DNA from: an uncultured Bacillales bacterium
GTDB taxonomy: Bacteria > Bacillota_I > Bacilli_A > RF39 > UBA660
Reading direction: 5' to 3'
Length of the DNA: 55,078 nt
Assembly: GCA_946408655.1 (NCBI GenBank)
Contig: CAMJTE010000001.1
Coordinates: forward strand, 1 to 55,078
This document shows, one piece after another, positions 1 to 55,078 of the stretch. The first letter of the stretch is position 1, and every line of letters begins with the position of its first letter. The position numbers were made by a program, and so were the translations under genes. The notes under the pieces were generated by a model that was not told the origin of the DNA, did no database searches, and was given only the letters and a program-made list of their open reading frames with translations.

Positions 1-333
1 TGCTGGTGATCACTTATCTTAATTTATTTAAAATTTTAGTTACAGTTTTGTGACTATTATAAATTGTGATAATCCATTATAAATACTAGCATTTGCCTCG
101 ATTGATATTTTTAAGATAATTGGATAATTTATCAAAAAAATCCCATTTTTTCAATAAAAATATGTAATTTTATTAATGTTAATCCATACAAAGTGTTGGT
201 TTTATTAGTGTTTAAGTCACAAAACTGTAACAAATTTTAACGCTTTTTTTGGCGTCTTTTTAGCATGAACTAATTTATGCGAAGAAAAAAATATATGATT
301 ATTTTTTATCCAATATTCATATATTTTATCTTT

Positions 334-2457
334 TTAAATTAATTTACTCTTTTTTGCTGATTCATTATCTATAAGAAAATCTACTGTATGTTTTTCTTTT
401 GATGCTGCTTTAACTACCACTTTTATTGTGTCTCCTAATCTAAAGCCTCTTTTATTTCTTTTTCCTACTAATGAGAATGTATCCTCATTATATTCGTAAT
501 AATCTCCTTTAATATCTTCTACTCTAATTAATCCTTCTATTAAATTAGGTAATTCTACAAATATACCAAAACTCATTACTCCTGATATTACTCCCTCGAA
601 ATGCTCACCTATATGTTTTTCCATATATTCAGCTTTCTTCATATCATCTACTTCTCGTTCACATTCAATACTATTTCTTTCTTTTAATGAAGAATGTTCT
701 GCAACAAATGGCAATTTTGCTTCCCAATGTTTAATAGTTTCTTTATTTAAATTCTTATTAAATAAATATGTGTGTAATAATCTATGAACTGTTGTATCAG
801 GATATCTTCTAATCGGAGATGTAAAATGGGTATAACACTTACTTGCTAAGCCAAAGTGTCCAATATTTTTTGTATCATATACTGCTTTTTGCATACTTCT
901 TAAGAGTTCTTTAGACATCATAGAATACTCTTTGGCATCTTTTAATTGCTCTAATATTCCTTGCATAGCCTTAGGAGTAATCTTATTTATTTTACCTGTA
1001 ATTGTATAACCTAGAATACTTATATAATGCATAAATTTAGTAATCTTCTCTTCATTAGGTTCACCGTGCACACGATAGATAAACGGATATTCCATATAAA
1101 AGATATGTCTTGCAACAGTTTCATTAGCAGCTATCATAAAGTCTTCTATTAGTTTTTCTCCAGTACCTCTATCCCTTAAAGTTACATCAATAGCTTCTCC
1201 TGCTTCATTTACTATAATCTTAGATTCATCTAAATCAAAATCTATATAGCCTTTTTCTACTTTATTTTTTCTAAGAATATCTGCAAGTTTCTTCATATCT
1301 TTTAAAGTGTCCGCATACTTTTCATAACCCTCTGGTATTATATCTTCTTCTAATATTTTATTTACTTTCTTATAAGTCATTTGAATATTAGATTTAATTA
1401 CACTTTCAAAAATTTCGTATTCTACTACTTCTCCAGTAGAATCTATTTCCATTTCACATGAGATAGCAAGCCTATCTGCATTAGGATTTAATGAACAGAT
1501 TCCATTAGATAATTTATGGGGTAACATTGGTATTACTCTATCTGCTAAATATACACTAGTGCCTCTATCATACGCTTCTTTATCTAATTCAGTATCTTCT
1601 TTAACATAGTGAGAAACATCAGCAATATGTACTCCTAATTTATAATTACCATTAGATAGTATATCTAGTGATATTGCATCATCTATATCTTTAGTATCGT
1701 CACCGTCTATAGTAAATATCATCTTATTTCTTAAATCAGTTCTACCAATATATTCTTCTTCCATTACTTCACTAGGTAATTTATCTACTTCATACATTAC
1801 TTCTTCAGAAAAAATATCATTAATATCATGTTTTGCAGCAATAGATAATATATCAACTCCTGGATCATTAACATGTCCAATTATCTTAGTAACTTCACCA
1901 TTAAAGTTATGATTATCTATTCTATTTAATAGTTTAACAACTACTTTATGACCTTCTACTACATCTTTTAAACTATTCTTATCTAGTATTACATTAATGT
2001 TTAGCTTATCATCATCTAATTTGAGTTCTAAGTTGTTTTTATTCTTTACTATAGTTCCAACTACATTATCTATTTCTCTTTTAACAACTTTAAGAATTCT
2101 ACCTTCTAAGTCAAAACCTTTCTTAGAAGTAATTTCTGCAATAACTATATCTCCATGAATCGCACCATTCATGTTAGTTGCAGAAACATAGATATCATCC
2201 TTGCCTTCAATATCTACAAAACCATACCCTTTTTTATTTACTATTAATTTACCAGTCTTTAAATGACTATTATCAAATAACATATATTTATCTTTATTAG
2301 TATGGTATACCTTAAGTTCACTCTCTAATTCTTCTAGCTCTTTTAATAACTCTTGTAGGTCATTACTACTATTAAGTTTTAATAAATCATTTATTTCATA
2401 AATACTTAAAGCCTTATTCTCGTTTTTTAATATATCTATTATTCTATCTTTCATCAC
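334..2457 (-). CDS. rnr: Ribonuclease R (RNase II/R family 3'-5' exoribonuclease)
   Basis: 707 aa. RNB catalytic motifs (TIDGDDTKDIDDAISL; HFGLASKCYTHFTSPIRRYPD). Cold-shock-like N-terminal region, S1-like C-terminal domain, Lys-rich tail. Confidence 0.9.
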   Translation of the reverse strand: MMKDRIIDILKNENKALSIYEINDLLKLNSSNDLQELLKELEELESELKVYHTNKDKYMLFDNSHLKTGKLIVNKKGYGFVDIEGKDDIYVSATNMNGAIHGDIVIAEITSKKGFDLEGRILKVVKREIDNVVGTIVKNKNNLELKLDDDKLNINVILDKNSLKDVVEGHKVVVKLLNRIDNHNFNGEVTKIIGHVNDPGVDILSIAAKHDINDIFSEEVMYEVDKLPSEVMEEEYIGRTDLRNKMIFTIDGDDTKDIDDAISLDILSNGNYKLGVHIADVSHYVKEDTELDKEAYDRGTSVYLADRVIPMLPHKLSNGICSLNPNADRLAISCEMEIDSTGEVVEYEIFESVIKSNIQMTYKKVNKILEEDIIPEGYEKYADTLKDMKKLADILRKNKVEKGYIDFDLDESKIIVNEAGEAIDVTLRDRGTGEKLIEDFMIAANETVARHIFYMEYPFIYRVHGEPNEEKITKFMHYISILGYTITGKINKITPKAMQGILEQLKDAKEYSMMSKELLRSMQKAVYDTKNIGHFGLASKCYTHFTSPIRRYPDTTVHRLLHTYLFNKNLNKETIKHWEAKLPFVAEHSSLKERNSIECEREVDDMKKAEYMEKHIGEHFEGVISGVMSFGIFVELPNLIEGLIRVEDIKGDYYEYNEDTFSLVGKRNKRGFRLGDTIKVVVKAASKEKHTVDFLIDNESAKKSKLI

Positions 2458-3545
2458 TCAATCTCCTTTGTATCCATCTCTACTTGATTAATACTATTAA
2501 ATCTCTTAGTAATTTTATCAGTTGTAGTATGAATATCTTTAACGTCTTTACTAACAGTTTCTATACTTCTATATAATTTATCCCAACGTTCTTTATATCT
2601 TTTAAACTCTGTATCAAGTAGTATTAACTCATTATGAATTACTTTTGCATACTTATCTCTTTCAATATTTTTAATTATTACTTGAATAGTAGTTAAAGTA
2701 CTAATTAAAGTAGTAGGACTAGTTATCCACACTCTTTTTTTATAAGCATAATCAAGTATATCATTATGATATGCATTAACCTCGGCAAATAATGCTTCAG
2801 CAGGTAAAAACATAATAGCTTGATCACTAGTTACTCCTGGAATAATATACTTACTACTAATTGCATCAATATGTTTCTTCATATCTATTTTAAATTGTTT
2901 TTCTGCTTGTGTTCTTACATTAACACTATTGTTCTTATCAACCATGATTTGATAACTTTCTAAAGGAAACTTAGAATCAATCGCAATCATACCAAGTGGC
3001 TCTGGAGCAAACAATACTGAATCTGCAATAGTTCCATTTGGAAGTGTATATTGAGTTTGATATATAGTTTTATTATTAATTCCAAACACATTAGATAGGA
3101 TGTGCTCGAGATTTACCTCACCAAATATACCCCTAGTTTTCTTATCAGTAAGTACTCCTTGTAATGAAACAATATCTCCAGATAAACTATCTATCTTCTT
3201 CTGCGCCTCATCTATTTTCGACAATCTTTCAAGCACATTAGTAAATGTTTTATTAGTTCTTTCAAAGTTTTCATCTAATCTAGAATTTACTTTATCATTC
3301 ATTACATTGAGTTTTGTATCCATTCTATCATTTAATTTATCAAAATCTTCATTTATACTGCGTGCAAAATCACTCTTAAAATCACTAATTTCTTTTACTA
3401 CTTCTAATTCTAATCTATTTATCTTTTCTACTAAATCATTATTATTGTTCCTTCTAACTATTAAAACAACTACTAATATAAGTAATACAACTAACAAACC
3501 AATTATTAAATATTCCATCTTATCACCATCTTCATTATAGTACAT
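2454..3545 (-). CDS. rmuC: DNA recombination protein RmuC
   Basis: 363 aa. N-terminal TM helix, long coiled coil, then a RmuC-type nuclease-like core (IAIDSKFPLESY, MFLPAEALFAE). 4-nt overlap with the rnr start. Confidence 0.8.
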   Translation of the reverse strand: MYYNEDGDKMEYLIIGLLVVLLILVVVLIVRRNNNNDLVEKINRLELEVVKEISDFKSDFARSINEDFDKLNDRMDTKLNVMNDKVNSRLDENFERTNKTFTNVLERLSKIDEAQKKIDSLSGDIVSLQGVLTDKKTRGIFGEVNLEHILSNVFGINNKTIYQTQYTLPNGTIADSVLFAPEPLGMIAIDSKFPLESYQIMVDKNNSVNVRTQAEKQFKIDMKKHIDAISSKYIIPGVTSDQAIMFLPAEALFAEVNAYHNDILDYAYKKRVWITSPTTLISTLTTIQVIIKNIERDKYAKVIHNELILLDTEFKRYKERWDKLYRSIETVSKDVKDIHTTTDKITKRFNSINQVEMDTKEIE

Positions 3546-3579
3546 TTGTACATTTTAAGCAAGAAAAAAACAGAATATT

Positions 3580-3873
3580 TTACTCTGTTAAAATCCATGC
3601 TTCATACCCACCAATAATATTAATTAAATTATAACCTTTACTATTTAATATATTACATAATTGCATACTCTTTATACCCTTTTGACAATAGACATAATAT
3701 GCTTTATTAATATCTAAATACTTATCAGGATTATAAATCAATTTATTAAAGGGAATATTACAAGCATTTAATATATGATTATCATTATACTTTTCTTCAC
3801 TTCTTATATCTATAATATTAACACTACCTAATTTTCTTAAATCATTTACTGTAATACTATTCAATATAATCAC
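3580..3873 (-). CDS. Single-domain rhodanese-like sulfurtransferase
   Basis: 97 aa. Active-site loop YCQKGIKS and the GGYEAW motif typical of small rhodanese proteins. Confidence 0.75.
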   Translation of the reverse strand: MIILNSITVNDLRKLGSVNIIDIRSEEKYNDNHILNACNIPFNKLIYNPDKYLDINKAYYVYCQKGIKSMQLCNILNSKGYNLINIIGGYEAWILTE

Positions 3874-3897
3874 CCTTATATTATATGCAATTAAATA

Positions 3898-5736
3898 TTA
3901 TTTATTATAATTGGGTCTATAAAATCCATTAATTCTTTGCTTAGAACTTGCGTCACTTCCACAATAATCTGAGGAATATGTTCCTTTCGAAACAACGTTA
4001 CCTTTATTACCTTCAACAGTATGTATAGTTCCATCTTCTTCTACTTCAACAACAAATCCAATATGACTACTTAAATATTGATCACGATCATTAAATCCAG
4101 AAATAGGTGGATAAGACTCGGTAGTTCTTAAAGGATATGGAATGTACAAGCCAGAATAACCATATTCTGGATCAAAAACAATTAAATCACCCGGACGCGG
4201 CTTAGTATTTTTATCATAACATTCATCTTCATACCAAGTTCCTAATCCTTTTTTTACCGATTCCCTTACTATTCCATCTGCTGTAGCATCTTTAACAACT
4301 AATCCTTTTGTCCTACTATCTTGATTAAATAACCACCAAATAAACGCAGCACACCAGTCAGCATCACGTCCTATTTTTATTTCATCTTGATATAATGTGC
4401 CTCCATTCCCTATTTCGCCTTTTGCAATATAAATTAATTTATTTATAATTTCATTTGAATTTGGACTAGAAGATTCATAATTATTTTTCTTTGTAGCACT
4501 TATATAACATTGAGTGCCATCCAAGTTACCTACACTACATTTATAATTGTTTTCTTCAACAGGTTTTATATAACATCCTAATCCAATTAAACTTCCTTTT
4601 TCACATTTATAGTTAGAATTTTTTCTTGCATTTATATAACATTTACCATTGTATAAATCACCAAGACCACATTTATAATTGTTTTTTATATATGCATCTA
4701 TATAACATTGAGTGCCATCAACATTTCCAACACTACATTTATAGTTGTTTTCTTTACTTGCATTTGTATAACATCGTGTACCGTCCAAGTTCCCAACACT
4801 ACATTTATAATTGTTTTTCTCAGTAGCTTTTATATAACATCGAGTACCTTTTAAATTTCCTATACTACATTTATAATTGTTTTCTTTACTTGCATTTGTA
4901 TAACATTGTGTACCGTCCAAATTCCCGACACTACATTTATAATTGTTATTTACAATTAAATCTTTGTAACACATTTTGCCTTTTTTATCTCCACCAGAAG
5001 AACAAACATATTGATTTGTTGTACCAACAATTTTCGATGCGCTTCTAACACATTGATTGCCTTTTTTATCCCAGCCTGTTGGGCATTTGTATGTTGGGGT
5101 ATTGGTTGCAATACGATAACATTTAGAACTATATAATTTCCAACCCTTTGGACAACTATATTTTGGAGTACTAGTTGCACTCCTGTAACAATTACCGCCT
5201 TCTTTTCTCCAACCATCTGGGCATTTATATGATGGATAATTTACTGCACTTCTATAGCACTTAGAGCCATATAAACTCCAGCCTCTTGGGCAACTATATT
5301 TTGGAGTATTAGTTGCACTCCTGTAACACTTTGTAGCATATCTCCTCCACCCACTTGGGCAATCATATTCAGGTGTATTGGTTGCATTTCTATAACATTT
5401 TTCACCTAATAATCTCCAACCCTTTATACAACTATATGTAGTAGTGCTAGTTGCACTTTTATAACATTGATTACCTTTTCTTATCCAACCAGTTGGACAA
5501 TTATATGTTAGATTATTAGTTGCACTTCGATAACACTTAGTTCCTTTTTTATTCCAACCATCAGGACAAGAATAACCATCGAAATCAGAGATTGAGTCGT
5601 TTTTTAATAAATTATAATTATTTAGAAAATAAAGTGCGCCAAGAAGGATAAAAAAACAAACAATAATTATAGCAGTTGCTTTTTTACGTTTTTTTCCATT
5701 ATTTTCCATTAAGACATGAACAACTTTTCTTTTCAT
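3898..5736 (-). CDS. Membrane-anchored or secreted cell-wall hydrolase: 16 two-Cys mini-repeats plus a C-terminal CHAP amidase/peptidase domain
   Basis: 612 aa. N-terminal basic and TM segment. Residues 55-419 are 22-23 aa repeats (Y-x-C-P-x-G-W-x3-G-x-x-C-Y, then Y-K-C-S-V-G-N-L-D-G-T-x-C-Y). CHAP motifs DWCAAFIWWLFNQ, GDLIVFD, SHIGFVVEV..HTVEGN. GGAG RBS 8 nt upstream. Confidence 0.8.
   Translation of the reverse strand: MKRKVVHVLMENNGKKRKKATAIIIVCFFILLGALYFLNNYNLLKNDSISDFDGYSCPDGWNKKGTKCYRSATNNLTYNCPTGWIRKGNQCYKSATSTTTYSCIKGWRLLGEKCYRNATNTPEYDCPSGWRRYATKCYRSATNTPKYSCPRGWSLYGSKCYRSAVNYPSYKCPDGWRKEGGNCYRSATSTPKYSCPKGWKLYSSKCYRIATNTPTYKCPTGWDKKGNQCVRSASKIVGTTNQYVCSSGGDKKGKMCYKDLIVNNNYKCSVGNLDGTQCYTNASKENNYKCSIGNLKGTRCYIKATEKNNYKCSVGNLDGTRCYTNASKENNYKCSVGNVDGTQCYIDAYIKNNYKCGLGDLYNGKCYINARKNSNYKCEKGSLIGLGCYIKPVEENNYKCSVGNLDGTQCYISATKKNNYESSSPNSNEIINKLIYIAKGEIGNGGTLYQDEIKIGRDADWCAAFIWWLFNQDSRTKGLVVKDATADGIVRESVKKGLGTWYEDECYDKNTKPRPGDLIVFDPEYGYSGLYIPYPLRTTESYPPISGFNDRDQYLSSHIGFVVEVEEDGTIHTVEGNKGNVVSKGTYSSDYCGSDASSKQRINGFYRPNYNK
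4480..5574 (-). repeat. In-frame coding tandem repeat array (66/69-bp period, 16 units)
   Basis: Repeat units were counted from the translation. Some DNA copies are near-identical: about 4745-4815 versus 4877-4947 differ at 3 positions. Confidence 0.85.
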
Positions 5737-5759
5737 ATATACTCCTACTTTCTAAAAAT

Positions 5760-5788
5760 ATAATAACACATAATAACTATAATATCAA
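5760..5788 (-). promoter_or_regulatory. Candidate sigma-A promoter of the repeat-CHAP gene
   Basis: Minus strand reads TTGATA, a 17-nt spacer, then TATTAT with TG at the extended -10 position. It lies about 25 nt upstream of the start codon. Confidence 0.45.
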
Positions 5789-5808
5789 CAAATTTATTTA
5801 TTGTAAAA

Positions 5809-6989
5809 CTCATTATTTGCAGAGAGTGCCTAATTAATGTATAATAATTGATATAGTTATACATTGATGAGCAACTGTGCAATTATGACGTGGTGGTCCT
5901 CTGCATAGTTGTTCATCAATGTAGAGAGGATCACCAAATATGAAAATTAGAAATAAAATTGATAACTCAAGGAGAAAAACTCCTTGGGATGATAATGCAT
6001 CACTTACTGCTACGCAAAAATTTATTAAAATAAAATATGAAGAAAATTATTGTTTTAAGCATCCCAATTTGTTATTAACAAAGGAATTTGAACTATTAAA
6101 CTCTATAAAAATAGATGAATGCCGAAGATGTGGAACTAAAAACATCAGAAAAAAAGGTTTCTCTAGAAATAATGTTCAAATGTATTACTGTAATGAATGT
6201 GAGCGACACTTTGAACCAACAACTAATACTATTTTTGAAGAGCACAAAATTTCAATAACGGAGTGGATAGAGTTTTTGCTTGACTTATTTAATTACGGAA
6301 GCACGTCATTAGTATCTAAGGTTAACAAGAATTGTATTAATACTTCCAGATATTGGTTAACGAAAACCTTCTTAGTATTAAAAGATTATCAGCAATCTAT
6401 TCTTTTAAAAGGCACAGTATATGTTGATGAATTTTACTATAAAGTTATACAAAGTAAAATTATAACTAAAGATGGTAAGCAACTTAGAGGATTATCGAAA
6501 AATCAATTTTGTATTGGTTTAGGCTATGATAAAGAAAATATTATTGCTATTCTTGAAGGTGTTGGAAAACCAAGCGAAAATAAAACAAAATTAGCTTTTA
6601 TAGATCATATAAAAACTAATTCAAAACTAATTCATGATGAAGAGAAAAGTCATAAAGTATTAATTGATGAACTTAATCTTACAGATGAATCATATAATTC
6701 TAATGATTTGAAAAAACTTGATGATAAAAATAATCCTTTACAACCAATAAATCATATTTGTGATTTATTAAGAAAGTTTTTAAACTCACATAGTGGATTT
6801 GATAGAGACAATTTACAAGATTATCTTAATCTATTCTGTTTTATGCATAACGGTTATAAAAGTAATTTGGAAAGAATTGATAAACTATTGAATATAGCTT
6901 TAAATAAAAAAGTAAGGTTAAAATATCGTGAAATGTTTAAAAAACGTGATAATGATTGAGGTTGTCAGGCACTTTCTGCAAATAATGAG
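5809..6989 (+). mobile_element. IS1595-family insertion sequence
   Basis: 22-bp terminal inverted repeats (5809-5830 ctcattatttgcagagagtgcc; 6968-6989 is its reverse complement with 1 mismatch). Flanked by a perfect 12-bp direct repeat tttattgtaaaa (5797-5808 and 6990-7001). Single transposase ORF. Confidence 0.8.
5940..6959 (+). CDS. IS1595-family DDE transposase with N-terminal zinc ribbon
   Basis: 339 aa. CRRCG..x17..CNECERHF zinc ribbon followed by TNTIFEEHKISITEW, then a DDE-type core (VYVDEFYY). RBS GAGAGGA upstream. Confidence 0.8.
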   Translation: MKIRNKIDNSRRKTPWDDNASLTATQKFIKIKYEENYCFKHPNLLLTKEFELLNSIKIDECRRCGTKNIRKKGFSRNNVQMYYCNECERHFEPTTNTIFEEHKISITEWIEFLLDLFNYGSTSLVSKVNKNCINTSRYWLTKTFLVLKDYQQSILLKGTVYVDEFYYKVIQSKIITKDGKQLRGLSKNQFCIGLGYDKENIIAILEGVGKPSENKTKLAFIDHIKTNSKLIHDEEKSHKVLIDELNLTDESYNSNDLKKLDDKNNPLQPINHICDLLRKFLNSHSGFDRDNLQDYLNLFCFMHNGYKSNLERIDKLLNIALNKKVRLKYREMFKKRDND

Positions 6990-7109
6990 TTTATTGTAAA
7001 AGTTCTGTTCAATCTTTTGACTGATGATGTTATAAACAAGTTGTATTACCTATAAAACAATGTATTGATATATCTACTTATCAGTAATTTGCTTGAACAC
7101 AGCCATTGT

Positions 7110-7151
7110 AAAAAAAAGATTTACATATAGAAATTAACCTATATGTAAATC
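7110..7151 (-). terminator. Rho-independent terminator after the coupling-protein gene
   Basis: Perfect 13-bp stem (gatttacatatag / ctatatgtaaatc), 8-nt loop, followed on the minus strand by T8. Confidence 0.85.
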
Positions 7152-7156
7152 CTTTA

Positions 7157-9304
7157 TCACTCACTAAAGAAGTCATCAAAGAATTGATCATCTGTTACTC
7201 CACCATTCTGTTTTTCTTTTGTACTAGACTTATCAGGAGTAATAACTTCTTCGATATCAGCATCAATAACTTTTTTAGAATCATCCACACTCTTTTTTTC
7301 GTCAGATTTATTCTCAGATTTTTGTTCTTGTTCTTTTCTTTCTTCTTCTTCAAGTTCGGCAATTTTAGCATCTATTCTTTTTACCATTTCATCAATATTA
7401 AATGAATTATTATTAGGTTTTGATGATCCACCACCAAAAGGATTTGCACCCATTCCACCTAGTCCTGAAGGCATTCCATTCATTCCAGGAAGTCCAGGTA
7501 ATCCTGGTAGTCCTCCCGGCATCCCACCAAATCCACCAAGTGGTAATCCTCCACCAGTAGGATTAGGGCCACCGGAACCTAACATATTATTTATTTTATC
7601 TTCTCTTTTCTTTTCTACAAAACCTTTTAAATCAAAAACCTTCACAGGTAATTTTTCATGAACAGGATAAGTTGCCTTAGGATAATTAACTCCCCAATCC
7701 ATCTTAAAATTAGGTGTTAGTTTTGTTTTAAATGGCATCATACGAATTCTAAGAACAATAGTTTCCCACATTTTCATACGTTGTAAGTCACTTACAGTAA
7801 CTAACGGAGTTGATGAGGTTTTCTCTTTTTCCTTAGATTTAACTTCACCACACATTTTACTAATCTCTTCAAGTGCAGAAAGTTCAGAACTAATTAAATA
7901 AATAATATTACCACAGTTACCTTTTATAGTCTCTCCATTTTCTTTACCATAAACTTCATAAAGCTGAGCAAAGTTCTGAATAATAAAAGTAAATCTAATA
8001 TTTCTTGAACGAGCTGCAGTAACCATTGTAGTAACATCTTTTAAAGGAGGCATATTAGCAAACTCATCTAGAATAAAGTTAGTTCTATGAGGTAATTTTC
8101 CTCCACTTTCTTGTGCAACAGAAATCAACGTTTCATAACATTGCTTTAGAAATATTGTAACTAATGCATGATAAGTTTTCTTTTCATCTTGAATAACTAT
8201 AAATACAGCTGTTTTCTTTCTACCAATATCACGCATATCGAAGTCATTATGCGCAAGCATTTCAGATAAGTTTTCACGAGAAGCAAACAACTTTATTTTT
8301 TGTTTAAATACTGATAGTATACTTCCTCTAGTTTCATTCGGAGCCATAATTGTTGAAGATGCATTAACATATGCAGGACTAGCAGGATCTTTATAACTAA
8401 AATATTCATTAACATACTTAGTATTACCTATTTTTTCTTCACCAACAGTAGTCATCAAGTTAATACTATTTAAATTTATTTCATCTTCCGCGGCATCTTC
8501 AAACAATCCTAATGATAAACCAGCAAAATAGTCTGCAGAAGTGTTTTCCCAGAATGGATCTTGCCCTTTAGATGATTCATCATAAAGTATATTTTTAGCA
8601 AGGTCATCTAATAACTCATTAGCCTTATCTTGATTACCATTTTGATAAAACGAATATGGTAAACTCATCGGATTCCAAGAATTACCTTGTTGTGGGTCAC
8701 GAAAGTTTAAAAGAACTATGTTATAACCTAAGTCTCTTAACATCTCAGATGTATCTTCAAAAATTTCACCCTTTGGGTCTGTTATAATCATTGATTCATC
8801 ATGCTTACAAAGCAATTGTACCATAGGAAGTACAGTAGTCTGTGTTTTACCTGCACCAGTAGAACCAATAACTAGATTATGGTATCCTCCATCATCAACC
8901 CAAGCTTCCTTTTCATTCATTATGATAGGAATACCAGCAGCATCATTATGTTTAGCCTTAGGATCAACTTTTTTTAATTCCTCTTTCATCTCTTTATCTT
9001 TAGCCCAACGAGAATAGTTTTTTTCTTTTTTAGCACCCACTTCAATTCCAACGCCACTACTTCTTTCAAATATATATGATTTAACACTTATTAAACCAAT
9101 AATTATTCCAATAAAGAACCCTACAATGGTCATTGAAAACATAATTCCATTAGTAAATACTAAGAATATATTTGCAGTAAATGGTTCTTCCTCGACAAAT
9201 GCATTAATATTTACAACTAAAAGTTGTACAACAATAAGCCAAACAAAAGAAAAAATACAGAAAATCAATAAATCTTTAGGCTCGACTCTTAATCTTAGTT
9301 TCAT
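7157..9304 (-). CDS. Type IV coupling protein (VirD4/TraG/TcpA-like)
   Basis: 715 aa. Two N-terminal TM helices. Walker A GSTGAGKTQT, TDPKGE, Walker B-like NFILDEFANMPP. C-terminal Gly/Pro/Met-rich low-complexity segment and acidic-aromatic tail. GGAGG RBS. Confidence 0.85.
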   Translation of the reverse strand: MKLRLRVEPKDLLIFCIFSFVWLIVVQLLVVNINAFVEEEPFTANIFLVFTNGIMFSMTIVGFFIGIIIGLISVKSYIFERSSGVGIEVGAKKEKNYSRWAKDKEMKEELKKVDPKAKHNDAAGIPIIMNEKEAWVDDGGYHNLVIGSTGAGKTQTTVLPMVQLLCKHDESMIITDPKGEIFEDTSEMLRDLGYNIVLLNFRDPQQGNSWNPMSLPYSFYQNGNQDKANELLDDLAKNILYDESSKGQDPFWENTSADYFAGLSLGLFEDAAEDEINLNSINLMTTVGEEKIGNTKYVNEYFSYKDPASPAYVNASSTIMAPNETRGSILSVFKQKIKLFASRENLSEMLAHNDFDMRDIGRKKTAVFIVIQDEKKTYHALVTIFLKQCYETLISVAQESGGKLPHRTNFILDEFANMPPLKDVTTMVTAARSRNIRFTFIIQNFAQLYEVYGKENGETIKGNCGNIIYLISSELSALEEISKMCGEVKSKEKEKTSSTPLVTVSDLQRMKMWETIVLRIRMMPFKTKLTPNFKMDWGVNYPKATYPVHEKLPVKVFDLKGFVEKKREDKINNMLGSGGPNPTGGGLPLGGFGGMPGGLPGLPGLPGMNGMPSGLGGMGANPFGGGSSKPNNNSFNIDEMVKRIDAKIAELEEEERKEQEQKSENKSDEKKSVDDSKKVIDADIEEVITPDKSSTKEKQNGGVTDDQFFDDFFSE

Positions 9305-9315
9305 AATTCCTCCAT

Positions 9316-9762
9316 CTATCTAAAATCAACAGTATAGTTCATTACACCATTAGATTTAAATGTTACACGATTATTATTTCCATCAATAATAGAATAATAT
9401 GTATATTTACCCTTCTTATAATAATTTAATTTAGTAACTTTTGTACTAGATAAATCCATTTTACTTACATAACTTTTAAATTCTTCTATCGTATATAATT
9501 GTTTCATACTGTCTTTTTCAAATTTTGCGTAAGCCTTTTCAACATCAATGTGTATTAAGTTATAATAATTACTTAAATATATTGATGCCTGTTTATCAGC
9601 AGTTATGTAAGAACTATTATAAACATTATAATCATTTTTAGCAATACTACTTACTATTTTTTTATTATGAATTGTCATATATAGTACAACATCTAATCCA
9701 ACTAATACAACAACAACAAGCAAGATGATAGAATAATCTCTTTTACTTAATTCAAAATCCAT
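9316..9762 (-). CDS. Small N-terminally anchored protein of unknown function (possible VirB8/TcpC-like scaffold)
   Basis: 148 aa. One TM helix then a ~110-aa beta-rich domain. GGAGG RBS. The VirB8-like idea rests only on size, topology and position. Confidence 0.35.
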   Translation of the reverse strand: MDFELSKRDYSIILLVVVVLVGLDVVLYMTIHNKKIVSSIAKNDYNVYNSSYITADKQASIYLSNYYNLIHIDVEKAYAKFEKDSMKQLYTIEEFKSYVSKMDLSSTKVTKLNYYKKGKYTYYSIIDGNNNRVTFKSNGVMNYTVDFR

Positions 9763-10256
9763 TGTTCTACCTCCTTAAATGTTTTACCATTATCAGGAAC
9801 AATTGCAAAAGAACTATTTTTATTATCAACTAATACAATAATATAATAATCGCTAACTGTTTCATAACTATCCATTGAATTTTTTTCTATCATACCATAC
9901 ACATAAAATTTATTAATATTTTTACTAATTTTTTCATAATACATCTTTTCACCTACAAAAGATATATTGCTATCAGAATATTTATTAACATATTTAAAAA
10001 TATTACTTATATTAATTCTCTTTTGTGAAACATAGTTACCATCTAGTAATTTAATAATACTTTCTTTATTACTATCATTAGAATAATGAACAAATTTATT
10101 TACTATTCCCACAACATCATAATACTGAGTACTATTATCAACAATTTTTACATTTGAATAATCTTTTTTTTCATCATTATTAATCAAAATATATATAGTA
10201 GATACAATAAACATAAAAGCAATTATAAATAAAATATCCTTTAAATATATCTTCAT
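9747..10256 (-). CDS. Small N-terminally anchored protein of unknown function (possible VirB8/TcpC-like scaffold)
   Basis: 169 aa. One TM helix plus a ~140-aa extracytoplasmic domain. GGAGG RBS. Overlaps the next gene by 16 nt. Confidence 0.35.
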   Translation of the reverse strand: MKIYLKDILFIIAFMFIVSTIYILINNDEKKDYSNVKIVDNSTQYYDVVGIVNKFVHYSNDSNKESIIKLLDGNYVSQKRINISNIFKYVNKYSDSNISFVGEKMYYEKISKNINKFYVYGMIEKNSMDSYETVSDYYIIVLVDNKNSSFAIVPDNGKTFKEVEQWILN

Positions 10257-10265
10257 ATTTTCCTC

Positions 10266-11621
10266 CTAGTAATAGTGAATTGTACCTCCAAATCCTTTTG
10301 CGGTTTCTTCAACAATTTTAGCTAATTTAGATTTTTCATCATTTGGTACATTAAAATTACCTATACATTCTATATTTCCATCATCACTTTGTTGATCATG
10401 TGTTGTATATATTCCTGATGTAAATACCAACCATTCTGATTTTCTTCTTTTTATTAATCCCGGCCAAGTTATGCCATTACCATGAACATATTCACAAAAT
10501 GATTGAAATAATTTATATGTATATCCATATTTCTTGTAACCATCAATGACATTATATGTAAAACCAGCTCCACCATTATATTCACTCGACGTTAAAGCAA
10601 GAATTTGATTATTATTTAAGGTTACTCCGTTATCACTTAAAATTTTTTCAACAGATTTTCTATGTAGTTGCATTGCATAGAGATATACCCTATCTATATC
10701 TGCCTTAGGAACCCTAGAACCAACATATATTTGTGATGGATCAACGCCAGCAAGCCTAAATGCTTCAACTTCATGTGGTGTTATTCCAGGACCTATTGTC
10801 CAAACAACCCCATCTCCGCCATCATAAGCAACATAATACTCTCCTTCTTCAACACCACCTTCAAAATATCTAACCCAGTCTAATAATTCTTGTGGAATAA
10901 AACAATCATCTTCACTTGTGCCGCCTGGACCACTAGGCCTAGAATTTTCAGGATCTATATAATTTAAAGGATCGACTCTCGCCCCAAATTCATCTTGACC
11001 TTCTCTAACCTCAAAATGTAGATGTGTACCAGTTGAATGACCACTTGAACCAACTTTACCTATAACTTGTCCTTGTACAACCTTATCCCCAGCATTAACC
11101 TTAATAGTATTCTGATGAAGGTGTCCATAATATTGATAATTACCATCATTTGATTTAATAACAATGTGATTTCCATAAGAACCGCCACAACTATAATCTC
11201 CAAAAGAAACACATCCATTATAAGCTGATATAACTTCTCCAGATTGGGCAGCAATTACATTTACAACTCCAGCATCAGCTGCAGGAGCAATATCAAGACC
11301 ACCATGTCCATAATCATGAATCCCTGCCTCTGTTGCACCAAACGTTGATGATATATATACTGTATTAGGTTCTCCAGTAGCCATTTCTACTCCTTTTTCA
11401 TTGGTTACTTGATCGCTTCCAATAGGCCACATATATGACTTACTCCCACCACAGGCATCAGAATAACCCGAATCAGATCCACTATCTACTGGATATAAAT
11501 CATCAAAAAACTCTTTATAATCATATATATCTTGTCTTTCAAGTTCATACTCAGCAAAAATAATTGTAGGTATAATTAGCATTGTAATAATAAATAATAT
11601 ATATTTTTTCAAACTAATCAC
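10266..11621 (-). CDS. Bifunctional peptidoglycan hydrolase: M23/LytM metallopeptidase plus phage-type lysozyme domain
   Basis: 451 aa. Signal peptide. M23 motifs HGGLDI and GHSTGTHLHFEV. C-terminal lysozyme-like motifs (WVRYFEG, TIGPGIT, EYNGGAG, GLIKRRKSEW). The start is non-ATG: GTG at 11621, or TTG at 11612 preceded by AGGTGA. Confidence 0.8.
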   Translation of the reverse strand: MISLKKYILFIITMLIIPTIIFAEYELERQDIYDYKEFFDDLYPVDSGSDSGYSDACGGSKSYMWPIGSDQVTNEKGVEMATGEPNTVYISSTFGATEAGIHDYGHGGLDIAPAADAGVVNVIAAQSGEVISAYNGCVSFGDYSCGGSYGNHIVIKSNDGNYQYYGHLHQNTIKVNAGDKVVQGQVIGKVGSSGHSTGTHLHFEVREGQDEFGARVDPLNYIDPENSRPSGPGGTSEDDCFIPQELLDWVRYFEGGVEEGEYYVAYDGGDGVVWTIGPGITPHEVEAFRLAGVDPSQIYVGSRVPKADIDRVYLYAMQLHRKSVEKILSDNGVTLNNNQILALTSSEYNGGAGFTYNVIDGYKKYGYTYKLFQSFCEYVHGNGITWPGLIKRRKSEWLVFTSGIYTTHDQQSDDGNIECIGNFNVPNDEKSKLAKIVEETAKGFGGTIHYY

Positions 11622-11629
11622 CTCACAAC

Positions 11630-12271
11630 CTATATTTCATTACTAACTTTAATTTTTTTCATTACCATATATACTGCTAATAAAACAATAACAATTCCTG
11701 CACCTAAAATAATATAAATACTATATTTTGATAAAATAAAGCTTTTACTAGCTGTCCCTTTTGCAATCTTTATTTTAATACTAAAATCATTTTTATTCTC
11801 ATTAGTTAAATACCAAGTATATTTATTACCTTTAACTTTATCAGCATTATTACTTACAACTTTATTTTTAGTAATAATATTAATATTCAAATTATAATCA
11901 TACATACAATCTGTCATATCACTTAAATTTATTTCGTAATACTTTTCATCATCCATAATAACCTTTTTCTTAGTAAAGCATTGATTAATTGTATTAGCAT
12001 TTACAAAATCATATGGTTTATAAGTATATTTATAGATTGCAGAAATTATATTACCTTTTTTTTCTATTTTCTTTTCATACATTACATCATTATTAGCATG
12101 AAGAGGATACTGATTAGCATTTATTCTCTTCATGTTATCATCAGTATTTTCAACACTAATTCTAAACTCTTCTTTTATTGAAGAATCATTTATAAATAAA
12201 TAATATTCCTGTTTACATCCTGCTAACTCTAACAAAATTAGAATCAGCACCATAAACTTTATTTTCTTCAT
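11630..12271 (-). CDS. Lipoprotein with C-terminal TM anchor, unknown function
   Basis: 213 aa. Lipobox LLELAGC. C-terminal hydrophobic helix IYIILGAGIVIVLLAVYMV. Confidence 0.55.
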   Translation of the reverse strand: MKKIKFMVLILILLELAGCKQEYYLFINDSSIKEEFRISVENTDDNMKRINANQYPLHANNDVMYEKKIEKKGNIISAIYKYTYKPYDFVNANTINQCFTKKKVIMDDEKYYEINLSDMTDCMYDYNLNINIITKNKVVSNNADKVKGNKYTWYLTNENKNDFSIKIKIAKGTASKSFILSKYSIYIILGAGIVIVLLAVYMVMKKIKVSNEI

Positions 12272-12282
12272 ATTTCACCACA

Positions 12283-13566
12283 CTAATAATTAGGTCTAAA
12301 ATAACCATTTATTCCCTGTAATCCATAAGTTCCACAATGCGTTTTTCTATTATACTGTTTCTTTCTTACAGCATCCCCACTATTTCCTTCAACTGTATAA
12401 ACATATGTGTCATCTACCGCATATACATATCCAACGTGACTACTATAATATTTATCATTTCCATTAGCAGGCCAAGGAGTATATCCACCAACATATGGAT
12501 CAAATACGATGACATCTCCAGCAGCTGGAACTGTTCTTGGATCAGTACATTCATCTTCATACCAAGTTCCATAACCCGCTGCAACCGAAGCACGAGGAAT
12601 TTCACCTGCAATTAATGAACTTTTTATATACTTATCAATTCCTCCAATTTGATTAAATAACCAAGAAGTAAAAGCCGCACACCATTCAACTCTACCACCT
12701 GTATTAAACCAGCCCCAATATTTTGCTCCACCAGCATTAACTTGATCAGCTTCAGCAAGAGCAATTTCCGTCATTTTATCAATGGCTTCCTTACCAGTTT
12801 TAGAAACAACTGTACTAGCAGAATTATTTGGCCCTAATCCCGTAGAACAACTTTGAATCTCGGTTCCAGGAGTATGATATTTTAACTTAACATATTCTAT
12901 TAAAAAATCTTTATATTTTTTTAGGTCTAATTCATAACTTTCTTTTATAGATTCTTTATCATATTCACCATCTTCACACTTTAATGTTTCTTTAGAATAA
13001 TTAGATTTCTCAATGTCCTCTGCTTTTAACTCATCATTACTTTCTTCATTACTTTCTTCTTCATTTTTTTCTTCAGAATCATCTTTCTTACATTTATAGG
13101 TTATTGACTTTTTTACCATGTTCTTTGCAAGTATTTGCATATCATAAGAAAAATCATTAGCATTTAAATACGTATAACATGGATCATTTTTAAAATCATA
13201 TTCCCAATCCAAATTTGTAATCTGATTCTCATTTTTCAAAGAATTTCTATCATATCTATTTAAATTATTAGCAAAAACAGTAGGCAATTCTTCATTATTG
13301 TAATAAAGAGCAGCCATTATTAAAGGTAAATCTAGTGTTACTTTATATTTATTTTGATAAAGATAATATAGATCATACATTTTTAAATAAAATTTATATT
13401 CATTACCATTTCTACAATCATCATCTGAATTATCGTTTGTACAAGCTTTCATTGTTCCAAAATAGTCACTTAAATCAGATGAATCGTAATAATCAGATAT
13501 TTCATAAGCCCTATTTACTCCAACAAACATAAATATAATTAGAAATATTAATATTATCTTTTTCAT
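12283..13566 (-). CDS. Secreted CHAP-domain peptidoglycan hydrolase (paralog 2)
   Basis: 427 aa. Signal peptide, acidic linker. CHAP motifs EWCAAFTSWLFNQ, GDVIVFD, SHVGYVYAVDD..YTVEGN. C-terminal end INGYFRPNY. Confidence 0.8.
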   Translation of the reverse strand: MKKIILIFLIIFMFVGVNRAYEISDYYDSSDLSDYFGTMKACTNDNSDDDCRNGNEYKFYLKMYDLYYLYQNKYKVTLDLPLIMAALYYNNEELPTVFANNLNRYDRNSLKNENQITNLDWEYDFKNDPCYTYLNANDFSYDMQILAKNMVKKSITYKCKKDDSEEKNEEESNEESNDELKAEDIEKSNYSKETLKCEDGEYDKESIKESYELDLKKYKDFLIEYVKLKYHTPGTEIQSCSTGLGPNNSASTVVSKTGKEAIDKMTEIALAEADQVNAGGAKYWGWFNTGGRVEWCAAFTSWLFNQIGGIDKYIKSSLIAGEIPRASVAAGYGTWYEDECTDPRTVPAAGDVIVFDPYVGGYTPWPANGNDKYYSSHVGYVYAVDDTYVYTVEGNSGDAVRKKQYNRKTHCGTYGLQGINGYFRPNY

Positions 13567-13578
13567 AATTCCTCACTT

Positions 13579-14799
13579 TTAATAATTTGGTCTATAATAT
13601 CCGTTTATCATACAATCTTTTCTCTCATGCGTAACGAATACAACTCTTTCCGGATCATGGTTTCCTTCAACGGTATAAATATTTTTATCATCTACTGCAT
13701 AAACATATCCAACATGTCGACTGGAGTATCTATCCAAATAACAATCATCACCTGGCTTGCACGTATTCCAGTGAAGTACATCTCCCGACTTTGGAACTGT
13801 TTTAGAATCAGTACATTCGTCTTCATACCAAGTACCATATCCATTCGCAACAGCTCCTCTTGCACCAGGACCAGCTGCACCAGATTTTTCATAGTACTTA
13901 TCTAATCCATTTACTTGGTCAAAAAGCCATGAAACAAACATTCCACACCAATCAGCTTCAAGTCCATACCAATCTTGATATTTTCTTCTTCCAACTCCAT
14001 TTTCCGCTTCCTTTGTTGCAATTTCATTTATTTTATCAATAGTCTGATTACCAGTTTTAGGAACAGGAACAGGTGGTGTACTACTAGATGTTGACTCACC
14101 ATAATAATTAGAACCTTCTGAATTATTATTGCTGCTATTAGCATCATCGCCACTTTGATTACTATACCATTCAGTCAACTCTTCTTCTATTGGATTAGAT
14201 TTTGATGCAAGATATGCTTTACCACCAGAATCTGCAAGAGAAGAAACCATTATAACACAAAAGAAAATTGCCCCAACAAGAATACCTCCGCAAATAAAAA
14301 TAAATAAATATTTCATTTGCCTAGTTGTAATTGCTGTATATCTCGCCTCAGCAGCATCAGGTTTATATTCTTCTCCTAGCTGTTCTGCTCTATTAGCCTC
14401 TTCAACATCATCAGCACTAGCATTAGCTTTATCCCCAACTTTAGACATCAAGTTTTGAAAAAAACCCTTATTTCTAGTACTTTTAATTCTTTCAATCATT
14501 TTAGCCATTTTAGCATATTTGCGGGCTACTGGAATTCTTTCAGCAATCTTAATCGCTTTATCTATATTTTTTCCATTTTGCATCCTTCTAGTAGAATTTC
14601 TACTATTTATACCGGAAATACTACTAGAAGAACGGGTAGTAGAAGAAGTACTCCCACTTATTAATGAACTAGATGAAGATAATCCTCCTCCAGAATCTCG
14701 TTTACCAATGCTACTCCTACGTCCTTGTACAGCAGCATCTTTTCTTAACTGTCCCGTTTGTTTTGCAGTTGAAATTCCTTTAGCTACATTATCTTTCAT
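13579..14799 (-). CDS. Bitopic CHAP-domain peptidoglycan hydrolase (paralog 3) with Ser-rich cytoplasmic N-terminus
   Basis: 406 aa. Ser/Arg-rich N-terminal ~165 aa, then a TM helix (YLFIFICGGILVGAIFFCVIMV). CHAP motifs DWCGMFVSWLFDQ, RHVGYVYAVDD..YTVEGN. C-terminal end INGYYRPNY. Confidence 0.8.
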   Translation of the reverse strand: MKDNVAKGISTAKQTGQLRKDAAVQGRRSSIGKRDSGGGLSSSSSLISGSTSSTTRSSSSISGINSRNSTRRMQNGKNIDKAIKIAERIPVARKYAKMAKMIERIKSTRNKGFFQNLMSKVGDKANASADDVEEANRAEQLGEEYKPDAAEARYTAITTRQMKYLFIFICGGILVGAIFFCVIMVSSLADSGGKAYLASKSNPIEEELTEWYSNQSGDDANSSNNNSEGSNYYGESTSSSTPPVPVPKTGNQTIDKINEIATKEAENGVGRRKYQDWYGLEADWCGMFVSWLFDQVNGLDKYYEKSGAAGPGARGAVANGYGTWYEDECTDSKTVPKSGDVLHWNTCKPGDDCYLDRYSSRHVGYVYAVDDKNIYTVEGNHDPERVVFVTHERKDCMINGYYRPNY

Positions 14800-14816
14800 C
14801 TAAATCACCTCAATTC

Positions 14817-16604
14817 TTATAATCCTCCTCCACTACCAAACGATTCTAATTCAGCATCAGAAGCAATTACATTAATACGCATACGTCTTGATCCGCATAC
14901 AAAGAGTGCTTCTCCTTGTCCATATTGTTTAATACTTTCTGCCTCACTATCATTTAAATCAATCAACCTAGCAAGATCGAATACCGCCTGTTTCTTTAAT
15001 CCCATAACTAAATAATATGAAGCATTATCAAATATAGCTTTACCTTGAGTGATAACAGCAGGATCACTAAAGTCAGTCGGTTGTTGAGTTATTAACATAG
15101 TCCCTGTATTATACTTACGTGCACGTCTTTGCATTTGTGCAAGAAAATCTGCTCCCAACGTATTTCCACCACTTAATAGAACGTGTGCTTCATCAACCAT
15201 CATAACTGTATTAATTTTAGGATTTAAAGTAAGACCCCAAGCATATTTTAATATATTAAAGAATAATGCATTCTTAATATTAGAATCAGCATTCATAACT
15301 TCCCTAATGTTAAATACTATAAAATTACTATTAGGAGAAATTGTTGTATGACCATCAAAATAATACTTCAACTCTCTAACTATAGGTCTAATCTTTAACT
15401 CAAGTCTTTCAAGAACATCTTTTTCTTGTGTTTTTTCTGGCATTGCAAGAATACGACCTTTAATAGTAGCATATACATCTTTAAATGTTGGGTAATCTTC
15501 AGAAGAAAATCTAGTAAAATCACTATTATAGTCAATACCAAAACGTTTATAAGTCTCTTGTACTACTTCACTAAACATATTAACTAAATCCTCAGTAATA
15601 GAAGGATCATAATACTTTAAAAACGCCTTAATAGTTTGTAGAGTACGAGTTAAAACAGTATATCCTAACCCTTGTTTCATCTCCTCTTCATCAGCATCAA
15701 GTACAACCTCAAGTGGATTAATCATACCAAATTCTCCACCCTTACCAAGGTCAATAAAATCTCCTCCGTAAAGATTAACCATATCCTCAAGTTCACCTTC
15801 AGGATCGATTATAACTAACTGATGGCCATTTCTAATATGACTTCTTAACATTATCTTTGCAGCAGTAGATTTTCCACTACCAGAAGTACCTAAAATAATC
15901 ATATTAGCATTATTTCTATTACTTTCTTTTCTTATTTGATATAAGAATTGATTAAATAAAACTACACCACCAGAAAAATCTATACCAAGTAAAGTTCCCA
16001 ATCCTGGATCTTTAATACTATCAAATATAAAAGGATACATCGCAGCCATAGTAGGTGCTGGAATTGGAGTACCAATTCGATCTTCAATATCTTGTTTACC
16101 ATAAATAGGTAGACATGATTTTAAAACTTGATCTTGTTCAAAACGTAGAGGTATAGCCCTAAGTTCCATAGACTCTAAATAATTACGAACTTGTAACTTC
16201 TTTAATTCTAATTCTTCCTTAGTATCAGCAGTAATCATAATATGCATCTGAAAATCATATATCTTAGCTTGACTTGCAGCTAACTCACTTATAAATTGTT
16301 CCAAAGATTCATAATCTTGACGAATTCTTTCTTGAATAGTTCTATCATTTTCATCTTGATATCTTTGCTTTAAGTCAGCAAGTTCTTTATTAAGCATCTT
16401 ACTCATACTACTAAAAGGTAAAGGTATATGCTTAATAACTAACTTAATACCAGACATACTAGTTAAACTAGATAAATAACCTGGATAAATAAATTTTGGA
16501 TAAGAAATAACACTTAGTATAGTTGCATATTTATCACTAACAATAAACTCACTAGGTTTAAATTCAAGCCCCTTAGGAGCAATTTCAGCTTTAATATTAC
16601 TCAT
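14817..16604 (-). CDS. VirB4-type T4SS ATPase, central and C-terminal part
   Basis: 595 aa. Walker A GTSGSGKST, Walker B MMVDEAHVLL, ITQQPTDF. Its start overlaps the upstream stop as ATGA. Confidence 0.85.
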   Translation of the reverse strand: MSNIKAEIAPKGLEFKPSEFIVSDKYATILSVISYPKFIYPGYLSSLTSMSGIKLVIKHIPLPFSSMSKMLNKELADLKQRYQDENDRTIQERIRQDYESLEQFISELAASQAKIYDFQMHIMITADTKEELELKKLQVRNYLESMELRAIPLRFEQDQVLKSCLPIYGKQDIEDRIGTPIPAPTMAAMYPFIFDSIKDPGLGTLLGIDFSGGVVLFNQFLYQIRKESNRNNANMIILGTSGSGKSTAAKIMLRSHIRNGHQLVIIDPEGELEDMVNLYGGDFIDLGKGGEFGMINPLEVVLDADEEEMKQGLGYTVLTRTLQTIKAFLKYYDPSITEDLVNMFSEVVQETYKRFGIDYNSDFTRFSSEDYPTFKDVYATIKGRILAMPEKTQEKDVLERLELKIRPIVRELKYYFDGHTTISPNSNFIVFNIREVMNADSNIKNALFFNILKYAWGLTLNPKINTVMMVDEAHVLLSGGNTLGADFLAQMQRRARKYNTGTMLITQQPTDFSDPAVITQGKAIFDNASYYLVMGLKKQAVFDLARLIDLNDSEAESIKQYGQGEALFVCGSRRMRINVIASDAELESFGSGGGL

Positions 16605-17143
16605 GCAAACACCGTCCCAAAATTAGTGGTCTCTCCACCATTTAAAAAATTATCCAAAATCATTCTTAAATCATCATTACTAGTCTGCGTAGCAGTAAGA
16701 CCTGCAGCAGCAAAATTATTAATTAAATTTCTAATACGTTTCTGAATAATATCAGTATCTTTATGCTTAAACAAAAGATAATACTCAGTATCAACAACAC
16801 TATTTCTAACAAACATAGTAGCCTTATCCATATCCTCAGAAATAATCTTTCTTTGAACAGGCGATACACTAGAATTATATAGAACCTGAAGTTCAGACAA
16901 ATAGACATTAATATCTACCGGCCTATCAGCAGCAATAATCCAAAACTCATAATCAATAACATTATATACAGTCTTTAAATTAGTAATAATCGCACTCTGA
17001 GTAGCAGGATCAAGAATAAAAATATTCCTTGGCATAATCTTCACACCAGATACCTTCATCTTATTATCAAGTTCAATCATCCCACTTGCAATAGATTTAA
17101 CCGGAACATCAGTATATCTACTTTTTATCGTCTTCTTCGCCAT
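16601..17143 (-). CDS. Protein resembling the detached N-terminal domain of Gram-positive VirB4-type ATPases
   Basis: The probable start is MAKKTIK at 17143 (the ORF track start is 17203). The pattern VPVKSI..GMIELDN..VSGVKIMPRNIF.L....Q..II..L matches my recollection of the N-terminus of Tn916 Orf16, ConE and TcpF-type proteins. 181+595 aa is close to the usual ~800 aa. Confidence 0.5.
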   Translation of the reverse strand: MAKKTIKSRYTDVPVKSIASGMIELDNKMKVSGVKIMPRNIFILDPATQSAIITNLKTVYNVIDYEFWIIAADRPVDINVYLSELQVLYNSSVSPVQRKIISEDMDKATMFVRNSVVDTEYYLLFKHKDTDIIQKRIRNLINNFAAAGLTATQTSNDDLRMILDNFLNGGETTNFGTVFA

Positions 17144-17441
17144 CGTTATAACACCAACCTCTCCATATATATTTTTGTCTTGTAGTATAAAACTCCCAAG
17201 CAAGTTTGATCACAGTCCTAATATTATGATAATTAGGAACAGGAAAAACCAAAAATGCACTAATTACCCCCGGAGCCAAAGCAATAATCGCAAATAGAAA
17301 CCCCTCAATAGGTAATATCAGTAACATTAATAATGAAACACCTACACCAACAAGAAATAAAGCCAAATCAAACTTCGTAAACAAACCAAATAGTAACATC
17401 GACTTCTTCGAGTTAGCCGGTATCAAATACATATTATCCAT
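17118..17441 (-). CDS. Small two-TM T4SS membrane protein (VirB3/PrgI/TcpE-like)
   Basis: 107 aa. Two adjacent TM helices and a basic/aromatic C-terminal segment. It lies directly upstream of the VirB4 genes, as in Gram-positive T4SS loci. Confidence 0.5.
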   Translation of the reverse strand: MDNMYLIPANSKKSMLLFGLFTKFDLALFLVGVGVSLLMLLILPIEGFLFAIIALAPGVISAFLVFPVPNYHNIRTVIKLAWEFYTTRQKYIWRGWCYNDGEEDDKK

Positions 17442-17461
17442 ATAGTATCACATCCTTTTTA

Positions 17462-19462
17462 TTATCCAATAGTAGATTTATCAGCTTGAACTTTTCTTTG
17501 TTGTTTTCCAAGATCTTTGATTTTTTGCTCATTGTCTGCAATTTTTTCTCTATCCGAACTAATACTCTGTTCAAGTGCAAAATTATCATTTGTAAATTTA
17601 TTCTTATCCGCATCCAATCCTGCTGCATCCTTCGCAGCATTTGTTCCACGCATAGCAGCATATGCAGAATAATTATTCTTTAAATCATCATCAGTAGCCA
17701 AATTTGCATTTATCCAAGCATCACGTCCAGTTGTATTTGCATATGTTTCAGCATCAAATTTAAGTTCAGATGCCTTGGCACCACGTTCTTGATCATTAGA
17801 CCATTTATATATTTTTCCATTAACGGTTACACTTCCTTTAGAAGCTTTACTAGATAACAATCCATCAGCATTATTTAAATAATCTTTATAAATTTGTCCT
17901 GCTGCGCCACTACCTTGTTTAACTTTTTTTACACCTCGATCTTGGATTTTTTCAATATATCCTGATGCCTTATTATTCTCTGATATTTTTCTCTCGGTAG
18001 GAGCAATTTTTGCCTGCAAGTCTTTATTTTCATTTTCATATTGTTTAACTCGTCTTTCAACTCTAGATTCAGCACCACCAAATCCAGTCTTTTTTGCAAA
18101 TCTTGCACCTAATCTTCCATGCCAAGTTGATCCATTCATTCGAGCATCTCTTAATTTACTTGCATAATCAGCTTGATGTTTTGCAGCATCGCCAAAGCCT
18201 TTACCACTCATAAATCCCGCTGCTGCACCTCTAAGTCCTCTTCCATGCATTGCTCCAATCGCTAATCCACCTGCAGCTCCTGTAATTCTTTTTCCACCTA
18301 CTGCTCCTTCTTCTAATTTCTTAAGTGGATTAAGACTAAACTTACCATCACCTTCAATTTTAACCCCCATATTTTCAAGTATCTTTGGTAATTGTTTTAT
18401 GAACATTAATACTCCAATAATAACAAATATTTTAACCCAACCATTCGTTATTTGTGAACCATTAACTATATCATACATTCCCATATCTGCTACTTTAGTT
18501 ATAATATATATACCAAAGTATAGTGCAAGCAATCTAATAAATAAACTTAAAAATGTTGAAACACACATCTTATACCATTTTGAAAACATGCCATCTTTTC
18601 CACTTTTTGGATCCATATATGATATAACTGGTATTGGATATATTAATTGTAAGAAAGCGAGTTTTACACTTCTAACGCCAATATCTATACAGAATGATAT
18701 TAATAGTAAGCATACTACAACCGCAGTAACGGTTGATAATGGTTTTTTATAATCTATTATAAAGTGTTGATCTGATGGAGTGTCTTCATCTTCTGCATCA
18801 TTTGTAGTTGCTAAAGCTGTCGATGTTCTAAATGTAAGCCCAAGACTTTTATTTGCAATACCATAAGTATAATTTTCTAGATGAGGGCTATTAAGTCCAG
18901 CAGACTCTAAAGCATTAGTACAAGCCTCGCTAAAGTCACCATTTTCATCAACCATGTTCATACATTCTGAAAGACCTTCTACAGAATAATTTGGACTAAA
19001 GAAAGGCATCATTACATAAAATGCCATTCTATTACCCGCTGTATCAAGAATAGTCGATTCTCCTTCACCTTGTATCTTCTCACCTAAAAGGAGTTTAGCA
19101 AGTATATTATCATCTAACACTTTGGCTTGTAAACTAAATGCCATTTGAAAAATATATGGCACTAAAACTAAAAGCACAAGAGATATAACTGAACTTTGAA
19201 TAAGTTTACCAAAGCCTTTGCTTTTATCTGAAAATTCATCTGGATTAACCACATATGTAATCAACGAAAAAGAAACTTTGAACAGCATAAAAATTCCAAG
19301 TAATATTTCTATTCTAGCTGCAAAAGACGCTATATCTCCTTGAGATAATATAGACGTTCTTGAAATAGCTATTAATAAATCATATAGAGTTCCTATAAAA
19401 TTAAACAAAGTGGTATCTAATGACATAAAGAATCTAACCATTAATTTTTCAAACCACAACAT
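17462..19462 (-). CDS. Polytopic T4SS channel protein (VirB6/TrbL/TcpH/ConG-like)
   Basis: 666 aa. About 6-7 TM helices in the first ~370 aa, then a Gly-rich amphipathic stretch and a coiled-coil C-terminal region. The position is typical for a VirB6 analogue. Confidence 0.55.
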   Translation of the reverse strand: MLWFEKLMVRFFMSLDTTLFNFIGTLYDLLIAISRTSILSQGDIASFAARIEILLGIFMLFKVSFSLITYVVNPDEFSDKSKGFGKLIQSSVISLVLLVLVPYIFQMAFSLQAKVLDDNILAKLLLGEKIQGEGESTILDTAGNRMAFYVMMPFFSPNYSVEGLSECMNMVDENGDFSEACTNALESAGLNSPHLENYTYGIANKSLGLTFRTSTALATTNDAEDEDTPSDQHFIIDYKKPLSTVTAVVVCLLLISFCIDIGVRSVKLAFLQLIYPIPVISYMDPKSGKDGMFSKWYKMCVSTFLSLFIRLLALYFGIYIITKVADMGMYDIVNGSQITNGWVKIFVIIGVLMFIKQLPKILENMGVKIEGDGKFSLNPLKKLEEGAVGGKRITGAAGGLAIGAMHGRGLRGAAAGFMSGKGFGDAAKHQADYASKLRDARMNGSTWHGRLGARFAKKTGFGGAESRVERRVKQYENENKDLQAKIAPTERKISENNKASGYIEKIQDRGVKKVKQGSGAAGQIYKDYLNNADGLLSSKASKGSVTVNGKIYKWSNDQERGAKASELKFDAETYANTTGRDAWINANLATDDDLKNNYSAYAAMRGTNAAKDAAGLDADKNKFTNDNFALEQSISSDREKIADNEQKIKDLGKQQRKVQADKSTIG

Positions 19463-19516
19463 AGTTATTCACCGCTTCCTTTTTCATAATTTTTTACAAT
19501 AAATCATTCTGATAGA

Positions 19517-19545
19517 ATTATATCAAAAAAGGCATAAAAAAACAA
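19517..19545 (-). promoter_or_regulatory. Candidate promoter for the VirB6-to-VirD4 operon
   Basis: Minus strand reads TTGTTT, 17 nt, then TGaTATAAT (extended -10). The -35 overlaps the upstream terminator stem. Confidence 0.3.
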
Positions 19546-19559
19546 GCATGAAGCTTGCT
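19534..19559 (-). terminator. Intrinsic terminator (probably partial) after the fourth VirB2-like gene
   Basis: Minus strand reads agcaagc-ttcat-gcttgtt, a 7-bp stem that includes one G-U pair. It is followed by a T-rich run. Confidence 0.5.
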
Positions 19560-19565
19560 AAAAAA

Positions 19566-19958
19566 TTAATTACGTAATTGACAAGATGCCGATGTATTAT
19601 CACTTGCATTACCACTTACAAAGCAGTTAAAACAACTCATAATACTGTTTTCATCAGTTCCTGCAACAAATCTAACAACTAATTGAACTAATGATACTAC
19701 AAAGAATACGATAACTGCGGCAATTAATCTTTTTATAAAAGTAGTTTGATTTTTCTTAATTTCATCTTCCTTACCAGCAATAACCGCCTTAGCTAAGTCT
19801 AACATACCAAAAATAATTAATAAAATTGGAACAATAATTTTAATTAACATTACGATTGTAGATACTACATATGGAAACATACCACTAAATACAAAATTAT
19901 TAATATTTCCACAAGAATACTCTAACCCCATATCAACTTTTGCCAAAATTTCAAACAT
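19566..19958 (-). CDS. VirB2/TrbC-like two-TM protein, paralog 4 (no cleavable signal peptide)
   Basis: 130 aa. TM1 (IKIIVPILLIIFGMLDL), charged loop AGKEDEIKKNQTTFIKR, TM2, and a Cys-rich tail (SCFNCF...SC). It has its own promoter and terminator. Confidence 0.5.
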   Translation of the reverse strand: MFEILAKVDMGLEYSCGNINNFVFSGMFPYVVSTIVMLIKIIVPILLIIFGMLDLAKAVIAGKEDEIKKNQTTFIKRLIAAVIVFFVVSLVQLVVRFVAGTDENSIMSCFNCFVSGNASDNTSASCQLRN

Positions 19959-19982
19959 ATCTTTTCCTCCTAAACTAATTTA

Positions 19983-20011
19983 ATTATATATCTTAATAAC
20001 AATTTTGTCAA
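19983..20011 (-). promoter_or_regulatory. Consensus sigma-A promoter for paralog 4
   Basis: Minus strand reads TTGACA (20011-20006), an exact 17-nt spacer, then TATAAT (19988-19983). AGGAGG RBS downstream. Confidence 0.75.
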
Positions 20012-20017
20012 TATACG

Positions 20018-21100
20018 CTATTTTATTATATAAGGATCTTTTTCAGTTCCACTACCAGATATAAATAGCTCTTCTCCATCAATATAAATAACCCAATGAT
20101 ACTTTTGATATCTGCTTGTCTCTGCTAACTCTACACCAATAGAATTAATTAAATAAGCTACCGAATCATCTTCAGATACTGTATCAACTGTCCAACTATA
20201 ATCTATAAAATTAGCAATATAATTATAATTTGTACATGACAAATCACCAATTTTCTTACAATTTGCATCATAACTTGCCTGTAAGAAATCAGTTATACTT
20301 GGTAAAGTAATTAACTGTCCATCCAATGTTTCATTACATTCAGTAGTAATACCAAGACTTAAATCTTCTTTAGAACGTTTTCCTATACATACACTATGAG
20401 GAACAATTTTACCTCTAATATCATTATTCATTGTTTTATCATTTTTATAATCATATAGTAATCTATCTATAATTACACTATCTTTATAATTATTAATACC
20501 AGTATAAGAATTCTTATTTATATTATACTTATTATCCCAGTTAAAAGACATATCTTGAGCTTTTTCTTTAATAAGTTTTAAATTACCATTAGAATCTATC
20601 TTAATTATTCTATATATAGTTCCATAGAAAGATAAATAATTCTTAACCTTATTACCTTTAAAAATGTATTCATCCCCAATTTTATAAAGACCAGAACCAG
20701 CTTCAACAACATCTTTCATTAAATAATCTTTTAAGTACTCAGTCTTATAATTATCACATTCTAAATATGGAATATATGAATAATATTTACCTTCAGTAGT
20801 ACTATTATTCTTAACAACAACACTACCACTACAACTTGAATCCTTCAAAGCTTTATCTGGACTTTTTAATCCATCATCAATTAAATTATCAAGTTTTATA
20901 ATAGTACTCTTACCATTCTTAGGTAAGATTTTATGATTTTTAGCATAATTTTTTGCCCTATTCATCATCATTTCTTCATATTTAGAATATGATTTTTTAC
21001 TGCTACAACCTCTAAGAAGTGCCATAAGTAAAATAAACAGTAAGGGCAACGATATTAATACAACACACGTTACCAAAAATTTTGAATCTAACTTTTTCAT
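20018..21100 (-). CDS. Exported (possibly lipid-anchored) protein of unknown function
   Basis: Start reassigned to MKKLDSKF at 21100, where AGGTGA lies 4 nt upstream (track start 21130). Hydrophobic N-terminus ending LLRGC. About 320 aa extracytoplasmic with several Cys. Confidence 0.55.
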   Translation of the reverse strand: MKKLDSKFLVTCVVLISLPLLFILLMALLRGCSSKKSYSKYEEMMMNRAKNYAKNHKILPKNGKSTIIKLDNLIDDGLKSPDKALKDSSCSGSVVVKNNSTTEGKYYSYIPYLECDNYKTEYLKDYLMKDVVEAGSGLYKIGDEYIFKGNKVKNYLSFYGTIYRIIKIDSNGNLKLIKEKAQDMSFNWDNKYNINKNSYTGINNYKDSVIIDRLLYDYKNDKTMNNDIRGKIVPHSVCIGKRSKEDLSLGITTECNETLDGQLITLPSITDFLQASYDANCKKIGDLSCTNYNYIANFIDYSWTVDTVSEDDSVAYLINSIGVELAETSRYQKYHWVIYIDGEELFISGSGTEKDPYIIK

Positions 21101-21108
21101 TAAATCAC

Positions 21109-21549
21109 CTAGTCTTCTTGGGTTGCGCAAGTATCACCAGTACCATTAATAAAACAGTTAACACAATTTATCATGTCTTTAGATTTTCCAGAATCCGCAA
21201 CAAAACTTATAAGTAATTTAACTATTACAAAGACAAAGAATACAATTGCAGCGGCAATAAGTCTTTTTACAAAAGTCATCTGATTCTTTTTTATTTCGTC
21301 TTCTTTACCCGCAATAACAGCTTTAATTAAATCAATCATACCAAATACAACAAGAACAACTGGCACAACAATTTGAATAACCAAAAAAATTATATGAACT
21401 GTATCTGCAATTTTTGCATCAATTAAAAGTTCATGCTCACCTTTGGTTAAGAAATTATCACAACCAAGAATACTTTTAGTAGCATACACAGGACTTGCCA
21501 TAAGACAACACATAACAATTAACAATAAATAACTTAATTTCTTTTTCAT
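21109..21549 (-). CDS. VirB2/TrbC-like two-TM protein, paralog 3
   Basis: 146 aa. Signal peptide ending PVYA. TM1, loop AGKEDEIKKNQMTFVKR, TM2, tail NCVNCFINGTGDTC. Confidence 0.5.
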   Translation of the reverse strand: MKKKLSYLLLIVMCCLMASPVYATKSILGCDNFLTKGEHELLIDAKIADTVHIIFLVIQIVVPVVLVVFGMIDLIKAVIAGKEDEIKKNQMTFVKRLIAAAIVFFVFVIVKLLISFVADSGKSKDMINCVNCFINGTGDTCATQED

Positions 21550-21560
21550 AAATTCACTCC

Positions 21561-21968
21561 TTACTTACAATTACTTGCGTTATTTATAAAACATTCAACG
21601 CATCCCCAAATTCCATCACTATCTCCGCCTATCGCACTAATAAGCAGTTTAACAATTACAAAAACAAAGAACACAAGTGCACCCATTACTAATCTTTTAA
21701 TAAACATTCCTTGGGCTTTTTTAATATCATCATCTTTACTTGATGATACAGCTTTTAAAAAATCAATAGATCCCATTATTATTAATATAACTGGTACTGC
21801 TATTTGCAATACATTAATCACCGTGTTAGATAACTGTAAAACCTTATATGGTAAATTCTTAATACTACCACAGGTAACATAAGTACCTTTCGCATACACA
21901 GGCGTAGATAATATAAAAGCAATTATTAGTGTAATAATATATTTAAATTTATTTTTCATAATCACCAC
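21561..21968 (-). CDS. VirB2/TrbC-like two-TM protein, paralog 2
   Basis: 135 aa. Signal peptide ending PVYA. TM1, loop SSKDDDIKKAQGMFIKR, TM2, tail GCVECFINNASNC. Confidence 0.5.
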   Translation of the reverse strand: MVIMKNKFKYIITLIIAFILSTPVYAKGTYVTCGSIKNLPYKVLQLSNTVINVLQIAVPVILIIMGSIDFLKAVSSSKDDDIKKAQGMFIKRLVMGALVFFVFVIVKLLISAIGGDSDGIWGCVECFINNASNCK

Positions 21969-22436
21969 TTACTCAGTTACACAACTCTTATTATTTAAAA
22001 AGCAATTCGCACACTTCATAATATTTCCTTTATCACTCGCATCTGCAACCACACTAATTAACAATTTAACAATTACAAAGACAAAGAATACAAGCGCACC
22101 TACAATTAACTTTTTAACAAAAGCCATTTGTGCTTTTTTTATTTCATCTTCTTTACCAGCAGTAACAGATCTAATTAGTGTAATCATTCCCATTATAATT
22201 AATATTATTGGAACAACAACTTGAATAATATTATAAGCTATATTTACAGTCTTTACAATGCTCTTTGGGACATGCTTAACCATCCCTCCACCACAGCTTA
22301 CCTTATCCGTATTCAAGTTTTCATATGACTCACCAGATAAATCAACATTTTCATCTGCTGCATAAACAACATTTCTCACACCAAATTGTACCACAAATAA
22401 TGCGATAATTGCAAATAAAACATATATTTTCTTCAT
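21969..22436 (-). CDS. VirB2/TrbC-like two-TM protein, paralog 1
   Basis: 155 aa. Signal peptide ending VVYA. TM1, loop AGKEDEIKKAQMAFVKK, TM2, tail KCANCFLNNKSC. Confidence 0.5.
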   Translation of the reverse strand: MKKIYVLFAIIALFVVQFGVRNVVYAADENVDLSGESYENLNTDKVSCGGGMVKHVPKSIVKTVNIAYNIIQVVVPIILIIMGMITLIRSVTAGKEDEIKKAQMAFVKKLIVGALVFFVFVIVKLLISVVADASDKGNIMKCANCFLNNKSCVTE

Positions 22437-22445
22437 AAAATCACC

Positions 22446-23330
22446 CTATAGTTTCAATTTATCTATTAAATTATTTATCAAATCACTATTATGTCTTTCA
22501 TTTAACATTGGTAATACATAATATGCTTTTATATGTGATTCACTCTCAAATTCTTTTATCTCATCATTAGTTAAAGGACTTTTATTAAGTATTACCTTTT
22601 TATCTTTCAAAGAATTAAAAGTAGTAGGATCAACCATCATAGACTCATTTATTCGAATCATAGTTGGTTCAACCAAATAAATAATTTCATCACAATATTT
22701 TACCGCATTTTTAGAATTATTCAAGTCTATTAAGATAATATCTGTATTTCCATACTTTTCTAAAGTCATATCAATTGCATTATCTTGAATAGAAATCATC
22801 TCTTTATTGTAAAAAAAATTAAAATCTAACTTATCTATTTCTAAAGCTAGTACCTTACGTGCTTTATCTAAATGCTTTTTTAATATATATATTAAAGTAG
22901 TAGATCCTGCATGCTTAGTTACATTCTTAAATCCGATAGTTTTTGTTATTTTTTTACTTTTATTAACAAGTATAATTGCATCATCATAATTGTTAGGATT
23001 ACTATATAACTCTACTATATGTTCTGCAGTATAAGCAATATTATAAATACCAAGTTCAATAATACTATTTAAATATTCTATACTTATATTATCTTTACTT
23101 AATACTAATATTAAATTATCAGGTTTAATAAAACTAATAAGACTTTTAAGTACATTAATATCATTATAATTATTTAAAGAAGTAATATCTATAATAGCCT
23201 TCTCATAACTCAAAGAACTTATCTCATTAAATAATACACCAACATCATAAGTACCATTCAACCTTTTTACGGTTGCAATAGAAATACTATCAATAATACT
23301 ACTATTTAAATTCTCAATTACTATATTCAT
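22446..23330 (-). CDS. Possible TadZ/CpaE-like pilus localisation protein (degenerate ParA/MinD fold)
   Basis: 294 aa, cytoplasmic. N-terminal receiver-like ~120 aa, then a degenerate P-loop-like segment (GFKNVTKHAGSTTLIYIL). The position beside the pilin genes fits TadZ. Motif support is weak. Confidence 0.35.
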   Translation of the reverse strand: MNIVIENLNSSIIDSISIATVKRLNGTYDVGVLFNEISSLSYEKAIIDITSLNNYNDINVLKSLISFIKPDNLILVLSKDNISIEYLNSIIELGIYNIAYTAEHIVELYSNPNNYDDAIILVNKSKKITKTIGFKNVTKHAGSTTLIYILKKHLDKARKVLALEIDKLDFNFFYNKEMISIQDNAIDMTLEKYGNTDIILIDLNNSKNAVKYCDEIIYLVEPTMIRINESMMVDPTTFNSLKDKKVILNKSPLTNDEIKEFESESHIKAYYVLPMLNERHNSDLINNLIDKLKL

Positions 23331-23342
23331 ACATTCTCCTAA

Positions 23343-23855
23343 CTAATTGTAATATGTCCTAGTCTCTCCATAAACAGGAGTAGAAAACAAACTACCTATA
23401 CCAAGAACATTTATATTTAAATGACTAAAAGTAACAACAGTATAATAATATTCACTGCTACTTAAAGTAGTTTTATAAACACAATATCCATTATTACTAG
23501 AATTAGTATATACTGGTTCAGTCTTTGGATATTCAGCCTCTTCATCCGTATCTTTATCTAGTGCTTTCTTTTCTACTTTAGCAAATATCTTACCATTACA
23601 TAAATCAGAATCATTCAAATGATAACCCATGTTTTTTAAAGTACTCACAATACTATTAATACAAGAATCATCTTCAAAACAAGTTTTACCAGTACTACTA
23701 TTTACAATATAATATCTATCAAGTGCACTTATTATATTATTCTTAGCCTTATAAGCACTAGTATACATATTAGAAGCAATTAGTATAGCCCCAACTATAC
23801 CTACTACAATAATAACTATATATACAAGCATAGTACTTCCAACCGCATCTTTCAT
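23343..23855 (-). CDS. Pseudopilin/TadE-F-like protein with MKDAVG leader
   Basis: 170 aa. N-terminus is MKDAVG then STMLVYIVIIVVGIVGAILI. The globular domain has 4 Cys. Confidence 0.5.
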   Translation of the reverse strand: MKDAVGSTMLVYIVIIVVGIVGAILIASNMYTSAYKAKNNIISALDRYYIVNSSTGKTCFEDDSCINSIVSTLKNMGYHLNDSDLCNGKIFAKVEKKALDKDTDEEAEYPKTEPVYTNSSNNGYCVYKTTLSSSEYYYTVVTFSHLNINVLGIGSLFSTPVYGETRTYYN

Positions 23856-23869
23856 GCGTCACCTCCTAA

Positions 23870-24382
23870 TTAACAAGTAGAACCATAACAATTATACATA
23901 GTAGACGTACGAGAAGACATTTTGATAGGTACATTAAAATTAAATAAACCAAAATCTAAATTCATACCAGTAGTAACTTTATAACTATAATATTCATAAT
24001 CAGGTGCAGAATCACTAGATTTATCATTAATAATATATACACAGTATCCTCTATAACCTAATTCACTTGCACTAGCAGAATTATTATCATTAATAATAGA
24101 TCCATCAGCCTTAACAAGCCTTACCTTATTATTATTAAAATCATCATTTCCAACACTACATCCACTATTACTTCTGGTATAACCATAACTAGTAAGTCTC
24201 TTTTCAATTTCTTCCTTAGAATAGTCATTAAATCCACCATAGTCCTCAATAGCAGCCGTCAAACTATTATTAATCTTATAAGACTTATAATAACTCAAAG
24301 TAGATATAATAAATCCAAACATAATTATAACAAAAAAAATAACTACATAAATAGCAGAAACAGCCCCAGTACTTTCTTTCAT
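23870..24382 (-). CDS. Pseudopilin/TadE-F-like protein with MKESTG leader
   Basis: 170 aa. N-terminus is MKESTG then AVSAIYVVIFFVIIMFGFII. The globular domain contains Cys residues. Confidence 0.5.
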   Translation of the reverse strand: MKESTGAVSAIYVVIFFVIIMFGFIISTLSYYKSYKINNSLTAAIEDYGGFNDYSKEEIEKRLTSYGYTRSNSGCSVGNDDFNNNKVRLVKADGSIINDNNSASASELGYRGYCVYIINDKSSDSAPDYEYYSYKVTTGMNLDFGLFNFNVPIKMSSRTSTMYNCYGSTC

Positions 24383-24385
24383 AAA

Positions 24386-24601
24386 TTAGTTACACGCTCC
24401 ATCAGAGTCCATTGTACACTTTTGACCCAAATCATTATGACAACTGCCATCATAATAAGAATAACCAGCGTTTTCACAATTAGCTCTTTTGCTTTGATTA
24501 GACAATAGAGTTGTCATAATAACAACTAATGTCGCTATTACTCCTGCAATCAAAGTAATAGTTATAATTGTCATTGCAGATTCTCCAACTGCTTCTTTCA
24601 T
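24386..24601 (-). CDS. Small pilin-like protein (Flp-sized) with MKEAVG leader and 4-Cys C-terminus
   Basis: Start reassigned to the second ATG at 24601. GGAG abuts the first ATG and sits 9 nt before the second. 71 aa: MKEAVG then a hydrophobic helix. Tail is CENAGYSYYDGSCHNDLGQKCTMDSDGAC. Confidence 0.55.
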   Translation of the reverse strand: MKEAVGESAMTIITITLIAGVIATLVVIMTTLLSNQSKRANCENAGYSYYDGSCHNDLGQKCTMDSDGACN

Positions 24602-24685
24602 TAAAATCATCTCCTATTACATTTATATCAGAAGAAAAGTAATTAAAGTAATATACCTTTCTTCTAATACAAATATCATTTTGTA

Positions 24686-24886
24686 TTAGCTATTTTTTAC
24701 ACATTTTCCACTTGATAAAGTATATCCATCTGGACAAACATCTACTGGATTCTCACTAATATTGGCAGTGCTTGAATTTGCCTTATTAGTCATAATTAAT
24801 ACAATTGCTGCTGCTGCTGCCAATAGACCAACTATTACTACTATAGTGACAACTGTCATACTTCCTTCTCCTGTTGCTTCCTTCAT
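24686..24886 (-). CDS. Small pilin-like protein (Flp-sized) with MKEATG leader and 2-Cys C-terminus
   Basis: 66 aa. MKEATG then EGSMTVVTIVVIVGLLAAAAAIVLIM. Tail is CPDGYTLSSGKC. Strong AGGAGGTGA RBS. First gene after a consensus promoter. Confidence 0.6.
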   Translation of the reverse strand: MKEATGEGSMTVVTIVVIVGLLAAAAAIVLIMTNKANSSTANISENPVDVCPDGYTLSSGKCVKNS

Positions 24887-24915
24887 TTAAATATCACCTC
24901 CTGTATTTTTATTAG

Positions 24916-24944
24916 ATTATATCACATATTTCATTTGATATCAA
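24916..24944 (-). promoter_or_regulatory. Near-consensus sigma-A promoter of the pilin operon
   Basis: Minus strand reads TTGATA (24944-24939), a 17-nt spacer, then TGaTATAAT (-10 at 24921-24916). Confidence 0.7.
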
Positions 24945-24952
24945 TAAAGTAA

Positions 24953-25010
24953 ATGGTTTAACCGTATTTTTTTTGTTAAATTATGTAAAAATATTACGGT
25001 TTAACCGTAA
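24953..25010. promoter_or_regulatory. Operator-like sites upstream of the pilin promoter
   Basis: Perfect 8-1-8 palindrome ttacggtt-t-aaccgtaa at 24994-25010. A related imperfect copy (atggtttaaccgta) sits at 24953-24966, about 9 nt upstream of the -35. Confidence 0.4.
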
Positions 25011-25028
25011 TAAGGTATTATATTTAAT

Positions 25029-25069
25029 TAAAAAGTGCTATAAAAATTTTTTTGTAGCACTTTTTTTTA
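25029..25069. terminator. Bidirectional hairpin terminator
   Basis: aaagtgcta / tagcacttt stem, extendable through an A5/T5 segment. T8 follows on the plus strand and T-rich sequence follows on the minus strand. Confidence 0.65.
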
Positions 25070-25081
25070 TCTTTATGATTA

Positions 25082-25333
25082 TTATAGTTCCTCTATTTTT
25101 TCCTTAGATAATCCTGTAATACTTTCAATATCCAATATGTCAATTCCCTTTAATTTCATTTTCTTTGCCATATCTAAAGTATTTTTTTCAGTAACTTCCT
25201 TAATTACTTCTTCAGTAACCTTTTTCGTTGGTGCTTCTACTGCATACTCAATATTAGCTTCAAATACTTCTTTTAAATACTCTTCCCTATCATAAGCTAC
25301 TATTACATCATCTTCAAAACTATATCTCTTCAC
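25082..25333 (-). CDS. Hypothetical 83-aa protein, possibly a gene remnant
   Basis: GTG start with no convincing RBS. The C-terminal GIDILDIESITGLSKEKIEEL looks like an HTH tail. It may not be functional. Confidence 0.3.
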   Translation of the reverse strand: MKRYSFEDDVIVAYDREEYLKEVFEANIEYAVEAPTKKVTEEVIKEVTEKNTLDMAKKMKLKGIDILDIESITGLSKEKIEEL

Positions 25334-25516
25334 AATATCACTTATTTCTTTTAATAATTCGTTTCACTTGACGATTTTTTCTTACATTTCTACTTCATAA
25401 ATGACTATTACCATTATTAGAGCTATAGTATCTTACTAACTAAAAATGACTGCTTTTTATATATATTTTTTTTTATTATCTGATTAATATAATGATTCTA
25501 AACTATCTCAACATTA

Positions 25517-26338
25517 TTATACTTGAACAGTCTCTAAAGATTCAAAAAATAAAATTACACTAGTAATAACTTCATTTATTGGAATTTCAAGCCAATTACT
25601 TCTTGCGTTATCTAGTTTTGAGATAAATCTTTTATTTTTTAATATCATTTTTAATCGTAATACTATATTGTTTATACTATTCTGGTTTATATTCTTATCT
25701 TTAATAAGCAATAAATCTATATATTTAATTAGTTTATCTTTATTTAATATATTATTTTTTATTAAATAATAAAAATCAAATATATCTTTATATCTAGTAG
25801 AACGAATACCAAATTTTAATAATGAATTTAACTTTTCGCATACAATTTGTTCAGGTGAATTTATGAGCAAAGAAATGCTACCATCTAAAATGTTAAAATC
25901 AAATACATATTCATCTTGTTCTATTTCAAAATATTTATGAACGCCAATATCCAGCTTAGTTTCAAGAGAATTATTATATTTATCATTAATCAAAATATTT
26001 ACCCGCTTTCCATCATATAATTGATGATGCAAATTTTTTATATCACCGTTAATTTTTATCGTTGTCTCTCTATCACTTTTATTTAATTCATTTATAAAGT
26101 TTATTATGCTATCATCTTTAAGAGAATACTTGATAAAATCTAAATCTAAGTCACGAGTTGCACGTCTTCTATTTTTTCTTATATTATGCATTACAACTCC
26201 ACCTTTAATTGTAACATTATAATTATATTTAATTTTACCTATTTTATATAAAATTATATCTTGACAAACCTTTGACTGAGCATCGACTAGTTCATATCCA
26301 AATGACAAATAATTATTAACAAGTTCAATTAAATTCAT
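25517..26338 (-). CDS. AbiEii/AbiGii-family nucleotidyltransferase toxin
   Basis: 273 aa. IKGGVVMH..RATRDLDLDF nucleotidyltransferase motif. Start and stop are coupled with the upstream antitoxin gene. Confidence 0.75.
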   Translation of the reverse strand: MNLIELVNNYLSFGYELVDAQSKVCQDIILYKIGKIKYNYNVTIKGGVVMHNIRKNRRRATRDLDLDFIKYSLKDDSIINFINELNKSDRETTIKINGDIKNLHHQLYDGKRVNILINDKYNNSLETKLDIGVHKYFEIEQDEYVFDFNILDGSISLLINSPEQIVCEKLNSLLKFGIRSTRYKDIFDFYYLIKNNILNKDKLIKYIDLLLIKDKNINQNSINNIVLRLKMILKNKRFISKLDNARSNWLEIPINEVITSVILFFESLETVQV

Positions 26339-26877
26339 TAAAATACCTCATCTTGTATCATTTCAAACAGTCTATCTTCATACGGAAAAAAAGGTAAATA
26401 TCTTTCTATCTTTTCCATATCTAATTCATCAATTATTTTTCGATAATTTATAATTATTTCTTTATACATATCATATCCCATTTTATTTTTACTTCTAACG
26501 AGTTCAATAAGCATTCTTTCTTTATCATATATATTAAATTTTATTCCACTTATCTCCGTTTTTGTTATTCCTAAATTAAATAACTCATCAGTTAATCTAA
26601 CCTGCTTTATAAAATTGGATCTAATTGTATCATTTTTAGTAGTTGCTAGAATTATCTTTGGTGGAATAAAATCAGTTAAATTATGATAATAATATGCAGA
26701 ATCTCCATATAAAACAAAACTAGGATATTTTTTTGCAATTACTTCAATATAGTTTACATTAGGATTATCTGAGTATAATCCACCATCAACCTTAAAAAAC
26801 TTTTTTTCTTCAACTGCCTTCTGAATTTGATAATTAGACTTTAGTATTTCTTTTAATTCTTTATGAAAATATAACAT
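26338..26877 (-). CDS. AbiEi/AbiGi-family antitoxin/regulator
   Basis: 179 aa. Pattern GGLYSD...EVIAKKYP.FVLYGDSAYYYHNLTDFIPPKI is typical of AbiEi-type proteins. It lies directly upstream of the toxin gene. Confidence 0.65.
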   Translation of the reverse strand: MLYFHKELKEILKSNYQIQKAVEEKKFFKVDGGLYSDNPNVNYIEVIAKKYPSFVLYGDSAYYYHNLTDFIPPKIILATTKNDTIRSNFIKQVRLTDELFNLGITKTEISGIKFNIYDKERMLIELVRSKNKMGYDMYKEIIINYRKIIDELDMEKIERYLPFFPYEDRLFEMIQDEVF

Positions 26878-26898
26878 TATATCACCAGAATTAATTTT

Positions 26899-26944
26899 AC
26901 ACTAAATGACACACTTTATCAACGGTTAATGTGTCATTTAGTGT
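26899..26944. promoter_or_regulatory. Inverted repeat upstream of abiEi (candidate operator)
   Basis: 15-bp perfect arms acactaaatgacaca / tgtgtcatttagtgt separated by 16 nt. It sits 22 nt upstream of the abiEi start. Confidence 0.5.
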
Positions 26945-27009
26945 ATTTGGTATGTTTGTGATTTTAATTTTTGTATTTTTTTATTAATTGTACTTAAAAT
27001 CGCAACAAT

Positions 27010-27900
27010 CTATACCAACTCATATCTTCTTGCAATTATTCTCTCATCAGAACAATATTCAATTACACAACTATTTTCTTTCTTACAAATAATAATACCT
27101 ACTGTTTTATTATCATCAAGTTCTTTTACATTCTTATCTATATAATTCATATAGTTTTGTATTTGTCCTGTATGTTTAGAATTTATTTCAGTTACTTTTA
27201 ATTCAATAACTACATAACATCTAAATTTAATATTATAAAGTAGGATGTCAATATAATTATATCTATCTTTAAGTTTTATAGGATATTCACTCCCAATAAA
27301 AATAAATGAATTACCTAACTCTTTCATAAACGACTGTATATCCTCTAATATTAATTTTTGTAATACTTTTTCTGATATATCATCAAGGTTATTACTATTT
27401 CTAATACGTATAGGATTTTTAACAAAATCTACTATAGCAGTTTTTTTCTTAGTAATAAGTTTATTTTTAGAATCATCAGGTAACCTTTCATATTCATTTG
27501 ACTTTATTCTAGTTCTTAACTGTCTAACTGATAAGTTTTGTTGTTCGCATATTTTTATATAATATATAACTTTCTTAATATCATCGAATCTTAAAATTTC
27601 ATCATAGTGACTCCAAGATAATTTTGCCGACAGTGTCGGCAATTTTCCTTTTGAAATAAAATTATAATATTTTAGCATTTTATATAATAATCTAGCACTA
27701 TAACTTTTTCCTAAATCATTTTGCAACTTATGTGAGTATTCTTTTATAATCCCATCACCATAATGCTTACCTGCATCCATCAGCATTTTTCCAACATTAT
27801 AATAAGTATTTAAATCACTTTTATTAATTGAATAATTTTTTGCTCTTTTGTTTATTTCATTATTAATTAATTCATTCTTTATCTCATTATAATAATTCAT
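27010..27900 (-). CDS. PDDEXK nuclease-fold protein, YhcG/DUF1016 family
   Basis: 296 aa. LSWSHYDEILR motif. C-terminal FIGSEYPIKL..YIDILLYNIKFRCYVVIELKV..TGQIQNYMNY restriction-endonuclease-like core. Confidence 0.75.
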   Translation of the reverse strand: MNYYNEIKNELINNEINKRAKNYSINKSDLNTYYNVGKMLMDAGKHYGDGIIKEYSHKLQNDLGKSYSARLLYKMLKYYNFISKGKLPTLSAKLSWSHYDEILRFDDIKKVIYYIKICEQQNLSVRQLRTRIKSNEYERLPDDSKNKLITKKKTAIVDFVKNPIRIRNSNNLDDISEKVLQKLILEDIQSFMKELGNSFIFIGSEYPIKLKDRYNYIDILLYNIKFRCYVVIELKVTEINSKHTGQIQNYMNYIDKNVKELDDNKTVGIIICKKENSCVIEYCSDERIIARRYELV

Positions 27901-27972
27901 AATTACATCTATCCTCTCTACTATTATTATTCAACAAAACTTTTAAATTTCCTTCTTTTTTTACAAATTTAT

Positions 27973-27999
27973 AAAAAAAAATATCTGTTTTATCAGATA
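27973..27999 (-). terminator. Intrinsic terminator after the TadC-like gene
   Basis: Minus strand reads tatctg-ataaaa-cagata followed by T9. Confidence 0.6.
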
Positions 28000-28001
28000 C
28001 T

Positions 28002-28793
28002 TTATATCATGAGAGTCATTGACATGAAAAGCAACATCATTACTCCTCCACCTGTTGCGAATAACATTACCATGGTTTTCTTTTCCATCTTATCTAATCT
28101 TTCTTGATACTTTATTTCTCTTGCTTTATTTTGTAGTGTTGATACCATACGAGAGAATGCCATTACTTGTTCTTGTTTATTATCTTGTGAACCAAGACTT
28201 AATCTATATAATAGTCTCATCATTCTCATTGAATCTCTTACTGGGTATTCTTCTGCAAAATCTGTATATGGTTTTATTGATGAATCTCCAGAATCAATTT
28301 TAGCGACTAATTTTAAAAGTCCTCTTTTAAATACTTCTGGTGCGGTTTCTATGCTTCTTGATAAAGCAATAGGAACTGTATAGTGTTGAACAAGTATTTC
28401 TAGTCCTTTTAAATAGTATGGTAATAATAAATCTATAGTATGCAAATGCGCTTTATACATTCTCTTTAGTTTTGCATATGGCATTTTAAATACTAATAGA
28501 GCAAGTACTACAGCAAGAAATATAACGATAAAGGCAAATTTACCTGCTAGTATTGATAAGAATAATACTATTAGAAATGTTAATACTGCATTTCTAATTC
28601 TTTTTTCAAACATTTCTTCTAGATCTATATCTTCATCTTCATATCTTAATCTTACTAAGAATTCATAATCATCTTCTCCTATATTTCTAAATATAGGAGA
28701 TAATTCTTTAATAAATTTATTACCATCAAATACTTTATTATATATAAATATAAATACTAAAGTAGCAGTAACTAATACATATATTAATCCCAT
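28002..28793 (-). CDS. TadC-like pilus platform protein (T2SSF-type)
   Basis: 263 aa. N-terminal TM, a central TM pair, a ~120-aa cytoplasmic helical domain and a C-terminal TM. The topology and pairing with the upstream paralog match TadB/TadC. Confidence 0.6.
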   Translation of the reverse strand: MGLIYVLVTATLVFIFIYNKVFDGNKFIKELSPIFRNIGEDDYEFLVRLRYEDEDIDLEEMFEKRIRNAVLTFLIVLFLSILAGKFAFIVIFLAVVLALLVFKMPYAKLKRMYKAHLHTIDLLLPYYLKGLEILVQHYTVPIALSRSIETAPEVFKRGLLKLVAKIDSGDSSIKPYTDFAEEYPVRDSMRMMRLLYRLSLGSQDNKQEQVMAFSRMVSTLQNKAREIKYQERLDKMEKKTMVMLFATGGGVMMLLFMSMTLMI

Positions 28794-29692
28794 TATTCTG
28801 CACCTACATTCTCATTATAATATTTTTCTCCACTTAGCAAGAAATATGAATTCATAAATACTAATAAATGTATGAGTAATTTTAAATACCACATAGATAA
28901 TAGTTGTGAATAAGTGTCTCCTAATAACAACTGTATTAAAGCAATCATACCATAAAGCATAATACCAAATCTAATAAATTTCTTATGGAAGTTTGCTCTA
29001 TCTATTCTATCCCTATATACAGCCTCTACTAGCATATCTATATCAAGACTCATATTTTCTAGAGATTCTTGTGAATCTTTCGCACCTTCATTAGTTATTT
29101 GTAAGAATAACTGATGCATATTTTTAACCATGTAATAATCATACTTGTTTTGAAAATACTCAAGTGATTGATTAATAGTTCCATTTTTATAAGCTAAATC
29201 TATCATTACTTTAACATCGCTTTTTACCGGATCTTCTAATACACCTGATTCATATACACCTTCTAAAGATTTAACAAATGACTGGGATGTTTGAAAATCC
29301 AAGATAATATTTGTTGTATATGTTTGTACTTGTTCAAAGATAAATTCACTATATAACCTTTTGCATCTTAAGTATTCTAAGTATGGAATAAAAGCTATAG
29401 CTATACCTGCATATATTATCGCAACTACTATATCATAAAAATATAAAAATCCCATCGCACCTGCAATACCACCAAAGATAACTATTTGTCTTAAATAATC
29501 TTTAAATTTGTAGTTTTGACCTAACTGTCTTATTTTTACTCTAATCTCTTTATAAGTATAAGGTGCGATTTTATCATATACTGGGCCTAAACTTCCAGTA
29601 ATCTCTTTATATACATCTTTACCACCAGTACTTCTATAAAAAACTATAAACAATAGTATTACACCTACTAGTAAAAATATTATCTGTATCAT
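28793..29692 (-). CDS. TadB-like pilus platform protein (T2SSF-type)
   Basis: Start reassigned to MIQIIFLL at 29692, where AGGAGGTG lies 5 nt upstream (track start 29710). Same TM/cytoplasmic-domain/TM topology as TadB. Confidence 0.6.
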   Translation of the reverse strand: MIQIIFLLVGVILLFIVFYRSTGGKDVYKEITGSLGPVYDKIAPYTYKEIRVKIRQLGQNYKFKDYLRQIVIFGGIAGAMGFLYFYDIVVAIIYAGIAIAFIPYLEYLRCKRLYSEFIFEQVQTYTTNIILDFQTSQSFVKSLEGVYESGVLEDPVKSDVKVMIDLAYKNGTINQSLEYFQNKYDYYMVKNMHQLFLQITNEGAKDSQESLENMSLDIDMLVEAVYRDRIDRANFHKKFIRFGIMLYGMIALIQLLLGDTYSQLLSMWYLKLLIHLLVFMNSYFLLSGEKYYNENVGAE

Positions 29693-29702
29693 ATCGCACC
29701 TC

Positions 29703-30818
29703 CTATTCAAAAATTATTTGATTATTATTAATTGTTGAATTTACACTTTCTGTATTATTGTCATCTGTTGGAATAATAATATTCCTGTCCATTCTAACTC
29801 CTTGAGCTTCCAAATAATCAAATAAATACTTACTTGGATTTTTTCTAGTAATATGTCCATCTGGAGTCTTTCTATAAATAGTATTATACTTAGCCTCATT
29901 ATCTTCAGTTACATAAAACTCTGTTACTTCTGCAATTTCTCTTATCATTCTATGTGTAGTAGCATCTTGATAAGCACGAATATATACACCTAGTTGAATA
30001 TATCTATAAATAGATTTTAAGAATTGATCTATATCTTGATTAGTCTCAAGTAATGAATACATTCTGTTTGGTATAGATGCAGCCTTATCAGCATGTATTG
30101 TCGATAAAATGTAATGTCCAGATGATATTGAGTTTCTAACCGCCATTACAGCTTCTGCACTTCTTACCTCTGATAGTAATATCCATTTAGGATTCTGTCT
30201 CATACAAGTAACAAGAACATCTGAATAACTAGCAATGTTATTTGTCTTCATAGCTACTATATCTCGTTCTGGAAATATTCTATCAAGATGGAGTTCTAGA
30301 GTATCTTCAATTGTAATAATTTTCTCATCTACTTTAGTATTGGCAGCTAAATACTTAATAAATTCAGTCTTACCACTACCAGTTTCTCCACATACCATAA
30401 TATTAGTATGACCGTGCACACATTGTATTAAAAAGTTAAGAATATCTTCAGTAATATATTTTTCCTGTATTATTTTATTTCTCTCTAACCTTATTTTAGC
30501 TGGTGTCTTTCTTATAACACATGCAATACCATTTCTAGCTATTGAGTCGTGAACAAAATTAATACGAAGTTGTTCTGATTCACTATCCAAAAAAGGATGA
30601 GCTGCATTGAAACTTCTACCTACTACATTCGCACATTGAAAAGCTAGCTTGTCCATAAAATTATCATCAATACCAGGATTATTTACTCTAAATGTACCAT
30701 GGGATAATGTTCTAAGCCAAAGTTGTCCACCGTTATCATAAGATATATCTGTAACATCATCGTTATCTAGGTATTGCTGTAAAGGTCCAAAGTCCATTTC
30801 ATCAAAAACATTATCCAC
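29703..30818 (-). CDS. TadA/CpaF-type secretion ATPase (T2SSE/VirB11 superfamily)
   Basis: 371 aa. Walker A GETGSGKTE, Asp box ITIEDTLEL, Walker B ILLSEVRSAEA, His box STIHA. GTG start preceded by GAGGTG. Confidence 0.85.
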   Translation of the reverse strand: MDNVFDEMDFGPLQQYLDNDDVTDISYDNGGQLWLRTLSHGTFRVNNPGIDDNFMDKLAFQCANVVGRSFNAAHPFLDSESEQLRINFVHDSIARNGIACVIRKTPAKIRLERNKIIQEKYITEDILNFLIQCVHGHTNIMVCGETGSGKTEFIKYLAANTKVDEKIITIEDTLELHLDRIFPERDIVAMKTNNIASYSDVLVTCMRQNPKWILLSEVRSAEAVMAVRNSISSGHYILSTIHADKAASIPNRMYSLLETNQDIDQFLKSIYRYIQLGVYIRAYQDATTHRMIREIAEVTEFYVTEDNEAKYNTIYRKTPDGHITRKNPSKYLFDYLEAQGVRMDRNIIIPTDDNNTESVNSTINNNQIIFE

Positions 30819-30852
30819 AAGTCACACCTCGATTTCCTTTTTATTCTTCTAA

Positions 30853-31719
30853 TTATCCAACTAGATTTCTACTATTATTTGTTGTATTTGTTGTATCAGT
30901 AGTATTAGTTGTAGTTTCACTATTTTGTGCTTTTACAAATTCTTCAACTGCTTCATCACTAACTGTACTTGTTGCATTATTTATATAGTCTTGTAATGTT
31001 TTACTGCTAACAAGTGTTCCTGCTTTAGAAACGTATTTTTGTCCTTTAGGTTCTATAACTAAATCAATTCCTTGTCCTTTTAAATATTCAGCACGTTTTA
31101 ATAATTTATAATTATCACGTGATAATCCAAATGCTAAATATGATGGACTACCAATATTAGCAGGATCGGCAAAAACGTTATGTCCTGCATTATCATGTAC
31201 AGCAAGTACTTTTATACTACTAAATAATTTACCATACATAATATTACCATTAGCATCACGAGCTGACATATATATATCTATATGTGAATCAGGAAGTATT
31301 GAGTTACCAAAAGTTGATACCATATCAACCTTGTAGTAATATGCTTCTTCTCCTTTAGATATATCTATCTTTTCAATCCAATTACCTGGAATTGAATCTT
31401 CAGTAGCTAACCATTCTGCATAAATCATTGAACCTGCAGGTATAGTTACATTAATATTAGTATACTTACCTACTATTAAAGATGCATTTCTAACTACATT
31501 TTCTGTAAGTCCTACTTTCGATATTTTCTTAATCTGTAACATATCACCTGTAATCTTAGTTTGTGCAGGAATTGTTTTTTTGGCAACCGGTATACTTACT
31601 GGATTTACTGTTTGATTAATCGTTACATTAAACCCAATAAATAGCAAAAATACTATTAATATAATTCCTAATATAGTTACTGTATTTTTATTTCTTAAAA
31701 ATTTACTTAATCCTCTCAT
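30853..31719 (-). CDS. CpaB/RcpC-like Flp pilus assembly protein
   Basis: Start reassigned to MRGLSKF at 31719, where AAGGAG lies 5 nt upstream. N-terminal TM, SAF-like segment (IPAQTKITGDMLQIKKI...IPAGSMIY), RcpC-like segment (DIYMSA...IKVLAV). Thr/Asn-rich tail. Confidence 0.7.
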   Translation of the reverse strand: MRGLSKFLRNKNTVTILGIILIVFLLFIGFNVTINQTVNPVSIPVAKKTIPAQTKITGDMLQIKKISKVGLTENVVRNASLIVGKYTNINVTIPAGSMIYAEWLATEDSIPGNWIEKIDISKGEEAYYYKVDMVSTFGNSILPDSHIDIYMSARDANGNIMYGKLFSSIKVLAVHDNAGHNVFADPANIGSPSYLAFGLSRDNYKLLKRAEYLKGQGIDLVIEPKGQKYVSKAGTLVSSKTLQDYINNATSTVSDEAVEEFVKAQNSETTTNTTDTTNTTNNSRNLVG

Positions 31720-31730
31720 ATTAACTCCTT

Positions 31731-32123
31731 TCAATTCTTAGTTTCTAATATAGCATCTACTTTATTAACTAGATCAAATTTTAATACATCACTAGTTCCT
31801 TTTTCAGTAGAAGATACTTTAATACTTACCTTAGGTGGTTCTTCATTAATATCATATATATCTATTTGATAATTTCTAGATAAAGATGCATTTTCCGCAA
31901 ATCTTCTTAAAAATATTTCAATAAATTTATCTTTATCTATTTTTACAATTCCATTTTCTAGTGATTCTTTATCTACTGCATCATACATTGCAGCCTCAGT
32001 AGTTTCCCGAAGAAGTGTGTAATTATGTTGATCAGCAGTAGAAACACGTTGCATAAAGAAGATAAATACTATCGCAATTATCCCAAACATTATTATGAAA
32101 TATGCCCAAATCGAATCTTTCAT
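31731..32123 (-). CDS. Small N-terminally anchored protein (possible minor pilin or TadE/G-like)
   Basis: 130 aa. MKDSIW then a hydrophobic helix. Its start abuts the stop of the upstream 828-aa gene. Confidence 0.35.
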   Translation of the reverse strand: MKDSIWAYFIIMFGIIAIVFIFFMQRVSTADQHNYTLLRETTEAAMYDAVDKESLENGIVKIDKDKFIEIFLRRFAENASLSRNYQIDIYDINEEPPKVSIKVSSTEKGTSDVLKFDLVNKVDAILETKN

Positions 32124-34610
32124 CTAGTCCCCCTTCTTCCAAACATTGTCAAGGTCACATATACCATTAGTTGTAACACTAGATTTACATAAACCACCAA
32201 TATTATTTTCCTTAATATATGTATTAATAAACTCATTAATAGAACTACTAGAAGATGAGTATCCGCCTTGATTTTTATTATATTCTCTAATATTTTTAAT
32301 ATCGGATGGTTCTAATTTAATACTATATAACGGCCCATCAACACTCTTTTCAACATTATTAGCAGTCATATATTTACCATTTGCATTAGGTCTTTGCTTT
32401 ATATACTTTTGAATTCTAAAATTGTTTGCGCCACATCCGTTATTATTATCTGCATCTGAAGTTTTATCTTCATAACTTACAGTTATACCTTCAGAAGCAG
32501 ACTCTCCATATAATGATGCAATCATCTGTTGTACTAAAGTAGCATCATTTGTATCAACATTACCATTTGAATCTACATCCGCACAATTTAAACTAATCTT
32601 CATTCCTTGAAAATTATTAGCATCTACAGCGCCACTTCCCCCAGCAGCCTGAATTTTTTGAATTAAAACCACATCTTCATCATCTAAATTTCCATTTCCA
32701 TTAACATCTCCAAGAAGTTGACAAATTTCTTTATTGGCTTCTGCTTCTTCATCACCAGTTTCACACCAGTTAAAGCCAGTATCTCTTTCCTCACCATAAT
32801 ACTTAACAAAAGGTTTATCGTAATTTATAGTTCTATATAAGTACTCAACATCCCCATTTACAACACCATATTTACATTCTGTATTTCGACCATTTTCACC
32901 AAAACTTACATTTTTAAACACTGTATCAGTTAAATCAAAATCAATATGAGATTTATTATTATTTGATACCTCGGCATCATTAGGGACTGTAAAACCATTC
33001 ATACTGTCAGGGTATTTATATTGAACTTTTGCAACAAATCCCCAACCAAAACCTTTTTTAACATCATTAGTATAATTATTACATAAAACGTTCCCATTAC
33101 TTTTTCTACATAAATTACTATCATTATAATTCTCAATTTTTGTAATACTACCATTAATTGTTATTTCATTATTTCCTACTTTCATCTTTAACTTCGGCGT
33201 AATTAAACTGCTATGTATTTCTTTTTCCGCTGCTTTAGGATTATTATATAATATAGGTACATTGCAATCATAAACAACCGTTGCCTCACCAATTACACCA
33301 TTATCAACTTTATATATTTTTCCGCCTTTTTTTGTATATTTATCTTTTACAGCATTGTTTTCAAATGAAAATCTAGCAGAACAATATGCATTAAATTTAC
33401 CAGATTCAATTTCTAAATTATTATCAATCCAACTATATGAAATATCTGTTTTATCACAATCAATCTTTCCTGGATTATTAGATATATATCCACAACTTGT
33501 ATCATTAATATCTAAAAGTTTCTCACCATAATCATTATTCCCTGAATGATTTATATATAATTCTGCATTAGAAACTGGATTATCTGTAATTTGTTGTTCA
33601 CATGGTTTAGATGTATCATTAATATTAAATACACCATTCCATTCTACTGGTGATAAATTATATGTACCTTCCATTAACATATTTGGCACAATCGATTGAT
33701 ATTTAGTCGTATATTCTTTACCACATGCATATCTTTTCGATTTATAAGTTTTTGCAGTATTATTAATACTTATTTCTATATAATTATTTACTCCTAAAGA
33801 TTCATTAATGTTATTAGAAATATCTGCAGTAATTAATGCAGTCCCATCATTATTTTTATCAACATTATAATTTATTGAATTCTTATGATTTTCATCACCA
33901 ACAGATATATTATTTACCGTTGCATCATCACAATTTTTATCAGAACAGTTTAACAAAATTTTAAGTTGATAATTAGACGATTGAGATTTATTTATAGAAG
34001 TATTTTGTGTTCCTATAACAACATTATTAACCTTAATATTTTTTATTTTTATTGTACTCTCCTTGCTTGAGTACTTATTATAATAATCTTCAATTTTTTT
34101 TCGATATGTCTCACTTATCGATAGATTAGGTTCGTGGAAAACAGCATGATTTGATGAATTACGAATATTATTTACATCTTCATGATAGTGCTGATAGAGA
34201 AAATCATTTATAGCCATTTCCCCATAAAAATAGTCTCTTTCACTTATTCCGTTTTCTCCACGCAAATCATATATAAAATGCCCTATACTTGCACTCACTA
34301 TTTCGTTTTCCGTATCATTATTTTTAACCCAAGGTTCTGACTCACATCCTAAGTAATACCATGGAACTTTATATCCCCACTCAGTACAAAAAGCACGTCC
34401 AGAAATTGTTTCATTTCCAACCTTAGCTTCATATGTTTTATTAACAATTCGATCTGGATAAATAGTAATTCCTGAATAATCAGAGCTTTTATTATAGTCA
34501 TAATATCTTTTAAGCTGTAATTTTTCTGGAAAATAACTAACCGCATATACATCTATTCCATATATAATTGTTACAATTGCAATTATCAATAATCCGTATT
34601 TCCTTTTCAT
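32124..34610 (-). CDS. Large secreted protein with an internal dockerin-type Ca-binding module (candidate adhesin or pilus-associated protein)
   Basis: 828 aa. Signal peptide ending DVYA. Asn/Cys-rich extracellular region. Duplicated DxNxNGxxDxxD-helix segments near the C-terminus. First gene of the Tad operon. Confidence 0.6.
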   Translation of the reverse strand: MKRKYGLLIIAIVTIIYGIDVYAVSYFPEKLQLKRYYDYNKSSDYSGITIYPDRIVNKTYEAKVGNETISGRAFCTEWGYKVPWYYLGCESEPWVKNNDTENEIVSASIGHFIYDLRGENGISERDYFYGEMAINDFLYQHYHEDVNNIRNSSNHAVFHEPNLSISETYRKKIEDYYNKYSSKESTIKIKNIKVNNVVIGTQNTSINKSQSSNYQLKILLNCSDKNCDDATVNNISVGDENHKNSINYNVDKNNDGTALITADISNNINESLGVNNYIEISINNTAKTYKSKRYACGKEYTTKYQSIVPNMLMEGTYNLSPVEWNGVFNINDTSKPCEQQITDNPVSNAELYINHSGNNDYGEKLLDINDTSCGYISNNPGKIDCDKTDISYSWIDNNLEIESGKFNAYCSARFSFENNAVKDKYTKKGGKIYKVDNGVIGEATVVYDCNVPILYNNPKAAEKEIHSSLITPKLKMKVGNNEITINGSITKIENYNDSNLCRKSNGNVLCNNYTNDVKKGFGWGFVAKVQYKYPDSMNGFTVPNDAEVSNNNKSHIDFDLTDTVFKNVSFGENGRNTECKYGVVNGDVEYLYRTINYDKPFVKYYGEERDTGFNWCETGDEEAEANKEICQLLGDVNGNGNLDDEDVVLIQKIQAAGGSGAVDANNFQGMKISLNCADVDSNGNVDTNDATLVQQMIASLYGESASEGITVSYEDKTSDADNNNGCGANNFRIQKYIKQRPNANGKYMTANNVEKSVDGPLYSIKLEPSDIKNIREYNKNQGGYSSSSSSINEFINTYIKENNIGGLCKSSVTTNGICDLDNVWKKGD
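32514..32711 (-). other. Dockerin type I-like duplicated EF-hand module inside the 828-aa protein
   Basis: GDVNGNGNLDDEDVVLIQKIQ, a spacer, then ADVDSNGNVDTNDATLVQQMIAS. Confidence 0.7.
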
Positions 34611-34673
34611 AGTAATATCCTCTCATATTCTTACTTAATTTTAGCATACATTTTATTTTTTGTATATAATTTA

Positions 34674-34702
34674 TTGAAAAAAAAGTATAAAAATATTATA
34701 AT
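34674..34702 (+). promoter_or_regulatory. Candidate scpA promoter
   Basis: TTGAAA, 17 nt, then TATAAT. It lies 20 nt upstream of the scpA start. Confidence 0.5.
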
Positions 34703-34722
34703 GAATAGGTATTGGTGATTGT

Positions 34723-35436
34723 ATGGAATATGAAGTTAAAATAAGTGAATTTGAAGGTCCACTTGATTTATTACTGCACTTAATCAAGAAAGAAAATATT
34801 AGTATTTTTGATATAAGTATTGAAGAAATAATTAAACAATATTTAAGTTATATAAATAAAATGAAAGAAGAAAATTTAGATATTACAAGTGAATATTTAG
34901 TAATGGCTTCTGAATTAATAGAATTAAAATCAAAAATGTTACTACCTAATAAAACTGAGGAAATTGAAGAAGAAATAGAAGAAGCTACAAACGATTTAAT
35001 TAATAGATTACTTGAATATGATAAATATAAAAATATGACTAGTGAATTTAGAAATTTAGAAAATACTAGACGACAAATATATACAAGAGATTCAGAAGAA
35101 CTATTAAATTATGCAAATAAGGATGATATTGATTATGGAATAGATCTAGATGATTTAGTTAATGCTTTTAAGAAATTCTTAGAATATAAAGAATCTACAA
35201 AACCACTAAATACAAAAATAGAAAAAAAAGAATTTTCAGTTGGTGAAAGATGTCAAGAAATTCGAAATAAAATAAAATTAAAAGGGAAATTAAATTTTGA
35301 AGACTTGTTTGAAGTAGTAACTAAAGAATATGTAGTTGTTACATTTCTTGCAATTTTATCTCTGGCTAAGAAACAAGAAATTTCAATTAAACAAGATAAT
35401 AACTTTAATAATATTACAATCGAGGTAAGGAAGTGA
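34723..35436 (+). CDS. scpA: Segregation and condensation protein A (kleisin)
   Basis: 237 aa. Hallmark N-terminus FEGPLDLLLHLIKK. Followed by scpB. Confidence 0.9.
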   Translation: MEYEVKISEFEGPLDLLLHLIKKENISIFDISIEEIIKQYLSYINKMKEENLDITSEYLVMASELIELKSKMLLPNKTEEIEEEIEEATNDLINRLLEYDKYKNMTSEFRNLENTRRQIYTRDSEELLNYANKDDIDYGIDLDDLVNAFKKFLEYKESTKPLNTKIEKKEFSVGERCQEIRNKIKLKGKLNFEDLFEVVTKEYVVVTFLAILSLAKKQEISIKQDNNFNNITIEVRK

Positions 35437-35439
35437 GTT

Positions 35440-35988
35440 ATGAAAGCCGCATTAGAAGGATTACTTTTTGTAATTGGTGATGAAGGGTTAACTTTAAAAG
35501 ACATAGTAACCATTTTAGAGATTAGTGAAGATGATGCTAAGAAACTAATAAAAAATTTATATAATGAATTAAATGAAGATAATAGAGGAATAAAATTAGA
35601 ATATTTAGGTGAAAGATTTAAACTAACTACAAAAGCTGAACATGCAAAATATTTTGAGAAACTAGTTCAAAACGAACAGAATAATAAATTATCAGATTCT
35701 GCTTTAGAAGTGTTGTCAATAATTGCATATAGCGGTCCTATTACTAGAGTTGATATTGATAAAATAAGAGGAGTATCTAGTGCATATATAGTAAGAAAGT
35801 TAGTTTTAAAAAACTTAATTGAAGAATGTGGAAAATCAGAAGATGCTGGTAGACCTATGCTATATAGAATTACTAATCAATTTTTAAATTATTTTGGTTT
35901 AGGGAGCGCAAAAGAATTACCTGAAATAAAAGAAATAGAAAAAACATCTGATAATGAAAATTTATTTGAAACAAAATATCACGAATAG
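35440..35988 (+). CDS. scpB: Segregation and condensation protein B
   Basis: 182 aa. LEGLLFVIGDEGL start. Tandem winged-helix pattern (ALEVLSIIAYSGPITRVDIDKIRGV). Confidence 0.9.
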   Translation: MKAALEGLLFVIGDEGLTLKDIVTILEISEDDAKKLIKNLYNELNEDNRGIKLEYLGERFKLTTKAEHAKYFEKLVQNEQNNKLSDSALEVLSIIAYSGPITRVDIDKIRGVSSAYIVRKLVLKNLIEECGKSEDAGRPMLYRITNQFLNYFGLGSAKELPEIKEIEKTSDNENLFETKYHE

Positions 35989-35991
35989 TCT

Positions 35992-36020
35992 TTGAAATTA
36001 TAGTAGATGTGTGCTATAAT
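35992..36020 (+). promoter_or_regulatory. Promoter of tRNA-Leu
   Basis: TTGAAA, 17 nt, then TGcTATAAT (extended -10). It ends 9 nt before the tRNA 5' end. Confidence 0.6.
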
Positions 36021-36029
36021 TGTTTTGTT

Positions 36030-36116
36030 GCTCGTGTGATGAAATTGGTAGACGTGCGAGACTCAAAATCTCGTGGTAGCAATACCGTATCGGTTCGAGT
36101 CCGATCACGAGCACCA
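36030..36116 (+). tRNA. tRNA-Leu (anticodon CAA), CCA encoded
   Basis: Acceptor stem gctcgtg/cacgagc. Anticodon stem cgaga/tctcg with loop ctCAAaa. Long variable arm. T-arm ggttcgagtcc. 3' CCA. Confidence 0.9.
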
Positions 36117-36133
36117 ACTTATATAATATCTAT

Positions 36134-36160
36134 CCTACTTTTTAGTAGGCTTTTTATTTT
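36134..36160 (+). terminator. Terminator after tRNA-Leu
   Basis: cctact-tttt-agtagg stem-loop followed by c-ttttt-a-tttt. Confidence 0.6.
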
Positions 36161-36223
36161 ATTAATCAAAGAGTAAAATTATATGTTATAATAAGTTGTA
36201 AGCTAATGAAAGGAAAATTAATT

Positions 36224-37393
36224 ATGGAACTATTTAACAAATCTGTTAATAATAATGCCGAAATATTAAACAATATAGATAACACTTGTGAAGCAAATGA
36301 AAATGATAGTAGCATTATAAATAACGCAAACTATACTCTTGTAAATGTCCAAAAAGATAAAATTGAAGAAAATAGTATAACTATTTCTTTAGATGATATT
36401 GCAACTGTAACAAATGAAATCAAAGAATTTATTAATATTTTAAAGAATAAATGTGATAATAAAGATAATATGTACCAAATAGAAAGATTTAGTGACCCAA
36501 AAGCGATTATTTCATTCTTTAATGAACCTGAAAATAAAATTAAAGATTTAAAAAAATTAGGTTTTAATCCGGCAACTATAATGATAACTGTTTCTTTATA
36601 TGAAATAGAAAAAGAAATTTTAGAAATAAAAAGTATCTGTAATAATATTTTAAGTTTTTTGGAAAATGATAAAGAAGCACAAATAGAAGCAGATGTTAAA
36701 ACATTAATTAGGGTTGTAACAGAATATAAATACAATTGGCAGGATGAGCAATATATTGATAATAATCATAAACTAATAATGGATATTCAAAGAACAGCAA
36801 TAACAAATATTAGTTTTTATCAAAAACAGATTAATATTAATATAAAAAAGAGTAAAATTTTTATGACTAATAAAGGAATTGATGAAGACCAAAACAAATT
36901 AGATAAATTATTCAAGTATTACAAACTAACCCTGTATGTATATAGTTTTGCAACATTCTTAGAAATAATGCTCCTAGAAAACTTTCAAAAAGAATTCTTG
37001 AAAATAAAAGAAGAAGAATTAAAAAAACTTAGCGATGAATATATAAATTATTATCAAGAAGCATTAAAACACGTAAAAAAAGAAGCGTGCAAATCTATTC
37101 AAGGTAATTTATTATCAGGTATTGGAAGTGCTGGAAAGGCAATCGGAGATATTGCTGAAAAAGTACAAGTTATTAAAGATAAAAAAATTGATACATGGTT
37201 CAATAAAAATGGAGAAAACTTAAAAAATATAAGTCAAAATATGAAAAACAACTTTTCATTAAAATTTGAAGAAATGAGCGATCCTAATACTAAAATATTT
37301 ATTGAAAAGATTAAACTTATTAATAATATATACAATAACATAAAAAATATATACTTTGATAAAGATAAAATATATTTAGAAATAATGAAATAA
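36224..37393 (+). CDS. Hypothetical coiled-coil protein
   Basis: The probable start is the second ATG at 36224, where AAGGAAA lies 8 nt upstream (track start 36206). No motif recognised. Confidence 0.5.
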   Translation: MELFNKSVNNNAEILNNIDNTCEANENDSSIINNANYTLVNVQKDKIEENSITISLDDIATVTNEIKEFINILKNKCDNKDNMYQIERFSDPKAIISFFNEPENKIKDLKKLGFNPATIMITVSLYEIEKEILEIKSICNNILSFLENDKEAQIEADVKTLIRVVTEYKYNWQDEQYIDNNHKLIMDIQRTAITNISFYQKQININIKKSKIFMTNKGIDEDQNKLDKLFKYYKLTLYVYSFATFLEIMLLENFQKEFLKIKEEELKKLSDEYINYYQEALKHVKKEACKSIQGNLLSGIGSAGKAIGDIAEKVQVIKDKKIDTWFNKNGENLKNISQNMKNNFSLKFEEMSDPNTKIFIEKIKLINNIYNNIKNIYFDKDKIYLEIMK

Positions 37394-37430
37394 AACTGAT
37401 TTCAAATTTAATGAAACCAGTTTTATTTTT
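37394..37430. terminator. Bidirectional terminator between convergent genes
   Basis: 11-bp stem aactgatttca / tgaaaccagtt (1 mismatch) followed by a T-run. Confidence 0.5.
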
Positions 37431-37800
37431 TCCATGGAATAAATTTTTTCATTATAGCTAATCTCTTTTGTTTCTTCTTTTCATCATTTATTTGTTGTTC
37501 TCTTATTCTAGTTAAAGCATCTCTACTCCACTCTGGACAATACTTTATATCCACAAACATTTTTCTTAGTATTTCATCTTCATTATTTTTTAAGTAGTTT
37601 AGTAACTTAAGAGAATTACACTCTTCATATTTCACTCTTTTACTTGACGTAAACAACAACATATTAAATATATTTTTATATCTATTGAAATCTGAAGTAG
37701 CAAATATTTCTACACACCAAGGATAAATATTAGTTTTAAAATTACTATTAGATAATCTTATATTAGAAGAATACTGTTCTCGATAGTCCTTTAATTCCAT
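37423..37800 (-). CDS. Hypothetical protein
   Basis: 125 aa, basic C-terminus, no recognised motif. Confidence 0.4.
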   Translation of the reverse strand: MELKDYREQYSSNIRLSNSNFKTNIYPWCVEIFATSDFNRYKNIFNMLLFTSSKRVKYEECNSLKLLNYLKNNEDEILRKMFVDIKYCPEWSRDALTRIREQQINDEKKKQKRLAIMKKFIPWKK

Positions 37801-37830
37801 AAACTTATCATATAATTCAGATACCTCATT

Positions 37831-38181
37831 TCATATTAATATCATTATTTTTTCTTTATCGCATATCTGACTTGACAATATATATAAATCATTGTTTTTC
37901 TTAGAAAATATTACATTATAATGTTCTTTATAAATGTCCAAATCTATCGTAAGACAATCTTTTTCATAATCGAAATTATCTATATCAATGTGTACATTTA
38001 CAAAGTTATCATAAAGCAAATGTTCAAAAATGTTTGCATAATCATTTATTAAACTATTATATTCATTATATTTATCTTTAATTAAATTAAATACATCATA
38101 TAAACTTACACAACTTAAATCCATATTTATATCTTGTTTTAACACTTTATCTATTTCATCTATAATTTTATTATTTTCCAT
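37831..38181 (-). CDS. Hypothetical protein
   Basis: Start reassigned to MENNKIID at 38181, where AAAGGAG lies 5 nt upstream. 116 aa. Confidence 0.4.
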   Translation of the reverse strand: MENNKIIDEIDKVLKQDINMDLSCVSLYDVFNLIKDKYNEYNSLINDYANIFEHLLYDNFVNVHIDIDNFDYEKDCLTIDLDIYKEHYNVIFSKKNNDLYILSSQICDKEKIMILI

Positions 38182-38261
38182 ACGAGCTCCTTTTGAATTA
38201 CTATTATAGCAAACTTCTAAAAGAATGCAACCAAAAAACGAACTGATTGTTCGCACTTATT

Positions 38262-39059
38262 CTATAAAAATATTACAACTAATATTCCTACTATAAAACA
38301 ATAGACTGAAAAATATATTAGTTTACCTTCATTTACAATCTTTCTAAACCACTTCGTAACAAGAAATGTAACTATTGCAGCAACCACTACTGCTAAAACA
38401 TAATGAATTATCAATGATTTATCTAAATTAATCTTGGTAATTTCAAGTGCCATTGCTGCTAAACTCATTGGAATATATAACATAAATGAATATTTAAATG
38501 CTGTATCTCTTTTTAAATCACTAAACATTCCACCAACAATAGTAGAACCACTTCTACTTATTCCAGGAAATAGTCCTAGTATTTGGAAACAACCTACTGC
38601 AAGGGCATCTTTAATAGTTAAATCTTCATCTTTCTTATGTCCTTTAAAATTACGAATTAAATATAAAAGAATTGCCGTTATCATTAATGATAATCCAACT
38701 ATTTTTACATTATCTTCTATTTTATCGAATAAATCAAGCTTACTAACTATTAGTCCCGCTAATCCTGCTGGAATGCACCCTATAACAATAAGCCATGCAT
38801 ACCTAAATTCACTTTTATACTTCCTATCTTTAGTACCAATATATTTGAAAAAACCAGATATAATATCCATAATATCATTACGAAACAAGATAATTATCGC
38901 AATTAAACTACCAAAATTAGTAAGAATTGCAATCGTATCAAAATCTACTTTAACATCCATAAGTGTTTTAAATATCATTAAATGTCCTGATGATGAAACT
39001 GGTATTGTTTCTGTAAATCCTTGAATAAAACCTAAAAATATATATTTTAATAATTCCAT
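38262..39059 (-). CDS. uppP: Undecaprenyl-diphosphate phosphatase
   Basis: 265 aa polytopic protein. Signature GFIQGFTETIPVSSSGHL and PGISRSGSTI. Confidence 0.9.
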   Translation of the reverse strand: MELLKYIFLGFIQGFTETIPVSSSGHLMIFKTLMDVKVDFDTIAILTNFGSLIAIIILFRNDIMDIISGFFKYIGTKDRKYKSEFRYAWLIVIGCIPAGLAGLIVSKLDLFDKIEDNVKIVGLSLMITAILLYLIRNFKGHKKDEDLTIKDALAVGCFQILGLFPGISRSGSTIVGGMFSDLKRDTAFKYSFMLYIPMSLAAMALEITKINLDKSLIIHYVLAVVVAAIVTFLVTKWFRKIVNEGKLIYFSVYCFIVGILVVIFL

Positions 39060-39146
39060 ATACTCACCTACCTATTCAATTATATACTAAAATTTAAATT
39101 TAATAAATAAAATTTGATTAATTTAATAAAATTTAATGGAGATATT

Positions 39147-39362
39147 ATGATTAGATTATTTTTCTTTTTAGTAGGTTTTGGTCTTACTGTAATAGGATCA
39201 GTATATATAATTAGTTATTTAAACCTACTATCCATTGGGTATAATTTTTTAGAATATGTACATTATGTTATTAGACATATAGAATGTTTAAATGCGCTTA
39301 TAGGTATAATTATAATGTTTCTTGCGCTTTACAAAGGAGAGAAAAATGACATACATATATGA
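39147..39362 (+). CDS. Small two-TM membrane protein
   Basis: ATG at 39147 preceded by GGAG. The track start at 39114 is a TTG without an RBS. Confidence 0.4.
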   Translation: MIRLFFFLVGFGLTVIGSVYIISYLNLLSIGYNFLEYVHYVIRHIECLNALIGIIIMFLALYKGEKNDIHI

Positions 39363-39972
39363 TGTAACACTAAATTTTAATGAAGTTTTATATGATTTTT
39401 TTGAATGGAATAATAATGATAACTTAATACACGTAAGAAAAATCCCTATATTTAAAGTTAGTAATGATACTTTTTTAAATGTGTTAACGTATGAGGTACA
39501 ATTATCAGATGAGATATTATATAAGATAAAAGATAAAACTGATACATATGGTAAGAAGACTAAAAGTTTTACATCTTGTCTAATTAGAAATGAAGATAAT
39601 ATTATTGCTTTAAAATTTGATGATAATGGTATTTCTAAACAAGTTAGTAGTATTATTATCGAAGAAGAACTTGATATATTAGAAATTAGAGTAAAATTAA
39701 CAAAATCATTTGAATATAAAACTTTGACTAAAAGAAAATTTTTAACATCAACTAGATATGATAGTTTAAATAGAACGTATTTGCAAAATCAAATTAATAA
39801 TTTAAGTATTGACAATGATAGAGAAAAGATTAAGTACTTATATTTCGAATACTTTGGTAAATATATAAATGATGAGAAAACTGCCTTAAATAAATTAAAG
39901 AAAGAAGTAATTAAAGATAATTATAATAATAATTTAAAAGATTTCTTTAAACTATCAACCAATAAATATTAA
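39346..39972 (+). CDS. Conserved hypothetical protein (possibly YqhG/DUF3603-like; from memory only)
   Basis: Start MTYIYDV at 39346 preceded by AAAGGAGAG. The N-terminal pattern YIYDVTLNFNE..YDFFEW....I.H.RKIP resembles a Bacillota-conserved family. Confidence 0.45.
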   Translation: MTYIYDVTLNFNEVLYDFFEWNNNDNLIHVRKIPIFKVSNDTFLNVLTYEVQLSDEILYKIKDKTDTYGKKTKSFTSCLIRNEDNIIALKFDDNGISKQVSSIIIEEELDILEIRVKLTKSFEYKTLTKRKFLTSTRYDSLNRTYLQNQINNLSIDNDREKIKYLYFEYFGKYINDEKTALNKLKKEVIKDNYNNNLKDFFKLSTNKY

Positions 39973-40000
39973 ATCATGGTAAAATGTAGTTGGTGGTTTT

Positions 40001-41173
40001 ATGCAAATTGTAAAGATGGATAATCAAGGAAGAGGAATTACTTATTATAATGATAAAATTGTATTTGTTAATAATGCTTTACCTTTAGAAGATGTTGATA
40101 TAAGTATTACACTTGATAAGAAGAAGTATAGTGTTGCGAGTGTTACTAAGTATAATAAGATAAGCAATTTTAGAATTAAACCTAAATGTAAGTATTATGG
40201 TATATGTGGTGGGTGTCAACTTGAACATATAACATATACCGATGAGCTTGATTATAAAACTAATTATTTAAATGATATATTTAAAAGTCTTGGTGTTAAA
40301 ACAGATAGAATTATTACAAATAAAGATTATAATTACAGAGATAAAATAACTTTAAAAGTTAATAAATGTATTGGATTTTACAAACTTAACAGTAATGATA
40401 TTATTAGTATTGATAAATGTATAATTGCAGATAATCTTATTAATGATAAAATTAAGTATCTAAAGTTAATTGATACTACTAATATAAAAGAGATAATTAT
40501 CAAGTCTTTTGATAGTAAATCTATGCTCGTTTTAAATGGAAGTAATGATATAGACATATCTAAAATTTCTAAATACTTTGATACTATTTATATCAATAAC
40601 AGGTTAGTAAGTGGTAATAGAATAATTGCAACTATCGATAATATAAAGTATTATATTGCTCCTAATGGCTTCTTTCAAGTAAACATATCGATTGCAGAGA
40701 TGATGTTTAAATATATTAAAAAACTATGTGTTAATAAGAAAGTAGAAAGAATTCTTGATTTATACTGCGGTTGTGGAAGTATATCTTTATTTATTGCAGA
40801 CAGTGTTAAATATGTTTATGGGGTTGAATTAAATAAAGAATCTATTAAGGATGCTAATAATAATAAGAAACTAAACAATATAACTAATGTAGATTTTTCG
40901 TGTGATACCACAGATAATATTGATAACATTAGTTCATTTGATACAGTAATTGTTGATCCACCTAGAAGTGGTTTATCTAAAAAAGTAATTCAGAAATTAC
41001 TTAGTAGTAAAATAAAAAATATAATCTATGTATCATGTGATCCAATTACCCTAAAAAGAGATCTTACATATTTAAAAGATAAATATAATATAGAAAGTAT
41101 TACTACATTTGACATGTTTCCTAATACATATCATGTTGAAAATGTTGTAACCTTAACTAGAATATCACCTTAA
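40001..41173 (+). CDS. SAM-dependent RNA (uracil-5)-methyltransferase, RumA/RlmD/TrmA family
   Basis: 390 aa. TRAM-like N-terminus, 4-Cys cluster (C..CKYYGICGGCQLEH), SAM motif LDLYCGCGS, VDPPRSG, and catalytic Cys context YVSCDP. Confidence 0.85.
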   Translation: MQIVKMDNQGRGITYYNDKIVFVNNALPLEDVDISITLDKKKYSVASVTKYNKISNFRIKPKCKYYGICGGCQLEHITYTDELDYKTNYLNDIFKSLGVKTDRIITNKDYNYRDKITLKVNKCIGFYKLNSNDIISIDKCIIADNLINDKIKYLKLIDTTNIKEIIIKSFDSKSMLVLNGSNDIDISKISKYFDTIYINNRLVSGNRIIATIDNIKYYIAPNGFFQVNISIAEMMFKYIKKLCVNKKVERILDLYCGCGSISLFIADSVKYVYGVELNKESIKDANNNKKLNNITNVDFSCDTTDNIDNISSFDTVIVDPPRSGLSKKVIQKLLSSKIKNIIYVSCDPITLKRDLTYLKDKYNIESITTFDMFPNTYHVENVVTLTRISP

Positions 41174-41279
41174 AATAGGATGATATTTTTTTACATTATT
41201 TACTAAATATCACTTGCGATATAAACATTCGTTTGTTATAATATATATGTTCGTTTGTAAATGTGGAGGTAGAGGTAAT

Positions 41280-42311
41280 ATGAAAAACGAAGTAATCGAA
41301 AAAAATAATTCAGAATTAGTTATTTATGAATCCAAAGAAGGTGATATTAAATTAGATGTTAATCTTGAAAATGAAACAGTATGGTTATCTTTAGAACAAA
41401 TGTCAAGGTTATTTGGTAGAGATAAATCAGTTATTTCAAGACATATAAAACATGTATTTGATGAAGGAGAATTAGAAAGAGAAAAGGTTGTTGCAAATTT
41501 TGCAACAACCACTAAACACGGCGCAATTCAAGGAAAAAAACAAACTCATTTTGTTGATTATTATAACTTAGATGTAGTAATAAGCGTGGGATATCGTGTT
41601 AAATCATTAGAAGGTGTTCGTTTTAGAAAATGGGCGACAGAAAGAATTAAGGAATATATTATCAAAGGATATACTATGGATGATGAAAGGCTTAAAAATC
41701 TTGGCGGAGGAAAATATTTCTATGAACTATTAAACCGTATAAAAGATATAAGATCATCAGAAAAAGTATTATATAGGCAAGTTCTTGATTTATATGCAAC
41801 TGCAATTGATTATAATCCTAAAGCCGAAGAAACTATAAAATTCTTTAAAATAGTCCAAAATAAATTTCATTATGCTGCTCATGGTAATACAGCTGCCGAA
41901 GTTATATATAATAGAGTAGATTCAAACAAACTATTTATGGGACTAACTAGTTTTAAAGGAGAACTACCTAGTATAAATGATATTGAAATTGCTAAGAATT
42001 ATTTAACTGAAGAAGAATTAATAATGTTAAATAATCTAGTTTCAGGATATTTTGATTTTGCAGAATTTCAAGCAATGAAGCATAAACCTATGAGAATGAA
42101 AGATTATATTAATCAATTAGATAAAATACTAAATTCTATTGATGCCAAAGTATTAAAAAACTCAGGAAGCATTAGTCATAAAGATGCAATTGATAAAGCA
42201 AAAATAGAGTATAAAAAATATCAGGTTAAAGAATTAAGTCCTATAGAAAAAGAGTATTTAAATTCTATTAACAAGATAAATGAAATTGCAAAAAGCTTAG
42301 ATAATAAATAA
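41280..42311 (+). CDS. RhuM-family protein
   Basis: Start MKNEVIEK at 41280, after GGAGGTAGAGG. Sequence is typical of RhuM-like proteins (WLSLEQMSRLFGRDKSVISRHIKHVF, VISVGYRVKS..GVRFRKWAT). Confidence 0.7.
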   Translation: MKNEVIEKNNSELVIYESKEGDIKLDVNLENETVWLSLEQMSRLFGRDKSVISRHIKHVFDEGELEREKVVANFATTTKHGAIQGKKQTHFVDYYNLDVVISVGYRVKSLEGVRFRKWATERIKEYIIKGYTMDDERLKNLGGGKYFYELLNRIKDIRSSEKVLYRQVLDLYATAIDYNPKAEETIKFFKIVQNKFHYAAHGNTAAEVIYNRVDSNKLFMGLTSFKGELPSINDIEIAKNYLTEEELIMLNNLVSGYFDFAEFQAMKHKPMRMKDYINQLDKILNSIDAKVLKNSGSISHKDAIDKAKIEYKKYQVKELSPIEKEYLNSINKINEIAKSLDNK

Positions 42312-42444
42312 TTCTTCTTGAAAGGATTGTAACTGCATAGTAACCTACTTTACTCTTTTTAACACTATTTTAGTGTTTTTTTACAATTTTCAACATATTT
42401 TTTAAAAAATCATGATATAATACACATGAATGGTAGGTGTTTAT

Positions 42445-43239
42445 ATGTTGACAGTTAAAGAAACTAATCAAAAACTAGTTAAGGATACAATTGATAAACT
42501 TATTAAAAGTGGTGCTTACAAAAATATTAGTGAAATCAGAAAACGTAATCCTTCACTACAAGAATTTTGTTTTAATAACAAACTTAATTTCATTATGTAT
42601 TCTTTTTCATCACAATTTACTAATGAAGATTATCTAAATTTATTAAATAAATTAGAAAAAGAAATGCAGATGAATAAAGATAACAAGAATGAAATTGTTC
42701 AAACAAATATCAATGGTAATGTATTTGTTGATTATAACAATAGCAATGATAATAAAACTTTGGTAGGAGTTGAGGAAGTTAATAAACAAGATACTGATAG
42801 TAAAACATATGAGCAAGAACAAAAATTTGAAAAAAGGGAAGCAAATTTTCAAAATATAAGCGATATAGATACTAGTAAATTAAATAATGAACAACTACAA
42901 GACTTTAGCGTTATTGCTGCCAATGCAGAAGCAAGAGATAATAAAGAAAATACAGAGGTGTATTTTGATGAAAATGGTAATATGACAAATACAGTTGCAA
43001 TAAATCAAGATGGTGAAAGAAGTTATTATACTGTTGATGAGATTAATGGAAGTAAAGATTTAGTAGGACATGAGGCAAGCAAAGCTAACTCTGCTCCTGA
43101 AAAATCCAAAGTTTATGTAAAAACACTAAGTAATGGTCATAAAAGTGCTGGATTTACTAATACTTTAATACTATCATTTATAATAGGATCATTTTTTGGT
43201 ATAGTTTTTCTTGCAATTTATACTAAAATAATGCATTAA
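42445..43239 (+). CDS. Tail-anchored hypothetical protein
   Basis: Start at the second ATG, after GGTAGGTG. An extended -10 TGaTATAAT lies at 42412-42420. Single C-terminal TM helix. Confidence 0.45.
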   Translation: MLTVKETNQKLVKDTIDKLIKSGAYKNISEIRKRNPSLQEFCFNNKLNFIMYSFSSQFTNEDYLNLLNKLEKEMQMNKDNKNEIVQTNINGNVFVDYNNSNDNKTLVGVEEVNKQDTDSKTYEQEQKFEKREANFQNISDIDTSKLNNEQLQDFSVIAANAEARDNKENTEVYFDENGNMTNTVAINQDGERSYYTVDEINGSKDLVGHEASKANSAPEKSKVYVKTLSNGHKSAGFTNTLILSFIIGSFFGIVFLAIYTKIMH

Positions 43240-43250
43240 AAGGAGGTAAT

Positions 43251-43616
43251 ATGAACAATAATATTGTATTTGATAATGATAATAATTCTGATTCAAATGC
43301 AGAGTTATTAAAGAATAATACTCCTAATACTGTAGATTATAACAGCTTATATAATAGTAAAAATAATGCAAATATAAATAATGTTATTAATCAAACTAAT
43401 AATATGCAAAATCAAAATATGAATAACAATACAAATAGTATTGCTACAAATAATAATATTTCAAATATGCAGACTCCAATTGATAATCAAGATATAAATA
43501 ACACTAAAAAAAAGAAAGGCATGGATAGTCTTCTATTTGTATTTTTATTATTTATAATAATAATGGGAATAATTCTATTCTTATTTCCATTATTAAGTAA
43601 GTACTTATTAGGATAA
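43251..43616 (+). CDS. Tail-anchored Asn-rich low-complexity protein
   Basis: 121 aa. AAAGGAGG RBS. About 85 aa of N/Q-rich sequence, then KKKK and one TM helix. Confidence 0.45.
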   Translation: MNNNIVFDNDNNSDSNAELLKNNTPNTVDYNSLYNSKNNANINNVINQTNNMQNQNMNNNTNSIATNNNISNMQTPIDNQDINNTKKKKGMDSLLFVFLLFIIIMGIILFLFPLLSKYLLG

Positions 43617-44393
43617 TTACTGAATAATTAATTCTTGATCTATACTTAACAAATTACTAGTTAAATTGTTAAGTTTTTTTATTGTATCAACAGTGGTATT
43701 AAATGCATTGGCAATAGAATATAGAGTATCTCCTATTTTAACAATATATTTATTAATAGTAGAATCTTTTAATTTAAGTCTTTGACCTATACTTAATATA
43801 TCACTTGTAAGATTATTTATTTCTTTCAATCTATCAACAGTTATATTGTTATTTCTAGCTATAGAATATAAAGTATCTCCTGATTTAACAATGTAGGTAT
43901 CTGTTTCAGTTGGTACAAATAAATCAGTTCCTACTTTTAATAGATTAGTTGATAAATTGTTTAATCTTTTTATCTCATTCACTGTTGTATTAAACTTTTT
44001 AGCAATACTCCATAATGTATCACCACTAACTACTTTATACGTACCAGAATTATTAGTTGGAGATTCATTATTATTTTTAGTATATGGAATATTTAGATAC
44101 TCTGCAATAGACTTAACAACTGCTTCAGCATAATCTGGCCAATTATTCTTTAATTGCTTAACATCATCTATTTTACTATCTAAAAACCCATATTCAACAA
44201 TTATAGCATCAGTATTCCCTGTATTTCTTAACATATAATAGTAATCTTTAGTTTGAGCAGATGGTAATCTTCTTTGATATGCTCTTCTTATATTTTGGCC
44301 TTCATCTTTTAAGTTATTTAGTATTAGATTAGGAAGTTCATCTGTTCCACGTAGAGCATATATTACTTCCGCTCCATCCCCACCTGCCGATAG
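43617..44393 (-). pseudogene. 3' fragment of an N-acetylmuramoyl-L-alanine amidase (Amidase_3) gene with three LysM repeats, truncated by element insertion
   Basis: The frame stays open upstream of the track ORF as far as the in-frame TGA at 44394-44396 (..LSAGGDGAEVIYALRGTD..YYYMLRNTG..AIIVEYGFLD). The N-terminal third of the amidase domain is absent. Three YxVxxGDTLxSIA LysM units. Confidence 0.7.
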
Positions 44394-44708
44394 TCAATGT
44401 GTAACTATTTTTAAAGTGTGACAAAATGTCACGTTTTTAATCTATTCAGTCGGTAACAAATTGTAACCAACTGAGTATTTAATTGTCCGAAAAAATCGGA
44501 CATTACGTTATTTTTTACTATTTTGGTGTAAACACCAAAATAGTAAATTTACTTTGTTTTCAAAGTTAATATTATCTTAGAGTTCAATTTCAATTGTCTA
44601 GTATTCCTAGACAATTGAAAAAATCCTTCTTTAATTTATTTTTTAATCAATTATACAGATTACTATCATTAACAAAAATACTTTTACATATTATTAGTAA
44701 CTTTAAAT

Positions 44709-45536
44709 TTAATTATTTCCAATCTTTTGAAGTTCTTCTTTCTCTAATTCTTTAATAGACTTTTCAGGAGTTGGTAATGTTTCAGGCATATTACCGCCAA
44801 GTTCTTCAATAGCCTTTCTCACTGTTTTTCCAACATTATAATGAGTTAAGCAAGCATCATCTTCATTATCAATATTATCTTTTTTTAATTTAGCTTCTGT
44901 TTGTGTAATACGGAATAAATTAGCACCCAATTCCTCACTACCCATATAATCAAGAATATCTTCGTTTTCTTTTATATTCTTACGTTTTGCAATTTGCTTT
45001 GCTGTTTCACCATTATATAGTCCTTTATATCCATAATTATTAAATTTACCAAAATTTTCTACCCCAGCTTCTCTTGCAGTTTTAAACAAATATTTATTTT
45101 TATTATTAACAAGAATTCTAGTATATAATCTTTTTTCATCTTCTGATAATCTTGAATATTCTAATTCAGTAATTTCCTGTTTTCTAGTTTGTACTGCAAA
45201 ATATGTTTGTCCAAGAGCTACTGATTTTTTTCTAGGATTTGCATTTTGAACTACTAAATAACAAGCATATCTAGATAAATGATAGTCAATTACATTTTGA
45301 ATATTACCTTTACCACCTACTATCGGTTTCCTGAATTCAGGAAAGTGATCTAAAACATTGTTATTACTAGTTTCACAAGCAATCATTGCTCTTTTTATAA
45401 CTTTATGAAAATTTTCCCACTTACTATATTCAAGTAGTGGCATTAACTCTCTTGCTTCCCAGTATTCATTTCCTAATTCATCTATATGTTTTATATTTTC
45501 AAAAGTCTTTTCTGTATATTCTTCTATATTACTCAT
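44709..45536 (-). CDS. dinD: DNA damage-inducible protein D-like
   Basis: 275 aa. The pattern GNEYWEARELMPLLEYSKWENF...DYHLSRYACYLVVQNANPRK matches DinD-family proteins. Confidence 0.7.
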   Translation of the reverse strand: MSNIEEYTEKTFENIKHIDELGNEYWEARELMPLLEYSKWENFHKVIKRAMIACETSNNNVLDHFPEFRKPIVGGKGNIQNVIDYHLSRYACYLVVQNANPRKKSVALGQTYFAVQTRKQEITELEYSRLSEDEKRLYTRILVNNKNKYLFKTAREAGVENFGKFNNYGYKGLYNGETAKQIAKRKNIKENEDILDYMGSEELGANLFRITQTEAKLKKDNIDNEDDACLTHYNVGKTVRKAIEELGGNMPETLPTPEKSIKELEKEELQKIGNN

Positions 45537-45651
45537 TTATTTAACCTCCTTTCCTGTATATATTATATCAAACATTTGTTCTGACTGCAACAGTTGTATA
45601 AGTAGTTTATCAATTTTTTATGTACACCTTGTCGAAAGTTGCGACAAAGTT

Positions 45652-55078: not shown

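Follow-up and report, generated by a model that had tools for sequence, protein, structure and literature searches.

The stretch of DNA considered here, referred to throughout as the window, is 55,078 nucleotides in length and carries a gene cluster between positions 3898 and 34610 in which the components of a T4SS and of a Tad-like pilus are encoded side by side. All genes of the cluster lie on the minus strand, with the exception of an inserted ORF of 339 aa on the other strand. Two gene products form the main subject of this account, a small Tad/Flp-like pilin (pilin1) that ends in a single cysteine loop and a peptidoglycan hydrolase (CHAPrep) in which loops of a comparable kind are repeated in tandem; their genes are 17–19 kb apart. 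The coordinates and sequences given for both in the initial annotation are correct, and the interval that it assigned to the pilin loop corresponds exactly to C51 to C62. The features of the cluster are collected in Table 1.

Table 1. Position and character of the pilin, hydrolase, T4SS and Tad-like features in the window
Feature	Position	Strand	Remarks
CHAPrep, membrane-anchored peptidoglycan hydrolase, 612 aa	3898..5736	minus	N-terminal TM anchor, 16 hairpin units, CHAP
CHAP catalytic domain of CHAPrep, residues 458-577	4006..4365	minus	PF05257, 31.8 bits against a cut-off of 26
Seven C-x9-C units of CHAPrep, residues 266-412	4501..4941	minus	22-aa period; NNYKCSVGNLDGTQCY
Nine C-x10-C units of CHAPrep, residues 55-258	4963..5574	minus	exact 23-aa period; consensus YsCPxGWxxxGxKCYRSATNTPx
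T4SS core	7157..22436	minus	VirD4, M23+lysozyme protein, two further CHAP proteins, VirB4, TrbL/VirB6-like protein, four VirB2-like (T4SS_pilin-like) paralogues
Two 170-aa TadE-like pseudopilin candidates	23343..24382	minus	MK[ED][AS]xG leader as in the pilins; TadE assignment putative
Pilin2, second small pilin	24386..24610	minus	ORF; 4-Cys tail CENAGYSYYDGSC...CTMDSDGAC
Pilin1, small Tad/Flp-like pilin, 66 aa	24686..24886	minus	ORF; leader MKEATG, hydrophobic helix 7-41, C-terminal hairpin
Hairpin loop of pilin1, C51-P-D-G-Y-T-L-S-S-G-K-C62	24701..24736	minus	single copy, C-x10-C unit
Tad-like assembly genes	28002..31734	minus	putative TadC/TadB-like membrane proteins (from position and topology), CpaF-type ATPase, CpaB/RcpC-like protein

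Gene content and setting of the cluster

In addition to the genes listed in Table 1, the cluster encodes a dockerin-containing protein of 828 aa, a DUF5411 protein and a protein of 294 aa, and inserted in it are genes for an AbiEii toxin, its partner and a YhcG nuclease. Among the Tad-like assembly proteins, the CpaF-type ATPase is matched by T2SSE (PF00437) at 92 bits and the CpaB/RcpC-like protein weakly by the SAF and RcpC models; the order of the Tad-like genes is the same in the locus L001 and in related loci. The two TadE-like candidates are also conserved in related loci, have no Pfam match, and both carry a Tyr at +6 (G/AVSAIY and G/STMLVY), unlike pilin1. No NCBIfam model matched the pilins, CHAPrep or the Tad-like proteins above threshold. 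Neither a prepilin peptidase (A24) nor a thiol-disulfide oxidoreductase was identified among the scanned ORFs of the window, and the peptidase may be encoded elsewhere in the genome.

The cluster is bordered by housekeeping genes, those for RNase R, RmuC and a rhodanese on one side and those for ScpA, ScpB and BacA on the other, and these flanks are conserved in relatives. Relaxase and integrase families found no match between positions 3898 and 34610, and a megablast search with 25 kb of the cluster found none among the plasmids of PLSDB. On these three grounds, a plasmid or a recently acquired ICE was rejected as an explanation of the locus. A search of the literature for a combined Tad and T4SS locus in RF39-like bacteria, or for a cysteine hairpin repeat in Firmicute pilins, returned nothing relevant.

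Pilin1 and the repeat-bearing hydrolase

The pilin1 ORF, which translates as MKEATGEGSMTVVTIVVIVGLLAAAAAIVLIMTNKANSSTANISENPVDVCPDGYTLSSGKCVKNS, is preceded by a GAGGTG ribosome-binding site 8 nt 5' of its start, and its gene is flanked by TadB/C-like and TadE-like genes. Its N-terminus is invariant among homologues (n = 16). An AF2 model built on a 17-sequence alignment predicts a helix over residues 7–41 and two strands at residues 55–58 and 61–64, with a mean pLDDT of 77 overall and of about 80 in the tail. Processing would be expected after G6, although the G/XXXXEY prepilin-peptidase motif is absent, as the sequence that follows G6 is EGSMTV with no Glu-Tyr, and no Pfam or NCBIfam family, Flp_Fap (PF04964) included, matches the protein at E≤0.01. 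Pilin1 appears to be a minimal Tad-like pilin, made up of a helix and a single stapled hairpin alone; it would polymerise, and the hairpin would be exposed at the surface and closed by a C51–C62 disulfide.

Comparison with described pilins helps to place the protein. Pilin1 resembles the Flp/Tad (type IVc) pilins in being very short, in its Gly-ended leader and long hydrophobic helix, and in the Tad assembly genes alongside; it differs from them in that Flp_Fap does not match it, that Glu-Tyr is missing downstream of the putative cleavage site, and that its locus is fused to a Gram-positive-type T4SS. Classical Flp pilins are not known to carry a Cys-stapled C-terminal tail. Type IVa pilins, at 140–170 aa, have a globular head and carry an N-methyl-Phe leader; their D-region forms a C-terminal Cys–Cys loop that lies exposed on the filament, differs from strain to strain and serves in adhesion. 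A C-terminal Cys–Cys loop is thus common to pilin1 and the type IVa pilins, whereas pilin1 comprises only the helix and the loop.

Another reading of the small ORFs is that they are not pilins at all but secreted or membrane-anchored, Cys-rich, bacteriocin-like peptides, the hairpin being their active part. Consistent with such peptides are a weak, sub-threshold match of pilin2 to PF25184 (YxzE-like putative bacteriocin; 20.4 bits against a cut-off of 40) and the lack of both an Flp_Fap match and a canonical G/XXXXEY motif. However, in every relative the genes are found between TadB/C-like and TadE-like genes and near those for the CpaF-type ATPase and the CpaB-like protein, the MK[ED][AS]xG leader is shared with the 170-aa pseudopilin-like proteins, and the helix, predicted to extend over about 35 residues, resembles that of pilins, which makes this reading very improbable.

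CHAPrep has candidate catalytic Cys (in DWCAAF) and His (in SSHIG) residues that are visible in its sequence. The number of repeats, given at first as between 8 and 16, is correct: there are 16 Cys-pair units, of which nine are of the C-x10-C type (residues 57–256) and seven of the C-x9-C type (residues 268–410). Eight of the nine C-x10-C units have G-W at loop positions 4–5, and seven of those have P at position 2; unit 3 (CIKGW) has I at that position, and the ninth unit reads CSSGG. The C-x9-C units are conserved in the orthologues P0001 to P0004 and give no score with the C-x10-C family HMM described below. Orthologues P0001 and P0002 occupy the same position after VirD4, and in P0003 and P0004 the same stalk bears an M23 head in place of CHAP. 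The Pfam models cEGF and Lectin_C do not match CHAPrep, and a match to UL45 lectin-like is below threshold.

Membrane-anchored enzymes with CHAP, M23 or lysozyme domains are also encoded in the T4SS clusters of Gram-positive conjugation systems, in the form of the PrgK, TcpG and CwlT-type hydrolases. CHAPrep differs from these in its stalk of 16 Cys hairpin units and in being an accessory fourth hydrolase. Placed between the membrane anchor and the CHAP head, its nine units and seven shorter ones would make up a stalk that is rigid, resists proteases and possibly binds the wall, and that would hold the catalytic domain in or beyond the wall.

The tail of pilin1 and the W-type units of CHAPrep have in common a CPDG-aromatic start, ten residues between the cysteines and a terminal K-C, and the CPDG start itself is identical to that of CHAPrep units 1 and 6. 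To this extent the shared spacing that was originally described holds, except that the Gly lies one residue nearer to the second Cys in the pilin (G-K-C vs G-x-K-C); pilin1 is not recovered by the proposed search pattern, C-P-x-G-[WYF]-x(3,4)-G-x-x-C. In all six frames of the window, the motif CPxG[WYF]x6C occurs seven times in CHAPrep, once in pilin1, and nowhere else, and its expectation from the amino-acid composition of the window is 3e-4 per 17,060 residues. The chance of finding P at position 2, G at position 4 and an aromatic residue at position 5 in a given C-x10-C loop is about 1.3e-4. The cluster-homologous proteins of 169 sources contain 168 C-x10-C loops, and all 26 of these that begin with CPxG[WYF] belong to hairpin-array proteins or to pilin1. 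When an HMM built only from the eight W-type units of CHAPrep was used to search 8338 ORFs, pilin1 scored 13.0 bits (E 0.026) and was the top match outside the repeat arrays, ranking right behind the multi-unit proteins, with noise beginning at 6.7 bits. The match between the pilin tail and the CHAPrep units is more than chance.

A compositional accident was considered as an origin of the motif and rejected, its occurrence across the window being far above the expectation.

A widespread family of hairpin units

The units of CHAPrep belong to a much larger family. A profile of two-unit CHAPrep segments was searched against 1.84 billion representative proteins, and the matches, clustered at 50% identity, amount to 646 protein clusters at E≤1e-3 and 224 at E≤1e-10. 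The unit consensus, taken from 541 units in 71 proteins, is TYSCPSGYTLSGTKCVKTT, and exactly ten residues separate the cysteines in 412 of these 541 CPxG...C loops. Hairpin units occur in TraN-like, N_methyl (type IV pilin-like) and protein kinase contexts, including Ser/Thr kinases with hairpin-unit ectodomains, as well as on stalks that carry either M23 or CHAP heads. They are also carried by a large group of membrane-anchored surface proteins with no adjoining T4SS, and a search with CHAPrep itself, which returned P0001 to P0004, also recovered unrelated proteins full of YSCPSGYTLNGTKC units (P0007, P0008 and P0013), one of which, P0008, is encoded amid housekeeping genes with no T4SS nearby. 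As a module, the hairpin unit is extracellular and generic, being found in many surface proteins of bacteria. The initial annotation had named a wide occurrence of the motif in unrelated secreted proteins of the same genome as an argument against its own reading; across the databases, the motif is indeed common in unrelated proteins. Given how common this structural module is, its presence in both the pilus and the hydrolase is not enough to tie one to the other. No Pfam family describes the unit; the closest is cEGF, which matches 24 of the 71 family members. The family is sizeable, bacterial and without a curated model, and is at present picked up only as spurious cEGF.

Single hairpin units also cap VirB2-like proteins in two of the related loci, L022 (TCPSGTVLENGVCVIK, 18.4 bits) and L011 (TCPDGMTINGNGTACLK), where a VirB2-like paralogue continues beyond its conserved C-terminus into the unit-like tail. 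A further unit-like tail is found on a leaderless copy of the pilin in the distant locus L167 (ACPEGYKMNDNNQCVQEQ).

Membership of pilin1 in this family was assessed with an HMM of 531 distinct units from the 71 proteins, which had been found with the CHAPrep-unit profile and of which none is a pilin. The pilin tail carries the signature of the C-x10-C form (P2, G4, an aromatic residue at position 5 and ten residues between the cysteines; CPDGYTLSSGKC), agrees with the consensus at 9 of the 12 loop positions and also in its flanks (V/K/x/S after the second Cys), and scores 25.6 bits (E 2e-6 among 8338 ORFs), a value that would fall short of significance in a search of the entire protein library. 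The units of CHAPrep, at 13.2–23.1 bits, all score below the pilin tail; the best units of multi-unit proteins reach 25–30 bits, and noise lies below about 8 bits.

These scores bear on the proposal, made in the initial annotation, that modules have been shuffled within the system, the strictest form of which is a recent exchange of units between the pilin1 and CHAPrep genes through gene conversion or shuffling. The CPDG start that pilin1 has in common with units 1 and 6, together with the equal loop length, would be expected from such an exchange, but no similarity is found at the level of DNA: only 24–33 of 57 nucleotides are identical between the pilin tail and the CHAPrep units, as against 32–44 of 57 among the units themselves, third positions show no excess of matches over expectation, and no shared word is longer than 9 nt. 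In protein terms, individual CHAPrep units share 5–7 of 19 residues with the pilin tail, which is nearer to the Y-type units and the consensus of other proteins (25.6 vs 13.0 bits). A recent exchange is consequently close to refuted. What does survive of the proposal is shuffling in a looser sense, in that single units recur at the C-termini of filament subunits in L011, L022 and L167.

Predicted structures, of moderate confidence for the pilin, agree with the assignment to one kind of hairpin. In an AF2 model of CHAPrep residues 46–300, strands are placed at C+5..7 and C+10..14 in every unit, with pLDDT values of 72–90 for units 7–9 and low values for units 1–6, and the register of the β-hairpin is the same as in the pilin1 model. 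Unrelated predicted structures, which the initial annotation had named as a second argument against its reading, were therefore not obtained, but the test is a weak one. Foldseek searches of both models against the PDB gave nothing at E<0.5, and fold comparison therefore cannot decide whether the pilin and CHAPrep are related. The local overlaps obtained, all of them non-significant and confined to the hairpin, link the CHAPrep units with the N-termini of C-type lectins and the pilin tail with the cysteine-rich modules of EGF and TNFR, on which it superposes at 0.4–0.7 Å over 15–17 residues.

Both likenesses are recognizable in sequence. The C-terminal hairpin of EGF (cEGF, PF12662) follows the pattern CPxGYxLxxDGxxC, which is like that of the hairpin unit; an EGF domain, however, has three disulfides as opposed to one per hairpin unit, and neither of the two window proteins reaches the cEGF threshold. 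In the long-form C-type lectins, solved structures contain an N-terminal hairpin (closed by the C0–C0' disulfide) with the same C-P-x-G-W-x6-C-Y and C-x10-C arrangement as the W-type units of CHAPrep, and the profile of these units finds botrocetin (DCPSGWSSYEGNCYK) and the yolk sac IgY receptor precursor (9wyt_J; SCPEGWERHGGYCYK) in the PDB. There, the hairpin is one strand pair of a domain of roughly 120 aa, whereas here it stands alone and in tandem, and only the hairpin segment can be aligned. The likeness to C-type lectins is probably structural and is not evidence of descent.

The recurrence of the CPxG-aromatic motif in eukaryotic EGF and C-type lectin domains shows how widely it can appear, and is one reason for considering convergence, by which the pilin1 loop would have arisen in place from an ancestral Cys-loop tail and would resemble the CHAPrep units as a good solution to the problem of a stapled hairpin. 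This is the main rival to the interpretation preferred below, and the less likely of the two. The unit is so short that homology is inseparable from convergence. Small pilins with the leader MKEAxGE are found throughout the related loci, and their 80 distinct sequences have hypervariable tails in which cysteines occur in even numbers only (0, 2, 4 or 6), so that disulfides are plausible. Of the 80, 74 have Cys loops that contain an aromatic residue and turn at a Gly (GGxW in 55), and in 56 of these 74 Cys-bearing tails the first loop is of the C-x11-C form. Pilin2, whose different 4-Cys tail was correctly noted from the outset, is of the type usual in the locus family; its first loop, CENAGYSYYDGSC, forms an aromatic hairpin like that of pilin1 but one residue longer, and the two loops align with a single gap. 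Within the sub-clade of pilin1, most members, including the closest relatives, have C-x12-C loops (CPDGYTWNSPTKQC and similar), and the C-x10-C form is confined to the window, P0019 and P0020.

Against convergence stands the agreement of the pilin tail with the family consensus, in the loop as in the flanks, at scores like those of genuine units. In addition, a CPxG start is seen in just 4 of the 74 Cys-bearing pilin tails, all of them from the sub-clade of the window, and is thus not the default of the pilin family, and the unit-like tails of L011 and L022 look like additions to VirB2-like ends, not like drift.

Weighing against the interpretation preferred below are the C-x12-C loops of the closest pilin relatives, since the C-x10-C form in pilin1 could be a recent two-codon change inside an older pilin loop.

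Distribution of the locus and the proposed role of the hairpin

At least 572 stretches of species-representative genomes contain relatives of VirB4 at 74–98% identity, and almost without exception these are metagenome-assembled genomes of uncultured gut 'Bacilli', 'Tenericutes' or 'Acholeplasma sp. CAG:878', names from which the bearers would appear to belong to an RF39-like lineage. VirB4 relatives are also found in 521 metagenome stretches, among which the sole close relative (L089) is too short. Homologues of VirD4 form 7402 clusters at E≤1e-100, none of them on the pilin-bearing contigs. In most loci, VirD4 is followed directly by the rhodanese and RmuC genes. CHAPrep is an accessory fourth hydrolase, which apart from the window is confined to a few close relatives (L004 and L005/L006). 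Locus L010 has a 140-aa, Cys-free remnant at the position of CHAPrep and retains the CPDG...C loop of the pilin (CPDGKNYDANTRTC). Other than the window, no VirB4-anchored locus has both a CPxG-tailed pilin and an intact array, L010 being the sole one to cover both positions.

The genes of the cluster evolve at very different rates. Between L009 and the window, VirB4 and the TadB-like and TadC-like proteins are 97–98% identical, or 96–98% with p107 and p200 included, and p294 is 95% identical, as against 55–59% for the pilins, 50% for VirB6 and 68% for one VirB2-like paralogue. A comparable division is seen in L004, in which identity to the window is 98% for VirB4, 90% for VirD4 and 43% for CHAPrep. 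The T4SS and Tad machinery is almost frozen, while the surface parts diverge fast.

Such divergence is one of the arguments for a shared ligand, as suggested in the initial annotation, according to which the hairpin binds and the pilus and hydrolase recognize the same cell-wall polymer on a recipient or target cell. The pilin and CHAPrep belong to the part of the locus that diverges fastest, as would be expected of specificity determinants, both are extracellular parts of one locus that carry the same class of module, and the two gene types are found only in the sub-clade of the window (among 160 VirB4-anchored loci, L009–L168, and the contigs of pilin and hydrolase homologues). The underlying claim of a common disulfide hairpin fares well, as the units are predicted to have the same register and form one family by profile; the step from there to a common ligand is not supported. 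The exposed positions differ, being occupied by W and basic residues in CHAPrep and by Y-T-L-S-S in pilin1, in line with the low identity between the pilin tail and single units. The module is present in many unrelated proteins and implies no ligand, L010 has the pilin hairpin without the array, and the same stalk bears CHAP or M23 heads, which fits the role of a scaffold. A shared ligand is accordingly considered improbable.

A bolder reading would see the hairpin units as portable specificity tips that have been grafted repeatedly onto the C-termini of filament subunits and strung into hydrolase stalks, where they would set the partner or prey wall, with the knob and the array of one genome tuned to the same target. 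The subunits concerned would be the Tad-like pilins of the sub-clade of the window and of L167 and the VirB2-like pilins of L011 and L022. It is put forward as a speculation that will quite likely prove wrong.

The interpretation preferred here, with a probability of about 0.58, is that the tail of pilin1 is a single generic stapled-hairpin module that serves as the exposed knob of a Tad-like pilin, and that the stalk of CHAPrep is built of the same class of module with no private link between the two. The last 16–19 residues of pilin1 would be one copy of a widespread extracellular mini-module, a disulfide-closed β-hairpin of roughly 12 residues with the consensus Y-x-C-P-x-G-[YWF]-x-L-x-G-x-x-C. 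With its hydrophobic helix buried in the core of the filament, the stapled hairpin would be the sole folded and solvent-exposed part of pilin1 and would form a repeating knob on the filament surface, where it may govern how stable the filament is, the chemistry of its surface and, probably, its adhesion or antigenic specificity. Pilin1 and CHAPrep would then be related through membership in the module family and not through mutual exchange, both lying in the fast-evolving surface layer of the apparatus.

Pilin1 offers a simple system for asking how the surface of a filament is specified. The T4SS and Tad locus is nonetheless more striking than the hairpin match: in the window, a Tad-like pilus and a Gram-positive T4SS are combined with four wall hydrolases and no relaxase hit, and the locus is maintained, at 74–98% identity of VirB4, in hundreds of uncultured, small-genome gut Bacilli. 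The conservation of the locus and the fast divergence of its surface parts, as read from sequence comparison, suggest that it may be a lineage-defining apparatus for cell–cell interaction or DNA handling.

A probably lineage-wide cluster, its insertions and a separate island

The Tad-like pilus and Gram-positive-type type IV secretion system (T4SS) cluster appears to be a chromosomal apparatus found throughout the lineage rather than a mobile element. In the window it is bordered by RNase R, RmuC and rhodanese genes on one side and by ScpA, ScpB and BacA genes on the other, and no relaxase or integrase was detected within it. The order VirD4 followed by Rhod-RmuC recurs in most of the relatives compared (the related loci L001, L004, L005 and L009-L168). 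VirB4 relatives with 74-98% identity occur in species-representative genomes, on at least 572 stretches; nearly all of these belong to uncultured gut Bacilli or 'Tenericutes' with small genomes. For VirD4, 7402 clusters were found at E<=1e-100. Literature searches returned no paper describing the cluster.

Two insertions in the cluster are specific to the window genome. One is a 339-aa ORF that has no Pfam match and is missing from the equivalent position in L004 and L005; the other, comprising an AbiEii toxin, its partner and a nuclease, is missing from L001. Unexpectedly for a locus of secretion or pilus genes, dockerin type I modules are present in its large first protein, and L001 has them additionally in a VirB2-like paralogue. 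Beyond the cluster lies an island that is unrelated to it and is probably an integrated defence element.

Coordinates of the cluster, individual features in it and in related loci, and the separate island
Feature	Position	Strand	Context
Tad-like pilus and Gram-positive-type T4SS cluster	window 3898-34610		flanks 334-3873 and 34723-39059
339-aa ORF with CxxC...CxxC motifs	window 5940-6959	+	between hairpin-array hydrolase and VirD4
Four VirB2-like paralogues	window 19566-19958, 21109-21549, 21561-21968, 21969-22436		one locus
AbiEii toxin, 179-aa partner, YhcG/DUF1016 nuclease	window 25517-27900	-	between pilin genes and TadC-like gene
Large first protein of locus with dockerin type I modules	window 32124-34610; L001:2442-5804
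Large serine recombinase, nSTAND3+Mrr protein, GmrSD-like nuclease	window 45652-54634
VirB2-like paralogue with dockerin type I	L001:12470-13135
VirB2-like paralogue with additional C-terminal hairpin unit	L022:4425-4922; L011:4654-5142
140-aa ORF	L010:20388-20810		in place of hairpin-array hydrolase
Pilin copy with CPEGYKMNDNNQC tail, without MKEATGE leader	L167:2346-2507

Cysteine-rich tails of VirB2-like proteins and small pilins

Each of the four VirB2-like paralogues of the window ends in a conserved Cys-rich tail, C.NCF[ILV][NS]..C, and three of the four give weak matches to T4SS_pilin (PF18895), the paralogue at 21561-21968 giving none. In L022 and L011, one such paralogue carries an extra hairpin unit placed beyond the conserved C.SCFIN..C end, and its window orthologue (21109-21549) is without it. 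Small pilin tails were surveyed in 80 distinct sequences from 77 loci (e.g., L011:1429-1656, L026, and L050), and their Cys count is always even (0, 2, 4, or 6), with six of the 80 being Cys-free. These tails are hypervariable except for a recurrent first loop, C(C)xxxGGxWxxGxC. The leaderless pilin copy of L167, whose upstream frame reads ...FCLN-MTVITVV, may represent either a gene that has been truncated or a silent cassette.

Hairpin-bearing proteins and mosaic divergence

Within the hairpin repeat family (alignment A5), units are also borne by a TraN-like protein and by P0135, where a canonical type IV prepilin leader (KGFTLIELLAVI, N_methyl) precedes them; many members share an N-terminal anchor and a 'MKDAAKxYYT' domain of unknown function. 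The homologous proteins P0003 and P0004 have the hairpin stalk of the window hydrolase (3898-5736), with an M23 peptidase rather than CHAP as the head, and all three proteins conserve the KIPGTTNQY.C junction at which the two types of unit meet. The stalk is constant and the catalytic domain has been swapped. The 140-aa ORF of L010 is a decayed remnant of this hydrolase. All it contains is the C-terminal half of CHAP and a dockerin-like DxNxDGxxD motif; it has neither Cys residues nor an anchor.

Set against L009, L004, L010, and L001, the window shows a strongly mosaic pattern of divergence: identity is 95-98% for the cytoplasmic and membrane machinery but 55-59% for the pilins, 50% for VirB6, and 37-64% for the wall hydrolases, and some VirB2-like paralogues are likewise very different. 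This pattern of conserved machinery and divergent surface parts suggests that the surface parts of the locus are under diversifying selection or replaced as cassettes.

Follow-up and report, generated by a model that had tools for sequence, protein, structure and literature searches.

A defence-gene island with its own serine recombinase interrupts a predicted late sporulation amidase gene in an uncultured RF39-type gut bacterium

Main

An uncultured gut bacterium carries, inside its gene for a CwlC-like N-acetylmuramoyl-L-alanine amidase, an element of at least 10.7 kb, extending from position 44385 to beyond 55078, which almost certainly entered the gene by conservative site-specific recombination through its own large serine recombinase. 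Sequence comparison places it among the sporulation-gene intervening elements, with a new target gene, host lineage, defence cargo and candidate partner protein. We consider it likely that the element, having split the amidase gene, is excised in the mother cell, restoring the open reading frame (ORF). The stretch of DNA analysed, referred to here as the window, comprises contig C1 in full (55,078 nucleotides) and holds the right end of the element (attR); the element runs off the contig end at 55078. The genome is a metagenome assembly of 1.44 Mb in 108 contigs, 84% complete and with 26% GC, and its host is an RF39-type predicted spore-former of an uncultured gut lineage.

The amidase fragment and its intact relatives

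On the minus strand at 43617–44382 is the 3′ fragment of the amidase gene, comprising the C-terminal half of the Amidase_3 domain and three LysM repeats, with the stop codon at 43617–43619. A preliminary description of this DNA had the frame open between 43617 and 44393 and then closed by an in-frame TGA, which the minus-strand translation bears out: the frame runs from 44393 to the stop codon, its translation contains ..LSAGGDGAEVIYALRG.., and a TGA at 44394–44396 closes it upstream. Pfam recognizes the three LysM repeats, and matches Amidase_3 at profile positions 85–173 of 174 with 20.6 bits, below the cut-off of 27. As the match is confined to these positions, it is the N-terminal half of the domain that is absent, not the third that had been proposed, and by the Pfam profile the fragment does not hold a complete Amidase_3 catalytic domain with its zinc ligands. 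The fragment extends over 258 codons with neither a stop nor a frameshift, and is 93% identical to residues 90–345 of an intact gene in a genome of the same genus (G002).

The intact G002 protein has 345 residues, begins MIIMNDKRIVIDAGHGG and matches solved amidases over residues 7–189. Following the general Amidase_3 pattern, we take the zinc ligands to be H15, E29 and H86 (G002 numbering); as all three fall in the missing 5′ half, the fragment in the window would be catalytically dead. Intact orthologues, namely the G002 protein and those obtained by joining the halves in two further relatives (G004 and L047, below), begin immediately with M..IVIDAGHGG and lack a signal peptide, so that the signal peptide once counted among the losses was not there to lose. 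CwlD gives the highest-scoring catalytic match in NCBIfam, but its 85 bits fall short of the cut-off (221), and assignment of the amidase to CwlD was rejected. Besides the fragment, a PF01520 search of the genome finds only a separate Amidase_3 gene of 229 residues on C5, CwlD-like by eye.

Insertion site and att junctions

For comparison, the preliminary description had looked to a strain with an intact gene, and G002 provides one: its amidase allele of 345 codons lies at the same chromosomal place, with the downstream genes found in the window (encoding a 122-residue protein, a 270-residue protein and RhuM), and a close homologue of the window recombinase is absent from that genome. With the gene intact, the neighbours shared and no such recombinase, the G002 locus represents the empty site. 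Both amidase halves are found on one contig in G004, around a 16,865-bp (16.9-kb) element whose homologous recombinase adjoins the 3′ half, and again in locus L047, around a minimal element of 4,244 bp (4.2 kb). The empty site and these flanked homologous elements support site-specific insertion of a large-serine-recombinase element into the amidase ORF, as had been proposed.

Alignment of the junctions in G004 and L047 reveals a GG dinucleotide flanked by imperfect inverted arms of 21 bp (GTTACACAyTGAyyATCrsCA and its complement), from which an attP of 44 bp (arm-GG-arm) is reconstructed. Joining the flanks in silico at GG yields uninterrupted ORFs of 346 residues (G004) and 403 residues (L047), both containing ..NHINAGGGDGAEVIYALR..; no extra bases are present, that is, there is no target duplication. 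Precise excision that restores the gene is thus reproduced in silico for both relatives, and the G002 allele displays the intact state. Both relatives have short att sites in which imperfect inverted arms surround a non-palindromic central dinucleotide, and the window contains the attR half of this arrangement.

The crossover dinucleotide in the window is GG at 44383–44384 (minus strand), as deduced from the symmetry of attP in G004 and L047 and from the overlap of attL, attR and attB identity; a core predicted earlier within 44385–44400 was one to two bases off. Next to it, at 44385–44405 (minus strand), is the right-end arm of the element, the attP-derived half-site GTTACACATTGACTATCGGCA identified by the junction alignment, and it is this arm that supplies the in-frame TGA. 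The insertion point lies within the codons of the conserved NAGG|GDGAE motif of the Amidase_3/LysM gene.

Recurrence of the split gene

A scan for the recombinase, with one genome per species, gave 101 relatives, for which 80 loci were kept; these come from uncultured gut Bacilli, ‘Mollicutes’ and ‘Tenericutes’ bins, and CAG:433, CAG:762, CAG:472 and CAG:582 scaffolds, and are of the RF39 type. The arm and GG are followed by an in-frame amidase 3′ fragment in 53 of the 80 loci, with most fragments extending over 250–430 codons before their natural stop. In two loci (L066 and L105) the amidase gene is intact, and the arm is found about 100 bp in front of it; in seven loci the arm adjoins other DNA, probably because elements lie in tandem, as exemplified by the relative G003, where 11.8 kb of other DNA separates the amidase 5′ half from the left arm. 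Searching metagenome contigs with the left arm gave 56 contigs, 46 with attL, in which the arm follows in frame after ..SNH(I/L)NAG|GG, and 10 with other junctions. With the same break point in 53 of 80 loci and the opposite junction in 46 of 56 metagenome contigs, the truncation is not a matter of chance. Sampling of 120 genera within the host family identified 26 that contain a homologue of the recombinase (51–91% identity).

The recombinase and its small upstream ORF

Located 1.26 kb further in, on the same strand as the amidase, is the large serine recombinase (45652–47298, minus strand, ATG start at 47298), in agreement with the preliminary description, which had placed a 548-residue enzyme about 1.2 kb inside. 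Its 548 residues comprise Resolvase (PF00239, residues 38–189), Recombinase (PF07508, 213–331) and Zn_ribbon_recom (PF13408, 344–404) domains, and it matches the integrase family phrog_95 (E = 6e-98). Most of the related recombinase genes start at a TTG flanked by a 9-bp inverted repeat and are preceded by a TGnTATAAT box. The window recombinase lacks this TTG start and box, its ORF starting 11 nt past the stop of a small upstream ORF, and it may either depend on coupling to that ORF or be impaired.

This conserved small ORF (47308–47403, minus strand) encodes a 31-residue protein, MFNIKETFKKDNNSTINDLVIGYIKCVLIKS. In about 70 of the 80 loci, a 30-residue ORF of the form MFNIxETFKxDSPxF..L...IKS.., with a strong ribosome-binding site of its own, immediately precedes the recombinase; third codon positions are twice as variable as positions 1 and 2, and PHROGs contains no match that would assign it to a known family. 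We regard its product as a candidate recombination directionality factor.

In front of the small ORF the relatives share the box CATA(A/C/G)A(A/C/T)T and, 14 nt further upstream, an ..ATA.. element rich in A/T; together these fit the sigmaE consensus of Bacillus subtilis. The corresponding predicted promoter-like site in the window is AAATATT-N14-CATAGAAT (47421–47449, minus strand). Scanned across the genome, the sigmaE-type pattern has 13 matches, among them spoIVA and yabP-, spoVID- and gerQ-like genes (the last three named by eye).

Defence cargo

The remaining genes of the element up to 54634 also lie on the minus strand. Nearest the right end is a Bro-N/DinD-like protein (44709–45536; Pfam and PADLOC PDC-S13), which is present also in the 4.2-kb element of L047. 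Beyond the recombinase and small ORF is an HTH_36 protein (47450–47953) that resembles the N terminus of phage replication initiators and is kept with the recombinase in G003 and G004. The defence cargo comprises a Mrr-nuclease/nSTAND3 NTPase (48109–50487; Pfam and PADLOC PDC-S73), an OLD-like ATPase-TOPRIM protein (50414–51607; Pfam and PADLOC) and a GmrSD_N and HNH endonuclease (51678–52871; Pfam and PADLOC REase_II), followed by an EcoRI-methylase-family adenine methyltransferase (52852–53973; Pfam and PADLOC MTase_II) and a T5orf172 domain protein (53978–54634; Pfam and PADLOC PDC-S57). PADLOC thus places PDC-S13, PDC-S73, the OLD-like ATPase, REase_II, MTase_II and PDC-S57 side by side, as in an anti-phage defence island. 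The last stretch to the contig end (54635–55078), which does not reach attL, contains an 89-residue ORF on the plus strand (54790–55059) that has no family match.

Cargo differs among relatives. The G004 element carries type I restriction-modification, Fic and AbiEi genes and an OLD-like ATPase beside a UvrD-type helicase (Gabija-like in our reading), and G003 has the recombinase module and methylase block of the window. Locating the left end of the element through G003 was abandoned, the homology ending at 54805; the final 273 bp have no counterpart in G003 or G004. No capsid, tail, terminase or lysis genes were found among the ORFs of 44709–54634 with Pfam and PADLOC (and PHROGs on three ORFs), and the 16.9-kb G004 element, taken whole, has none of them either.

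Sporulation context

The genome encodes Spo0A, SpoIVA (in split form) and a sigmaK/E-like sigma factor (297.5 bits), as well as genes that by eye resemble gerE, cotE, spoVIF and yabP; no SASP gene was found in the 84% of the genome that is assembled. Spore formation by RF39 is a published prediction (PMC10868615). No member of the group is known to have been grown in culture or observed forming spores.

Of 12 amidase orthologues, about 10 carry the motif AC-N16-CATAnnnTA, 5–8 nt ahead of the ribosome-binding site. These orthologues, which include the split 5′ halves of G004 and L047, are 50–90% identical, and their intergenic DNA is otherwise unrelated; in this genome the motif is expected by chance in 0.25% of 40-nt windows. 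It precedes genes in seven cases, of which four are spoVIF-, cotE- and gerE-like genes and a Tyr/Gly-rich coat-like gene (named by eye). We take the motif to be a sigmaK-type promoter, by the consensus of Bacillus subtilis. The CwlC-like layout, the lack of a signal peptide and this predicted promoter suggest that the amidase gene is expressed late in sporulation, in the mother cell.

At least 11 serine recombinase genes are present in the genome, and several adjoin other split genes. The 5′ part of spoIVA is at C14:7998–8381 (TIGR02836 positions 1–123) and its 3′ part at C12:22537–23697 (positions 121–492), the latter beside a recombinase at C12:23720–25318. A gene for a spoVD-like penicillin-binding protein (PBP) is split by two elements, with recombinases at C7:25838–27514 and C7:31080–32756 and fragments at C7:27453–27935 and C7:32806–33084; its 5′ part was not located. 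A gene for a GerS/LolA-like lipoprotein, for which the GerS assignment is weak (31 bits), has its 5′ part at C25:6000–6317, a recombinase at C25:8772–10355 and its 3′ part at C25:11372–12214. Small ORFs with the pattern ..ETF..DS....L.E....I.. precede the recombinases on C12, on C25 and at C7:31080; a CATA box stands before those on C12 and C25, and that of C7:31080 is a near match only. The analogy with sporulation intervening elements drawn in the preliminary description is strengthened by Spo0A, SpoIVA, the promoter motifs, the small ORF and these other split sporulation genes.

Proposed mechanism and alternatives

Excision is probably tied to the mother cell. There, the sigmaE-type promoter would switch on the 30-residue protein encoded just upstream of the recombinase, and this protein would act as a directionality factor, upon which the recombinase would join attL and attR. 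The element would leave as a circle, and the amidase ORF would be rejoined in time for sigmaK-driven expression, with a presumed role of the enzyme in mother-cell lysis; the spore chromosome would retain the element.

The same insertion could instead be that of a mobile defence island that landed on a conserved gene motif, with the amidase knock-out tolerated and excision serving horizontal transfer only. Divergence of the recombinases is uncorrelated with that of the amidases (Mantel p = 0.22), and recombinases that are at least 98% identical occur in amidases merely 45–62% identical, from which it follows that the insertions are recent and horizontal, with a strict target kept. Intact gene halves alone are therefore no proof of selection for reconstitution, and long vertical inheritance of the split state as a proof of selection on the halves was rejected on the same lack of correlation. 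Such spread is what a plain island would lead one to expect, and cargo devoted to defence and not to sporulation fits it equally well. The HTH_36 replication-initiator-like gene hints at life as a circle. Scanning metagenome contigs for the arm-GG-arm pattern gave no attP junction, and none of the 56 left-arm contigs has a right arm opposite.

Set against this are several features. The sigmaE-type box before the small ORF is kept across the recombinase family, and the same rule marks spoIVA and yabP-like genes in this genome; the split amidase 5′ halves retain the sigmaK-type promoter; and spoIVA is itself interrupted by sister elements in this genome. This gene is required for spore formation in Bacillus subtilis, and its permanent knock-out would thus be hard to square with the retained sporulation gene set. 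We judge a tolerated knock-out by a plain island to be unlikely, albeit an alternative to be taken seriously, and favour programmed excision in the mother cell.

A different matter is the state of this particular copy. Amidase codons 16–88 are absent from the assembly, as judged by tblastn and blastn with the G002 N terminus and upstream DNA, and a fuzzy search for the arm matched the attR arm only, so that the attL arm too is absent from this 84%-complete assembly. The preliminary description had placed the 5′ part of the gene beyond 55078, which is the contig end; of the missing part, the assembly has only 15 codons elsewhere. These are on C52, where the amidase upstream region and first 15 codons are followed by a deleted AAA_14/DUF4143 ATPase gene and then by the start of a phosphoesterase gene, with a break point that differs from the GG site. 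As G004 contains the same relic (16 codons) as a duplication, and in addition a complete 5′ half beside attL, the relic represents a separate event and is uninformative on the 5′ half of this genome.

The absent attL arm and codons, the C52 relic fused to other genes and the altered start region of the recombinase would all suit a dead-end copy, in which the 5′ half and attL were deleted or rearranged and the 3′ fragment is a pseudogene stranded beside a possibly impaired recombinase. Yet the assembly is incomplete and in 108 contigs, C1 ends inside the element, the 3′ fragment is open throughout and close to the G002 gene, and G004, despite having the relic, has retained the whole 5′ half at attL; a dead end is accordingly quite improbable, and we lean towards a window copy that is still reversible. 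An ordinary decayed pseudogene or an assembly artefact, lying near a recombinase by chance, would account for the truncation and nothing further, and is refuted by the intact allele at the same chromosomal place in G002, by the same dinucleotide and 21-bp arm in dozens of independent assemblies and by restoration of the ORF on joining.

More tentatively, and with rather less confidence than we place in excision at the amidase locus, RF39 gut bacteria with their small genomes could carry out programmed DNA rearrangement at several loci of the mother cell, with several horizontally mobile serine-recombinase elements that each have a tiny sigmaE-controlled partner. The elements in the cwlC-like amidase gene, spoIVA, the spoVD-like PBP gene (twice) and the gerS-like gene may be removed only in the terminal cell, and their partner proteins may form one loosely conserved family with the ..ETF..DS....L.E....I.. 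pattern.

Comparison with known systems

Insertion of a large serine recombinase element inside a coding gene, with precise excision restoring that gene, is also the strategy of the A118-family phages of Listeria, which integrate into comK; these are full prophages, however, and their excision is unlinked to sporulation.

Closest in organization is gin, an element in gerE of Bacillus cereus ATCC10987 that encodes the recombinase GirC and the 42-residue directionality factor GirX, which has no known motif (PMC5595907). Like gin, the element described here is not a prophage, splits a small late mother-cell gene (here predicted), has a large serine recombinase and short att inverted repeats, and encodes a very small candidate partner without known motifs; the 4.2-kb element of L047 is about as minimal as gin. 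In contrast to gin, the target is an amidase gene and not gerE, the host is an uncultured RF39 bacterium, at least 10 kb of defence genes are carried, and the system is known from sequence alone. The candidate partner, at 30–31 residues, is moreover unrelated in sequence to GirX as far as tested.

Other known intervening elements of sporulation genes are skin (sigK), SPbeta (spsM), vfbin (spoVFB) and vrin (spoVR) (PMC4191935, PMC5025042), to which a paper cited in PMC12286644 adds an element in yabG of Clostridium botulinum. As in the skin group, a large serine recombinase element here splits a mother-cell sporulation gene, in this case a predicted one. Members of that group are prophages or their remnants, whereas capsid, tail and terminase genes are absent from these 10.7 kb and the cargo consists of restriction and abortive-infection type genes. 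In SPbeta and the skin element of Clostridioides difficile, the directionality factor is under mother-cell sigma factors and the recombinase can be constitutive (PMC5499854, PMC5025042); this division is paralleled in the relatives studied here, which have a TGnTATAAT box in front of the recombinase gene and a box of the sigmaE type in front of the small ORF. A literature search that extended to few subscription journals found no paper with an amidase gene, spoIVA or spoVD as the target of an intervening element.

The closest model for the target is CwlC of Bacillus subtilis, a late mother-cell lysis amidase (PMC517825). In both, the Amidase_3 domain is N-terminal, a signal peptide is lacking, wall-binding repeats form the C-terminal part and the promoter is of a late mother-cell kind, predicted here to be of the sigmaK type. 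The repeats are LysM here, in contrast to the SPOR-like repeats of CwlC, and the likeness is one of deduced function and layout and not of established orthology.

Implications

So far, the intervening elements described in sporulation genes come from a few cultured strains of Bacillus and Clostridium. The element described here adds a new target, a predicted late mother-cell amidase gene; a new and abundant host group, the uncultured RF39-type lineage of human and animal guts, with the recombinase homologue spread over 26 of 120 sampled genera; and a new type of cargo, swappable defence islands in place of prophage remnants. Its 30-residue candidate would be smaller than the 42-residue GirX, the smallest directionality factor among those compared. 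The 44-bp attP and an attB within the NAGGGDGAE codons, with their many natural variants, may make the recombinase and its att pair useful as a tool.

When sporulation is predicted from the gene content of metagenome-assembled genomes (MAGs), genes split by such elements can be overlooked. For RF39, spoVD has been reported as reduced in presence or absent (PMC10868615). If the multi-locus rearrangement is real, MAG surveys would under-call RF39 sporulation genes because these are split, and the reported scarcity of spoVD would be a possible example. In that case, sporulation genes would offer exchangeable defence islands a safe place to park, and the circles freed at mother-cell lysis could be a route for their horizontal spread.

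Elements and relics at the amidase gene

The amidase gene has been entered by more than one serine-recombinase element. A second element, 3.2 kb long and encoding a 521-aa recombinase and a 314-aa membrane protein, lies in the same gene at locus L026 (genome G003, contig C4; locus positions 4770–7960), inserted in the first LysM repeat after ..YIVKSGDT. Truncation of the amidase at 126–128 codons is common to this locus and four others with homologues of the window's recombinase (L070, L078, L086 and L090). At two further such loci (L066, around 7810–8462, and L105, around 6878–7530) the right arm and core GG lead into GGATGAGGTTGTATAG.., and an intact amidase gene carrying a sigmaK-type box of its own stands about 100 bp on. 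This arrangement may represent a secondary site; alternatively, the element may bring a complete amidase copy with it or leave one untouched.

On contig C52 of the window's genome (9519–10095), the amidase upstream region, which includes a sigmaK-type box, and the gene's first 15 codons give way to an AAA_14/DUF4143 ATPase gene with an internal deletion and then to the start of a phosphoesterase gene. The same amidase piece, at 16 codons, forms an 83-bp duplication in genome G004, on both sides of an intact 409-aa ATPase gene.

Two genes from the amidase is a RhuM-family gene (PADLOC PDC-S05; window 41214–42311), both in the window's genome and in the same-genus genome G002, where the amidase is intact; defence-type genes thus belong to this neighbourhood even without the element.

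Repeats and hairpins

Most relatives (L028–L107) have a perfect 9-bp inverted repeat about 60 nt before the recombinase start, laid out as GTTATACAA..(17 nt including the ribosome-binding site)..TTGTATAAC. It spans the ribosome-binding site and TTG start of the recombinase and resembles the att arms in their outer part (GTTACACAA). The repeat could form a hairpin masking the ribosome-binding site, or serve as an autoregulation site. Between the right arm and the Bro-N-like gene are four short hairpins in a row (window 44406–44700), among them tactattttggtgtttacaccaaaatagta and gtgacattttgtcac; L037 also keeps the last of the four. These hairpins may be terminators insulating the element end.

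Genes near serine recombinases on other contigs

The spoIVA gene of the window's genome is split between contigs C14 (5′ part, 7998–8381; TIGR02836 positions 1–123) and C12 (3′ part, within 22537–25318; positions 121–492), with inverted arms GGGTATCAC / GTGATACCC at the junctions. Directly upstream of the 3′ part is a 532-aa serine recombinase, and ahead of the recombinase comes an ORF of 60 aa bearing a CATAGAAT box. A LolA/GerS-like lipoprotein gene (weak GerS match, 31 bits) is likewise in two parts on C25 (6000–12214), the 5′ part at 6000–6317 and the 3′ part at 11372–12214. The DNA between them contains a serine recombinase gene (8772–10355), a Bro-N-like gene and an ORF of 34 aa that carries a CATATTCTA box.

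Contig C90 (1–3778) carries an intact 68-aa gene, named gerE-like by eye, with a sigmaK-type box, 1.7 kb away from another serine recombinase gene (1–1859); the gin element of Bacillus cereus targets gerE (PMC5595907).

On C7 (25838–33084), two serine-recombinase elements appear to cut a spoVD-like penicillin-binding protein gene: recombinases at 25838–27514 and 31080–32756 stand beside fragments at 27453–27935 (TIGR02214 positions 409–548) and 32806–33084 (positions 542–634). In RF39, spoVD has been reported as reduced or absent (PMC10868615), and splitting of the spoVD-like gene may be one reason for such reports.
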